32,000 bases of DNA, taken from positions 11,725-43,724 of the forward strand of contig JBHLMI010000024.1 in assembly GCA_048938295.1 (NCBI GenBank). Direction: 5' to 3'. A model generated the notes under the pieces. That model saw only the letters and a list, made by a program, of their open reading frames with translations, searched no databases and was not told where the DNA came from. Position 1 is the first letter of the stretch, and each line of letters starts with the position of its first letter. Positions 1 through 32,000 of the stretch are shown here, one piece after another. This DNA is from Promethearchaeota archaeon (GTDB taxonomy: Archaea > Asgardarchaeota > Hermodarchaeia > Hermodarchaeales > Hermodarchaeaceae). The translations under genes were made by a program, and so were the position numbers.

Positions 1-1934
1 TGACAGATTTCTTCTCCCAGTTCGTCTTTGGTGGGAAGGAACTCGTGCATTGGTGGATCGATGAGTCGGACAATAACCGGATATCCGTCCATGGCGCGGA
101 AGATTCCTTCGAAATCTGCGCGTTGGAAGGGTAGCAACTTTTCTAGAAGCTTCTGTCGATCGTGGTCATCTTCGGCCATAATCATCTTGACTACTATTGG
201 TCGTCGTTCTTCTTCAAAGAACATGTGCTCGGTTCGACAAAGACCGATACCTTTGGCTCCAAAGGCCCGAGCACGGGTTGCATCTTTTGGATTGTCGGCG
301 TTGGTCCATACACCTAATTTTCGGATCTCGTCAGCCCATGAAAGCAGGGTTACGAGTTCACTTTCTTCGTCAAAGCTAGCTTCGATGGTTGCGATTTGTC
401 CCTGAAAGACAGCGCCGGTTGTGCCATCAATTGAGATATAGTCGCCTTCACGAACGACTATGTCACCAACTCGAAAACTGCGAGCATCCAAGTCAATGGT
501 GATAGTTTCACATCCAGCAACACAAGACTTGCCCCAACCACGTGCAACGACCGCTGCATGACTGGTCATTCCACCACGTTGAGTGAGAATTCCCTGCGAG
601 TTGATCATGCCGTGGACATCTTCGGGATTGGTTTCCGGGCGAACTAAAATCACTTTTTCCCCTTCTTGCCCACGTTTGGCAGCAGTATCTGCATCAAAAA
701 TTGCCATTCCGGTAGCTGCACCGGGAGAAGCGTTTAATCCCCAAGCTAGCAATCGCCCCTTGTTTTTAGCTTCTTCGACGGCTTTAGGATCAAAGCGGGG
801 GTGGAGAAATTGATCTATTGATGCCGGATTCACTCGAAGGATTGCGTCTTCTTTTTTGATTAGCCCTTCGTTGACCATATCCACTGCGATTTTCACCGCA
901 GCAAATGCGGTTCTCTTGCCAGTTCGCGTTTGGAGCATCCAAAGGGTTTCTCTTTCAATAGTGAACTCCATGTCCTGCATGTCACGATAATGGCGTTCCA
1001 GCCGGTCTGATATTTTCACAAATTCTTGCCAAACCTTGGGCATATCTTTCTCGAGGTTAGCGATAGGTTGTGGTGTTCGAATCCCTGCGACGACATCTTC
1101 TCCTTGTGCATTAAGTAAGTATTCACCCCAGACTGCCTTATCACCTGTGGCTGGATTTCGGGTGAATGCAACACCGGTACCGCTACGCTCACCCATATTG
1201 CCAAAAACCATCGTTTGAATGTTGACTGCTGTCCCCCAGTCGTGTGAGATACTTTCCGCATTTCGGTAAGAGGTCGCAGGGGCACCAAACCATGAATTGA
1301 AGACTGCGCCTATTGCCTCACGAATTTGTTCAAGCGGATCATCGGGAAACTTCTTTTTCATTTCAGCCTTGTATAGTGATTTGAAATCGTGGACTACCTC
1401 TTTGAGCATAGTAACGGTAAGATCTGTATCACGGCCACCAGCAGTTTTGGCTTTGTATTCGTCAAGGATTGCTTCGAACTTGTGGCGGTCGATTTCCTTA
1501 ACGATATTGCCAAACATCTGAATCAGGCGGCGATAGGCATCCCAAGCGACACGCTCGTTCCCTGTTAATCTCGCAAAGCCTTTCAAAACTTTGGGATTCA
1601 GCCCGATATTCAAGACGGTGTCCATCATGCCTGGCATGGAAACACGGGCACCAGACCGGGCTGAGACGAGGAGAGGATTACTGGGGTCGCCAAGGCGTTT
1701 TCCAGTGCTTTGCTCTAATGTTTTGATGGCTTCAAGCACCTGCTCCCACATCCTTTCAGGGAATTGCTTGTTATTTGCAAAGTAGGCGTTACAAGCCTCT
1801 GTAGTAATCGTAAACCCAGGAGGAACAGGGAGTTTGGCATTGGTCATCTCCGCTAGGTTTGCTCCTTTACCACCAAGGAGATCACGCATATCCTTGTTAC
1901 CTTCACTGAACAAATAGACCCATTTTTTCATCAT
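1..1934 (-). CDS. ppdK: Pyruvate, phosphate dikinase (C-terminal part runs off the window start)
   Basis: Not in the ORF track (no stop in window). Manual translation from ATG 1934/1931 gives MMKKWVYLFSEGNKDMRDLLGGKGANLAEMTNAKLPVPPGFTITTEAC. The phospho-His motif RGGMTSHAAVVARG (His codon 558-560) and GIGLCRTEHMF (~220-251) are in the same frame. A GGGGTG SD lies upstream. Confidence 0.97.
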   Translation of the reverse strand, partial: MMKKWVYLFSEGNKDMRDLLGGKGANLAEMTNAKLPVPPGFTITTEACNAYFANNKQFPERMWEQVLEAIKTLEQSTGKRLGDPSNPLLVSARSGARVSMPGMMDTVLNIGLNPKVLKGFARLTGNERVAWDAYRRLIQMFGNIVKEIDRHKFEAILDEYKAKTAGGRDTDLTVTMLKEVVHDFKSLYKAEMKKKFPDDPLEQIREAIGAVFNSWFGAPATSYRNAESISHDWGTAVNIQTMVFGNMGERSGTGVAFTRNPATGDKAVWGEYLLNAQGEDVVAGIRTPQPIANLEKDMPKVWQEFVKISDRLERHYRDMQDMEFTIERETLWMLQTRTGKRTAFAAVKIAVDMVNEGLIKKEDAILRVNPASIDQFLHPRFDPKAVEEAKNKGRLLAWGLNASPGAATGMAIFDADTAAKRGQEGEKVILVRPETNPEDVHGMINSQGILTQRGGMTSHAAVVARGWGKSCVAGCETITIDLDARSFRVGDIVVREGDYISIDGTTGAVFQGQIATIEASFDEESELVTLLSWADEIRKLGVWTNADNPKDATRARAFGAKGIGLCRTEHMFFEEERRPIVVKMIMAEDDHDRQKLLEKLLPFQRADFEGIFRAMDGYPVIVRLIDPPMHEFLPTKDELGEEIC

Positions 1935-2123
1935 CTGTTGACACCCCAAGTGAGTAATAAGTTCAGGTATAATGTAGCTTCAGATCATCAGCTCTAACTG
2001 CAAGCACGACCTGAGAGGCATCTAATAAACGTATTGATTTTTCTGGAGACGGCTCTTTATGGAAGGTTATTATCTTAAATGGAAGCTGTATACTAACTTC
2101 GGACAGAGAGCAACCTTCTCTGG

Positions 2124-3491
2124 ATGTGTGATTGGATGCTATCCTATCCACGACGAATTTCGTATGGTATCGGACGGACTGGTTCGTCTCTGTTGTTGAC
2201 CTTTGTGGATTTTGCTGGATTGAACATCTATTATTCGTTCTTTCTACTCAATCCCCTGTATGCGGGAATTGCCAGTGCCTTTGGTTTCATTGTTATTGGG
2301 TTATCTCATTGGTATCTGGGATTCCGGAGCGATAGAACAGAAAGCCGTTTTGGACGGCGACGGCCGTACATTATCGTTGGTGCCCCAGCGCTAGCCATCA
2401 CAGGATTTCTCATATTCTTTCCGCATTGGATTATTCCCTCCTCACCAGATCCAATTAATGATCCGACCTGGCAAATCATGACCTTCGGATATTATTTACT
2501 CACGTTAGCCCTGTTCAAGTTTTTCTATGCATTCCTTCTCACTGCTTATCAAGCGTGGTTACCTGAAATTGCTGATCCCGATGAGCGACCAAATGTTGGG
2601 GCCATTCAAAACACGGCAAACTGGATTGGAACAGGGATCGGGATAGTAATAGGGTTTATTTCCGGGATTCTTTTCACTCCCATTAGTGGCATCCCGACAA
2701 CCATCGGGTTCATAGTTCTGATGGCAATATCATTATTATGTTTCTTGTTGTTTCTACCTGCTATCTTATTTGTTCGGTCTCGACCAGGTATTCAACCAAT
2801 TAACCGGTCAATGGTGGAGGAAACCAAGACAGCACTTAAGAACCCCAACTATGTGAAATGGATTTTGGTAGTTGGTTTCTGGTCCCTCACTTTGTCAACA
2901 ATCACATCAATCATTGTGCCAATGCTACAAAACGGATTAATGCTAGAATTTACTCAACTAATTCTCGCTGCAGGTGTGTTTCTCATTGCACTCATGATAA
3001 TACCCTTCCTTCTCGCTAGACTAGTGAAGAGATATGGGAAGAAACGTATTCTTATGGCAGCACTACTAATTTTAGCCCTGATATTACCACTGACCGCCAT
3101 TCTTGGACTGCCAATCCTTGGTCCTGTCACTCTCCAAGTCATCGCGTTTGGTATACCCCTAGGAAGCTGCGTTGCTGCCCTCTACCTCATGCGATATGTT
3201 GTAATCGCTGACATCGCACACAAGGATGAACTTGACAGTGGCCAGGCCCGAGCTGGCATGTACGAAGGATTTCAAGGGGTTCCCTTGAATGCCTTCCAAG
3301 CGTTTGGAGCAACGTTCCTTGGATGGTTTCTTCTAGTTCTGCAAGTAAGCCCAGGACCACCACCTATAAACTTCGGTTTCTTCTGGTGGGGACCAGTATT
3401 TGCCATCTTCCTTGTAATCGCAGCCGTGATTCTCCACTACACCAACATAGACCCCGATTTCTCGAACCTCGAGAAACCACTTGACCAATAA
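2124..3491 (+). CDS. MFS transporter, GPH/MFS_2 (glycoside-pentoside-hexuronide:cation symporter)-like
   Basis: About 12 hydrophobic segments; SDRTESRFGRRRPY loop motif; second-half LVKRYGKKR; IADIAHKDELDSGQARAGMYEG. Exact start uncertain (an alternative ATG lies a few codons later). Confidence 0.88.
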   Translation: MCDWMLSYPRRISYGIGRTGSSLLLTFVDFAGLNIYYSFFLLNPLYAGIASAFGFIVIGLSHWYLGFRSDRTESRFGRRRPYIIVGAPALAITGFLIFFPHWIIPSSPDPINDPTWQIMTFGYYLLTLALFKFFYAFLLTAYQAWLPEIADPDERPNVGAIQNTANWIGTGIGIVIGFISGILFTPISGIPTTIGFIVLMAISLLCFLLFLPAILFVRSRPGIQPINRSMVEETKTALKNPNYVKWILVVGFWSLTLSTITSIIVPMLQNGLMLEFTQLILAAGVFLIALMIIPFLLARLVKRYGKKRILMAALLILALILPLTAILGLPILGPVTLQVIAFGIPLGSCVAALYLMRYVVIADIAHKDELDSGQARAGMYEGFQGVPLNAFQAFGATFLGWFLLVLQVSPGPPPINFGFFWWGPVFAIFLVIAAVILHYTNIDPDFSNLEKPLDQ

Positions 3492-3511
3492 CTCACAAGG
3501 TGGCAGTGATA

Positions 3512-4189
3512 CTATGCCACCTCCTTTATTTTTTCCACGAGCTTGAGCAGGTTATAGGAATTTGTTTCTTGGATGGTTTTATCAAGCGTAGCAAGCTTCA
3601 TGAAAACCTCAATTGCCCCATCATCATCAATATCTAGCGCCGTCCCCATAGCATAGTAGATAATCGGATTCAACTCGTGCGCTTCTAATTCGCGTACATG
3701 CTTCTGAAGACTCCGCTCACCAAAACAAAATTGAAACCTGCGAGCATTGGCAAAGAAGAGCACGTTGGTTCCTATGCCTTTCCAATCTTTCGCAATAATC
3801 GGGCGATTCGAACGCAGACCAGACCAAATTAGATCATCAAGGACCTTTCCCGTTAGTAGCGGTAAATCTCCTAATATTATGATAGTATAGCTAGAACCTT
3901 GCTGGGTACAATGGTGAAGACACTCCATTAGTTCATCGTTCAGACCTTCGTTGGTGCTCTTATAGATTCTAAAGTTTGGGTTTGCAACCGTGGGAAGGAG
4001 GGTATCGTTATATGTTACGATAATTGACTTACTGATGAGGTGGGATGTATTGGTGGCATTCAGAACATCGAGTAGCATAGATTTAACAAGTTCCTGTCGC
4101 TGCCTGGCATCTAAGATGCTAGCTAGTCTTTGCTTAGTAGAAGGAAGAAATCGGATAGGAATTATGGCAACAATTTCTGATTCAGACAT
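3512..4189 (-). CDS. cofC: 2-phospho-L-lactate/PEP guanylyltransferase (coenzyme F420 biosynthesis)
   Basis: AIIPIR...KQRLASILD...R.ELVKSMLLDVL N-terminus, GLND, IILGDLPLL, GIGTNVL, FGERSLQKH and LDIDD motifs typical of CofC/FbiD. Confidence 0.88.
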   Translation of the reverse strand: MSESEIVAIIPIRFLPSTKQRLASILDARQRQELVKSMLLDVLNATNTSHLISKSIIVTYNDTLLPTVANPNFRIYKSTNEGLNDELMECLHHCTQQGSSYTIIILGDLPLLTGKVLDDLIWSGLRSNRPIIAKDWKGIGTNVLFFANARRFQFCFGERSLQKHVRELEAHELNPIIYYAMGTALDIDDDGAIEVFMKLATLDKTIQETNSYNLLKLVEKIKEVA

Positions 4190-4213
4190 CCCAACAGCCC
4201 TCAGTTAACTCAA

Positions 4214-4909
4214 TCATATGTAATATTCATAGGGATCGTATTCACTTCCGGGTTTAGACCGATTTCTCCAGATCCTAATGTGACGGTAGCTGTAGGCAAA
4301 GAGGAAACCCCCAAGAAATCCAAACACATGGGCTCCATGAGCGATACCTGTACTGAAAGCAAAGAACATCTGAATAACTTCAAGGATGAAGTAGATGATG
4401 ATTATATTCCAGGCACCAGCAGTCCGACCAGCATCCCCAGAGATGCCAATAGGACGGCGCGGAAGCAGATAAGCGTAGGCAGCCATTATTCCAAAGATTG
4501 CCCCAGAAGCGCCTATGGTCGGAATCGAAACGCCTCCTACACTAACAGCAGTACTAATGGTATACATTATTAGAGTGTGACCTAATCCTCCAATAATTCC
4601 TGAGAAGAGATAGAGCGTTAAGTAAGTGAATGGGTGCATTTCATGTTCTACGACTTGGCCGAAGATGAAAAGGAAGTACATATTGATTAACAGATGAAAG
4701 AAATCAGCGTGGAGGAATTGGCTTGTGATGAGTGTGTATAGTTTTTGACCCGCAACGATGTCTGAAGGAATCAGGGCAAATGAATACGTGATGGCGGGGT
4801 AGCCGAGTTGGACCTCGATACTAAATACGAGGATGAAGATGACGGTATTTAGGAGGATAAGGGTATATGTCATATAGGACCTTAGGGGTCTCGGGTAGTC
4901 ATAGGTCAC
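4214..4909 (-). CDS. Rhomboid family intramembrane serine protease
   Basis: LITSQFLHADFFHLLINM, catalytic GASG serine motif, and AHGAHVFGFLGG with the catalytic His; about 6 TM segments. Confidence 0.93.
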   Translation of the reverse strand: MTYDYPRPLRSYMTYTLILLNTVIFILVFSIEVQLGYPAITYSFALIPSDIVAGQKLYTLITSQFLHADFFHLLINMYFLFIFGQVVEHEMHPFTYLTLYLFSGIIGGLGHTLIMYTISTAVSVGGVSIPTIGASGAIFGIMAAYAYLLPRRPIGISGDAGRTAGAWNIIIIYFILEVIQMFFAFSTGIAHGAHVFGFLGGFLFAYSYRHIRIWRNRSKPGSEYDPYEYYI

Positions 4910-5041
4910 ACTGCTTCATCTCTTCGTTGATCGTTATGATCTAGTATTCTGGCTGACGAGGAAAAACCTATTATGTTTTATGTTTTGGTTATGGAAAGAC
5001 CAAATAGGAGTAAATGCTCTTCAGTATGGCTGTGAGACAAG

Positions 5042-5419
5042 ATGGCGCTTCGTGATTTCCTCTATCCCTATCTTGAAGTAATTCTCGTTCTTGCGCGAGC
5101 CTTAGATGTGGATGAAGCCCAGGCCGCGTTTGGTAGTCTCTCAGAGGAGTATCAGCAAGTGGCTGCCCGGATACGAATTGCACCACATGACGCGCAACGA
5201 TTGAACCTCAAGGAGGAAGATCACGTTTTGGTAAACTCTGATATAGGTAGTGTGGTAGTGGTTGCGGAGATCCAATCTGATCAACCTGCGGGTATGGTCG
5301 TAATGCATCCTGGACCCTGGGCATTTGCTCTCATCGAAGCAATGATTCCAAGTCAGGGCACGGAGGTCACCATTAAACCAAGCACAGAACCTGTTACACC
5401 CCTTGACCAATTACTCTAA
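5042..5419 (+). CDS. fwdD: FwdD-like molybdopterin-dinucleotide-binding domain protein (divergent)
   Basis: IAPHDAQRLNLKEEDHVLVNSDIGSVVV...PAGMVVMHPGPWAFALI resembles FwdD (MNPED..LG..EGD.V.V.S..G.VVV...P.G.I.IP.GPWAN). The usual N-terminal TGRT is replaced by LARA. Confidence 0.72.
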   Translation: MALRDFLYPYLEVILVLARALDVDEAQAAFGSLSEEYQQVAARIRIAPHDAQRLNLKEEDHVLVNSDIGSVVVVAEIQSDQPAGMVVMHPGPWAFALIEAMIPSQGTEVTIKPSTEPVTPLDQLL

Positions 5420-6864
5420 CGGGACCGATTTTTTGAAGTGGCTTTTTCACTAGCTTTTAAACTGGGTTTCATCTTTTTTTGCGCTTCGTCTTTAACGGCT
5501 GCACACAAAGGTTCGACGCGACCTCGCTCGAAAAGCAAACGTAGCCGCCAATTTCTCCGAATGATCTCTTGGAGTTTCTGAATTCGTGCCTGGGCTTGTG
5601 TTCGACTGATCTTGTCTTCAGACCACTTCTCTGATTTAGTTTGCACCGAAGTTCCGTGTTCTGTGGGAGCGATTTTTATAACACGTTCGTAGATATCATT
5701 TCGTGGGGTGCTTAGGCCTATAAGGTGGTCATAGAACCTGTGAGCTCGTGCTCGTTCCCAATCCCGAGCTTGTTCAATTTGTGATAACGTATAGCTGTCA
5801 CGGCTAACCTTGAGGACCTCTTCGGGGCAGGCGTTTTCACACGCTCCACAGAATACGCAGATAGCTTTGTTGATGGCAATTTTATCTTTATCGCCGGTCG
5901 GATAGATGGCTTTGGTGGGGCAGATGTTAAAACAATTCACGCATCCTGTTGGATCACATTTCTCTAGATTATGAATCTCGATATCACCAGTAAGTGGTAA
6001 GGAGACCTCCAAGGCGTCAAACGGACATTTCTCAGCGCATAGTGTGCAGTCGACGCAGAGCCCGTCATCGATGGTCATAGTTCCTTCGACTTCTGGATCC
6101 CTAATGATCCGGGGCGGTGCGCTTTCACAGGTAACCTTCACGGCATCAGAAGGACAAATCTTCTCGCATAGCCCACAATAATCGCATTGTGTTGTATCGA
6201 CTCGGATACCAACAGCAGGTGCGAAATCTGGAGGTTTTGGTTTTTCCTCCGACCAGTAAATAGTGATGCATTCTGGGCATAGCAATTCACACAATCCGCA
6301 CCATGTGCATTTGTCCTCATCGATGACAATGGTTCCTTTGGCATCTGGATTCCCCCCAGCCACTCGTCTAGCAGCTTTGGGATCCTTGTAACTCACCAGT
6401 TTGGTTTTGGGGGTAACCTTAAGGTCAACAGTGATTGCATCACGGGGACAGAGTTTGGCACATAAAACACATGGCGCACATTTCTCCTCATCGAGCTTAT
6501 GTTTCCCTTTCAGCCGTGAATATTGCCGATCAGCAGGGATATCATCAAATCGGGCCTCAATCGCATTGAATAGGCAGGCAGAATCGCATAAGCCACAGAA
6601 AGTGCATTTATCTTCATCAATCAGAATGAGAGGTGCCTCTTCAAGACGTCCTGCCGCAATTTCTTGCACCGGGCCCAAGGTGATAGCGTCCCAAGGGCAC
6701 GGTAAACAGAGACTACAGCCAACACATCGAGACAGGTCATATTTGAGGTTCTTGTTCAGCAGCGACGTCTTCCAGTTATAACGAATGTTAGTGTCATCTA
6801 AGACTTCACTGGTCACTTTGGGGCGTTCACCGACAATAATACGGTCTCGCTGCACTTTTGTCAT
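5416..6864 (-). CDS. fwdF: FwdF-like polyferredoxin, 8 x [4Fe-4S] motifs plus C-terminal helical extension
   Basis: Eight motifs counted: CVGCSLCLPCP, CTFCGLCDSAC, CAPCVLCAKLCP, CTWCGLCELLCP, CDYCGLCEKICP, CVDCTLCAEKCP, CDPTGCVNCFNICP, CVFCGACENACP. The stop codon overlaps that of the convergent fwdD-like gene. Confidence 0.82.
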   Translation of the reverse strand: MTKVQRDRIIVGERPKVTSEVLDDTNIRYNWKTSLLNKNLKYDLSRCVGCSLCLPCPWDAITLGPVQEIAAGRLEEAPLILIDEDKCTFCGLCDSACLFNAIEARFDDIPADRQYSRLKGKHKLDEEKCAPCVLCAKLCPRDAITVDLKVTPKTKLVSYKDPKAARRVAGGNPDAKGTIVIDEDKCTWCGLCELLCPECITIYWSEEKPKPPDFAPAVGIRVDTTQCDYCGLCEKICPSDAVKVTCESAPPRIIRDPEVEGTMTIDDGLCVDCTLCAEKCPFDALEVSLPLTGDIEIHNLEKCDPTGCVNCFNICPTKAIYPTGDKDKIAINKAICVFCGACENACPEEVLKVSRDSYTLSQIEQARDWERARAHRFYDHLIGLSTPRNDIYERVIKIAPTEHGTSVQTKSEKWSEDKISRTQAQARIQKLQEIIRRNWRLRLLFERGRVEPLCAAVKDEAQKKMKPSLKASEKATSKNRSR

Positions 6865-6932
6865 AGAACTGGTTCCTATAGAAACTGCTATACTAGCTTT
6901 TGGAATCTTCGCCTATAATGCTTGTTACCGTC

Positions 6933-8303
6933 CTAGGCATTATCCCGAATTCGATGTTTAATCTCTTTGCGGCTAGTAAGATAGATGCCCCCCATTACAG
7001 CAAGAACAATTAGGGCAAAAATCAAACCACTTGCAATAACTGGAATACCCAAACGATGAGGATCAACTGGAGATGGTGGTGCATCCGGAATCTGGGAAAG
7101 CCAGGTTGTTCCACTCAAAAATCCATAACTGGTGGTAGAACCGGCAAAAACCAAGTTACCACCACATTCTACTATCGATATTCCAACATCATTGCCTTCT
7201 CCTCCATACAGCTTCTGCCAAAGAATCTGACCATCATTATCAAAACGAACAACGATGATATCATGCCAGGGACTATTTTCCGTGTGAGATACCTCACCAA
7301 TCATCACATATCCACCATCACTACATGCTGTTATACAATGGGCAATATTATCAGTCTCCAAACCTAGCTGTTGAATCCATAGTACAGTGCCATCGGGAGC
7401 GGTATGAACAATATAGGAATCTAAACGACTATTGCCCATATCCTGCATCACCCCCGCTATTGTAAACTCGCCGGCACCTGTTACAATGATGCTATTTCCA
7501 CGACTATAAGCTGAATTCCCGAAAGTGCGTTCCCATTTGACTGCCCCATCAAATGCAGTATTGACGGCCCACATCCTAACCCCATTATCATCTAAACTCT
7601 CTGAAGATCCAACAAAGACTAGTCCCTGACCTGAATCTTCAATAACAGAATATAGATACTCATCTCCTAAACCTCCATATTCCCGATGCCAGTATAATGA
7701 ACCGTCCCTATCGAGCTTTATAACCAGCCCATCAACAGGATTGGTGGGTCGATAATGCCAAGCCCATCCACACACAATCAGATCACCAGACGGCAGTTCT
7801 GCAACAGCATAAGCTTCTTGGTGCTCAGTAAAGTTAAGGATTCGTTCCCAGAGGAGATAACCCAATTGATCGGTACGAAAAATAAGAACGTTTGAGAATT
7901 CATCATCTACCGCTCCAGCTACTACTAAATCACCATTATCGCATTCAATAACAGCTTGTCCCCAACCACGATGGTTAGGTGAGTAAGATCGTTCCCATTC
8001 AACTTCACCAAATAGGTCAATCTTTGCCATCCATGCATGCTCATCGCTGAGTCCAATTGCTGATTCTACGATGAAACCTGCAACGACAAACCCCCCAGTG
8101 CGACATTCGGTAATAGATCGGGGATGTCTTGCGGTCATATTGTCAAAAAATTGTACCCATTGAAAGTCAGTTTCGCGTTCCAAATTGTAGCTTAACTGAG
8201 ACTGTATAGCTGCTAATCCATTATTGGAGGTTGGAGTAAGGAATAAAGGAACATTAAACGAAACGAGGAGCAGACCAAGAAGCAGCGCGGTGACTTGTTG
8301 CAA
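6933..8303 (-). CDS. Single-pass membrane protein: signal peptide, 7-repeat beta-propeller ectodomain, C-terminal TM helix, short basic tail
   Basis: Seven repeats of the form (S/A)(I/V)xE..xGG(F/Y/L)VxxG...W.R.YGG; N-terminal hydrophobic stretch; TM IPVIASGLIFALIVLAVMGGIYL followed by TSRKEIKHRIRDNA. Confidence 0.8.
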   Translation of the reverse strand: MQQVTALLLGLLLVSFNVPLFLTPTSNNGLAAIQSQLSYNLERETDFQWVQFFDNMTARHPRSITECRTGGFVVAGFIVESAIGLSDEHAWMAKIDLFGEVEWERSYSPNHRGWGQAVIECDNGDLVVAGAVDDEFSNVLIFRTDQLGYLLWERILNFTEHQEAYAVAELPSGDLIVCGWAWHYRPTNPVDGLVIKLDRDGSLYWHREYGGLGDEYLYSVIEDSGQGLVFVGSSESLDDNGVRMWAVNTAFDGAVKWERTFGNSAYSRGNSIIVTGAGEFTIAGVMQDMGNSRLDSYIVHTAPDGTVLWIQQLGLETDNIAHCITACSDGGYVMIGEVSHTENSPWHDIIVVRFDNDGQILWQKLYGGEGNDVGISIVECGGNLVFAGSTTSYGFLSGTTWLSQIPDAPPSPVDPHRLGIPVIASGLIFALIVLAVMGGIYLTSRKEIKHRIRDNA

Positions 8304-8383
8304 CCGACCGATACCTCAGGAAAGGATTTGATGAATGTCTGTCTGCCGTTGATTAAAAATGGTTGTGTTATAAGGTTCTTTTT

Positions 8384-10081
8384 TCATCTGCCAATCTTAC
8401 CAATGGGATATTTTCGTCGGTTGAACCGGTGACCACAGCTGGGGCAATAATTTCGTTTTGCTAACCATTCAAGCATATGATTCGAATGAGCGAGAACTTT
8501 GCACTTCGGACAAAAGAGAACTGGATCATCTTTACCGATGACTTGGCCACAAAATAAGCAAAAATGTGGATGACTGGTACACTTAATACAATGAAGATTA
8601 GACCTTGGGTTCAGTTCAGCACATTTCATGCAAGGTAATTTGCCCCGTAAGATAGGTGACAACTCATCAATTAACCAAGGAGTTAAAAGTGCCCTTTTAG
8701 TTACTCGGCGTTTCGGTTCAACCCAACTTTGTCTGAGCTCTCTTCGACTACGTATTAGCATCAAGTAGGCACCAAGAAGCATGAGAATGGCAAGACCACC
8801 ACCAGTACTAATTAATCTAAAATCTGGTGGACCATATTCAGGTGTTGGAATATATTCCGGACTAGTATCGGGGACTCGTATTGCTAAAGCCATCGAGTGT
8901 GAATTATAGAAGTCCTCAATGTGTCCATCCGTCAAACCTACTATGATGAAATCTCCATTCGGGGCTTGGACTATGGATCGACCTTCATCATCGTTGTCTG
9001 TGCCATAACTCTTCATCCACTGATATTCACCTTCACTGGTTAACCGGATAAGTAACAAATTATTCGATCTATCTGAGGTGTCAAAGGTTTGTCCTGCTAT
9101 CGCATACCCTCCATCTTGGCATTTTGTAATTACATAACCACGATCAAATAATATGCCACCAAATGTTGTCTCCCAAAGGACAATACCATTCCCATGAATT
9201 AAAGCTGCAAAGCCATCGGGAATCATATTCTCGGAATTTGCAGTGCTACCAACAAATGCATACATTTCTGTTTCTGATTCGATGATATCATAACATATAT
9301 CAGGCATTGGACCGCCAAGAGTGTAGTTCCATATTTCGACTCCATTTGCATAGGTCTTTACGATCCAAGCGTCTTCCTCCCCCGCGCCAAAACTTTCAGT
9401 TGAACCTGCTAAATAGAATTCTTGGCTAGGTGTTTCGATAAGAGAATAACAGATATCAGGAGCATTTCCACCATAGGTCCTGTTCCAGAGTTGGGTGCCT
9501 TCTTCGTCAGTGCGGACGAAGAAATAATCAGAATCATCACTGCCATAGTTTCGTTGAAATCCAGCTAATGCGAATCCATCGTTCTGGCATTCAACTAATG
9601 CCATTCCTTGTTCATAAGAAGAGACTCCACCATAAGTTCGATACCACATGGTTTGCCCTTCCTCATCAGTACGAAGGAGCAGGACATCATGATTATTTGA
9701 GGTTGTGTAGCCAATTACAGCAAATCCACCTGGTTGACATTCAACCACTTCCATTCCGCCTTGCGAGATATATTCCTGGAAAAATCTCCGCCATACAACT
9801 TCTCCATTCTCTCCTAACCGCATTAAAAAGATAGACCCGCGACCCTGAAAAATACCGGTTCCCGTGGCTAGATAGCCACCATCGCTACAGGCAATAACTG
9901 AATGGAAGATGTTTTGTCCTATTCCTAAATCCTCAGTCACGGTCCAGATTTGGTCTGAACTCACGAGACTGCTACTTGGGTTATTGAGTGGGGCTGGTTG
10001 TATCGCACTGGATGAAACGAGGTTTAATGCAAGGCTTGATAAAAGCAAACAAATGGTGAGTAGATATCTCAACCTCCGCAA
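8384..10081 (-). CDS. Receptor-like protein: signal peptide, 7-repeat beta-propeller, TM helix, cytoplasmic Zn ribbon and RING-finger-like domain (putative E3 ligase)
   Basis: Seven propeller repeats; TM LISTGGGLAILMLLGAYLMLI (aa 423-443) followed by RSRR; CMKC-x10-CIKC; then CLFC-x12-CPKC-x4-H-x2-H-MLEWL-x5-CPSC (aa 508-549). Confidence 0.8.
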   Translation of the reverse strand: MRRLRYLLTICLLLSSLALNLVSSSAIQPAPLNNPSSSLVSSDQIWTVTEDLGIGQNIFHSVIACSDGGYLATGTGIFQGRGSIFLMRLGENGEVVWRRFFQEYISQGGMEVVECQPGGFAVIGYTTSNNHDVLLLRTDEEGQTMWYRTYGGVSSYEQGMALVECQNDGFALAGFQRNYGSDDSDYFFVRTDEEGTQLWNRTYGGNAPDICYSLIETPSQEFYLAGSTESFGAGEEDAWIVKTYANGVEIWNYTLGGPMPDICYDIIESETEMYAFVGSTANSENMIPDGFAALIHGNGIVLWETTFGGILFDRGYVITKCQDGGYAIAGQTFDTSDRSNNLLLIRLTSEGEYQWMKSYGTDNDDEGRSIVQAPNGDFIIVGLTDGHIEDFYNSHSMALAIRVPDTSPEYIPTPEYGPPDFRLISTGGGLAILMLLGAYLMLIRSRRELRQSWVEPKRRVTKRALLTPWLIDELSPILRGKLPCMKCAELNPRSNLHCIKCTSHPHFCLFCGQVIGKDDPVLFCPKCKVLAHSNHMLEWLAKRNYCPSCGHRFNRRKYPIGKIGR

Positions 10082-10156
10082 TCATTCCAACTCTCGAGTT
10101 TCCTATATAAGAGAGCTAGGAGTGATTTAAAACTGTAATGATACTGGAATCGGATT

Positions 10157-12601
10157 CTACCGGGATTTTGTCATCACAGTTAACTCTGAACCAAGGGGGC
10201 CAATGTCTGCAATGGATTTGACAAAATCAGTAACCAGTTCAGCAAGCCTGCCACCTTCGGATGAAGCTGTACTAGCAAATAGGATTCGATCACTGTTGAT
10301 CCCCATTTCTTTCAGCAAAGGAAGCAGTTTTTCAACTCGTTCTTTGGCTTTAGCTGTACCTGTGCGGTAATGACAATCGGTTTCATGGCAACCGAGGATT
10401 ACTACTCCATCTGCTCCTTGACTGAAGCTCTCTAAGACTAGCAGAGGATCTAGGCGGCTTGTACATGGTACTCGAAGTGGTATCATTTGCGGGGGATACC
10501 GGATACGGTTTACACCAGCACTATCAGCGGCAGCATACGCACACCAGTTGCAAAGAAAGCCGATAATAACGGGGCGTAGTGAATTGCTTTGACACGCAAC
10601 ATCAACCGCGGAGAGAAGTTGTTGCCGCGTAAATCCTGGTAAATCCAAGGCACCCGTGGGACAAGCAGCGACACATGCTCCGCAGCCCGTACAAGCAAGT
10701 TCATGAATTTGGGGAGTTTCGGAACCTTCAAAGGAGATGGCATTGGCGTCGCACGTCTTTTCACAAAGTCGGCAGCTTTCACACAAGGCTTCGTCTACGA
10801 CCGGAGCATATACTTCCAATTTGATTTTTCGTGGATTCAAAAAGGCAGAAACCTGAGCCGCAGCCAGTCCCGCGTGCGCAACAGTATCAGCGATATCCTT
10901 AGGACCTTGTGATGTACCGGCTAAATAGATACCTGAAGAATAGGTTCCTGTGGGATTAAGCTTAGGATGTTTTTCTAAAAAGAAGTTATTCTCGTCGAGG
11001 GGGATGTTTAGCAACGTCGCTAGCTTCATATTGGATGGTGCTGGATCGACACCGACACTCAATACGACAAGATCAGCTGGAAATTCGATGGGTTCACAGA
11101 GTTCAGTATCTTCTGCGCGAATAAGGAGCTTGTTGGTTTGTGGGTCTTGTTCGATTTCTGCAACTCGACCACGAATGAAGGTGACCCCATGTTCTCGTGC
11201 GGCTCGTTCATACAGCTCCTCGAATCCTTTTCCGAAGGTTCGCATGTCCGTATAGAAGATGAACACTTCAGTATCAGGTTGTGACAAGCGGAGTTGAACT
11301 GCTTCCTTAACTGCATAAGTGCAGCAGATTCGACTACAATAGGGGCGGTTAATGCGAATATCTCGGCTACCGACACACTGAACAAATGCTACGCGTTTGG
11401 GTGGATCCCCTGTCGATGGCCGGACTATAACGCCGTTGGAGGGTCCAACAGGGTTCAGTAACCTTTCGAGTTCAGGTGCTGTAATGACATCGGGGTATTC
11501 TTCATATCCGTATTCCTTGAGGTTTTGGGGATCATAAGGCGTAAATCCTGTGGCGACAATGATTGCCCCAACCTTGAATTTATAGTCACGGTCTGAATCT
11601 TCGAATCGGATGGATTCTTTCTCACACACACCAACACAGGATTGACAGCCTACACAGGTATTCATATCGATGTAGGGTGCAAGGGGGACTGTGTTCGGAT
11701 AGGGACGAATAATCGCTCGTCGCGTTCCAATGCCATATTCATATTCGTTGGGTTCGTCGATGGGGCATATTTCTAGACATTTGTTACACCCATTGCAGGT
11801 CTCTAAATCCACATACCGTGGGTCCTGATGCACTTTGACCTGATAGGCGCCGGGTGTGCCTTGAACCGCCGTCACCTCGCTGAGAGTGAGCACCTCAATT
11901 TTTGGATGATTGGCTACCTGGGTCATAAGGGGTCCGAGGATGCAGAGACTGCAATCGAGGCTTGGGAACAGTTTATCCCATTTAGCCATGTGTCCTCCAA
12001 GAAATCCACTCTTTTCAACGAGTACCACTTCATATCCTGCATTCGCAAGGTGTAAGGCAGATGTTATGCCGGCAGGTCCTCCACCTATAACCAGGACGCG
12101 CTTGGTAATTGGTATGCTCATCGAACTGATAGCTAGTCCATGCTGGGCCATTGTCAACGCCGCATCAATCATCAGTTGTGCTTTAGCGGTTGCTGCAGCG
12201 GGATTATCCCAATGAACCCAACTACATTGTTCCCGGATATTGGCAATGGCGAGATGTCCGCGGTTCAATCCAGCTTCTTCGATAGTCTGGCTCATGAGCT
12301 CTCCGTGTAACCGTGGAGAGCAGGCAGCAACCACGACGTGATTCACCTTTTCCTTGCGGATGGTATCACGAATTTGATTCAGTCCTTGTTCAACGCAGAA
12401 GTGGGCATCTTCAACGACGATGAGTTTGGGTTGCTTTTGATAATGTTCGACGAGAGCATCGATATCCACAATACTGTCGATATTGGATCCGCAGCGACAC
12501 AGAAATAACGCGGTCTTGTCAGAGGATCTAGGTGCAGGTTTGCGGCGAATCTTCTTGGATTGGGATTTCTGTGCTTTCGTTTTTGAGGTCTTTGCCACCA
12601 T
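10157..12601 (-). CDS. hdrA: Heterodisulfide reductase subunit A fused to a C-terminal MvhD [2Fe-2S] domain
   Basis: LFLCRCGSNI, AACSPRLH, NIREQCSWVH, FAD motif GGGPAGITSA, FPSLDCSLCIL, ELERLL, CVGSRD..PYCSRICCTYAVKEA and two ferredoxin pairs. The MvhD part shows GFLCNWCAYAAAD, RVPCTSRLDP and GCHETDCHY. Start placed at ATG 12601 behind a GGTGA SD (the track starts at GTG 12607). Confidence 0.95.
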   Translation of the reverse strand: MVAKTSKTKAQKSQSKKIRRKPAPRSSDKTALFLCRCGSNIDSIVDIDALVEHYQKQPKLIVVEDAHFCVEQGLNQIRDTIRKEKVNHVVVAACSPRLHGELMSQTIEEAGLNRGHLAIANIREQCSWVHWDNPAAATAKAQLMIDAALTMAQHGLAISSMSIPITKRVLVIGGGPAGITSALHLANAGYEVVLVEKSGFLGGHMAKWDKLFPSLDCSLCILGPLMTQVANHPKIEVLTLSEVTAVQGTPGAYQVKVHQDPRYVDLETCNGCNKCLEICPIDEPNEYEYGIGTRRAIIRPYPNTVPLAPYIDMNTCVGCQSCVGVCEKESIRFEDSDRDYKFKVGAIIVATGFTPYDPQNLKEYGYEEYPDVITAPELERLLNPVGPSNGVIVRPSTGDPPKRVAFVQCVGSRDIRINRPYCSRICCTYAVKEAVQLRLSQPDTEVFIFYTDMRTFGKGFEELYERAAREHGVTFIRGRVAEIEQDPQTNKLLIRAEDTELCEPIEFPADLVVLSVGVDPAPSNMKLATLLNIPLDENNFFLEKHPKLNPTGTYSSGIYLAGTSQGPKDIADTVAHAGLAAAQVSAFLNPRKIKLEVYAPVVDEALCESCRLCEKTCDANAISFEGSETPQIHELACTGCGACVAACPTGALDLPGFTRQQLLSAVDVACQSNSLRPVIIGFLCNWCAYAAADSAGVNRIRYPPQMIPLRVPCTSRLDPLLVLESFSQGADGVVILGCHETDCHYRTGTAKAKERVEKLLPLLKEMGINSDRILFASTASSEGGRLAELVTDFVKSIADIGPLGSELTVMTKSR

Positions 12602-12731
12602 AGTCACCGTTACGCCTTACCATTTCTTCTGGCGGCAATATACGTTTTAACAGTTTTTACGTTACAATCCCTCGATTTAATTATTAAGGCAATTGGTAAA
12701 TGAATTCGGCTGGTTGGTGCCGAAGAGATAA

Positions 12732-13244
12732 ATGGAGAAATCAGAACACAATACCTGTAGGCTGTGTCGTACCCAGATGACTGACAAAAAAGTCAACCCA
12801 ATGCAATTGTACAAACTACTTCCGCAAACCAATTGCAAAAAATGTGGGATGACATGCATGGCTTTTGCCACACGATTAGCACTCCGTGATGTCGAACTCA
12901 AAGAATGCACACCCCTCTTCGAAGAGGACCAGTATAAAGACCAACTCGCCAAACTTACAAACCTCATCACCCCTCTCCTCGACACCGAAGAAACGGGTAT
13001 TAAACTTGATGAAACCAAATGCACAGGGTGTGGAAATTGCGTTGTCGTTTGTCCTGTAGATGCAACAGTGGAGCCCGAAACAGCTTCTGGAAAAGCAGCT
13101 CGAACTACAGAAACCGTCTTCCGGGTTGAAGATGGGATTGTCAAAATCATAAATCTAGAGAAATGTCGTCGGTTTCCTCCTGACCGGATGAACTGCCGGG
13201 TCTGTGAACAGGGGTGTTACGTCAAAGCCATAGAAATATGGTGA
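12732..13244 (+). CDS. fwdG: FwdG-like 2x[4Fe-4S] ferredoxin fused to an N-terminal CdhE/RnfB-type Fe-S domain
   Basis: LYKLLPQTNCKKCGMTCMAFATRL...ECTPL N-domain; CTGCGNCVVVCPVDA..PET.SGK...VFRVEDGIVKIINLEKC...CRVCEQGC resembles FwdG. The true start may be ATG 12777. Confidence 0.72.
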   Translation: MEKSEHNTCRLCRTQMTDKKVNPMQLYKLLPQTNCKKCGMTCMAFATRLALRDVELKECTPLFEEDQYKDQLAKLTNLITPLLDTEETGIKLDETKCTGCGNCVVVCPVDATVEPETASGKAARTTETVFRVEDGIVKIINLEKCRRFPPDRMNCRVCEQGCYVKAIEIW

Positions 13245-13278
13245 TGCCGCTCTTCATTGTAATAAGAAGGGAAAAACC

Positions 13279-14562
13279 GTGCAGGATACCGTGTGCTGTG
13301 GTTGTTCTGTGGTCTGTGATGACGTCGCGGTAGCGGTGAAGAAAGCAAGTCTGCAATCCCTTGGGTTATGTCGGTTAGGCCATGAGTACTGTAATTCTGT
13401 TTTTAAGAAAAGCCGACTCGCTACATCTCTGCACAAAAATGAGAAAGGAAAACAGCTACCAATACCAATCAAAGATGCCATTCAACACGCGACCAGCCTC
13501 CTTAGAGATAGTGCAAAACCACTGTTTCTGGGCTGGTCCAACAGCACACAAGAAGCAATCCAAACTGGTTTGCAACTAGCCCAAAACCAAAATGGGGTCT
13601 TCGATAGTACCGCGAGTTTTGAATATGGACAAATGCTTGGAGCCAAACTTAAGGGTGGTGAATCAGACCAGGTAAGTCTAGATGATGTTCGCGACTTTGC
13701 AGATCATATCGTCTATTGGGGCGTCAATCCAGCAGAAAGCCACCACCGTCACGCTAGCCGCTTCACCGTCTTTCCCAAAGGTAAGAACATCCCTGAAGGA
13801 CGAGAAAGTCGCATAGTATCCGTCCTCGATGTTCGTAAAACGGAATCAATGGGGTTAGCGAACCATCAGCTTATTCTTTCTCCAATTACAGGAGATGTGG
13901 AATTCCTCCAGACATTAATCGCAGAACTGAAAGGAACAAAGCAACCGTTAGCGGAGAAAGTCGGGGGTGTACCCACAATTGAGTTCCTCAGTTTCGCGAA
14001 GCAGCTCCGCGAAGCCGAGACCATCGCGTTATTTTATGGAAACGGGCTGATACACTCCACTCATTCATCCCAAAGCTTACTCCTTCTGAAGCAACTTGAA
14101 AAAACCCTGAACCGCGGGAAACGCCATTGTTGGACTCTCCCAATGGTTGCCTATTGTAATACTATTGGTTCAGTGAAGGTAAGCCTTGACAGTTCTAACC
14201 TGCCTTTTTCCATTGACTTCAGTTCAAATCCCCCACAGTCCGTTGCGTCAATCTCTAAGAGCTTAACAAAGGGCGAGTTCGATAGCGTAATGGTTACTAA
14301 CTGGGATGCGTTAAGTCTGCTTCCTAAACCAATGGCGCAAGCCATCTCAACACTCCCGTTGATCTCCTTTTCCACCCATCCGACACTAACTACGAAAAAA
14401 TCCACCATTGTCTTTCCCACAGCCTTGACTGGGGCAGAGACCCAAGGAACTACCTACCGAATGGATGGTGCAGCTGTTCTCTTAAAGCCCTTCAAAGAAC
14501 CTCCAAAAGGAGTGCTCACCGAAGAGGAACTCCTTAAGCAACTTCTTACGGCACTACGATGA
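13279..14562 (+). CDS. fwdB: FwdB-like formylmethanofuran dehydrogenase subunit B homologue with substituted active-site residues
   Basis: VCCGCSVVCDD...GLCRLG Fe-S motif; LGWSNSTQEA; ADHIVYWGVNPAESHHRHASRF; GRESRIVSVLDVRKTES; GAETQGTTYRMDG. STASFEYG replaces NTASVCHG, and PMVAYCN replaces PMRGHYN. Confidence 0.88.
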   Translation: MQDTVCCGCSVVCDDVAVAVKKASLQSLGLCRLGHEYCNSVFKKSRLATSLHKNEKGKQLPIPIKDAIQHATSLLRDSAKPLFLGWSNSTQEAIQTGLQLAQNQNGVFDSTASFEYGQMLGAKLKGGESDQVSLDDVRDFADHIVYWGVNPAESHHRHASRFTVFPKGKNIPEGRESRIVSVLDVRKTESMGLANHQLILSPITGDVEFLQTLIAELKGTKQPLAEKVGGVPTIEFLSFAKQLREAETIALFYGNGLIHSTHSSQSLLLLKQLEKTLNRGKRHCWTLPMVAYCNTIGSVKVSLDSSNLPFSIDFSSNPPQSVASISKSLTKGEFDSVMVTNWDALSLLPKPMAQAISTLPLISFSTHPTLTTKKSTIVFPTALTGAETQGTTYRMDGAAVLLKPFKEPPKGVLTEEELLKQLLTALR

Positions 14563-14724
14563 CTTGGTTCATAGGTAGATGGGAATCTTTAAGCTAACGG
14601 ATAAAATTTCCGCATCTTTTTGGTAAGCTTCATATTTTGCCGAACGGCTCAGCCCTCATAGGGGTAGCAATGGCACGAATACCCAAAGATTCAGGAAAAG
14701 TGTACGTGAAGGATGGACTCTTGT

Positions 14725-14757
14725 TGGTCGCGAGTTCAAATCTCGCCTGGCCCGCCA
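14725..14757 (+). pseudogene. tRNA 3' fragment (variable loop, T-arm, acceptor 3' strand, CCA); Lys/Arg-like
   Basis: TGGTC GCGAG TTCAAAT CTCGC CTGGCCC G CCA: a perfect 5-bp T-stem, archaeal TTCAAAT loop, 7-nt acceptor strand, G discriminator and encoded CCA. No matching 5' acceptor strand or D-arm was found upstream. Confidence 0.7.
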
Positions 14758-14765
14758 TCTTGATT

Positions 14766-15512
14766 TCACGGATTTCTGAAGATGTATATTCCCCAGCTGA
14801 TAGTATCTCTACCCCATTTTAGGTAGATATCTTTTGCAGTCTTTGTTTTCCTGAGAAGCTCCTGATTATCAGAATCATCCGTATGCGACTGAATATAATC
14901 GTCAACAGCCCACCACTGTAGAGTTTCATAGTGGTCCCAATCATCGCTGTTAGACACAAGTGTATGGAGGCAAGTGAGTCCCATTTCTTCACCTTGATAC
15001 ACATTATCTTCATGCGGTCGAAAAGAATTACGAGTCATTTTGGTCGCCTCAAGATATTCGGTATCAGGCTGCTTCAACCAAAAAGGTTCACCAACAATCA
15101 CAAGACCTCCAGATTTTGTCATCTGCTTGAGTGCTTTCAATGTTCCAGCATAATCATCAAAGACCCAGCTTGCTCCCAAACATATTGCAACATCAAACAG
15201 TTCTCCAGATTCAGGTCGATAATTAGCACCATCCAATTCAATGAAGGTTAAATCGGATTCAGGAACTCTCTCGAGATGTTTCTTCTTACAATCATTGATA
15301 CAAAATGGAGATAGGTCAACTCCCACCCCTGAAATTCCATATTTCTCTGCAAGTCTGACTAAGACCTCTCCCTTTCCACATGCGATATCAAGAATTCGAG
15401 TATCTTTTGGAAGGTTGAGAAGTTGACAGAAACGTTCGAATTTCTCTTCACTCATTGGATTACAGAGTACATGATGCTTGTGTGTAATGTCAAAATACTT
15501 CCATGTGTTCAT
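14766..15512 (-). CDS. Class I SAM-dependent methyltransferase
   Basis: ILDIACGKGE motif I, GVGVDLS, FDVAICLGASW, LVIVGEPFW. Confidence 0.9.
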   Translation of the reverse strand: MNTWKYFDITHKHHVLCNPMSEEKFERFCQLLNLPKDTRILDIACGKGEVLVRLAEKYGISGVGVDLSPFCINDCKKKHLERVPESDLTFIELDGANYRPESGELFDVAICLGASWVFDDYAGTLKALKQMTKSGGLVIVGEPFWLKQPDTEYLEATKMTRNSFRPHEDNVYQGEEMGLTCLHTLVSNSDDWDHYETLQWWAVDDYIQSHTDDSDNQELLRKTKTAKDIYLKWGRDTISWGIYIFRNP

Positions 15513-15516
15513 TTAC

Positions 15517-15571
15517 ATCAACTCCATGCCCCCGAGGGAACGGTTCGGGGGCTGCGGGATTAGAGGTTGAT
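15517..15571 (-). promoter_or_regulatory. Structured 5' leader of the methyltransferase gene that pairs over its SD
   Basis: Perfect 8-bp GC stem (gcccccga 15528-15535 / tcgggggc 15545-15552) nested in an outer stem atcaac 15517-15522 / gttgat 15566-15571, which covers GGAGUUGAU 4 nt before the ATG. Confidence 0.4.
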
Positions 15572-15606
15572 AGGTGAGTCAGGTAATGTCGATAAAAAGC
15601 CATCGT

Positions 15607-15641
15607 TCAAAATTCAGAATTTTCCAATAAGAAAAGAGATA
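15607..15641. promoter_or_regulatory. Imperfect inverted repeat between divergent methyltransferase and cooC promoters
   Basis: gaattttcca ... tggaaatttc (9/10 match), lying between TATA-like gataaaaa (15591-15598, minus strand) and ctttaag (15661, plus strand). Confidence 0.3.
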
Positions 15642-15702
15642 TGGAAATTTCATCAGAAGACTTTAAGCACTCTTTCAGGTACTACGACCAACGGTGCTCA
15701 CC

Positions 15703-16497
15703 ATGAAAGTTGCTGTTGCTGGAAAAGGCGGAACCGGAAAAACCCTTGTTGCCGGTACTCTTGCCCGGTTCCTTGGTCGCGAAAACATTCGAGTCCTCGC
15801 GGTTGACGCAGATCCGACCCCAACTCTTGCATCAACGCTTGGAATTCCAGCTGAGGTGGCAGCAAAAATCATTCCACTAACTGAAAATGATGAACTCGTT
15901 GAAGAACGAACTGGGATGGACAAGAAAACCTATGGTGCCATGTTCAAGCTCAACCCTCACGTTTCAGATCTTGCCGAGAAATTCGGAGTCCCTGGACCTG
16001 ACAATACTACCCTTCTTATCGCTGGAACAGTGACCATCGGGGGTTCAGGATGTATGTGTCCAGCTGGCGCCCTCCTCAAAGCGCTCATCCGTTATCTCAT
16101 TGTGGGCAGCGACGAAGCCTTTGTCATGGACCTTGAAGCGGGTATCGAAAACCTTGGTCGTGGAACCTCACGAGGGATGGATGCTCTGATTGTTGTCGTC
16201 GAACCAGGTAAAACCTCGATTAACACTCTCGAACGGATAAAGAAGCTCGCTAATGATATTGGCGTAGAAACAGTGTTTGCAGTAGGTAACAAGGTAATGG
16301 ATGAGACGGACCAAGAAGCCATCGAAAGTACCCTCAAAGCGATGGATGTTCCATTATTAACCGTCATTCCCTTTGACAAGGCCATTCGCCAAGCCAACCT
16401 AAAAGGTCAAGCCCCCATTGATTTTGCCCCCGATTCACCGGCAGTTCAATCCATCAAGGCTATGATTCCCAAACTTCGAAGCCGCTTAAATACTTAG
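15703..16497 (+). CDS. cooC: CooC/AcsF nickel-insertion ATPase for CODH/ACS maturation
   Basis: Deviant Walker A GKGGTGKT, VDADP, Ni-binding GSGCMCP, DLEAGIENLGRGT. Start placed at ATG 15703 behind a GGTG SD (the track uses GTG 15694). Confidence 0.92.
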   Translation: MKVAVAGKGGTGKTLVAGTLARFLGRENIRVLAVDADPTPTLASTLGIPAEVAAKIIPLTENDELVEERTGMDKKTYGAMFKLNPHVSDLAEKFGVPGPDNTTLLIAGTVTIGGSGCMCPAGALLKALIRYLIVGSDEAFVMDLEAGIENLGRGTSRGMDALIVVVEPGKTSINTLERIKKLANDIGVETVFAVGNKVMDETDQEAIESTLKAMDVPLLTVIPFDKAIRQANLKGQAPIDFAPDSPAVQSIKAMIPKLRSRLNT

Positions 16498-16518
16498 AGT
16501 ACCCACGCCAACAATAGG

Positions 16519-17145
16519 GTGATGGTAATTCAGCTTCAATTCCTTTTCCCATGGATATACCTAACCGTCCTGTTGCTGAGTCTTATTCTATTCTCTGTTC
16601 CCTATATTTACAGCCTCATGCCAGCCAAACTAGCGGAAAAACGTGGAGCCTCTATGTGGAAGTGGTGCAAGCTACTCCGCACTATTGGCACTGCCTTCAT
16701 GTTCATCGCGCTCCTTGTCATGGTGCTCTGGATTTGGTTTCCAATCCCAGCACTCGCCTGGCCTATCAATCCGAATCCCTGGGTGGATATCATTATCGGA
16801 GTCATTGTACTCATAATCCCAATCCCGATCTGGCGGAGAGGTCTTCGTGATGCCGGTTCCGAATGCTATGAACCCTCCAAGGACTCCCAGATGTTCGGTG
16901 GCATCTACAATCACATCCGCCACCCCCAAACCCTCGGTGAAATCAGCTGGTTCATCGCAGTACCTCTTATTGTCAATTCCCTTTTCCTGCTTGCCGTTAG
17001 CGGATTATTCCTTCTCATATACCTCCCAATCATGATCTATGTCGAAGAAGATGATCTAACTCGGCGATTTGGCGACGCCTATCGAGAATACCAAAAACGC
17101 ACAGGAGTCCTCTATCCTAAATTAAAAAAACCAAAGTCAACCTGA
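16519..17145 (+). CDS. Isoprenylcysteine carboxyl methyltransferase (ICMT/PEMT)-family membrane methyltransferase
   Basis: GGIYNHIRHPQTLGE and EEDDLTRRFGDAYREYQKRTG motifs; about 5 TM segments. Confidence 0.85.
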   Translation: MMVIQLQFLFPWIYLTVLLLSLILFSVPYIYSLMPAKLAEKRGASMWKWCKLLRTIGTAFMFIALLVMVLWIWFPIPALAWPINPNPWVDIIIGVIVLIIPIPIWRRGLRDAGSECYEPSKDSQMFGGIYNHIRHPQTLGEISWFIAVPLIVNSLFLLAVSGLFLLIYLPIMIYVEEDDLTRRFGDAYREYQKRTGVLYPKLKKPKST

Positions 17146-17146
17146 A

Positions 17147-17764
17147 TTGGGGATAATAATGTCAACAATAGCCTGGATAAACATCTTCATACTAAACCTT
17201 GTAACAATTCTCTGTTGGGTGTTCTACATCCGCAGTGTCCAACCGTATACGCGAGCGAAGAAATATGGTGAATCTGCCTGGAAAACCGCAAAACGAGACC
17301 GAATCATATCAGGCATCCTCATGAGTATCCTCACCTTCAATATAATACTGTGGCTCTGGTTTCCGATTCCAGAGTTCGCCTGGCCTGTTCATCCTAACTG
17401 GCTTGTAAGCATCATTATTGGCATTATTCTAGCCTGTATCTTCACGCCAATCTGGTTCAAGGGTATAAAGGATGCCGGGAAGGAAACCATGGAACCTTCC
17501 CCAACCACCGAATTGTATGGAGGAATTTACAACTATATCCGACACCCTCAGGTGGTCGGTGAAATGCCTTGGTTCATCATTATCCCCTTGTTCCTCAATT
17601 CGATGTTTCTTGTCATTTGGTCCACTATCATGATACTCATCGTCAGCCCCCTCATAATCTACTATGAAGAAAAGGATTTGATTGAACGGTTTGGAGATAG
17701 ATACCGGGAATATCGGCGGCGAACTGGTGCTGTATTTCCGAAGCTCATGAAACCGAAAGATTAA
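17147..17764 (+). CDS. ICMT/PEMT-family membrane methyltransferase (tandem paralog)
   Basis: GGIYNYIRHPQVVGE and EEKDLIERFGDRYREYRRRTG; shares WxWFPIPxxAWPxxPN with the preceding gene. Start uncertain (TTG 17147 or a later ATG). Confidence 0.85.
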   Translation: MGIIMSTIAWINIFILNLVTILCWVFYIRSVQPYTRAKKYGESAWKTAKRDRIISGILMSILTFNIILWLWFPIPEFAWPVHPNWLVSIIIGIILACIFTPIWFKGIKDAGKETMEPSPTTELYGGIYNYIRHPQVVGEMPWFIIIPLFLNSMFLVIWSTIMILIVSPLIIYYEEKDLIERFGDRYREYRRRTGAVFPKLMKPKD

Positions 17765-17830
17765 CGGATTTTCTAATCACCCAAAACTTTTCGTATCTAA
17801 TTATCCCAAGGGATAGGAAGGTGACTTTTA

Positions 17831-19024
17831 TTGAGGGCTATTGTGAACGCCACGATTTGGTGCCCTGTTCAAGGACTTATCGAAAATGGGTCAATTCTCT
17901 TTGACCGTGGGAAGATTATCGACGTGGGAAAATCCATTGCTATTCCCAGTAAAACCATAACCATTGATGCGGAAGGCCAATATGTAGTCCCAGGATTCGT
18001 GGAAGCCCATGCCCACCATGGGCTCTTCGATGGAACCATTGGCCCAATGGGACAAGATGGCAACGAAATGACAATGCCTACTACGCCGGAAATGCGTGGG
18101 AAAGACGGCTTCCACCCCTTCGAGAATTCCATTAAAGAAATTCTGAAAGGGGGCGTTACCACCGTAAACACCGGACCAGGTTCTGGCAATGTTATCTCTG
18201 GTGAAGCCTTTGTCTTCAAACCCCTTCTAGAAGCTATAGTGGAAGATATGATTGTCATGTCCCCATCTGGGCTCAAAGTTGCACTCGGTGAAAATCCCAA
18301 ACGTATCCACGGCATTGAGAATAAACGGATGCCTATGACCCGAATGGGAATCGCTGCCCTGCTCCGCAAAACGTTCACTGATGGTCAGAACTATTTAGAT
18401 GAATGGAAGGCTTTCGGAGCTAAAGCAAAAGAATCGAAAGAGAAAGGCGAAGTTATCCCCAACCCACCAAAACGAGACCTAGGGCTAGAAACCATCGCTA
18501 AGGTCCTAAAGCGCGAAATCCCTCTGCATGCCCACTGTCACCGCGCCGATGACATTGCCACCGCGATCCGTATCGCTGAAGAATTCAATCTCCGACTGGT
18601 GCTCATCCATTGCACTGAGGGTCATAAGATAACGAAATTCCTTGCGAAGAAACAATATCCTGCTGTCATTGGCCCAACCATCTTTTGGACGAGTAAACCA
18701 GAGGTCAAGGAAAAGGGATTCAAGACAGCAGTAATCCTGAATGATGCTGGCATTAAAGTTGCCTTACAAACGGATTCGTTGACGCCAATGTTCTATTTTC
18801 CCTTGCTACCCATGTACGCTATTAAGGAGGGCATGAGTCGAGAGGATGCCCTCAGATGCGTGACCCTGAATCCTGCAGAAATCCTCAGTTTACAGGATCG
18901 CATCGGCTCTTTTGAGCCAGGCAAGGATGCAGACATTATCATCTGGTCCGGGGATCCCTTCGATTTCTATAGCGAAGTAACTGAAGCGTATATCAATGGA
19001 ACTAAGGTTCCCTTGGACAAATAG
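17831..19024 (+). CDS. Metal-dependent amidohydrolase (imidazolonepropionase-like subgroup)
   Basis: PGFVEAHAH HxH motif, GGVTT, ALGENPK, HCHRADDI, IHCTEG, QTDS, NPAEILSLQDRIGSFEPGKDADIIIWSGDP; GGTGA SD before the TTG start. Confidence 0.9.
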   Translation: MRAIVNATIWCPVQGLIENGSILFDRGKIIDVGKSIAIPSKTITIDAEGQYVVPGFVEAHAHHGLFDGTIGPMGQDGNEMTMPTTPEMRGKDGFHPFENSIKEILKGGVTTVNTGPGSGNVISGEAFVFKPLLEAIVEDMIVMSPSGLKVALGENPKRIHGIENKRMPMTRMGIAALLRKTFTDGQNYLDEWKAFGAKAKESKEKGEVIPNPPKRDLGLETIAKVLKREIPLHAHCHRADDIATAIRIAEEFNLRLVLIHCTEGHKITKFLAKKQYPAVIGPTIFWTSKPEVKEKGFKTAVILNDAGIKVALQTDSLTPMFYFPLLPMYAIKEGMSREDALRCVTLNPAEILSLQDRIGSFEPGKDADIIIWSGDPFDFYSEVTEAYINGTKVPLDK

Positions 19025-19086
19025 GCTATTTCATTAATGTCACAAATAATTAGCTACTAGGCATGTAAAAAAAGGAGAGAGGCTGG

Positions 19087-19370
19087 TTAGTTGATCTTGA
19101 CTTCGACCGTCTTGATTGCCTCTCGGAATGGAAGCGTAATATTGAAGAAGCCATCCTTGTAATGCGCGGACGTCTTATTTACGTCGATGGTATGGGCGAG
19201 ATGGTAACACGTCGAATACTCAACGGCAGCCCTTCTGTCCGTTGTGCACAACTGTGTTGGGTGGCCTGAACCTCTACATCTTTTTTGTCCACGCCGGGGA
19301 GGCCAGCCTTTGTTCTATTGGAAAGAAAGAGATTGTAATATCAATCAATACAAGTATCGCGAATTTCCAA
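19087..19370 (-). pseudogene. Hsp20/alpha-crystallin small heat-shock protein, frameshifted with an upstream in-frame stop
   Basis: Frame A reads ...TCID*YYNLFLSNRTKAGLPGVDKKDVEVQATQHS. A one-base shift near 19250 continues as LCTTDRRAAVEYSTCYHLAHTIDVNKTSAHYKDGFFNITLPFREAIKTVEVKIN* (TAA 19087-19089), followed by a poly-T run on the minus strand. The 5' boundary is approximate. Confidence 0.6.
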
Positions 19371-19569
19371 CCGTTGCGCAAATCACCTATAACCCCAAGA
19401 GTAACCGGTTGTTTACTAATTGCGGTGATATAAATTAAATTAGACAGCCCCCCGGTTAACACTGTTATCGGAAAACCTTGCAGAAGCATCAAAACTTAAA
19501 GGATATACTGCTACTATTTGCTTACTATTTCACCTTCTAAATGCGCGCAGAGTTAAGGTTGATTATACA

Positions 19570-21927
19570 TTGACAGAACAAAAACGAGCACGAATTAAAG
19601 CCGATAAACTCGACACTGGATTCGGATCTTTCCGGAATGTCGAAGTGACTATCGGCAGAGTCGTCGACGAAGACTGGGACGAACCTATGGGACCGACTCC
19701 TATGCCTAGTGTTATCACGCTTCGCGACTGGGACCATAAACTCCTCACCCGCTACGAACCCTCCTATATGCCAGCATGCCAGCTATGCTGCCTTTGCACT
19801 TTTGGGAAATGTGACCTGACGGGTGGAAAACGTGGAGCGTGTGGTCTAGATATTAAAGCACAGTCAGCACGTATTGTGTTGGCCGCTGCGAACATCGGGT
19901 GTGCTGCACATCTAGCGCACTCCCGGCATCTTGTCGATCACTTGATTCACGAATTCGGTCCTCGTTATCCACTTACACAAGGCGAAGGTGTGGAGATTGA
20001 AGCACCAGTTTCTCGCTTGGTTACTGGTATTCGTCCACGAACACTTGAGGATGCATCTGCAATTCTAGATTACTGCGAAACCCAGTTGACCCATACCCTT
20101 TCAGCGGTTCATACTGGACAAGAAGGGAGCTGGATAGATTTTGAATCCAAGGCCTTCCACGCGGGTATGGTCGATCAAGTGGGAATGGAAATTGCAGATC
20201 TGGTTCAAATTTCGACATTGGGCTTTCCTCAAGCTGATCCTGAAGCCCCCTTAGTTGAAGCGGGTATGGCATCGATGGACCAATCAAAAGCAAATATCCT
20301 ATGTATTGGGCACAATGTGATACCTGCAGCTGCAATTACTGATTATGCCATGGAACATGGTCTCCAAGACAAAGTTGATGTCAGTGGAATCTGTTGCACA
20401 GCGTGGGATATCACTCGATATGATTCAAAGGCAAAGATTGTTGGTCCAATTTCCTGGCAACTACGCTTTGTCCGCAGCGGCCTTGCAGACGTTGTTGTAG
20501 TGGATGAACAATGTATTCGTACTGACATTCCCGATCATGCGAAGAAGGTCAATACACCAGTAATTGCGACCTGTGATAAATCTTGTATGGGTTTACCTGA
20601 TCGAACCAATGATGATGTCGATGACATTGTTGCAGATCTTGTTTCCTTCAAGGTTCCGGGTGTGTTTATTGGTGATCACCGTAAAGTGGGCGAGGTTGTT
20701 GTGAAAACAGCTCTTGCCGTGAAACCAAAGCGGAAAGGCAAGCATTCTTTACCAAGTAAGAAGAAGATCCAAGAACTCGCTCAAGCCTGCCGTCAGTGTT
20801 CGGAATGCCGACGTGCCTGCCCCAATGACCAACCAGTCATGGAAGCAGTACTTGCGGCCCAAGAAGGCGATTTTGGACCATTGGCAGATGTCTACGATGA
20901 ATGTATAGGCTGCGCTCGATGCGAATCCGCCTGTCCAAACGACTATGAACTGCACAGCTGGATGGTATCTGCCGCAAAAGACAAATGGATGCAAGAAAGT
21001 TTCAAAGTTCGAACAGGTCGAGGAGCTATCAAGGACACTGAAATCCGGTCAGTCGGACAGCCAGTCGTCTTTGGTGAAATTCCAGGCGTTATTGCCCATG
21101 TTGGATGTGCAAATTACCCCGATGGGGGACGAGCTATCCACGACATGTGCGAAGAATTCGCTCAACGACGTTTTATCATTGTTTTGTCTGGATGCGCTGC
21201 CATGACAGTAGGCACTATAAAAGATGAGGAAGGCAAGAGTATATATGAGAGACGCCCAGGCTATTTCGATGCCGGCGGTGTCTTGAATGTGGGATCTTGT
21301 GTCGCAAACCCACACATCGCAGGCGCAGCCATCAAAATCGCCAGCATTTTTGCTAAGCGCAATCTTCGAGGAAACTACGAAGAAATCGCCGATTATATCC
21401 ACAATCGTGTTGGAGCTGTCGGAATTTCATGGGGTGCGATGTCACAGAAAGCAGCCTCCATCGCTGCTGGATTCTGGCGACTAGGTGTTCCCGTTATAGT
21501 TGGTCCCCACGGCACCAAATACCGCCGGATGCTCTTAGGGCGTTCTGACAAACCGAAAGACTGGATGGTATATGATGCCCGAACTGGAAATCAAGTTGAA
21601 GTCGCACCGGGTCCTGAACATCTCTTCTATGCAGTCGAGAACATGGAAGAATGCATGGTATTGACAGCAAAACTAGCTATCAGACCTAACGATACCAGTA
21701 AAGGCCGGGCAATCAAACTCAGCCACTATATCGATTTACATGAACGGTATAAGGGCTACTTCCCTGACGACGTATACAGATATATCCGCCGGGAAACTGA
21801 TATCCCTATCACACTCAAAGACAAAATCCTTACGCAAATGAAGGAGAACAAATGGAAAGAACGCCCAATCCCTGACCCAACCCTGTTGAAACGAATGGTA
21901 TATGGTGGCAAAGGAGGTGGCGAATGA
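19570..21927 (+). CDS. cdhA: CODH/acetyl-CoA decarbonylase-synthase alpha subunit (archaeal Ni-CODH)
   Basis: CQLCCLCTFGKCDL..GACG; C-cluster ligand motifs GHN, GICCT, DEQC, GCAN, SGCAA and GSCV; extra clusters CRQCSECRRACP and CIGCARCESACP. Confidence 0.98.
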   Translation: MTEQKRARIKADKLDTGFGSFRNVEVTIGRVVDEDWDEPMGPTPMPSVITLRDWDHKLLTRYEPSYMPACQLCCLCTFGKCDLTGGKRGACGLDIKAQSARIVLAAANIGCAAHLAHSRHLVDHLIHEFGPRYPLTQGEGVEIEAPVSRLVTGIRPRTLEDASAILDYCETQLTHTLSAVHTGQEGSWIDFESKAFHAGMVDQVGMEIADLVQISTLGFPQADPEAPLVEAGMASMDQSKANILCIGHNVIPAAAITDYAMEHGLQDKVDVSGICCTAWDITRYDSKAKIVGPISWQLRFVRSGLADVVVVDEQCIRTDIPDHAKKVNTPVIATCDKSCMGLPDRTNDDVDDIVADLVSFKVPGVFIGDHRKVGEVVVKTALAVKPKRKGKHSLPSKKKIQELAQACRQCSECRRACPNDQPVMEAVLAAQEGDFGPLADVYDECIGCARCESACPNDYELHSWMVSAAKDKWMQESFKVRTGRGAIKDTEIRSVGQPVVFGEIPGVIAHVGCANYPDGGRAIHDMCEEFAQRRFIIVLSGCAAMTVGTIKDEEGKSIYERRPGYFDAGGVLNVGSCVANPHIAGAAIKIASIFAKRNLRGNYEEIADYIHNRVGAVGISWGAMSQKAASIAAGFWRLGVPVIVGPHGTKYRRMLLGRSDKPKDWMVYDARTGNQVEVAPGPEHLFYAVENMEECMVLTAKLAIRPNDTSKGRAIKLSHYIDLHERYKGYFPDDVYRYIRRETDIPITLKDKILTQMKENKWKERPIPDPTLLKRMVYGGKGGGE

Positions 21928-22475
21928 AAATGATGTCAGCTGAACCCTGGCAAACCGCGGAAGTGTGCGGACCCACAAAAGCCCAAGAACTAAAGAAACC
22001 CGCTGTTGTTGGAGCCCTAATGAAAAAAGCCAAACACCCCCTCATGGTGATTGGAGCTCAAGCACTCACCGAAAAGGCACAGAAAATGTCCATGATCGAC
22101 TATTTCATTGAATTTTCCACTGCCACAAATATTCCAATTGTCGCCACAGCGAATACAATTAAAGCATTCAAAGAGAAAGGCTTTGATAACGTCTACTCCT
22201 TTGGAGCTATGGAAATCATAGGACGACTCCAAGACCCCGAGTGGATGGTTGCCCCGAAGAAAGGTCCTCATGATCTCGTCATGACCTTTGGATTTCCCTA
22301 CTATATGGAATGGCTCATGTTATCTGCGCTCATTAACTTCGCTCCCCAAATCAAGACCGTGACCCTTGGTCGATATTTTCAACCTCACGCAACATGGAGC
22401 TTTCCAAACCTAAAGAAACAAAAATGGAATGAAGCACTCAAAGAAATTCTAACCGCGGCAGGAGGCGCTAAGTAA
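21924..22475 (+). CDS. cdhB: ACDS epsilon subunit
   Basis: AEPWQTAEVCGP, KKAKHPLMVIG, GPHDLVMTFGFPYY, TLGRYFQPHATWSFPN; ATGA overlap with cdhA. Confidence 0.95.
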   Translation: MKMMSAEPWQTAEVCGPTKAQELKKPAVVGALMKKAKHPLMVIGAQALTEKAQKMSMIDYFIEFSTATNIPIVATANTIKAFKEKGFDNVYSFGAMEIIGRLQDPEWMVAPKKGPHDLVMTFGFPYYMEWLMLSALINFAPQIKTVTLGRYFQPHATWSFPNLKKQKWNEALKEILTAAGGAK

Positions 22476-23906
22476 ATGTCATTTGAAGACTTACCAGTTG
22501 CAGTCGGTGTCGTATACGAAGGCGAACGAATTCGGAAAGCCGATATGCAAGTCGAACTTGGTGGACCAAAAATCGATAAAAAATTCGAGTTGGTTCTTAC
22601 CAGAAAGCTGAATGAAATCGAAGATGGCAAAGTTCAAATCATCGGTCCTGACCTCAAAGATCTCGAGGAAGGCGGCAGCCATCCCTTCGGAATTCTCATC
22701 GAAGTCGCTGGCAAAGAGATTGAAAAGGACCTTGAAGGCGTCATTGAACGACATATCCACGAGTATACCAACTTCGTCGAAGGAACAATGCACCTCAATC
22801 AGCGTTACGATATCTGGATTCGTATAAGCAAGAAAACATTCCAGAAAGGCTTCAATTCATTTATGATTCTTGGTCAAGTCTACGAACGCTTATACAAATC
22901 AGAATTACCTATCATCGAAAAAATCCAAGTCACCTTCTACACTGACCCAGCTAAAATAGATGAAATCTATGATACTGCCATCACAACGTATAATGCTCGC
23001 GATGAACGCACCCGAGGCCTCAAAGACGATGAAGTCGACGTCTTTTATGGTTGCACCCTTTGTCAATCGTTTAGCCCCACTCATATGTGCTGTATCACAC
23101 CACAACGATACGCTAACTGTGGTGCGATTAGCTGGTTTGATGGTCGGGCTGCTGCCCGAATCGATCCCAAGGGTCCACTTTTCGCGATTGATAAAGGCGA
23201 AACAATTGATGCAGAGAAGGGAATTTATTCAGGTGTTAATCAAGCCTACAAAGAGAAAACTCTTGGCGCAGTGACAGACGTTATTTTATACACGGCTTTT
23301 GACAACCCCCATACAAGTTGTGGATGCTTTGAAGCTATCGCTTTCATTATCCCTGAAGTTGATGGTCTTGGAATCGTCCATCGAGATTACAAAGGTGCGG
23401 CAGTGAATGGACTTCCTTTTTCCACCATGGCTGATTCTACCGCAGGAGGACGACAAATTCCTGGATTCCATGGATTATCAATCGAATATCTTCGATCACC
23501 AAAATTCTTAACCGTCGATGGAAGCTGGGAACGAATCGTCTGGATACCCAAAGCCATTAAGGATCGGGTCTATGATTTCATGCCAGAAAATATCCGTGAC
23601 ATCATTCCTACAGAAAATGACGTCACAAACATTGACGAACTGAAAACCTACCTCAAAGATCATAACCATCCAATCGTTCATCGGTGGGTCGAAACTGGAG
23701 CCGCTGCACGATTGGAAGAAGAAGAACGTCTAGAAGAGGTCACTCATAGCAGCCAATCAGCTCAGCCCTTCATGATGCCAGGTCAAATGATGACTACAAT
23801 GCCTGCATCAGGCGGAGCGCCAGGTTTCCAGATTATCTTCAAGAACGCGAAGATCTACGCTGAGAAGGTCATTATCAAACGCCTGGATGAGAAGGGTAAA
23901 AAATAG
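22476..23906 (+). CDS. cdhC: Acetyl-CoA synthase, ACDS beta subunit
   Basis: YEGERIRK, FYGCTLCQSFSPTHMC, RYANCGAISW and A-cluster HTSCGCFE. Confidence 0.98.
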   Translation: MSFEDLPVAVGVVYEGERIRKADMQVELGGPKIDKKFELVLTRKLNEIEDGKVQIIGPDLKDLEEGGSHPFGILIEVAGKEIEKDLEGVIERHIHEYTNFVEGTMHLNQRYDIWIRISKKTFQKGFNSFMILGQVYERLYKSELPIIEKIQVTFYTDPAKIDEIYDTAITTYNARDERTRGLKDDEVDVFYGCTLCQSFSPTHMCCITPQRYANCGAISWFDGRAAARIDPKGPLFAIDKGETIDAEKGIYSGVNQAYKEKTLGAVTDVILYTAFDNPHTSCGCFEAIAFIIPEVDGLGIVHRDYKGAAVNGLPFSTMADSTAGGRQIPGFHGLSIEYLRSPKFLTVDGSWERIVWIPKAIKDRVYDFMPENIRDIIPTENDVTNIDELKTYLKDHNHPIVHRWVETGAAARLEEEERLEEVTHSSQSAQPFMMPGQMMTTMPASGGAPGFQIIFKNAKIYAEKVIIKRLDEKGKK

Positions 23907-23921
23907 TTGAGGCGATGAACT

Positions 23922-25274
23922 ATGTCGCCTGAAAAGAAGAAAGGCAAAAGCGAACTTACTTTATCCACCGACAACCCAGAACTGGGTATCCTTGGACCGC
24001 TGGAAGCGATTTTCGGCAAGTTCGAGGAGCTTGAACTCGAAGAAATGACCATCGACGTGGATGAACTCGAGGTTATTGTGCCACCGGGCGCTGGTGGAGG
24101 TGTGTCGGATCAAGCCCGGCAATTCCTCGCCCAGAACGCCTTCGCTGTCCAACAGTTCGCCCAACAAATGCTATCCGCCCTGGGAGTACAACTGCAAAAC
24201 ACAGCTAGTCAAGTTACCATTCCTACCCCGGGACTCTCTATACCAAAGCGCCCCACGCAGCTCTTGAAAGCCCAATTCAAGGCACCCCTATCTGAGTACT
24301 CTGGCCAAATTCGTGAAATCACATTAGGCGCTACTAAAGGCCAAGGGGGTTCACGAAGTAAAACCATCACAGTCGGCGGACACAAAGCTCCAGCTTGGAA
24401 CCTTTTCCAAGCGCCTCCGAAACATCCACCAGTCGTTGCTGCTGACGTCTTTGATATGCGTATCAAACTCGCCAAAGCAGTTCGCATCCACTACGATGAT
24501 GTGATGGATGATCCCGTCGCTTGGGCCCGTTTAGCTATTGATAAATTTGGCGCGGACTTCATTACCTACCACATGATCAGCACCGATCCTCTCCTCGAGA
24601 ATACAAGTGCAAAAGAAGCGATGAAAGGCTTTGAAAACATTCTCCAGAATGTGAAAGTCCCCATCATCGTTGGCGGTTCTGGAGATCCTGCAAAGGACGC
24701 GGAGCTACTTGCGCTGGCGGCTCAAGTCGCGGAAGGTGAACGGGTGCTCCTCGCTTCGGCTACTGTTGATATGTGGGAACCGATCGCCAAAGCCGCGAAA
24801 GCCCATAATCAAATCGTGTTGTCATGGACGAGTATAGATATCAATCAACAAAAGGAGCTCAACCGTCGTCTCCTTGACTATGTCACCCCTGATCAAATCC
24901 TAATTGATCCTACTACAGCAGCACTTGGTTATGGTGCTGAGTATAGTTTTACAATCATGCAACGGATGCGACTAGCTGGATTAATGGGTGATTCTGAGTT
25001 ACAGTTCCCCTTGAGCAGTGGCACCACCAATGCATGGGCAGCACGGGAAGCCTGGATGAAAAATCCAGAACTGGGTCCACGTGAACTACGCGGACCCATC
25101 TGGGAAAGCACCACGGCCCTCATGTTCCTCTTAGCGGGTGTTGATGTCTTTATGATGATGCACCCCGCTGCCATTAAAACTGTCCATGATTTGATCTCTT
25201 GGCTCAGCACTCGGATCGACCGGAAGCGCGAAGACTTTGTTGATTGGACAAAACTCTCGCTACCCGCGAATTAA
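23922..25274 (+). CDS. cdhD: Corrinoid iron-sulfur protein small subunit (ACDS delta)
   Basis: LGATKGQGGSR..ITVGG, DVFD, GGSGDPAKD, IDINQQKELNR, IDPTTAALGYGAEYS, AWAAREAW, MMMHP; long N-terminal extension. Confidence 0.95.
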   Translation: MSPEKKKGKSELTLSTDNPELGILGPLEAIFGKFEELELEEMTIDVDELEVIVPPGAGGGVSDQARQFLAQNAFAVQQFAQQMLSALGVQLQNTASQVTIPTPGLSIPKRPTQLLKAQFKAPLSEYSGQIREITLGATKGQGGSRSKTITVGGHKAPAWNLFQAPPKHPPVVAADVFDMRIKLAKAVRIHYDDVMDDPVAWARLAIDKFGADFITYHMISTDPLLENTSAKEAMKGFENILQNVKVPIIVGGSGDPAKDAELLALAAQVAEGERVLLASATVDMWEPIAKAAKAHNQIVLSWTSIDINQQKELNRRLLDYVTPDQILIDPTTAALGYGAEYSFTIMQRMRLAGLMGDSELQFPLSSGTTNAWAAREAWMKNPELGPRELRGPIWESTTALMFLLAGVDVFMMMHPAAIKTVHDLISWLSTRIDRKREDFVDWTKLSLPAN

Positions 25275-25321
25275 ATCAGCAATTCGATTAGACCTTTCCA
25301 AAGCAGCGAACAAATACTCTA

Positions 25322-26257
25322 CTAAGAAGATTGCTTTTTAAGGAAACGATAAGCCTGAATTCCAGCCATGGCACCTTCACCAGCTGCGGTGATGACCTGC
25401 ATTCCACCACAAGTTACATCCCCAGCGGCATAAACACCTTCGAGATTAGTGATTTGCTGGCGCGTTACTTTAATGCAGCCACGCTTATCAACCTCCACAC
25501 CAGCTTTTTTCACAAGTGCCGTTAGCGGAGCTCCACCTATTGAAACAAACACTCCATCAACTTGTAATGTATGCTCAGTGTCATCTTCGAACTGCCGATA
25601 GCTAATGTTGGTAACTACTTGGTCTCCAGAGATGCGTAATAGTTGCCCGAAAATAAGGTCTACGTTCGCTTTCGCTTTTATTTCATCAATTAGTTTCTGT
25701 TCGGCCTCGATTTCAGATGTATGCGTAACCAAGGTAACTTTGTCTGCAAAGCCGGACATGAAGAAAGCATCTTCGATGGCTTCACTTCCAGAGCCAATAA
25801 TTGCAACCTTTAATCCGCGATAAAGGGGGCCATCGCATACTGGACAATACGAGACGCCCAGTCCAACATATTCGGTTTCACCCGGAATGCGCAGCTTCTT
25901 GTTATATGTCCCTGTTGCAATGATGACAGCATAACCCCCATACGTGCCCTCACGGGTCACAACCTGCTTTACATCCTTTTCAAGCTCAAGGTCTACAACC
26001 TCAGTGGCATACTTGAGGTCAGTTCCATATTTCTCCGCTTGTTTGACCATCAAGTCAATGAGTTGGGCTCCTGTTATTCCTTCAGGAAATCCAGGATAAT
26101 TCCAGACTTGAGGTGCAGTAGCTGCGCGCCCCCCAAACATTTTGCCCTCTAAAAGTAGTGTCTTTTTTCCCATTCGTGCAGTATAGATCGCAGCGGCTAG
26201 TCCAGCAGGTCCGCCACCAATTATGATGATATCATACTTCATTTTCTTAGCCTCCAT
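25322..26257 (-). CDS. trxB: Thioredoxin-disulfide reductase
   Basis: GGGPAGLAAAIY, NYPGF, redox CxxC in GVSYCPVCDG, GSGSEAIEDA, GVYAAGDVT. Confidence 0.93.
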   Translation of the reverse strand: MEAKKMKYDIIIIGGGPAGLAAAIYTARMGKKTLLLEGKMFGGRAATAPQVWNYPGFPEGITGAQLIDLMVKQAEKYGTDLKYATEVVDLELEKDVKQVVTREGTYGGYAVIIATGTYNKKLRIPGETEYVGLGVSYCPVCDGPLYRGLKVAIIGSGSEAIEDAFFMSGFADKVTLVTHTSEIEAEQKLIDEIKAKANVDLIFGQLLRISGDQVVTNISYRQFEDDTEHTLQVDGVFVSIGGAPLTALVKKAGVEVDKRGCIKVTRQQITNLEGVYAAGDVTCGGMQVITAAGEGAMAGIQAYRFLKKQSS

Positions 26258-26291
26258 ACCAACTCCATTGGATTAGAACCTGTTTTTATTT

Positions 26292-27491
26292 TCACTTCTT
26301 TTGCGAGGGGAACCAAATAGGTTTAGTTTTGGAGGCCCAAATGAGAATAGCACAAACCCAGGTAGTAGGTGTGACACCCACAAGATTATGTTTATAGAAT
26401 AAGAATCCGAGAAGTCGAGTAAAATCGACCTTCATCAGGTAGACATTGTATTCGTTCCACAGGCTCATAGTAAAATAGACAATTCGACCATTGTCTTCGA
26501 CCAGATTGGGATCGATATTTGGAGCATAGAACCCAAGGTATTCCGGTCTGGATAAGATGGTGAATGGCGTACTCCAAGGTCCCCAAGGTGATTGGGCGAT
26601 ACGTACATAGATTTTCTTCGCCACATCATCAAGGTTCATGAGGATATACTTGGCCAGGTAGGTGTTCCACATTACCGTGATTTCTCCAGTAGGTGCATCG
26701 ATAATAGGTTCAGCTTCAGAATCGTATGCTGACCAAAGGGGTATATCAGTTACAGAGAATCCAGTGAAATATTGGTAACTACTTTGGTTAAGAATCTGCG
26801 TTTCAAGAACCCGAACTAAATAACAAGAATCAAACCGTCCACTCCCCGTAGTGAGGAAGTATAGATAACCGCCCGTCGATGGAGCTCCAGACCCTCCCTT
26901 GACGATTCCCCATTCGATGAAATGAGAATTACCCGGCCAGGACATGTTCAGGGCTTCGATGAAAGTATGACCGTCCAAAGAATACGCAATGCTAGCATTA
27001 TTACAGGTCCAACTTCCTCCATCCCCCCAACTAATCACAGACATAAAGTACACATACAGGTAGTCACCTACCACTACAGCAGTTGTTGGAATAGCTGTCA
27101 TTTCAATTTCATCGATTTTCGCGCTATGAATCAGCTCTTTTGCAAGATGGGTTGCCGAGTCAGTTATCCATCCACTAAGTGTAATTCCATCGGATGGGTC
27201 TGGATCAGTGGTGTAAGCCATCGTGTTGGATCGCCAGTCCCCCTTGTCGGGGCCAAAGGTGTCCCCGAAGATAAAATGAAGACAATCCTGAAAAGTGACC
27301 ATAAGGCCGATGTCTGCACCATAAACGTTGACGATGGTGGTATCATTAAGAGCATCCTCACCGGTAAGTTGACAGACCATTTCTTGGGGAAGTACAGACC
27401 AGCCTGGAAGGAAATATACCATAAAAGCACCGATCCCTAGAGTCACTAGAAGTAAGACTAAAACAATTAATCCAACATGACGTCGATTCAT
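26292..27491 (-). CDS. Membrane-anchored DUF4185 domain protein (GH183-like glycoside hydrolase candidate)
   Basis: N-terminal signal/anchor; GADIG...FIFGDTFG...WRSNTMA; GELS-like GEITVMWN; AQSPWGPWS; YAPNIDP; FTMSLWNEYNVYLM. Confidence 0.75.
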   Translation of the reverse strand: MNRRHVGLIVLVLLLVTLGIGAFMVYFLPGWSVLPQEMVCQLTGEDALNDTTIVNVYGADIGLMVTFQDCLHFIFGDTFGPDKGDWRSNTMAYTTDPDPSDGITLSGWITDSATHLAKELIHSAKIDEIEMTAIPTTAVVVGDYLYVYFMSVISWGDGGSWTCNNASIAYSLDGHTFIEALNMSWPGNSHFIEWGIVKGGSGAPSTGGYLYFLTTGSGRFDSCYLVRVLETQILNQSSYQYFTGFSVTDIPLWSAYDSEAEPIIDAPTGEITVMWNTYLAKYILMNLDDVAKKIYVRIAQSPWGPWSTPFTILSRPEYLGFYAPNIDPNLVEDNGRIVYFTMSLWNEYNVYLMKVDFTRLLGFLFYKHNLVGVTPTTWVCAILIWASKTKPIWFPSQKK

Positions 27492-27660
27492 TTTCTCAGG
27501 CTCCTGGAATGAACCCCTATTTGGTCAAGGCTATATTTTGGATTTACTATTCACGGCAACAAAAGAGGAGTCTACGTCATGAAACGACATGGGATGAACA
27601 AAGTGCCATTTGCTCTTTGTTTTTTAAGGAGAAAGGGTGGATAAGGGTCGAGGTTTTCTC

Positions 27661-28251
27661 ATGGCAGAATCACAAAAAGAATCAATTCCTGCTTGGATGC
27701 GTATTGTCGAAATCATCATCGGAATTCTTGCAATCATCTTTGGAATTCTCGTATTCATAGCACCTACTTACATCTCTTACCTTGTCTTCATTCTTGCAAT
27801 GTGCGCTGTTATCATCTTGCTCGGATTCGGACTCATATATCGGGCGTTGACCCAAAAAGAACGTACTGGAACCATGCGATTCCTATTCGTCTTTGGCGGG
27901 ATTATTCTTATCATCCTGGGAATCTATCTCTACGTTGACTATACCCTCTTCGCCGCGTTACTTCTAGTATGGATCTTTGGAATTGCCTTAGCTATTGATG
28001 GAATCCTGGCCATTACTTATGCATTCACTTCCTTACGCATCAAAAACTGGCAACACTGGACCCTAATCATCATTGGTATAATCGAAGCTATGCTTGGGCT
28101 CTTTGTGGTCGTAGTTCCCCTCTTCGGCGTCAATGTCTTCAACATACTTGCAGTAATTGCTCTCATCTTCGTTGGCATAGCCTACATTATTGCGGGAATA
28201 ATGGGTGAACGATTCGTACCCTCTCGTCCCTCAGCAATGGGTGAAGAATAG
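27661..28251 (+). CDS. HdeD/DUF308 family membrane protein
   Basis: Six TM segments as three repeated hairpins with IIIGILAIIFG-type motifs. Start placed at ATG 27661 behind GAGG (the track starts at 27637). Confidence 0.75.
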   Translation: MAESQKESIPAWMRIVEIIIGILAIIFGILVFIAPTYISYLVFILAMCAVIILLGFGLIYRALTQKERTGTMRFLFVFGGIILIILGIYLYVDYTLFAALLLVWIFGIALAIDGILAITYAFTSLRIKNWQHWTLIIIGIIEAMLGLFVVVVPLFGVNVFNILAVIALIFVGIAYIIAGIMGERFVPSRPSAMGEE

Positions 28252-28464
28252 CCAAATCGCATAAAAAAGATTTCAGTCTACTATTCAAGGCTTCCTTCGA
28301 TTCAACGAGGGATATGTGTGCAGCCTCTAGTTGCAGATAGAATTCAATGGATATGTACTCAGGACCAATAATGGAAACCGATGTTGGCTCATCCCAGATA
28401 TCGTGTAGTATATCCCTTCGATTTAAAAGTTGAAGCACTAAACACGCCCCCAAGGTGCTAAAAC

Positions 28465-29019
28465 ATGGAAATGCAAAAAACACCCATGTGGTATCGCATT
28501 CTCGAATTAATTCTTGGAATCCTAGCCATTGCGCTAGCAGTGTGGATGATTGCAAGCCCCTTCATTGTTACACTATTTTCTATTGTTCTTCTATTTGGAT
28601 TTGGATTACTCTTTCTTGGTATTCAATCCTTAATGAGAGGAATCTTTACTCGAGAGCTTCCTGGCTGGTCTAGAGCCCTCAACATCATCGCTGGAATACT
28701 AGCGATCATCCTTGCAGCTGTCCCTTTCACTGAACCAATCTTTGGCTTAGTAATGGTTCTTTGGTTCATGTCCTTTGGCTTACTCTTTTACGGTCTCTCA
28801 ATGCTAATGCTTGGCTTTGCTGCGGATGTCCCCGGCTGGTACAGGGCCTTATTGATTATTTTCGGATTCATCATGATGATCATCGCTTTTCAGGTCATCT
28901 GGTATCCCCTGTGGGGGGTACTTTTCCTGACCATCATGCTTCCGATTGGTCTTATCTTTGGTGGATTCCAATTGATCATTTCAGCAGCGATTGGAACCCG
29001 AATGGGCCAAGCCAGTTGA
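28465..29019 (+). CDS. HdeD/DUF308 family membrane protein (paralog)
   Basis: Same repeated hairpin pattern (WYRILELILGILAIAL; WSRALNIIAGILAIIL; WYRALLIIFG); AGGTG SD and upstream TTTAAAA. Confidence 0.75.
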   Translation: MEMQKTPMWYRILELILGILAIALAVWMIASPFIVTLFSIVLLFGFGLLFLGIQSLMRGIFTRELPGWSRALNIIAGILAIILAAVPFTEPIFGLVMVLWFMSFGLLFYGLSMLMLGFAADVPGWYRALLIIFGFIMMIIAFQVIWYPLWGVLFLTIMLPIGLIFGGFQLIISAAIGTRMGQAS

Positions 29020-29027
29020 AGCGAAAT

Positions 29028-29056
29028 AAGTGTAGAGAGTGTAATTCTCTACACTT
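29028..29056. terminator. Perfect 11-bp hairpin between convergent genes (possible bidirectional terminator)
   Basis: aagtgtagaga-gtgtaat-tctctacactt, followed by ccctgttttta. Confidence 0.55.
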
Positions 29057-29064
29057 CCCTGTTT

Positions 29065-29544
29065 TTATTCAACAAGCTGAGTCCATTTTGCAGCTAATTC
29101 ATCTCGTTTTGGTTTATAGACGGAATTGAAAAAGCCTGATTGTGATAGAAGTGTTTGTTTATCAAAGGTTTTGATATATGCCAAAGCCTCCTTCCAGGCT
29201 TCATCAAAAGCGTCTCCAAATCGGGCGGCAATTTGTCGGTTGAAAGTTTCTTCAGTTTGAATGTCACCGCCAATAGTGAAATATTGGGGTCCGGTAGTAT
29301 GGGGGGCTTTGAAGGCTACCTCACTCCCCAGATGATAAGCTTCTGGCGTTTCAGAAATTGGTTTTTCTTTTATTTCACTTCGTGTACGTTTCACAGGTTT
29401 ATGCCCTTTGAATCCCCGCTTAGCTGCGGCGTAAAAAATTGCCCGGTTCAATCCCCAACTCTTCGCTGATGGAATTTCTAATCCGAGAACATATGCGCGG
29501 GCCGCTTGAAGCACAGCCATGACTTGAAATCGGCCAACTACCAT
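29065..29544 (-). CDS. Hypothetical protein (soluble, basic)
   Basis: 159-aa ORF with a GGTGA SD. The N-terminus VGRFQVMAVLQAARAY...AKSWGLNRAIFYAAAKRG looks like a conserved uncharacterised archaeal family (from recollection, unverified). Confidence 0.7.
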   Translation of the reverse strand: MVVGRFQVMAVLQAARAYVLGLEIPSAKSWGLNRAIFYAAAKRGFKGHKPVKRTRSEIKEKPISETPEAYHLGSEVAFKAPHTTGPQYFTIGGDIQTEETFNRQIAARFGDAFDEAWKEALAYIKTFDKQTLLSQSGFFNSVYKPKRDELAAKWTQLVE

Positions 29545-29659
29545 ATGGTCACCTGATGGATACTAGTGTTAAGACCGCCCTTAGCTTTTCTGTTTTCAGT
29601 ATTACTTGAGATAAAATAAAGACTATTTAACCTTAGAAATTATGAATTGGTGAACCACT

Positions 29660-30010
29660 TTGACAAAATATCGTGCCCTCTTTCATCTTGATGAAGGAAG
29701 CGCTTTCCGGTTGAAACTAACCTTGGAGAACATACGAAATCTCATTCAGGATTTCGGTGAAGACAATGTTGAAGTTGAATGCGTGGTAAATGGTGCCGGT
29801 GTGAAGCTCTTTCAAACCTCGATAGCCATGGAGCACGAGCTCATTAATGTATTAATGGCTAAGGGGGTTCATTTCGCAATTTGTGAAAACTCGTTAGTAG
29901 CTAACCGAATACAAAAACTAGATATACTTGACGGGTTAGTTTTTGTGCCCTCAGGTGTAGTTGAGCTGGTAAAGAAACAGGCAGAGGGATGGGCTTATAT
30001 CAAACCCTAA
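29660..30010 (+). CDS. DsrE/DsrF-like family protein
   Basis: ALFHLDE, VECVVNGAGV, single Cys in AICENSL, VPSGVVELVKKQAEGWAYIKP; GGTGA SD before TTG. Confidence 0.85.
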   Translation: MTKYRALFHLDEGSAFRLKLTLENIRNLIQDFGEDNVEVECVVNGAGVKLFQTSIAMEHELINVLMAKGVHFAICENSLVANRIQKLDILDGLVFVPSGVVELVKKQAEGWAYIKP

Positions 30011-30041
30011 AATCCCTCTGAAGGATCTTACGAAAAGCCAT

Positions 30042-30218
30042 CTATTTTTTGAGCGCGAGCGGTTTTCCACAGCATTCGAAAGTACATGGTGCTTCACAGC
30101 CACATGCACCTTCAGGTGTTGCACATTCAGTGCATTCAGCGACGACTTTGAGTTCCAGACCGCAATCTCTACAAGTGAAGATTTGACCCTTTTTCATATC
30201 ATGACAGTGAATACTCAT
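30042..30218 (-). CDS. Small Cys-rich metal-binding protein (desulforedoxin-like frame with extra Cys), 58 aa
   Basis: Below the ORF-track cutoff. Manual translation: MSIHCHDMKKGQIFTCRDCGLELKVVAECTECATPEGACGCEAPCTFECCGKPLALKK*; GGTGA SD 8 nt upstream. Confidence 0.8.
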   Translation of the reverse strand: MSIHCHDMKKGQIFTCRDCGLELKVVAECTECATPEGACGCEAPCTFECCGKPLALKK

Positions 30219-30346
30219 GAGTTAGTTCACCAGGACTGATTGGTGAGAGGAATTCTCTGGTGATAATAGATAAATCTTTACTAGTTACTACACCACTACA
30301 TGACCTGAAAGTGTTTCACATCAATTGTATCTATATTCGTTCTATT

Positions 30347-31144
30347 CTATTGGGAATCAGATTTCAAGAGGGGAGTCAGTTGGACGAAGAACTGTCCCAA
30401 GAGATAGGTTATCGAGATGAACAGACTTGCAAAGAATAATGGGAAGTTGAACCGATTCCATACGAGAATAACATCTGAGATATAGAAGAGGGCAAATCCC
30501 AGCACAAGTGACGCTTTGAACAATAGTGGGTAGTTGTCGAAGAACTTAGTTATGGCGAACGCGAGAACGGATGCAAAGAGCAGGAAATAGATAAGACCCC
30601 CGATACTTAATTCGAGTAAGGCGGGATTGAACAGGAAAAGCATGAACAGCGCAACACACACGATGATGAAACCTAGCCAGATTATGAGATTCCGTAGATT
30701 CAGGCGAGAGGACGTCCTTCCTGATTCTGTTGCTGCAGAACTAGGATTGATTAATAGTGGTGACAGTTGACGGAGAGCAACCAAATAAAAGACCTGACCT
30801 AGGGCAAAGGCCAACACGCCAATGATGAACGTATCAATGAGAACTGGCAATACATCCGCGAGGAGGAAATCACCGAGAGTTCCAAGAATCATCGCTATTA
30901 GGAGCCAAAGGGTATATCGTTTCCATTGGGCAGGGTCATATCGCCGGGCGATGAGATAGTTGATAAGGGCAAATATTGACAAAAGAATCGAAACGCTCAG
31001 AAAGCCCCTCTGCAGCAAAAATAGATCCCCTATGCCAAGAACAACAAACAGGCCACGGAAGACCAAATAGGTGCTCATTACAATGAGGAGTACAATAAGG
31101 TAAATGACTCGAAGGAGATACCAACCTTTGAACTTGGTACTCAT
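30347..31144 (-). CDS. YhhN/TMEM86 (lysoplasmalogenase-like) family membrane protein
   Basis: LGTLGDFLLA, AFALGQVFYL, GFALFYISDVIL and TYLLGQ motifs; about 8 TM segments. Confidence 0.8.
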   Translation of the reverse strand: MSTKFKGWYLLRVIYLIVLLIVMSTYLVFRGLFVVLGIGDLFLLQRGFLSVSILLSIFALINYLIARRYDPAQWKRYTLWLLIAMILGTLGDFLLADVLPVLIDTFIIGVLAFALGQVFYLVALRQLSPLLINPSSAATESGRTSSRLNLRNLIIWLGFIIVCVALFMLFLFNPALLELSIGGLIYFLLFASVLAFAITKFFDNYPLLFKASLVLGFALFYISDVILVWNRFNFPLFFASLFISITYLLGQFFVQLTPLLKSDSQ

Positions 31145-31223
31145 ACATAATCACCTTAACAGAGAAGTTGAAAGCGTACTGAATCAGTGATTTTGCTTGT
31201 TAAGGTTTATGGAGAAGAAAAAA

Positions 31224-31433
31224 CTAAATGACGGCAGCCTTTTCAACAGTGACGATCCATTGCCCCTTATCATTGAATAGCTTCGCACCTTTGCGTAAAA
31301 GGCCTTGAAGGGGCTTCTGATGGCCACAATGTTTGCATACCTCCATGACGCCTTCAATTGGTCCGTCAGGTTCGTCCTTGAGTCGAGCATACATTGTCAC
31401 ATAGCTATGCCGTCCAAGCAGACATCTTGCCAT
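31224..31433 (-). CDS. Small hypothetical protein with possible C-x4-H...CxxC zinc site
   Basis: 69 aa; CLLGRH and CKHC; GAGG SD and an upstream TATA-like CTTAAAAA. Confidence 0.55.
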   Translation of the reverse strand: MARCLLGRHSYVTMYARLKDEPDGPIEGVMEVCKHCGHQKPLQGLLRKGAKLFNDKGQWIVTVEKAAVI

Positions 31434-31602
31434 TGGTTTACTCGCCTCTATGGAGAGCCTTAGCGGTCAGAGAGGAGGCTGGCTCTGACCACTGGGAGGG
31501 GGGGTAATTAGGGCAGTGTTTTTAAGTATATGAAAGATTGCCCCTTAACAATATATACGCTGTTAAAGCTTCTTATCAGTATCTCTTGCAGTCAAGGGGA
31601 AT

Positions 31603-32000
31603 TTATTCTTCTGCGTATAATTCATCGACGGCTTTTATCGCGGCCTCAATTTCCTTTGCCACTGCTTCAACTAGTAGGGGATTTTGTTCTCCCGTTTGTT
31701 CAGATTCATCAGCTTGTTCGCCCTTCTGATCTGAGTGGAGGTTCCCATCACAGGCTAGAATTGAGCCCGCTTGAAGCCCTCGTGTCTGGGCAAAGATGAA
31801 TAGAAGTGAGGATTCCATTTCTATGCACTGAACTCGTGCACGTGTCCACCGGTCCAATATCCCTCCTTCTCGTTGATCATAATAGATATCAGATGACCAA
31901 ACGATACCTGCGTGGATACGGTCAGGTGGAAGAAGCCCCCAAATGGCTGTTAGTAGAGCAGAGTAGATCTCTGGTGTGGCAACCGCAGGATATTGTATAG
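31603..32000 (-). CDS. Nucleoside (uridine/purine) phosphorylase, PNP_UDP_1 family; N-terminus outside window
   Basis: The frame stays open to the window end: (P)IQYPAVATPEIYSAL...HAGIVWSSDIYY...VQCIEMESSLLF...AGSILACDGN. Confidence 0.88.
   Translation of the reverse strand, partial: IQYPAVATPEIYSALLTAIWGLLPPDRIHAGIVWSSDIYYDQREGGILDRWTRARVQCIEMESSLLFIFAQTRGLQAGSILACDGNLHSDQKGEQADESEQTGEQNPLLVEAVAKEIEAAIKAVDELYAEE

Follow-up and report, generated by a model that had tools for sequence, protein, structure and literature searches.

Gene content of the locus

The window, by which we mean the whole stretch of 32,000 nucleotides that was analysed, comes from an Asgard (Hermod-type) archaeon and encodes a FwdD-like protein, a FwdF-like polyferredoxin, an HdrA-MvhD fusion, a FwdG fusion and a FwdB-like protein. 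This five-gene Hdr/Fwd-like set is followed downstream by CooC and cdhABCD. The features are:

5042..5419, + strand: FwdD-like protein, 125 aa, no Cys, molybdopterin-binding domain IV fold (PF01568, E 6e-13)
5416..6864, - strand: FwdF-like polyferredoxin, 482 aa, eight [4Fe-4S] motifs and a C-terminal tail
6933-8303 and 8384-10081: two unrelated membrane-anchored beta-propeller genes, between fwdF-like and hdrA
10157..12607, - strand: HdrA-MvhD fusion, 816 aa (PF02662, E 7e-44)
12777..13244, + strand: FeS(PF04060)-FwdG fusion, 155 aa, three predicted [4Fe-4S] clusters (PF04060, E 4e-10)
13279..14562, + strand: FwdB-like protein, 427 aa (TIGR03129, 294.2 bits)
14766-15512, - strand: methyltransferase gene, between fwdB-like and cdhA
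15694..16497, + strand: CooC-type Ni-insertion ATPase, P-loop GKGGTGKT, CxC motif in GSGCMCPAG
between fwdB-like and cdhA: two ICMT-like genes and an amidohydrolase gene
19570..25274, + strand: cdhA, cdhB, cdhC and cdhD (archaeal CODH/ACS), TIGR profiles above cut-offs
C41:64485-65897: cdhE, away from the cdhABCD locus

All genes named in the original prediction (fwdD-, fwdF-, hdrA-mvhD, fwdG- and fwdB-like, cooC and cdhABCD) are present. The absences that it reported were borne out as well: FwdA, FwdC, HdrB and HdrC were not found in the window, and neither was a CCG-domain gene. The cdhABCD products all scored above the profile cut-offs (TIGR00314 1131, TIGR00315 122, TIGR00316 634 and TIGR00381 441 bits), and CooC orthologues carry PF01656. 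The predicted neighbourhood holds as a cluster but not as one operon; its genes form divergent and convergent units, interrupted by the two beta-propeller genes, which occur in 0 to 2 copies in the loci of relatives. The start of the FwdG-like gene, predicted at 12732, was moved to 12777 because an in-frame TAG precedes this point in orthologues.

Sequence features of the module proteins

HdrA-MvhD contains the motifs GGGPAG (residues 175-180), ELER (379-382) and CCTYAVK (428-434), so that the two features predicted for its HdrA part, ELER and the lysine of CCxYAxK, are confirmed. It has four CxxCxxCxxxC motifs, and the FAD site, the N-terminal Cys cluster, the inserted and C-terminal 2x[4Fe-4S] ferredoxin domains and the CC motif cluster of HdrA are all present. 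HdrA or HdrA2 membership was judged against NF040770 and NF041778; the best family was NF040770 (HdrA2), at 918 bits under a cut-off of 1100. The HdrA part aligns over its full length with the solved HdrA structures 8RVU (620 bits, E 6e-185) and 5ODC, and MvhD chains match too. The FwdF-like protein scored 221 bits against NF042909, under the cut-off of 375, with 5T5I_F and 7BKB_K as best PDB matches. Its eight Cys motifs lie in four fused ferredoxin domains, all 32 cysteines are invariant among 14 orthologues, and a conserved C-terminal tail of approximately 110 aa is an extra part. The C-terminal half of the FwdG-like protein best matched 5T5I_G (E 1.4e-11), with the FwdG-specific insert aligned, and the additional N-terminal PF04060 Fe-S domain was not found in 5T5I_G.

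Three chains, the FwdB-like, FwdG-like and FwdF-like proteins, were co-folded. The score was 0.67 compared to 0.40 for the best control. Among solved complexes 58 of 80 attained the mark applied, as did 2 of 110 mismatched pairs. The runs shared at least 92% of contacts, partner pLDDT was at least 83, and the FwdF-like chain was placed against both other chains. The model supports a FwdF/FwdG/FwdB-like assembly, although the pass may stem from resemblance to solved Fwd complexes.

The FwdB-like protein fell under the TIGR03129 cut-off of 327.8 bits, whereas the canonical FwdB of the same genome scored 511 bits. Alignment with 5T5I_B revealed Glu115-Tyr116 (codons GAA TAT) in place of Cys118-His119, and Val290 in place of Arg288. 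Of the 58 closest clusters, 57 share these substitutions and the remaining one is a fragment; Glu115-Tyr116 is invariant throughout the Hermod clade. Thor-type modules, the sister clade, have Gly and then a freely varying residue (P/A/S/L/M/V/T) at the ligand position. The [4Fe-4S] cysteines C6, C9, C13 and C31 are invariant among 35 module FwdBs. Phylogenetically, module FwdBs form a 30-row clade apart from canonical FwdB (SH-aLRT 99); the basal rows retain the active-site Cys, and Asgard rows without it group in a single clade (SH-aLRT 96). Cys-containing module FwdBs also lack Arg288. The FwdB-like protein retains 35 of 48 canonical conserved columns, against 36 of 48 in Cys-containing relatives. 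For the same genomes, identity to the G000 orthologue was 76-95% for canonical FwdB, 68-91% for HdrA and 51-81% for the FwdB-like protein, which diverges approximately 3-4 times faster than canonical FwdB.

The FwdD-like protein scored 43.6 bits against NF042908 (cut-off 175) and matches the FwdD chains 8RJA_D and 5T5I_D. Its GPWAN Asn is replaced by Phe, paralleling the loss of Cys in the FwdB-like protein. This Asn is retained in 14 of 15 loci with a Cys-containing FwdB and gives way to a hydrophobic residue in nearly every Cys-less locus, and the Lys of P-x-x-K was lost in parallel with it. Judged by sequence, the FwdB-like protein appears to be a catalytically disabled copy of the CO2-reducing subunit, and we infer that the pterin was lost; the retained columns and the invariant Glu-Tyr may leave room for a kept cofactor. 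The prediction that the electron wire was retained and the CO2-reducing site was not is right about the Cys/His/Arg site, but the FwdB subunit itself is present.

Conservation in relatives and in the genome

Synteny in relatives was checked, and the core set (FwdG-like, FwdB-like and HdrA) was found in 63 of 89 related loci, spanning Asgard archaea and Bathyarchaeia. The FwdG-like and FwdB-like genes are neighbours in all module loci, separated by a gap of 34 bp as in the window, and the FwdB-like and FwdD-like proteins are full-length and kept across deep lineages. The gene set is thus supported as a conserved unit. Within 10 kb of the 63 module loci, CooC or CdhA was present in 52, FwdA in 4 and FwdC in none, and CooC lies 1.0-1.2 kb away from the FwdB-like gene in most of them. 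This gene order supports a link to CODH/ACS, but proximity to cdh could mean that Wood-Ljungdahl genes cluster at the level of the pathway, without any physical coupling. In the basal relatives L027, L028, L039, L055, L064, L071 and L078, HdrC and HdrB lie inside the cluster and the module FwdB keeps its cysteine. The predicted lack of HdrB/C is accordingly true of the window but represents a derived state.

Elsewhere in the genome, canonical FwdA, FwdC and FwdDB are intact but scattered. A complete canonical fwd operon with its own fwdF and fwdG was searched for and not found; the FwdF-like and FwdG-like proteins of the window were the only FwdF and FwdG homologues detected in the genome. Nor was a dedicated HdrBC orthologue found there, the best match to module-type HdrB being 31% identical, which leaves a complete bifurcating circuit unaccounted for.

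Proposed role and comparison with known systems

On balance we lean towards an Hdr-polyferredoxin module that serves CODH/ACS and contains a non-catalytic FwdBD scaffold. The five proteins (HdrA-MvhD, the eight-cluster FwdF-like protein, the FeS-FwdG fusion, and the FwdB-like and FwdD-like proteins) would make up one redox module derived from methanogen Hdr-Fwd machinery. HdrA-MvhD would be the flavin-based bifurcating (or confurcating) core, with its low-potential arm running via the polyferredoxin to the FwdG-like/FwdB-like end. Having lost the tungsto-/molybdopterin site, the FwdB-like and FwdD-like proteins would act as a scaffold with one [4Fe-4S] relay, and CODH/ACS, encoded by the adjoining cooC-cdhABCD, would be the working partner. 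The module would either feed electrons near -500 mV for the reduction of CO2 to CO, or drain acetyl-CoA/CO oxidation. What we infer includes bifurcation itself, the way in which electrons flow, their donor and high-potential acceptor, and direct docking to CdhA/CdhE. A more specific version, which we put forward only tentatively, is a hard-wired supercomplex in Asgard/Bathyarchaeal acetyl-CoA pathways; electrons from HdrA would pass through the polyferredoxin and the PF04060-FwdG adaptor to CdhA or the corrinoid subunit, bypassing free ferredoxin and with FwdBD as a cofactor-less scaffold.

The same genes could be explained differently. The FwdF-like, FwdG-like and HdrA-MvhD proteins might be the electron input of canonical FwdABCD, whose genes are scattered, in the manner of methanogen Hdr-Fwd supercomplexes, with the FwdB-like and FwdD-like proteins as decaying paralogues and cdh proximity as Wood-Ljungdahl gene clustering. 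The fast evolution of the FwdB-like protein is in line with this, as is a genome that has intact canonical subunits and no other FwdF or FwdG homologue; ANME-1, however, also has Fwd without F/G (PMC9012536). Further points against it are the full-length proteins and invariant Fe-S cysteines in deep lineages, a FwdG-like/FwdB-like pair that is adjacent in every module locus, neighbours that are CooC or CdhA far more often than FwdA or FwdC, and a co-fold in which the FwdF-like chain is placed against both the FwdG-like and FwdB-like chains. We consider this reading unlikely.

We regard as improbable that the FwdB-like and FwdD-like proteins still hold a metallopterin, ligated anew by Glu115 or by no protein residue, and catalyse another redox reaction feeding or draining HdrA. 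The Glu-Tyr shared by the closest clusters, a column count close to that of Cys-containing relatives and the continued presence of FwdD-like argue for it; the Gly and variable residue of the Thor clade, the parallel loss of the FwdD Asn and Lys and the rapid divergence of the FwdB-like protein argue against. We know of no Glu-ligated Mo/W-bisPGD enzyme. Least credible, to the point of being very improbable, is that the cluster encodes a Fwd-Hdr complex for formate oxidation, the model put forward for Methanonezhaarchaeum YNP3N. The subunit families FwdB, D, F, G and HdrA-MvhD are common to both (PMC12700198), and basal relatives have HdrCB and a Cys-containing FwdB. Yet the FwdB-like protein has other residues in place of the Cys, His and Arg of the formate/CO2 site, Arg288 is missing even from Cys-containing module FwdBs, and the cluster lacks HdrBC in a genome without close module-type HdrBC. 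The loss of the FwdB catalytic site makes the published formate-oxidising reading of Fwd-Hdr clusters very improbable for the Hermod and Thor lineages.

If CODH/ACS is the partner, the Hdr-polyferredoxin module is a candidate answer to how non-methanogenic Wood-Ljungdahl archaea, among them the Asgard relatives of eukaryotes, gain or shed electrons near -500 mV at CODH/ACS. Gene order points to a candidate route for very low-potential electron exchange with acetyl-CoA synthase, and a conserved module with a fixed place next to the cdh operon offers a definite candidate that can be purified. The hard-wired supercomplex, if true, would amount to a novel type of machine in which bifurcation is coupled to the reduction of CO2 to CO, or to CO oxidation. 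On the scaffold reading, the FwdB-like protein is a metallopterin enzyme that has become a pseudo-enzyme as part of a redox complex. The C-terminal domain of NuoG/Nqo3 also has a Mo-bisPGD fold; its pterin has been lost, and in complex I it acts as a scaffold and carries Fe-S. The likeness to the FwdB-like protein, which weakly matches the NuoG profile TIGR01973 (E 2e-9), is an analogy only, drawn at the superfamily level.

In the methanogen supercomplexes (Fdh-Hdr-Fmd of Methanospirillum hungatei, 7BKB, and Mvh-Hdr-Fmd of M. marburgensis; PMC13580544), HdrA and MvhD are likewise wired via FmdF/FwdF and FwdG to FwdB, and methanogen Hdr-Fwd/Fmd chains are the best PDB matches of HdrA and the FwdF-, FwdG-, FwdB- and FwdD-like proteins. 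Unlike those complexes, the cluster described here lacks FwdA, FwdC and an Mvh or Fdh donor; its CO2-reducing site appears disabled, MvhD is fused to HdrA, and FwdG has the extra PF04060 domain. Asgard and Bathyarchaeal FmdF groups have been noted, their roles being uncharacterised (PMC13580544).

The original prediction overstated the novelty of the complex, since a fuller Fwd-Hdr cluster (FwdBD, HdrABC, FwdF and FwdG) is known in Methanonezhaarchaeia from genome and expression data of Methanonezhaarchaeum YNP3N (Kohtz et al., Sci Adv 2025; PMC12700198). That cluster has a predicted electronic coupling to HdrA; in the model, electrons from formate oxidation at FwdBD are bifurcated by HdrABC to heterodisulfide and ferredoxin (PMC12700198). 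Both genomes have a second FwdBD set with Hdr, a FwdF polyferredoxin and FwdG, separate from canonical FwdABCD (PMC12700198). A YNP3N-type cluster is defined by co-located FwdBD, FwdF, FwdG and HdrABC, whereas here HdrB and HdrC are absent, FwdB is without Cys/His/Arg and FwdD without the GPWAN Asn. The Hermod module, in contrast, abuts cooC-cdhABCD; the roles of both clusters are predicted.

Methanosarcina offers the other close parallel. In M. acetivorans, hdrA2 (an HdrA-MvhD fusion) and a polyferredoxin gene form one operon, with the polyferredoxin up on acetate, and HdrA2B2C2 takes electrons from ferredoxin that CODH/ACS has reduced (Yan et al., mBio 2017; PMC5296606). Differences are that the HdrA described here scores under the HdrA2 family cut-off (918 vs. 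1100), that the Methanosarcina FwdB-like protein keeps its Cys (CL/V), and that an HdrB2C2 partner is known in Methanosarcina but not here. In Methanosarcina sp. Ant1 (L097), a FwdG-FwdB-like pair sits next to HdrA2-polyferredoxin in the same divergent arrangement. As in the window, the HdrA-MvhD fusion of M. acetivorans is accompanied by a polyferredoxin, and there it is functionally tied to CODH/ACS electrons.

Gene content of the window and of the remaining genome

Genes of the window (G000:C25:11725-43724; G000 being the window's own genome, an assembly of 2.5 Mb with 91.6% completeness) were mapped with an ORF listing and family scans.

Genes of the window, with window coordinates and strand
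3-1949, minus: ppdK
2124-3491, plus: MFS transporter
3512-4189, minus: cofC
4214-4909, minus: rhomboid-like
5042-5419, plus: FwdD-like
5416-6864, minus: FwdF-like polyferredoxin
6933-8303 and 8384-10081, minus: two beta-propeller membrane proteins
10157-12607, minus: HdrA-MvhD
12777-13244, plus: FeS-FwdG fusion (FwdG-like)
13279-14562, plus: FwdB-like
14766-15512, minus: methyltransferase
15694-16497, plus: CooC
16519-17764, plus: two ICMT/PEMT-like genes
17831-19024, plus: amidohydrolase
19570-25274, plus: cdhABCD
25322-26257, minus: TrxR-like

The original prediction had proposed a possible new bifurcating complex of Fwd B/D/F/G and HdrA-MvhD without FwdA/C or HdrB/C. All genes it claimed were recovered, and FwdA, FwdC, HdrB, and HdrC were indeed absent from the window. 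No tRNA genes (ARAGORN) or RNA families (Rfam scan) were detected in the window. An ORF at 12677-13150 (minus strand) overlaps the fwdG-like gene without any family match and was dismissed as spurious. The gene at 14766-15512 (minus strand), a candidate cooC, was identified as a class I SAM methyltransferase, the true CooC being encoded at 15694-16497. This methyltransferase had no counterpart between fwdB-like and cooC in the related loci compared.

Canonical Fwd genes were located elsewhere in G000, scattered over three contigs: FwdA on C13, FwdC on C49, and FwdD with FwdB on C4. No complete canonical fwd operon with its own F and G was found, and FwdF and FwdG were absent beside each of these genes. 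HdrBC operons were present on C51 and C23, together with several further HdrA paralogues and [NiFe] hydrogenases in the genome; McrA was not found in G000. Searches of G000 for a close copy of the module-type HdrBC yielded only matches of at most 31% identity, to the Hdr operons of C51 and C23. The C23 operon (G000:C23:22290-26280) encodes a paralogous HdrA-MvhD fusion (850 aa), followed by HdrC, HdrB, and a Cys-rich 268-aa ORF. It is of the HdrA2C2B2 type and could lend HdrBC to the module in the window. The corrinoid Fe-S subunit gene cdhE lies alone at G000:C41:64485-65897, outside the cdhABCD operon, whereas Thor-type loci carry cdhABCDE together.

Conservation of the neighbourhood

Nine close loci shared the order cofC, rhomboid, FwdD-like, FwdF-like, HdrA-MvhD, FwdG-like, FwdB-like, CooC, and, further on, cdhABCD, with unit breaks after FwdD-like and after HdrA-MvhD. 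The propeller genes and the methyltransferase were variable insertions in this order. Since relatives carry 0 to 2 propeller copies between FwdF-like and HdrA-MvhD, we regard these genes as insertions and not as members of the module. Both paralogues encode a beta-propeller protein with a signal peptide and one TM helix; the longer protein ends in a Cys/His-rich, zinc-finger-like cytoplasmic tail.

Synteny extended to distant members, in which the module core was also found. FwdB-like queries fetched 89 loci, many on incomplete contigs and a few representing one contig from two sources. FwdG-like, FwdB-like, and HdrA occurred together in 63 of these 89 loci, accompanied by MvhD in 59/63, FwdF-like in 54/63, and FwdD-like in 43/63. 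Locus titles spanned Hermod-, Thor-, Odin-, Baldr-, and 'Prometh'-archaeota, Bathyarchaeia, Hecatellales, and other Thermoproteota. Seven loci, one from Baldrarchaeota, contained HdrC and HdrB in the order G, B, HdrA-MvhD, F, D, HdrC, HdrB, CooC, CdhA. Because HdrC and HdrB sit inside the cluster in these loci, the lack of HdrBC in the window is taken as derived.

In most of the Hermod-type loci compared, the interval from cooC to cdhA retained a tandem pair of ICMT/PEMT-like membrane methyltransferases and an amidohydrolase of the 3OOQ type (window 16519-19024, plus strand); one such locus (L012) was without the ICMT genes. The amidohydrolase (17831-19024) was rejected as a FwdA stand-in because the 397-aa protein is of the 3OOQ type (E 1e-93), its FwdA match is weak and N-terminal, and it is missing, like the ICMT/PEMT-like genes, from the cooC-cdhA interval of the inspected Thor-type module loci (L023, L026).

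Electron-carrier subunits and the FwdB-like protein

The HdrA-MvhD fusion retained the predicted ELER (379-382) and CCTYAVK (428-434) motifs as well as GGGPAG, and its alignment with HdrA and MvhD chains of known structure covers the full length. An orthologue from the same genus (G110:C6:18732-21179) contains one in-frame TGA, which may encode selenocysteine or be erroneous. Eight Cys motifs were counted in the FwdF-like protein, as had been predicted, and all 32 cysteines were invariant in 14 orthologues. Module polyferredoxins also keep a basic C-terminal extension of ~110 aa (window 5416-5740), with W369, R394, and G448 invariant, that solved FwdF (349 aa) lacks. The FwdG label held: the best PDB match of the C-terminal half was FwdG (5T5I_G), FwdG insert included, and family scans placed an RnfB/CdhE-type Fe-S domain (PF04060) at the N-terminus. 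The start was set at 12777 because orthologues carry an in-frame TAG directly upstream.

FwdB-like, FwdG-like, and FwdF-like (residues 1-375) were co-folded with an alignment supplied for each. The score was 0.67 versus 0.40 for the best control, passing a mark reached by 58/80 solved complexes and 2/110 mismatched pairs; contact agreement between runs was ≥92% and partner pLDDT ≥83. The predicted contacts of FwdF-like were with FwdB-like and chiefly with the PF04060 part of FwdG-like. Since Fwd complexes have already been solved, this pass may reflect likeness to them and is no proof of binding.

Alignment to M. wolfeii FwdB (5T5I_B) puts Glu115-Tyr116 of the FwdB-like protein where the reference has the tungsten ligand Cys118 and His119; the codons are GAA TAT, which excludes Sec, and Val290 takes the place of Arg288. 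The four N-terminal [4Fe-4S] cysteines were retained and invariant across 35 relatives. Among the 58 protein clusters nearest to FwdB-like (identity ≥51%; every named one is Asgard), 57 share the Glu-Tyr pair and the other is a fragment that does not cover this region. Genome searches returned matches of ≥50% identity in 18/18 genomes of the family to which the window belongs and in none of any other family searched. In a second Asgard clade (33-38% identity) Gly and a variable residue replace Glu-Tyr.

In a tree of family representatives, module FwdBs formed a single 30-row clade (SH-aLRT 99) apart from canonical Cys-His/Arg FwdB. Basal module rows retained the Cys (CH or CQ), and none had the Arg. 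Asgard rows lacking the Cys grouped together in a single clade (SH-aLRT 96), which makes one loss of the ligand probable. FwdG-FwdB-FwdD trios in Methanothrix, Methanosarcina, and Methanoperedens (L085-L100) show Cys-Gln for Cys-His and Val for Arg. HdrA was not near these trios except in Methanosarcina sp. Ant1 (L097), with HdrA2-polyferredoxin 2-4 kb off.

Interpretation and relation to known systems

Three patterns point to FwdB-like being a pseudo-enzyme. Over one set of genome pairs, canonical FwdB is 76-95% identical to its G000 counterpart, HdrA-MvhD 68-91%, and FwdB-like only 51-81%. In Thor-type modules the position beside Gly is freely variable, with P, A, S, L, M, V, and T all seen. 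The Asn of FwdD GPWAN, kept in 14/15 loci with a Cys-retaining FwdB, gives way to Phe, Tyr, Leu, or Met in almost every Cys-less locus, and the P-x-x-K segment behind it has its Lys altered too; because the compared loci are related, this parallel change amounts to about two independent events only. What speaks against complete decay is that 35/48 of the canonical FwdB columns conserved at ≥90% persist in the Glu-Tyr clade, compared with 36/48 in Cys-containing module relatives and 26/48 in the Gly-Leu clade. Judging from these sequences, the pterin has likely been lost.

The best-supported reading, which we hold with moderate confidence, is that HdrA-MvhD and the polyferredoxin form a module that works with CODH/ACS and in which the FwdBD-like pair is a non-catalytic scaffold. 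Within 10-kb flanks of the 63 core loci, CooC or CdhA occurred in 52, FwdA in four, and FwdC in none. That the module wires the canonical FwdABCD, whose scattered genes have no FwdF or FwdG beside them, appears unlikely. New metallopterin chemistry in FwdB-like, with which the retained columns and the uniform Glu-Tyr pair would be compatible, is more doubtful still. A formate-oxidising Fwd-Hdr complex was proposed for Methanonezhaarchaeum YNP3N by Kohtz et al. (PMC12700198); formate oxidation by the present module was judged inapplicable to the window and is very improbable.

In M. acetivorans, hdrA2 is an HdrA-MvhD fusion sharing its operon with an acetate-induced polyferredoxin, and HdrA2B2C2 accepts electrons from CODH/ACS-reduced ferredoxin (Yan et al., PMC5296606). 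Locus L097 of Methanosarcina shares the window's divergent layout and has a FwdG-FwdB-like pair. Asgard and Bathyarchaeal FmdF were included in an FmdF phylogeny in which the roles of groups 3-6 were termed uncharacterised (PMC13580544); our literature search found no description of the Asgard cluster itself. Given the Fwd-Hdr and HdrA2-polyferredoxin precedents, we regard the window as a variant of a recognised cluster type, for which function is only proposed. YNP3N carries a second FwdBD set co-located with HdrABC, FwdF, and FwdG (Kohtz et al., PMC12700198), whereas the window is without HdrBC, its FwdB/FwdD pair is predicted to be disabled, and its position is fixed beside the cdh operon.

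Follow-up and report, generated by a model that had tools for sequence, protein, structure and literature searches.

A candidate membrane-anchored RING E3 with a beta-propeller ectodomain in a Hermodarchaeota-like Asgard archaeon

Described RING proteins and how the locus compares

Archaeal ubiquitin clusters form working E1/E2/RING-E3 cascades (PMC5654768; bioRxiv 10.1101/2023.07.25.550441). Their RING E3, srfp, is described from the Caldiarchaeum subterraneum Csub operon and from the Helarchaeia E1/E2/RING E3 set, and it carries the same RING variant as the protein analysed here: both have C-x2-C, C-x2-C-x4-H-x2-H and C-P-x-C, with a Trp after ligand 6. Caldiarchaeum srfp is active, has an extra Cys and shows the same shift of register at C3/H4 (PMC5654768). 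The genome under study has its own srfp copy (contig C53, L004:1351-1677), which is 34% identical to the target RING over 62 residues (E 6e-10), with the eight ligands aligned. This operon srfp is a soluble protein of ~108 aa without the zinc ribbon, the TM helix and the ectodomain of the target; its linchpin residue is Arg, in contrast to Gly in the target, and it adjoins the ubiquitin, E2 and E1 genes, whereas the target does not.

The eukaryotic PA-TM-RING ligases (RNF13, GRAIL/RNF128, plant RMR1) and RNF43/ZNRF3 are type I proteins with the ectodomain outside and a RING-H2-like finger inside. A signal peptide, a single TM helix and a cytosolic RING-H2-like finger are likewise predicted for the target. 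The original prediction had drawn the parallel with RNF43, ZNRF3 and GRAIL, and the parallel holds for the layout. It does not extend to the ectodomain, which is a seven-bladed propeller instead of a PA domain (a Pfam search gave no PA match there), or to the order of the ligands, which is C4H2C2 in the target and C3H2C3 in the eukaryotic TM-RING ligases. The target also has a zinc ribbon before the RING, unlike the eukaryotic PA-TM-RING ligases. The likeness is thus one of layout and not of membership, and common descent of the whole architecture is not indicated.

A four-Cys ribbon followed by a RING-like finger, as at the C-terminus of the target, also ends the subunits of GATOR2/SEA (WDR59, WDR24, MIOS; Sea2-4) and IFT-A (WDR19/IFT144, IFT122, IFT121). 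In those complexes the C-terminal domains act mainly as assembly modules, and in WDR19, at least, alignment shows that most RING ligands have been lost. GATOR2/SEA and IFT-A subunits are cytosolic, coat-like proteins made of WD40 beta-propellers and an alpha-solenoid, whereas the target has an extracytoplasmic, non-WD40 propeller, a TM helix between propeller and tail, and no solenoid.

Outside eukaryotes, RING fingers are also represented by the prokaryotic RING families (Pfam Prok-RING_1, PF14446; Burroughs, Iyer and Aravind 2011). Seven of the eight full-length orthologs of the target match it below threshold (best E 5.5e-5; threshold 29.1 bits), and the matches are confined to positions 6-32 of its 54, the first half of the model. 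The target family is closer to eukaryotic RING-H2 fingers and to archaeal srfp than to Prok-RING_1. Full-text literature searches found no published description of propeller-TM-RING or other receptor-like Asgard RING proteins.

Gene and protein architecture

The window analysed is a stretch of 32,000 nucleotides from a contig of an archaeal genome assembly (Promethearchaeota archaeon), and the gene is on its reverse strand (Table 1). Translation gives a 565-aa protein with a signal peptide, a seven-bladed propeller, one TM helix, a zinc ribbon and a C4H2C2 RING; the open reading frame and the parts first assigned to it were recovered residue for residue. A single-protein scan returned a single relative of the locus, L020, from a Hermodarchaeota MAG. 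The two proteins are 85% identical and share the N-terminus and the start position (the start codon of L020 is GTG); L020 also keeps the hydrophobic stretch at the N-terminus and the same order of genes. Ortholog conservation, synteny and dN/dS rule out a chance ORF; against L020, dN/dS was 0.088 in the RING and 0.435 in the ectodomain (one pair, short windows). The gene belongs to a Hermodarchaeota-like Asgard archaeon and encodes a membrane protein of type I. The public gene call (526 aa) begins at residue 40 and omits the signal peptide, and relatives are publicly annotated as 'zinc ribbon domain-containing protein' or as hypothetical. Owing to such annotations and to the signal-less gene call, the family is easily missed in surveys of eukaryotic signature proteins.

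Table 1. Coordinates of the gene and of the parts of its product in the window.
Feature	Position (nt)	Strand	Residues or ligands	Remarks
Whole gene	8384..10081	-	565 codons + stop	TTG start; ORF list and translation
Signal peptide / N-terminal hydrophobic segment	9998..10081	-	1-28	Hydrophobic core after a basic n-region; end of the SSA|I type
Extracytoplasmic seven-bladed beta-propeller	8873..9946	-	46-403	SBBP / delta-60 / DUF5122 repeat type
Single TM helix	8747..8815	-	423-445	Positive-inside; hydropathy and flank charges
Basic cytoplasmic juxtamembrane linker	8633..8746	-	446-483	K/R-rich
Four-Cys zinc ribbon	8579..8632	-	C484, C487, C498, C501	Cys invariant in orthologs
RING finger, C4H2C2 variant	8435..8560	-	C508, C511, C524, C527, H532, H535, C546, C549	
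Short basic C-terminal extension and stop codon	8384..8434	-	550-565	Translation

The signal peptide first read from the sequence agrees with hydropathy, which marks a hydrophobic segment at residues 4-28, and with the full-length AlphaFold2 model (mean pLDDT 90.1), which has a helix at residues 2-26 followed by low-confidence residues 27-41. The hydrophobic N-terminus aligns across the orthologs. Tat export was considered and rejected because the RR of the n-region varies among them.

The seven propeller repeats expected for the ectodomain are marked by W46, W97, W146, W199, W251, W303 and W355, and the AlphaFold2 model places 28 strands in this block (7 blades x 4 strands; pLDDT mostly 92-98). 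Seven four-stranded blades built from repeats of ~50 residues, as seen in the model and in the Trp marks, are those of the SBBP / delta-60 / DUF5122 type. The top solved match of the propeller is that of CylK (E 3.4e-22, 21% identity), and the repeat is common to more than 2,000 sequence relatives. The Pfam and NCBIfam repeat models gave weak, sub-threshold matches to the ectodomain.

The TM helix had been placed at nt ~8753-8815 with a positive-inside orientation, and the computed span differs from this by a few nucleotides at one end. The model helix that covers it runs from residue 421 to 452. There are six K+R in the 15 residues after the TM segment vs one in the 15 residues before it; the ectodomain is acidic (56 D+E, 17 K+R) and the tail is basic (21 K+R, 6 D+E). 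The linker has short AlphaFold2 helices at 458-464 and 471-474, and of all parts it shows the lowest identity to L020 (64.5%). At the other end of the tail, the last residues of the tail model have low pLDDT.

The ribbon pattern, C484-x2-C487-x10-C498-x2-C501, was read in the translation where the original prediction had located a CxxC-x10-CxxC zinc ribbon, with the codon of C484 beginning at nt 8632. AlphaFold2 models form a beta-hairpin at residues 481-492. A RanBP2/NZF identity was rejected: the C-x2-C-x3-N-x6-C-x2-C spacing fits, but N491 varies among the orthologs, and no Trp precedes the first Cys. On its sequence, we treat it as a generic four-Cys ribbon.

The RING finger and its structural relatives

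The second finger reads C508-x2-C511-x12-C524-x2-C527-x4-H532-x2-H535-x3-W539-x6-C546-P547-x-C549, with the same ligands at the same position as first proposed. All 12 Cys/His ligands of ribbon and RING are invariant in the eight full-length orthologs (31-67% identity), as are W539, L540 and P547. F510, W539 and P547 occupy the RING positions that contact the E2 and are conserved in these orthologs. The same holds on a wider scale: in a set of 173 family RING domains the eight ligands hardly vary, ligand 2 is preceded by V, I or F in 170, the helix Trp is present in 155 and Pro follows ligand 7 in all 173. The Trp four residues after the sixth ligand and the final CPxC, previously put forward as E2-binding features, are kept family-wide. 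The linchpin position differs, as the residue after the last Cys is G550 and not Arg or Lys; among the 173 family domains, Gly occurs there in 48, Lys in 40 and Arg in 30. A linchpin Arg activates E2~Ub in many RING E3s, and some active RINGs have neither Arg nor Lys there.

The AlphaFold2 model of the tail (pLDDT 80.7) shows a RING (beta-beta-alpha) fold. The RING part of this model can be laid over RNF165 (Foldseek TM by target 0.85 with an rmsd of 1.1 A across 47 columns; VIA Z 6.4, 49/49 residues) and also over EL5, RNF24, RNF38, RNF12 and RNF13. The PA-TM-RING ligases RNF13 and RMR1 gave Z 5.2-5.3. For residues 504-552, every top fold match is a RING or U-box domain. Judging by the superposition on solved RINGs, the zinc ligands would be cross-braced. 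Sequence searches of the PDB were carried out with profiles of 8 and 67 module sequences. The smaller profile reached RNF24 at 1.7e-5, and the larger one RNF4 (5.8e-10), RNF24 (5.6e-8), ARK2C, EL5, RNF165 and Arkadia (~1e-7), ZNRF3 (5.9e-5) and RNF13 (7.5e-4); AMFR and synoviolin were also matched. The Pfam zf-RING_2 (PF13639) gathering score was not reached by the target (16.6-22.2 bits vs 27.3), and the operon srfp just passes at 27.6 bits. Seven of the eight orthologs match zf-RING_2, with E up to 0.01.

For the original prediction, a C-terminal domain that modelled as a PHD finger or as two zinc ribbons would have counted against the RING reading; the RNF165-like fold and the RNF4 match favour a RING over both. 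The C4HC3 order of PHD fingers does not fit, since ligand 6 is His in 151 of the 173 family domains. A PHD Trp would stand two residues before ligand 7, where the target has N544; the conserved Trp lies four residues beyond ligand 6, which is its place in RING-H2 fingers. In the top 50 fold matches a single entry carries the PHD name, the PHF7-UBE2D2 complex (Z 5.0), and the entries ranked higher are RING, U-box or ZnF+RING domains. The Pfam double zinc ribbon (DZR, PF12773) scored 17.2-24.7 bits with the target against a cut-off of 27.3, a score similar to that of the RING model or slightly higher. The DZR match is composed of the true ribbon and RING ligands 1-4, and the model puts those ligands in a RING fold.

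When the whole tail was used, the top structural matches were the C-terminal domains of GATOR2, SEA and IFT-A (Z 9.8 to 7.2, 24-29% identity), with WDR59 first (Z 9.8, rmsd 1.7 A, 71 aligned), WDR24 at Z 8.3 and SEA subunits at Z 7.5; Foldseek E values were 1e-4 to 1e-3. Sequence profiles reached the same domains, from E 4.8e-9 for WDR19/IFT144 to 6.5e-5, including IFT122, MIOS, WDR24 and WDR59, and Pfam Zf_2nd_IFT121 was matched at 1.4e-4. These matches outscore those of any isolated catalytic RING, although the lead in Z is due in part to two domains being aligned rather than a single one.

Ubiquitin system, proposed function and alternatives

A check of the genome, proposed together with the E3 reading, found a cluster on contig C53 that encodes a UEV, a small RING E3 (the operon srfp), ubiquitin ending in GG, E2 and E1, and a JAB gene elsewhere. 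In L004 coordinates, ubiquitin occupies 1681-1926 and E2 2124-2585, and E1 runs from 2561. The operon E3 is the closest sequence relative of the target RING within the genome, and by sequence comparison the target RING is its paralog. Among 301 genomes of the Asgard phylum, the RING module was detected in 210 and E2 in 209, with identical tallies by family (among them 0/76 in one family; in another, of 7 genomes, one and the same genome has both). The one genome in which the two disagree is 77% complete. Some of this co-occurrence is trivial, since the profile that finds the module picks up the operon RING E3 as well.

In complex prediction, the tail paired with the cognate E2 scored 0.34, compared with 0.00 for the best of three controls. 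Of the solved complexes, 51 of 78 reached the mark used, and of the mismatched pairs, 2 of 108 did; at scores of 0.60 or less, only 5 of the 78 solved complexes reached it, together with all 4 passing mismatches. The three E2-tail runs agreed in at least 96% of the contacts, with a partner pLDDT of at least 67. As RING-E2 complexes have already been solved, the pass may reflect likeness only, and the prediction lends weak support to E2-tail pairing.

With the RING fold and a genomic ubiquitin system both in place, the reading of the protein as a membrane RING E3 is supported. We consider that the protein is probably a membrane-anchored RING E3 with ligand sensing by the propeller (probability about 0.6, for a predicted activity). 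The signal sequence, cleavable or anchoring, would send the propeller outside; one helix would span the membrane, and the basic tail would fold inside as a zinc ribbon and an srfp-type RING. The RING would recruit a ubiquitin-charged E2 encoded by the UEV/RING/Ub/E2/E1 cluster on the other contig and promote the transfer of ubiquitin to lysines, either in its own tail or in membrane proteins nearby. Binding of an extracellular or cell-surface ligand by the propeller may set the place or time of this transfer, and a plausible downstream reader is the ESCRT machinery that this genome encodes, which binds ubiquitin. Within this scheme, E2 binding, catalysis, ligand sensing, the substrates and the ESCRT link are what we infer.

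The zinc ribbon and RING might instead have no ligase activity and serve structure or oligomerisation, as in GATOR2/SEA, and the protein would then be a surface propeller (an adhesin, a lectin or an envelope component) whose tail pairs with those of TM-RING paralogs or with a cytoplasmic scaffold. The tail matches to WDR59, WDR24 and SEA and the profile matches to WDR19/IFT144, IFT122, MIOS, WDR24 and WDR59 point this way. So does the Gly at the linchpin position, and at least three further TM + zinc ribbon + RING paralogs in the genome, on contigs C5/C41, C50 and C8, are possible partners. Pure assembly, however, would not need the E2-contact signature that is kept across the family. The nearest sequence relative in the genome is the ubiquitin-operon E3, and in the searched genomes without E2 the RING family was not found, with the exception of one incomplete genome. 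On balance, we regard a purely structural tail as unlikely.

The membrane E3 reading is in keeping with the wider family of the module. The module lies no more than 25 aa from the C-terminus in 142 of 149 representatives and behind TM segments in 87 of them. The N-terminal parts are mutually unrelated (PPC, FG-GAP propellers, beta-helix, Ig-like, multi-pass, HEAT, winged-helix), the arrangement of an effector domain combined with a range of recognition modules. For archaeal operons, working E1/E2/RING-E3 cascades and a link from ubiquitin to ESCRT are already established; the Asgard family puts the operon-type RING inside receptor-like membrane proteins with interchangeable ectodomains. Its members are concrete candidates for directing ubiquitin marking to the membrane before eukaryotes. 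The tail, E1, E2 and ubiquitin all come from one genome, which makes the system directly testable.

The two-domain likeness of the tail to GATOR2, SEA and IFT-A also offers a clue to where those eukaryotic modules came from. The Asgard zinc ribbon + RING cassette, which also ends many other membrane, HEAT-repeat and winged-helix proteins of Asgards, could be the prokaryotic ancestor of the C-terminal domains of GATOR2/SEA, IFT-A and possibly HOPS/CORVET. In Asgard cells it would then have a double role, in ligation as an E3 and in pairing, and the receptor family would represent a pre-eukaryotic coupling of cell-surface events to ubiquitin marking and ESCRT sorting of membrane proteins. We offer this as a speculation and give it low odds.

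Ubiquitin genes were looked for beside the target and none is present in its neighbourhood, so that a functional link through the neighbouring genes was discarded. The neighbours encode an HdrA-MvhD fusion, a polyferredoxin, CofC, an MFS protein, PPDK and a rhomboid protease. The tail would be very unlikely to act as a non-ubiquitin zinc-finger signalling domain (a double or triple ribbon that binds nucleic acid or protein and might be freed by intramembrane proteolysis, like membrane-tethered regulators): the Pfam double-zinc-ribbon model does match all eight orthologs (best E 6.3e-7), as the public annotation of relatives echoes, and the rhomboid gene lies 3.5 kb away in conserved synteny, but the modelled fold is a RING cross-brace and not a row of sequential ribbons, the deeper profile finds catalytic RINGs, the ribbon matches cover the first ribbon and half of the RING only, and the link to the rhomboid is proximity alone. 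Of the surrounding genes, those kept around the Hermodarchaeota ortholog code for redox enzymes, a propeller paralog and the rhomboid protease.

Topology, ectodomain and neighbours of the target protein

Translation of the target ORF recovered all of the motifs listed in the original prediction, at the positions given there, and a hydropathy scan gave two hydrophobic segments in total (see table). Six Lys/Arg residues lie in the 15 residues following the TM helix vs. one in the 15 residues preceding it. The region between the hydrophobic segments is acidic (56 D+E, 17 K+R) and the cytoplasmic C-terminal part (the tail, which includes the zinc ribbon and RING) is basic (21 K+R, 6 D+E). A full-length AlphaFold2 model, built from an 83-sequence alignment (mean pLDDT 90.1), consists of an N-terminal helix, a low-confidence stretch (residues 27-41), 28 strands arranged as seven four-stranded blades (residues 46-403), a helix (421-452) and small zinc domains. 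The predicted architecture is confirmed, and the topology, folds and paralogy of the target are well supported. The recorded gene call (P0003, 526 aa) begins only at a GTG inside the reading frame, residue 40 of the target, and consequently loses the signal peptide; this public call would mislead localisation predictions. The longer reading of 565 codons is supported by the orthologs, whose hydrophobic N-termini align with that of the target, and by the 85%-identical ortholog, which has a GTG start at the same position, right behind a stop codon.

Positions of the target, its domains, its neighbours (window nucleotides unless stated) and two small paralogs
Feature	Position	Strand	Basis or remark
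Target gene	8384..10081	-	ORF open for 565 codons, TTG start
N-terminal hydrophobic segment	residues 4-28	-	hydropathy scan
TM helix	residues 423-445, nt 8747-8815	-	hydropathy scan
Zinc ribbon, C484-x2-C487-x10-C498-x2-C501	first Cys codon from nt 8632	-	translation
RING, C508-x2-C511-x12-C524-x2-C527-x4-H532-x2-H535-x3-W539-x6-C546-P-x-C549	nt 8435-8560	-	translation
HdrA-MvhD fusion, 816 aa	10157-12607	-	flanks the two propeller genes
Propeller paralog of target	6933..8303	-	directly downstream of target gene
Polyferredoxin, 482 aa	5416-6864	-	flanks the two propeller genes
Rhomboid intramembrane protease	4214-4909	-	3.5 kb from the propeller gene pair (single-pass proteins)
Small paralog L012	contig C50, 78822-79034		open frame of 188 codons
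Small paralog L015	contig C8, 54702-54929		open frame of 174 codons

With >2,000 matches, the propeller falls into a very large family of bacterial and archaeal repeat proteins that are secreted or lie at the cell surface. Among solved structures, the CylK propeller matched best (21% identity, E 3.4e-22), with lectin and BamB-type propellers far below, and AlphaFold DB clusters of this propeller type contain fusions with many surface modules; no ligand could be inferred from the sequence, solved-structure and AlphaFold DB cluster matches. Between the target and the 85% ortholog (a single pair, short windows), dN/dS was 0.088 in the RING, 0.23 in the ribbon and 0.15 in the stalk plus TM helix, against 0.44 in the ectodomain, a pattern that fits a constrained cytoplasmic effector with a faster-evolving surface domain.

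The closest public relative of the gene (85% identity) is on contig JAEOUH010000017.1 of a Candidatus Hermodarchaeota MAG, which shares with the window the order 427-aa ORF, 157-aa ORF, HdrA-MvhD fusion, target, propeller paralog, polyferredoxin and rhomboid. The downstream paralog (27% identity to the target) shares the seven-blade propeller type, begins with a signal sequence and has its TM helix at the C-terminal end, where only ~14 residues reach into the cytoplasm and a zinc domain is missing. The Hermodarchaeota relative keeps the pair, and there the paralog, at 72% identity, is less conserved than the genes around it. It may serve the RING-bearing protein as co-receptor or decoy. The rhomboid gene occupies the same position relative to the propeller genes in both genomes. 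Rhomboids are proteases that cut single-pass membrane proteins, and the two propeller proteins are candidate substrates.

Identity of the cytoplasmic tail

Pfam by itself is ambiguous on the tail; conservation, fold, profiles and paralogy settle its RING identity. The target stayed under the zf-RING_2 cut-off of 27.3 (16.6-22.2 bits); the double-zinc-ribbon model gave 17.2-24.7 bits, and the matches to Prok-RING_1 and to IFT121's second zinc finger were weaker. The twelve zinc ligands, W539, L540 and P547 are invariant in eight full-length orthologs (31-67% identity), and across the wider family (173 RING domains) the eight RING ligands hardly vary. In known RING-E2 complexes, RING E3s contact the E2 through the residue before ligand 2, the Trp and the Pro after ligand 7. 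In the family, the first of these is V, I or F in 170/173 domains, the Trp is kept in 155/173 and the Pro is present in 173/173.

The RING part of the tail model (pLDDT 80.7) superposed on RNF165 (Foldseek TM by target 0.85, rmsd 1.1 A over 47 columns; VIA Z 6.4 over 49/49 residues), and also on EL5, RNF24, RNF126, RNF38, RNF12, RNF13 and RMR1. The only PHD-named entry among the 50 best structure matches was the PHF7-UBE2D2 complex (Z 5.0), and the domain models as a RING, as originally proposed, rather than a PHD. The modelled fold also speaks against a double zinc ribbon, the match to which arose because the Pfam model fuses the true ribbon with RING ligands 1-4. Searched against all PDB sequences, an 8-sequence tail profile matched RNF24 at E 1.7e-5. 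A 67-sequence profile matched RNF4 at 5.8e-10 and RNF24, ARK2C, EL5, RNF165 and Arkadia at ~1e-7, with ZNRF3, RNF13, AMFR and synoviolin ranked lower.

Evidence for and against an E3 ligase function

We favour, with a probability of about 0.6, the reading of the target as a membrane-anchored RING E3 of the lineage of srfp, the archaeal small RING finger protein of ubiquitin operons. Asgard ubiquitin cascades and RING E3s are already known: a Helarchaeial E1/E2/RING-E3 cascade has been reconstituted in vitro, and the UEV-Vps23/RING E3/ubiquitin cluster also occurs in Hermodarchaeia and other Asgard classes (preprint 10.1101/2023.07.25.550441). The window's genome (2.5 Mb, 66 contigs, 91.6% complete) encodes ubiquitin, E1, E2, UEV, an operon RING E3 and a JAB protein, so the objection that it might lack a ubiquitin-like conjugation system, raised in the original prediction, fails. 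The gene order on contig C53 is UEV-type E2 fold (opposite strand), coiled-coil protein, the 108-aa operon RING protein, ubiquitin ending in Gly-Gly, E2 and E1. Over 62 residues the tail is 34% identical to this operon RING (E 6e-10); the eight ligands all line up and share the C4H2C2 order, and the target groups by descent with the archaeal small RING E3s. The active Caldiarchaeum small RING finger protein has the same shift, with C3 and H4 displaced by two residues, and an extra Cys (Hennell James et al., PMC5654768).

We infer catalysis and substrates for the target, together with the following steps: the propeller would be a putative sensor of ligands outside the cell, the RING tail is predicted to bind E2 and transfer ubiquitin at the membrane, and the products might be handed over to ESCRT. 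In a survey of the tail profile and the E2 family across 301 genomes of the phylum, among which related genomes are not independent, the module was found in 210 and E2 in 209. Per-family tallies were identical (e.g. 0/76, 0/5, the same single genome of 7), and the one discordant genome was 77% complete; the match is partly built in, since the tail profile also picks up the operon RING. Save for that incomplete genome, the searched genomes with no E2 have no family member, anchored or not. The predicted complex of the cognate E2 and the tail scored 0.34 (0.00 in the best of three controls), with at least 96% of contacts agreeing across three runs and a partner pLDDT of at least 67. The mark used was reached by 51/78 solved complexes and 2/108 mismatched pairs, and at scores of 0.60 or below by only 5 of the 78 solved complexes and all 4 passing mismatches. 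As RING-E2 complexes have already been solved, the pass may reflect likeness only, and the prediction lends weak support to E2 binding.

Several observations count against the E3 reading. The linchpin position of the target is Gly550, where the operon E3 has Arg and 70/173 family members have Lys or Arg; the Pfam RING scores are below threshold; and the neighbourhood is metabolic in character, with no ubiquitin-system genes found near the target in the window. The main rival, which we regard as unlikely, is a structural pairing role of the tail. The C-terminal domains of GATOR2/SEA/IFT-A are closer to the two-domain tail than any other solved structure: the best whole-tail match was the WDR59 ZnF+RING C-terminal domain (Z 9.8, rmsd 1.7 A, 71 aligned), other top matches being those of WDR24, SEA subunits and IFT-A proteins, and by sequence the family profile matched WDR19 (4.8e-9), IFT122 (1.1e-6) and MIOS, WDR24 and WDR59 (~1e-5). 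In eukaryotes these domains are mainly assembly junctions, hence the standing of this rival. In the alignment with the tail, most of the RING ligands are lost in WDR19 at least. The likeness offers a clue to where those modules came from, and the tail may be related to them. It is very improbable that the tail is a non-ubiquitin zinc-finger signalling domain, perhaps freed by the nearby rhomboid.

As a candidate E3, the target resembles the eukaryotic ectodomain-TM-RING ligases, to which it had been likened, in layout and predicted working; it is not a member, differing in its ligand order, its added ribbon and the lack of a PA domain. We found no description of receptor-like membrane-anchored Asgard RING members in the literature, and in a 2026 preprint RING-type E3 ligases appear only among Asgard-eukaryote solenoid clusters.

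The wider zinc ribbon and RING family

An exhaustive profile search of 1.84 billion representatives retrieved 1,716 proteins at E <=1e-3, of which 172 reached E <=1e-10. Of the 149 best module-bearing representatives, 142 have the module no more than 25 residues from the C-terminus, and in 87 hydrophobic segments precede it; the layouts include signal peptide/ectodomain/TM (17), an N-terminal anchor only (15) and multi-pass (17). The ectodomains are mutually unrelated (the target's propeller type, FG-GAP propellers, PPC, NosD-like beta-helix, Ig-like or CarboxypepD_reg), and in soluble members the module is joined to HEAT repeats, to several winged-helix domains or to a PLD-like domain. A constant C-terminal effector with variable recognition modules would, by analogy, follow the pattern of eukaryotic RING E3 families. 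All source-named members come from Asgard MAGs (Promethearchaeati, Hodarchaeota, Freyarchaeota) and are annotated as zinc-ribbon, FG-GAP or PPC, never as RING. Most of the genomes searched from the same genus had target orthologs (frames of 540-600 aa, E 1e-21 to 1e-36).

The window's genome has three more TM, zinc ribbon and RING paralogs without large ectodomains (contigs C5/C41, C50 and C8). Loci L011 and L014, at the ends of C5 and C41, share an identical 25-residue RING segment. They appear to be the two parts of a single protein in which an N-terminal TM helix and a zinc ribbon are joined to two tandem RINGs, and the repeated RING is probably where the assembly broke. The L012 and L015 proteins (N-terminal TM helix, zinc ribbon, C4H2C2 RING) are minimal membrane-anchored members.

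A soluble protein of ~690 aa (P0240, P0253, P0259, P0238) combines several winged-helix (PCI/TrmB/FeoC-like) domains with a C-terminal zinc ribbon and RING. Frames of ~690-700 aa encoding it occur in many searched genomes from several Asgard families, and some copies score over Pfam's RING threshold. The zinc ribbon and RING also form the C-terminal end of HEAT-repeat (alpha-solenoid) proteins (P0267, P0136, P0151), one of which is a fusion with a PLD-like domain, and their solenoid, ZnF and RING order recalls eukaryotic GATOR2 and HOPS-type subunits.

Follow-up and report, generated by a model that had tools for sequence, protein, structure and literature searches.

What does a FwdB-type subunit do once the residues at its metal-ligand and CO2-pocket positions have been replaced? 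This question is raised by B', a gene in the 32,000-nucleotide stretch of DNA analyzed here (the window). An initial annotation, made from the sequence without database searches, had proposed that its product is either a noncatalytic subunit serving as an electron wire or an enzyme with a new metal ligand. Asgard and Bathyarchaeia-type archaea have an archaeal Wood-Ljungdahl pathway without methanogenesis, in which both CODH/acetyl-CoA synthase (CODH/ACS) and Fwd require very low-potential electrons.

Identity and structure of B'

The frame of B' begins with a GTG codon and stays open over its full length of 427 amino acids. In a phmmer comparison, it matched FwdB of Methanothermobacter wolfeii (5t5i_B) from end to end (E = 5e-53; residues 1 to 426 on 4 to 425). 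The FwdB model TIGR03129 also matched it over the full length, at 294.2 bits, which does not reach the curated cutoff of 327.8 bits, and no Pfam family was found for it at an E value of ≤0.01. The CxxCxxxC...C motif is intact, and all four cysteines are present in each full-length member of the clade described below. The alignment with 5t5i_B and this conservation bear out the earlier view that the open reading frame is full length and that the N-terminal Fe-S motif has been kept.

All four catalytic residues of FwdB (Cys118, His119, Arg288, and His290) are substituted in B'. The phmmer alignment places the stretch “dstasfEYgq” of B' on “dntasvCHgp” of 5t5i_B and “lpmVAYCntig” on “ipmRGHYnvtg,” confirming the claim that E115-Y116 and V290-A-Y292 replace the ligand and CO2-site residues of the solved FwdB; no Cys, His, or Arg was restored at the catalytic positions. 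As had also been claimed, codon 115 reads directly as GAA (positions 13621 to 13623), and therefore recoding of UGA to Sec at position 115 is ruled out. The stretch from 290 to 293 varies inside the clade (V/I/F, A/T/V, Y/L/H, and C/A/S, in that order). Cys293, earlier suggested as an alternative ligand, was dropped as a candidate because the position is not conserved, several members of the clade having Ala or Ser there.

The AF2 model of B' (pLDDT 96.3) matched FwdB structures in Foldseek with TM scores of 0.90 to 0.93 and FhcB with 0.63 to 0.65; the matches also included Nqo3/NuoG and subunits of the Nfn-ABC/StnABC type, at 12 to 18% identity. FhcB appeared by fold only and was absent from the PDB sequence-search matches of either FwdB copy of the genome. 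According to Foldseek and the complex model, B' corresponds to domains I to III of the MopB fold together with a separate FwdD-type cap, the protein D' (Table 1). Its length is about that of FwdB and, unlike FhcB, it has no loop insertions able to fill the pterin cavity, which counts against a relay function. The modeled B'-D' complex reached an ipSAE of 0.93, versus 0.17 for the best of three controls, passing a mark that solved complexes reach in 51 of 78 cases and mismatched pairs in 2 of 108; this pass may mirror likeness only, because FwdB-FwdD complexes have already been solved. At least 97% of the contacts were common to three runs, the partner had a pLDDT of 90, and conservation was 0.72 at the modeled interface versus 0.71 elsewhere.

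Gene module, phylogeny, and distribution

TABLE 1 Coordinates of the features of the B' locus within the window
Feature	Position	Strand	Description and evidence
B' (FwdB paralogue, Glu-Tyr clade)	13279..14562	+	427 aa; TIGR03129, 5t5i_B alignment, AF2/Foldseek
[4Fe-4S] motif, codons of Cys6/Cys9/Cys13/Cys31	13294..13371	+	Alignment with FwdB cluster cysteines
Glu115-Tyr116 (GAA TAT)	13621..13626	+	At Cys/Sec118-His119 metal-ligand position; codons read directly
Val290-Ala-Tyr292-Cys293	14146..14157	+	At Arg288-Gly-His290-Tyr; 5t5i_B alignment
G'	12777..13244	+	CFeSP/RnfB-type [4Fe-4S] domain (PF04060) and FwdG-like 2x[4Fe-4S] ferredoxin; Pfam, PDB match
HdrA-MvhD fusion, HdrA2 type	10157..12607	-	NF040770, 918 bits; PF02662 (MvhD), E = 7e-44
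F', FwdF-like polyferredoxin	5416..6864	-	NF042909 (FwdF), 221 bits; multiple Fer4 domains
D', FwdD-like capping domain	5042..5419	+	125 aa; PF01568, E = 6e-13; FwdD model, 43.6 bits
CooC-like CbiA/MinD-family ATPase	15694..16497	+	Pfam CbiA; downstream of B'
Amidohydrolase	17831..19024		A few genes downstream of B'
cdhA, cdhB, cdhC, cdhD (archaeal CODH/acetyl-CoA synthase)	19570..25274	+	Pfam Prismane, CO_dh, CdhC, CdhD

The gene order D'-F'-HdrA-G'-B' is identical in loci L003 to L006 and L015 to L017. G', which among PDB entries matches FwdG best (5t5i_G, E = 9e-12), lies directly upstream of B', as it also does in L003, L005/6, L015, L016, and L017; the HdrA-MvhD gene diverges from the G'-B' pair and is found in every related locus, and F' adjoins HdrA in related loci too. 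The CooC-like gene likewise follows B' in L003, L005, and L016, and the cdh genes adjoin the module in L003, L005, L015, and L016. D' is the predicted partner of B', and the whole genome holds only two Molydop_binding domains. Both fwdA and fwdC are absent from the window and from every related locus, no ftr was found among the conserved module neighbors in related loci, and no HdrB/C, hydrogenase, or Fdh genes are found in the module.

To place B' among its homologues, we built a quick IQ-TREE phylogeny of 90 sequences with SH-aLRT supports. B' falls into a distinct group of FwdB paralogues from Asgard archaea and Thermoproteota, defined here as “group 2” (split supported at 100), whose members are always accompanied by FwdD-like, FwdF-like, and FwdG-like proteins and by HdrA-MvhD and usually lie beside cdhABCD. 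Within it, the supported clade of B', with Glu-Tyr at positions 115 and 116 (support 100), is sister to an Asgard clade with Gly-Leu (98) and nested among paralogues that bear the Cys and lack the Arg. The ligand pair of the relatives sharing the module is Cys-His in Thermoproteota, Gly-Leu in the sister Asgard clade, and Glu-Tyr in the clade of B', and the module is kept in all three, with its order conserved over two phyla. The function of the module therefore survives any residue at the ligand position.

Glu-Tyr is present in all 56 homologues, which are 51 to 81% identical, and is confined to one Asgard family, where it occurs in 17 of 18 sampled genomes, compared with none of 282 elsewhere. 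In P0121, an unrelated representative, the pair is Glu-His and the Arg is retained. Even at this low overall identity, 93 positions are conserved to at least 98% across the 56 sequences of the clade, and every genome found to carry B' has it as an unbroken frame of full length. The substitutions are thus clade-wide, neither private to one genome nor the product of simple decay, which the initial annotation had named among the outcomes that would contradict it. Canonical FwdB is also present in almost every B'-bearing genome, which makes the co-occurrence of B' with Moco biosynthesis uninformative. In the genome of the window, contig C4 carries canonical fwdD and fwdB as a pair, with the motifs SVCHG and PLRGH (FwdB, 511 bits to TIGR03129; FwdD, 110.6 bits to the FwdD model), so that the canonical second fwdB that the initial annotation proposed to look for does exist, and fwdA and fwdC occur elsewhere in one copy each (contigs C13 and C49).

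Evolution and probable role of B' and D'

Identity within the same pairs of genomes is 89 to 95% for canonical FwdB, versus 56 to 80% for B', which evolves 4 to 5 times faster than the canonical copy of the same genomes. Among the module parts, B' (69/57%) and D' (66/59%) are the fastest, versus F' (84/76), HdrA (82/79), and G' (86/86). Profile scores drop in parallel, from 511 through 374 to 392 down to 294/268 bits for the B subunit and from 110 through 74 down to 52/44 bits for the D subunit. In both Cys-less clades, the B subunit and its D partner lack further residues that Cys-bearing relatives retain. An acidic residue (D or E) closes the strand at position 365 in 34 of 42 Cys-bearing sequences but in none of the 56 Glu-Tyr and none of the 16 Gly-Leu sequences, and a change of Pro344 to Ala accompanies the loss of the Cys in B'. 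In D', a QG motif and a loop Lys are retained in four of five Cys-associated proteins and gone from both Cys-less clades. The Asn of the D' motif GPWAN, present in all five Cys-associated proteins, is missing in the Gly-Leu clade and in genus g1; in one Glu-Tyr genome (G022), D' retains it, which counts against the relay function.

The same is true of the invariant MopB fold residues still found in B' (N150-P151, H155, D184/R186, D343, and R394/D396) and of the 40 of 73 canonical near-invariant columns that it retains. Most other Cys-less homologues keep the same fold residues, however, so that these do not discriminate; only seven columns divide Cys-bearing from other Cys-less homologues, and the Glu-Tyr clade retains four of them. 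With pterin-contact residues assigned by topology and comparison, these sequence comparisons point toward a loss of W/Mo bis-pterin guanine dinucleotide binding by B', if not decisively.

On balance, we consider it probable that B' belongs to an Hdr-type complex as an Fe-S relay or scaffold subunit that does not reduce CO2. Its most likely role is to pass on electrons, which is favored because an Hdr-polyferredoxin module adjoins the acetyl-CoA synthase genes and the ligand has been replaced. Of the two possibilities initially offered, the evidence leans to the noncatalytic wire because of the co-losses in B' and D', the fast evolution of both, and the Gly in the sister clade; what fell away were the “Fhc-like” label and the Cys293 ligand. 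A tentative alternative is that B'D' binds one or two W/Mo pterins with Glu115 as a new ligand and catalyzes a reaction of neither CO2 nor formate, in a pocket made more hydrophobic by Tyr116, Val290, and Tyr292 and with HdrA supplying low-potential electrons via F' and G'. The invariance of Glu115-Tyr116 in a fast-evolving protein argues for it and against a relay, and the carboxylate is reminiscent of NarG-type enzymes, in which Asp is the ligand; a ligand of this kind is documented for one branch of MopB (PMC10100899, Table 1). Further support comes from the full-length FwdB architecture without pocket-filling insertions, from the canonical columns kept, from the Glu-His of P0121, and from the retention and conservation of a dedicated D' whose known counterpart FwdD caps the pterin and whose predicted binding to B' may reflect likeness only. 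Against a Glu ligand stand the Gly at that position in a sister clade with the same module, the loss of the acidic residue 365 and Pro344 in B' and of QG and Lys in D', and a pace of evolution in B' and D' that is 4 to 5 times that of canonical FwdB, also exceeds that of the Fe-S partners, and would be unusual for a catalytic metallo-subunit. The kept residues are common to most other Cys-less homologues, and a MopB survey does not mention a Glu ligand. That B'D' is a working W/Mo pterin enzyme with Glu for Cys/Sec, performing a low-potential reaction that electron bifurcation by HdrA would power and that would be tied to the Asgard acetyl-CoA pathway, appears doubtful to us.

B' could also be an archaeal analogue of FhcB that replaces FwdB alongside FwdA and FwdC, giving a formyl-methanofuran hydrolase/synthase that works without redox chemistry and has free formate as its product or substrate. 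We judge this quite improbable, even though FhcB is itself a Cys-less FwdB homologue scaffolding FwdA/C homologues (PMC6926001) and fwdA and fwdC are single genes in a genome with two fwdB-like ones. The amidohydrolase gene downstream, conserved in loci of the Glu-Tyr clade, would fit such an enzyme, but its product resembles FwdA over its first ~60 residues only. The conserved neighbors are HdrA-MvhD, F', and G' and never fwdA, fwdC, or ftr, and by fold B' matches FhcB poorly compared with FwdB. The “Fhc-like” solution envisaged in the initial annotation does not fit, because FhcB has neither an Fe-S domain nor FwdD (PMC6926001), whereas B' has both and stands in an HdrA/polyferredoxin/CODH-ACS context instead of one of FwdA/C and Ftr. 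A functionless fwdB duplicate decaying under relaxed selection would explain why B' outpaces canonical FwdB and has lost all catalytic residues; it is hardly credible in view of the intact frames, the 93 conserved positions, the gene order kept across two phyla, and the confident AF2 model, and conservation and synteny rule out simple decay.

If B' is indeed a relay or scaffold, it would be a diverged FwdB paralogue that has lost CO2 reduction, has kept the FwdB fold and the [4Fe-4S] cluster, and is paired with its own FwdD-like cap D'. Together, HdrA-MvhD, F', G', B', and D' would form one module beside the CODH/ACS genes, to which the gene neighborhood suggests that it is possibly linked. 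By analogy with the Hdr-Fmd/Fwd supercomplexes of methanogens, F' and G' would carry electrons from the flavin at which HdrA bifurcates them to the cluster of B'. The former W/Mo-pterin site of B'D' would be degenerate in the Asgard family, with Glu115-Tyr116 stabilizing the remodeled pocket or the B'-D' interface, and B'D', with its Fe-S cluster, would not be a catalyst but a terminal relay or a scaffold for docking, with CODH/ACS as a possible partner.

Relation to known systems

B' is like FwdB/FmdB (5T5I chain B) in its fold, [4Fe-4S] motif, separate FwdD-type cap, and FwdF/FwdG-type neighbors but has Glu-Tyr for Cys118-His119, neither Arg288 nor His290, and no fwdA or fwdC in its cluster. 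As in the methanogen Hdr-Fmd/Fwd supercomplexes (7BKB; PMC13580544, PMC13518236), the genes for HdrA, a polyferredoxin, and FwdB/D-type subunits are grouped, and in the solved complexes the polyferredoxin links the low-potential branch of HdrA to FwdB (PMC13580544, PMC13518236). The B' module differs from these in lacking FwdA/C, HdrB/C, and a hydrogenase or Fdh, in having an end point without CO2-reducing residues, and in its association with CODH/ACS in nonmethanogens.

Cys-less MopB subunits of redox complexes are already known, namely, FhcB (PMC6926001), Nqo3 (PMC10100899), and an HdrA-linked “Molybdop” protein of Methanosarcinales (PMC12054007); these precedents favor the relay or scaffold role, and B' is a further variant. 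FhcB (6S6Y; PMC6926001), which serves as a scaffold, is a FwdB homologue from which the Cys ligand, His119, and Arg288 have disappeared; its loops fill the pterin site, whereas B' has a cluster, a cap, and FwdB-like loop lengths. It is encoded in fhcBADC of aerobic methylotrophs with an Ftr homologue, whereas the neighbors of B' are HdrA-MvhD, F', G', CooC, and cdh. The “Molybdop” protein of Methanosarcinales/ANME-2 (PMC12054007) is a MopB protein that is encoded alongside hdrA and mvhD, has no equivalent of Cys118, and is predicted to be free of Mo/W-bisPGD; it differs from B' in belonging to another clade (reported near FdhG/FhcB), in its cluster hdrABC-mvhD-fdhB, in having no Glu-Tyr, and in its occurrence in methane-metabolizing Euryarchaeota. 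The C-terminal domain of Nqo3/NuoG in complex I and the related subunits of the bifurcating Nfn-ABC/StnABC enzymes are likewise pterin-less MopB folds within Fe-S electron-transfer enzymes, but they are distant from B' in sequence, are fused to other Fe-S domains, and have no separate cap subunit. In our literature search, we found no description of the Asgard clade of B' or of a Glu-ligated MopB enzyme.

The conserved HdrA-polyferredoxin-FwdGBD-like module beside cdh is a concrete candidate for the supply of low-potential electrons, and the Glu-Tyr clade shows that the CO2-reducing site at its FwdB-type end point is dispensable. As an Fe-S relay, B' would join Nqo3 and FhcB as a further, independent example of a subunit of molybdoenzyme origin turned into wiring or scaffold, whereas a pterin bound with a Glu ligand would extend the coordination chemistry of the DMSO-reductase superfamily. 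Genes of the B' type are widely labeled “formylmethanofuran dehydrogenase subunit B” and taken as evidence of CO2 reduction.

Active-site replacements in B' and their conservation

The FwdB model TIGR03129 matched the protein B' over its whole length with 294 bits, below the curated cut-off of 327.8 bits, while no Pfam family matched it at E ≤ 0.01. Its closest solved relatives are FwdB/FmdB chains, the best being 5t5i_B from M. wolfeii (E 5e-53). The residue-level alignment with this chain sets Glu115-Tyr116 of B' on Cys118-His119 of FwdB and Val290-Ala-Tyr292-Cys293 opposite Arg288-Gly-His290-Tyr; codon 115 is GAA (13621-13623), and the four cluster cysteines (6, 9, 13, and 31) are all in place. 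Thus, the initial annotation, which had described a full-length FwdB homologue with these replacements, a GAA codon, and an intact N-terminal Fe-S motif, was correct in every checkable detail.

A search of 5.8 billion proteins yielded 56 near-full-length homologues of B' (51 to 81% identity), every one of which carries TAS[FLY]-Glu-Tyr-Gly. The region around Arg288 varies among them, and several have Ala or Ser in place of Cys293. Across this set, 93 positions are at least 98% conserved, which, together with the invariant Glu-Tyr pair, excludes decay of B'. In a 301-genome sample of the phylum, 17 of the 18 genomes belonging to the same family as the window had a member of the Glu-Tyr clade; the other 282, searched at E ≤ 1e-90, had none. 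The nearest proteins from metagenome-assembled genomes (MAGs) are publicly labeled with Asgard names (Promethearchaeota, Hermodarchaeota, Thorarchaeota, and Hodarchaeota).

The same genome (66 contigs, 2.5 Mb, 91.6% complete) also encodes the canonical second FwdB that the initial annotation had proposed to look for. It lies on contig C4 (511 bits), carries SVCHG and PLRGHFN, and has a canonical FwdD (110.6 bits) directly upstream; fwdA and fwdC occur once each, on other contigs. Exactly two Molydop_binding (FwdD-type) domains are present, the canonical one and the diverged one of D', the FwdD-like cap encoded in the window.

A second half of the FwdB family and its gene module

Among 1.84 billion representatives we found 834 homologues, many with the CxxCxxxC motif but without the ligand Cys. 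A quick IQ-TREE search (LG+G4, 90 sequences) split the family deeply in two (SH-aLRT, 100). The canonical Cys-His/Arg-Gly-His proteins, with the C4 copy among them, form one half. The other, here called group 2, includes the Glu-Tyr clade (SH-aLRT, 100) and, as its sister, a clade of other Asgard archaea with Gly-Leu, the two being joined with a support of 98. Outside both Cys-less clades, group 2 consists of Cys-His proteins of Thermoproteota and further Asgard families in which Arg288 is already replaced by Ser, Ala, or Ile.

In the Gly-Leu clade (L016:10001-11290, P0062-P0073, and L018 from genome G238), the Cys-His position is occupied by Gly-Leu or Gly-Ala, and the Arg site reads PMWH.PN. 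Cys-His or Cys-Gln paralogues without Arg288 were seen at L015:5389-11263 (a Thermoproteota-labeled MAG), L017:1190-7122, L019, L020, and L022. The two that were scored, from L015 and L017, exceed the TIGR03129 cut-off and so are probably annotated as true FwdB. P0121, a distant representative of the family, has Glu-His at the ligand position with the Arg-Gly-His region kept (VEHGA ... PMRGH), a second, independent Cys-to-Glu change in an otherwise catalytic-looking setting.

The group 2 loci examined share a gene order: a FwdD-like gene, genes for a FwdF-like polyferredoxin and an HdrA-MvhD fusion (opposite strand), a gene for a small Fe-S protein, and that for the FwdB-like protein, usually followed by a CooC-like ATPase with cdhABCD(E) adjoining. 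This order was found in Glu-Tyr loci L003-L006, in Gly-Leu locus L016, where the module lies directly upstream of cdhABCDE, and in L015 and L017, the two neighborhoods read around Cys-keeping paralogues. The exception is Glu-Tyr locus L007, whose module genes are scattered and which has no FwdD-like, polyferredoxin, or cdh genes within the stretch examined. None of the group 2 clusters examined contains fwdA, fwdC, hdrB, or hdrC.

Features of the module and its surroundings in the window
Feature	Position	Strand	Description
D'	5042-5419		FwdD-like, diverged Molydop_binding domain
F'	5416-6864		FwdF-like polyferredoxin
Tandem ORF	6933-8303	-	Weak beta-propeller repeat matches
Tandem ORF	8384-10081	-	Weak beta-propeller repeat matches
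HdrA-MvhD	10157-12607		Fusion
157-aa ORF	12677-13150	-	No family match
G'	12777-13244		CFeSP/RnfB-type Fe-S domain and FwdG-like ferredoxin
B' (P0001)	13279-14562	+	427 aa; translation, TIGR03129, 5t5i_B alignment
cooC	15694-16497		CooC-like ATPase
Amidohydrolase	17831-19024	+	397 aa
cdhABCD	19570-25274

The best PDB match of G' is FwdG (E 9e-12). In solved methanogen supercomplexes, a polyferredoxin brings low-potential electrons of HdrA to FwdB (PMC13518236, PMC13580544); by analogy, the module looks like this wire, but with a changed end-point. Its gene neighborhood suggests coupling to CODH/ACS.

Related loci have one unannotated gene (460 to 524 aa) where the window has the two tandem ORFs between polyferredoxin and hdrA, so their place may be that of a conserved module neighbor. 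The amidohydrolase, a few genes downstream of B', is conserved in Glu-Tyr loci (85% identity in L003, 74% in L005), and its likeness to FwdA is limited to the N-terminal metal-binding stretch. The 157-aa ORF antisense to the G' gene is probably spurious; L003 has an unrelated 157-aa gene in its hdrA-G' gap, for which the window has no room.

The pterin site and the role of B'

Cys-less MopB subunits are established in FhcB and Nqo3 (PMC6926001, PMC10100899), and in Methanosarcinales a Cys-less "Molybdop" protein linked to HdrA is predicted not to hold the cofactor (PMC12054007). FhcB has lost the Fe-S domain and FwdD, and loops fill its site (PMC6926001), whereas B' retains the cluster and a D' of its own. 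An FhcB-like role with FwdA/C would suit a genome with a single copy of each gene, but neither the Fe-S cluster nor the gene context fits, and we consider it improbable.

The main alternative to our reading, possible though less favored, is that B' still works as a pterin enzyme, with Glu as the ligand and a new chemistry. The Glu-Tyr pair is invariant, the cap is retained, and the pocket appears unfilled: B' has the length of FwdB without insertions, and its AF2 model (pLDDT 96.3) has a TM score of 0.90 to 0.93 to FwdB versus 0.63 to 0.65 to pterin-less FhcB. Complex modeling predicts that D' binds B', with an ipSAE of 0.93 versus 0.17 for the best of three controls, at least 97% of contacts common to the runs, and a partner pLDDT of 90. 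The prediction passes a threshold that 51 of 78 solved complexes and 2 of 108 mismatched pairs also attain, a pass that may only reflect likeness because FwdBD is already solved. B' also keeps 40 of 73 canonical near-invariant columns, which are uninformative between loss and retention because most other Cys-less homologues keep those residues too.

Several observations point to loss of the site. The ligand position is Gly in the sister clade, which works in the same module. Pterin-contact residues of B' and D' were assigned by comparison rather than from a structure. A strand-end acidic residue at position 365, expected from Rossmann-type topology and model secondary structure to bind the nucleotide ribose, occurs as D/E in 34 of the 42 Cys-bearing proteins but in none of the 56 Glu-Tyr or 16 Gly-Leu proteins, and Pro344 changes with it. 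In D', a QG motif and a loop Lys, present in canonical D and four of five Cys-associated group 2 proteins, are gone in both Cys-less clades; the Asn of GPWAN (canonical D and 5/5) is missing from the Gly-Leu clade and, within the Glu-Tyr clade, from genus g1, whereas genome G022 retains it. B and D profile scores drop in parallel, and both proteins diverge faster than their module partners (identity of 69/57% for B' and 66/59% for D' versus 74 to 92% for F', HdrA, G', CooC, and Cdh subunits). In the same pairwise genome comparisons, identity is 89 to 95% for canonical FwdB but only 56 to 80% for B'. On balance, we lean toward B' having given up CO2 reduction and serving an Hdr-type complex as a relay or scaffold subunit with an Fe-S cluster; Glu115-Tyr116 would then be kept for the structure of a remodeled pocket or interface.

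A survey of MopB proteins tallied 83 FwdB homologues in Asgard archaea and mentioned briefly that the Cys is missing from some FwdB hits; it neither describes the Glu-Tyr clade nor mentions a Glu ligand. We class B' as a Glu-Tyr derivative, confined to one family, of a FwdB paralogue group that is widespread, undescribed, and associated with HdrA and CODH/ACS.

Outside the module, the genome encodes [NiFe] hydrogenases, several CCG (HdrB-type) proteins, and additional MvhD domains. Its MvhD domains number six (contigs C23, C36, C51, and C66 noted), among them two more HdrA-MvhD-type fusions that adjoin genes for CCG (HdrB-like) proteins or [NiFe] hydrogenases. The organism therefore possesses several Hdr systems in parallel.
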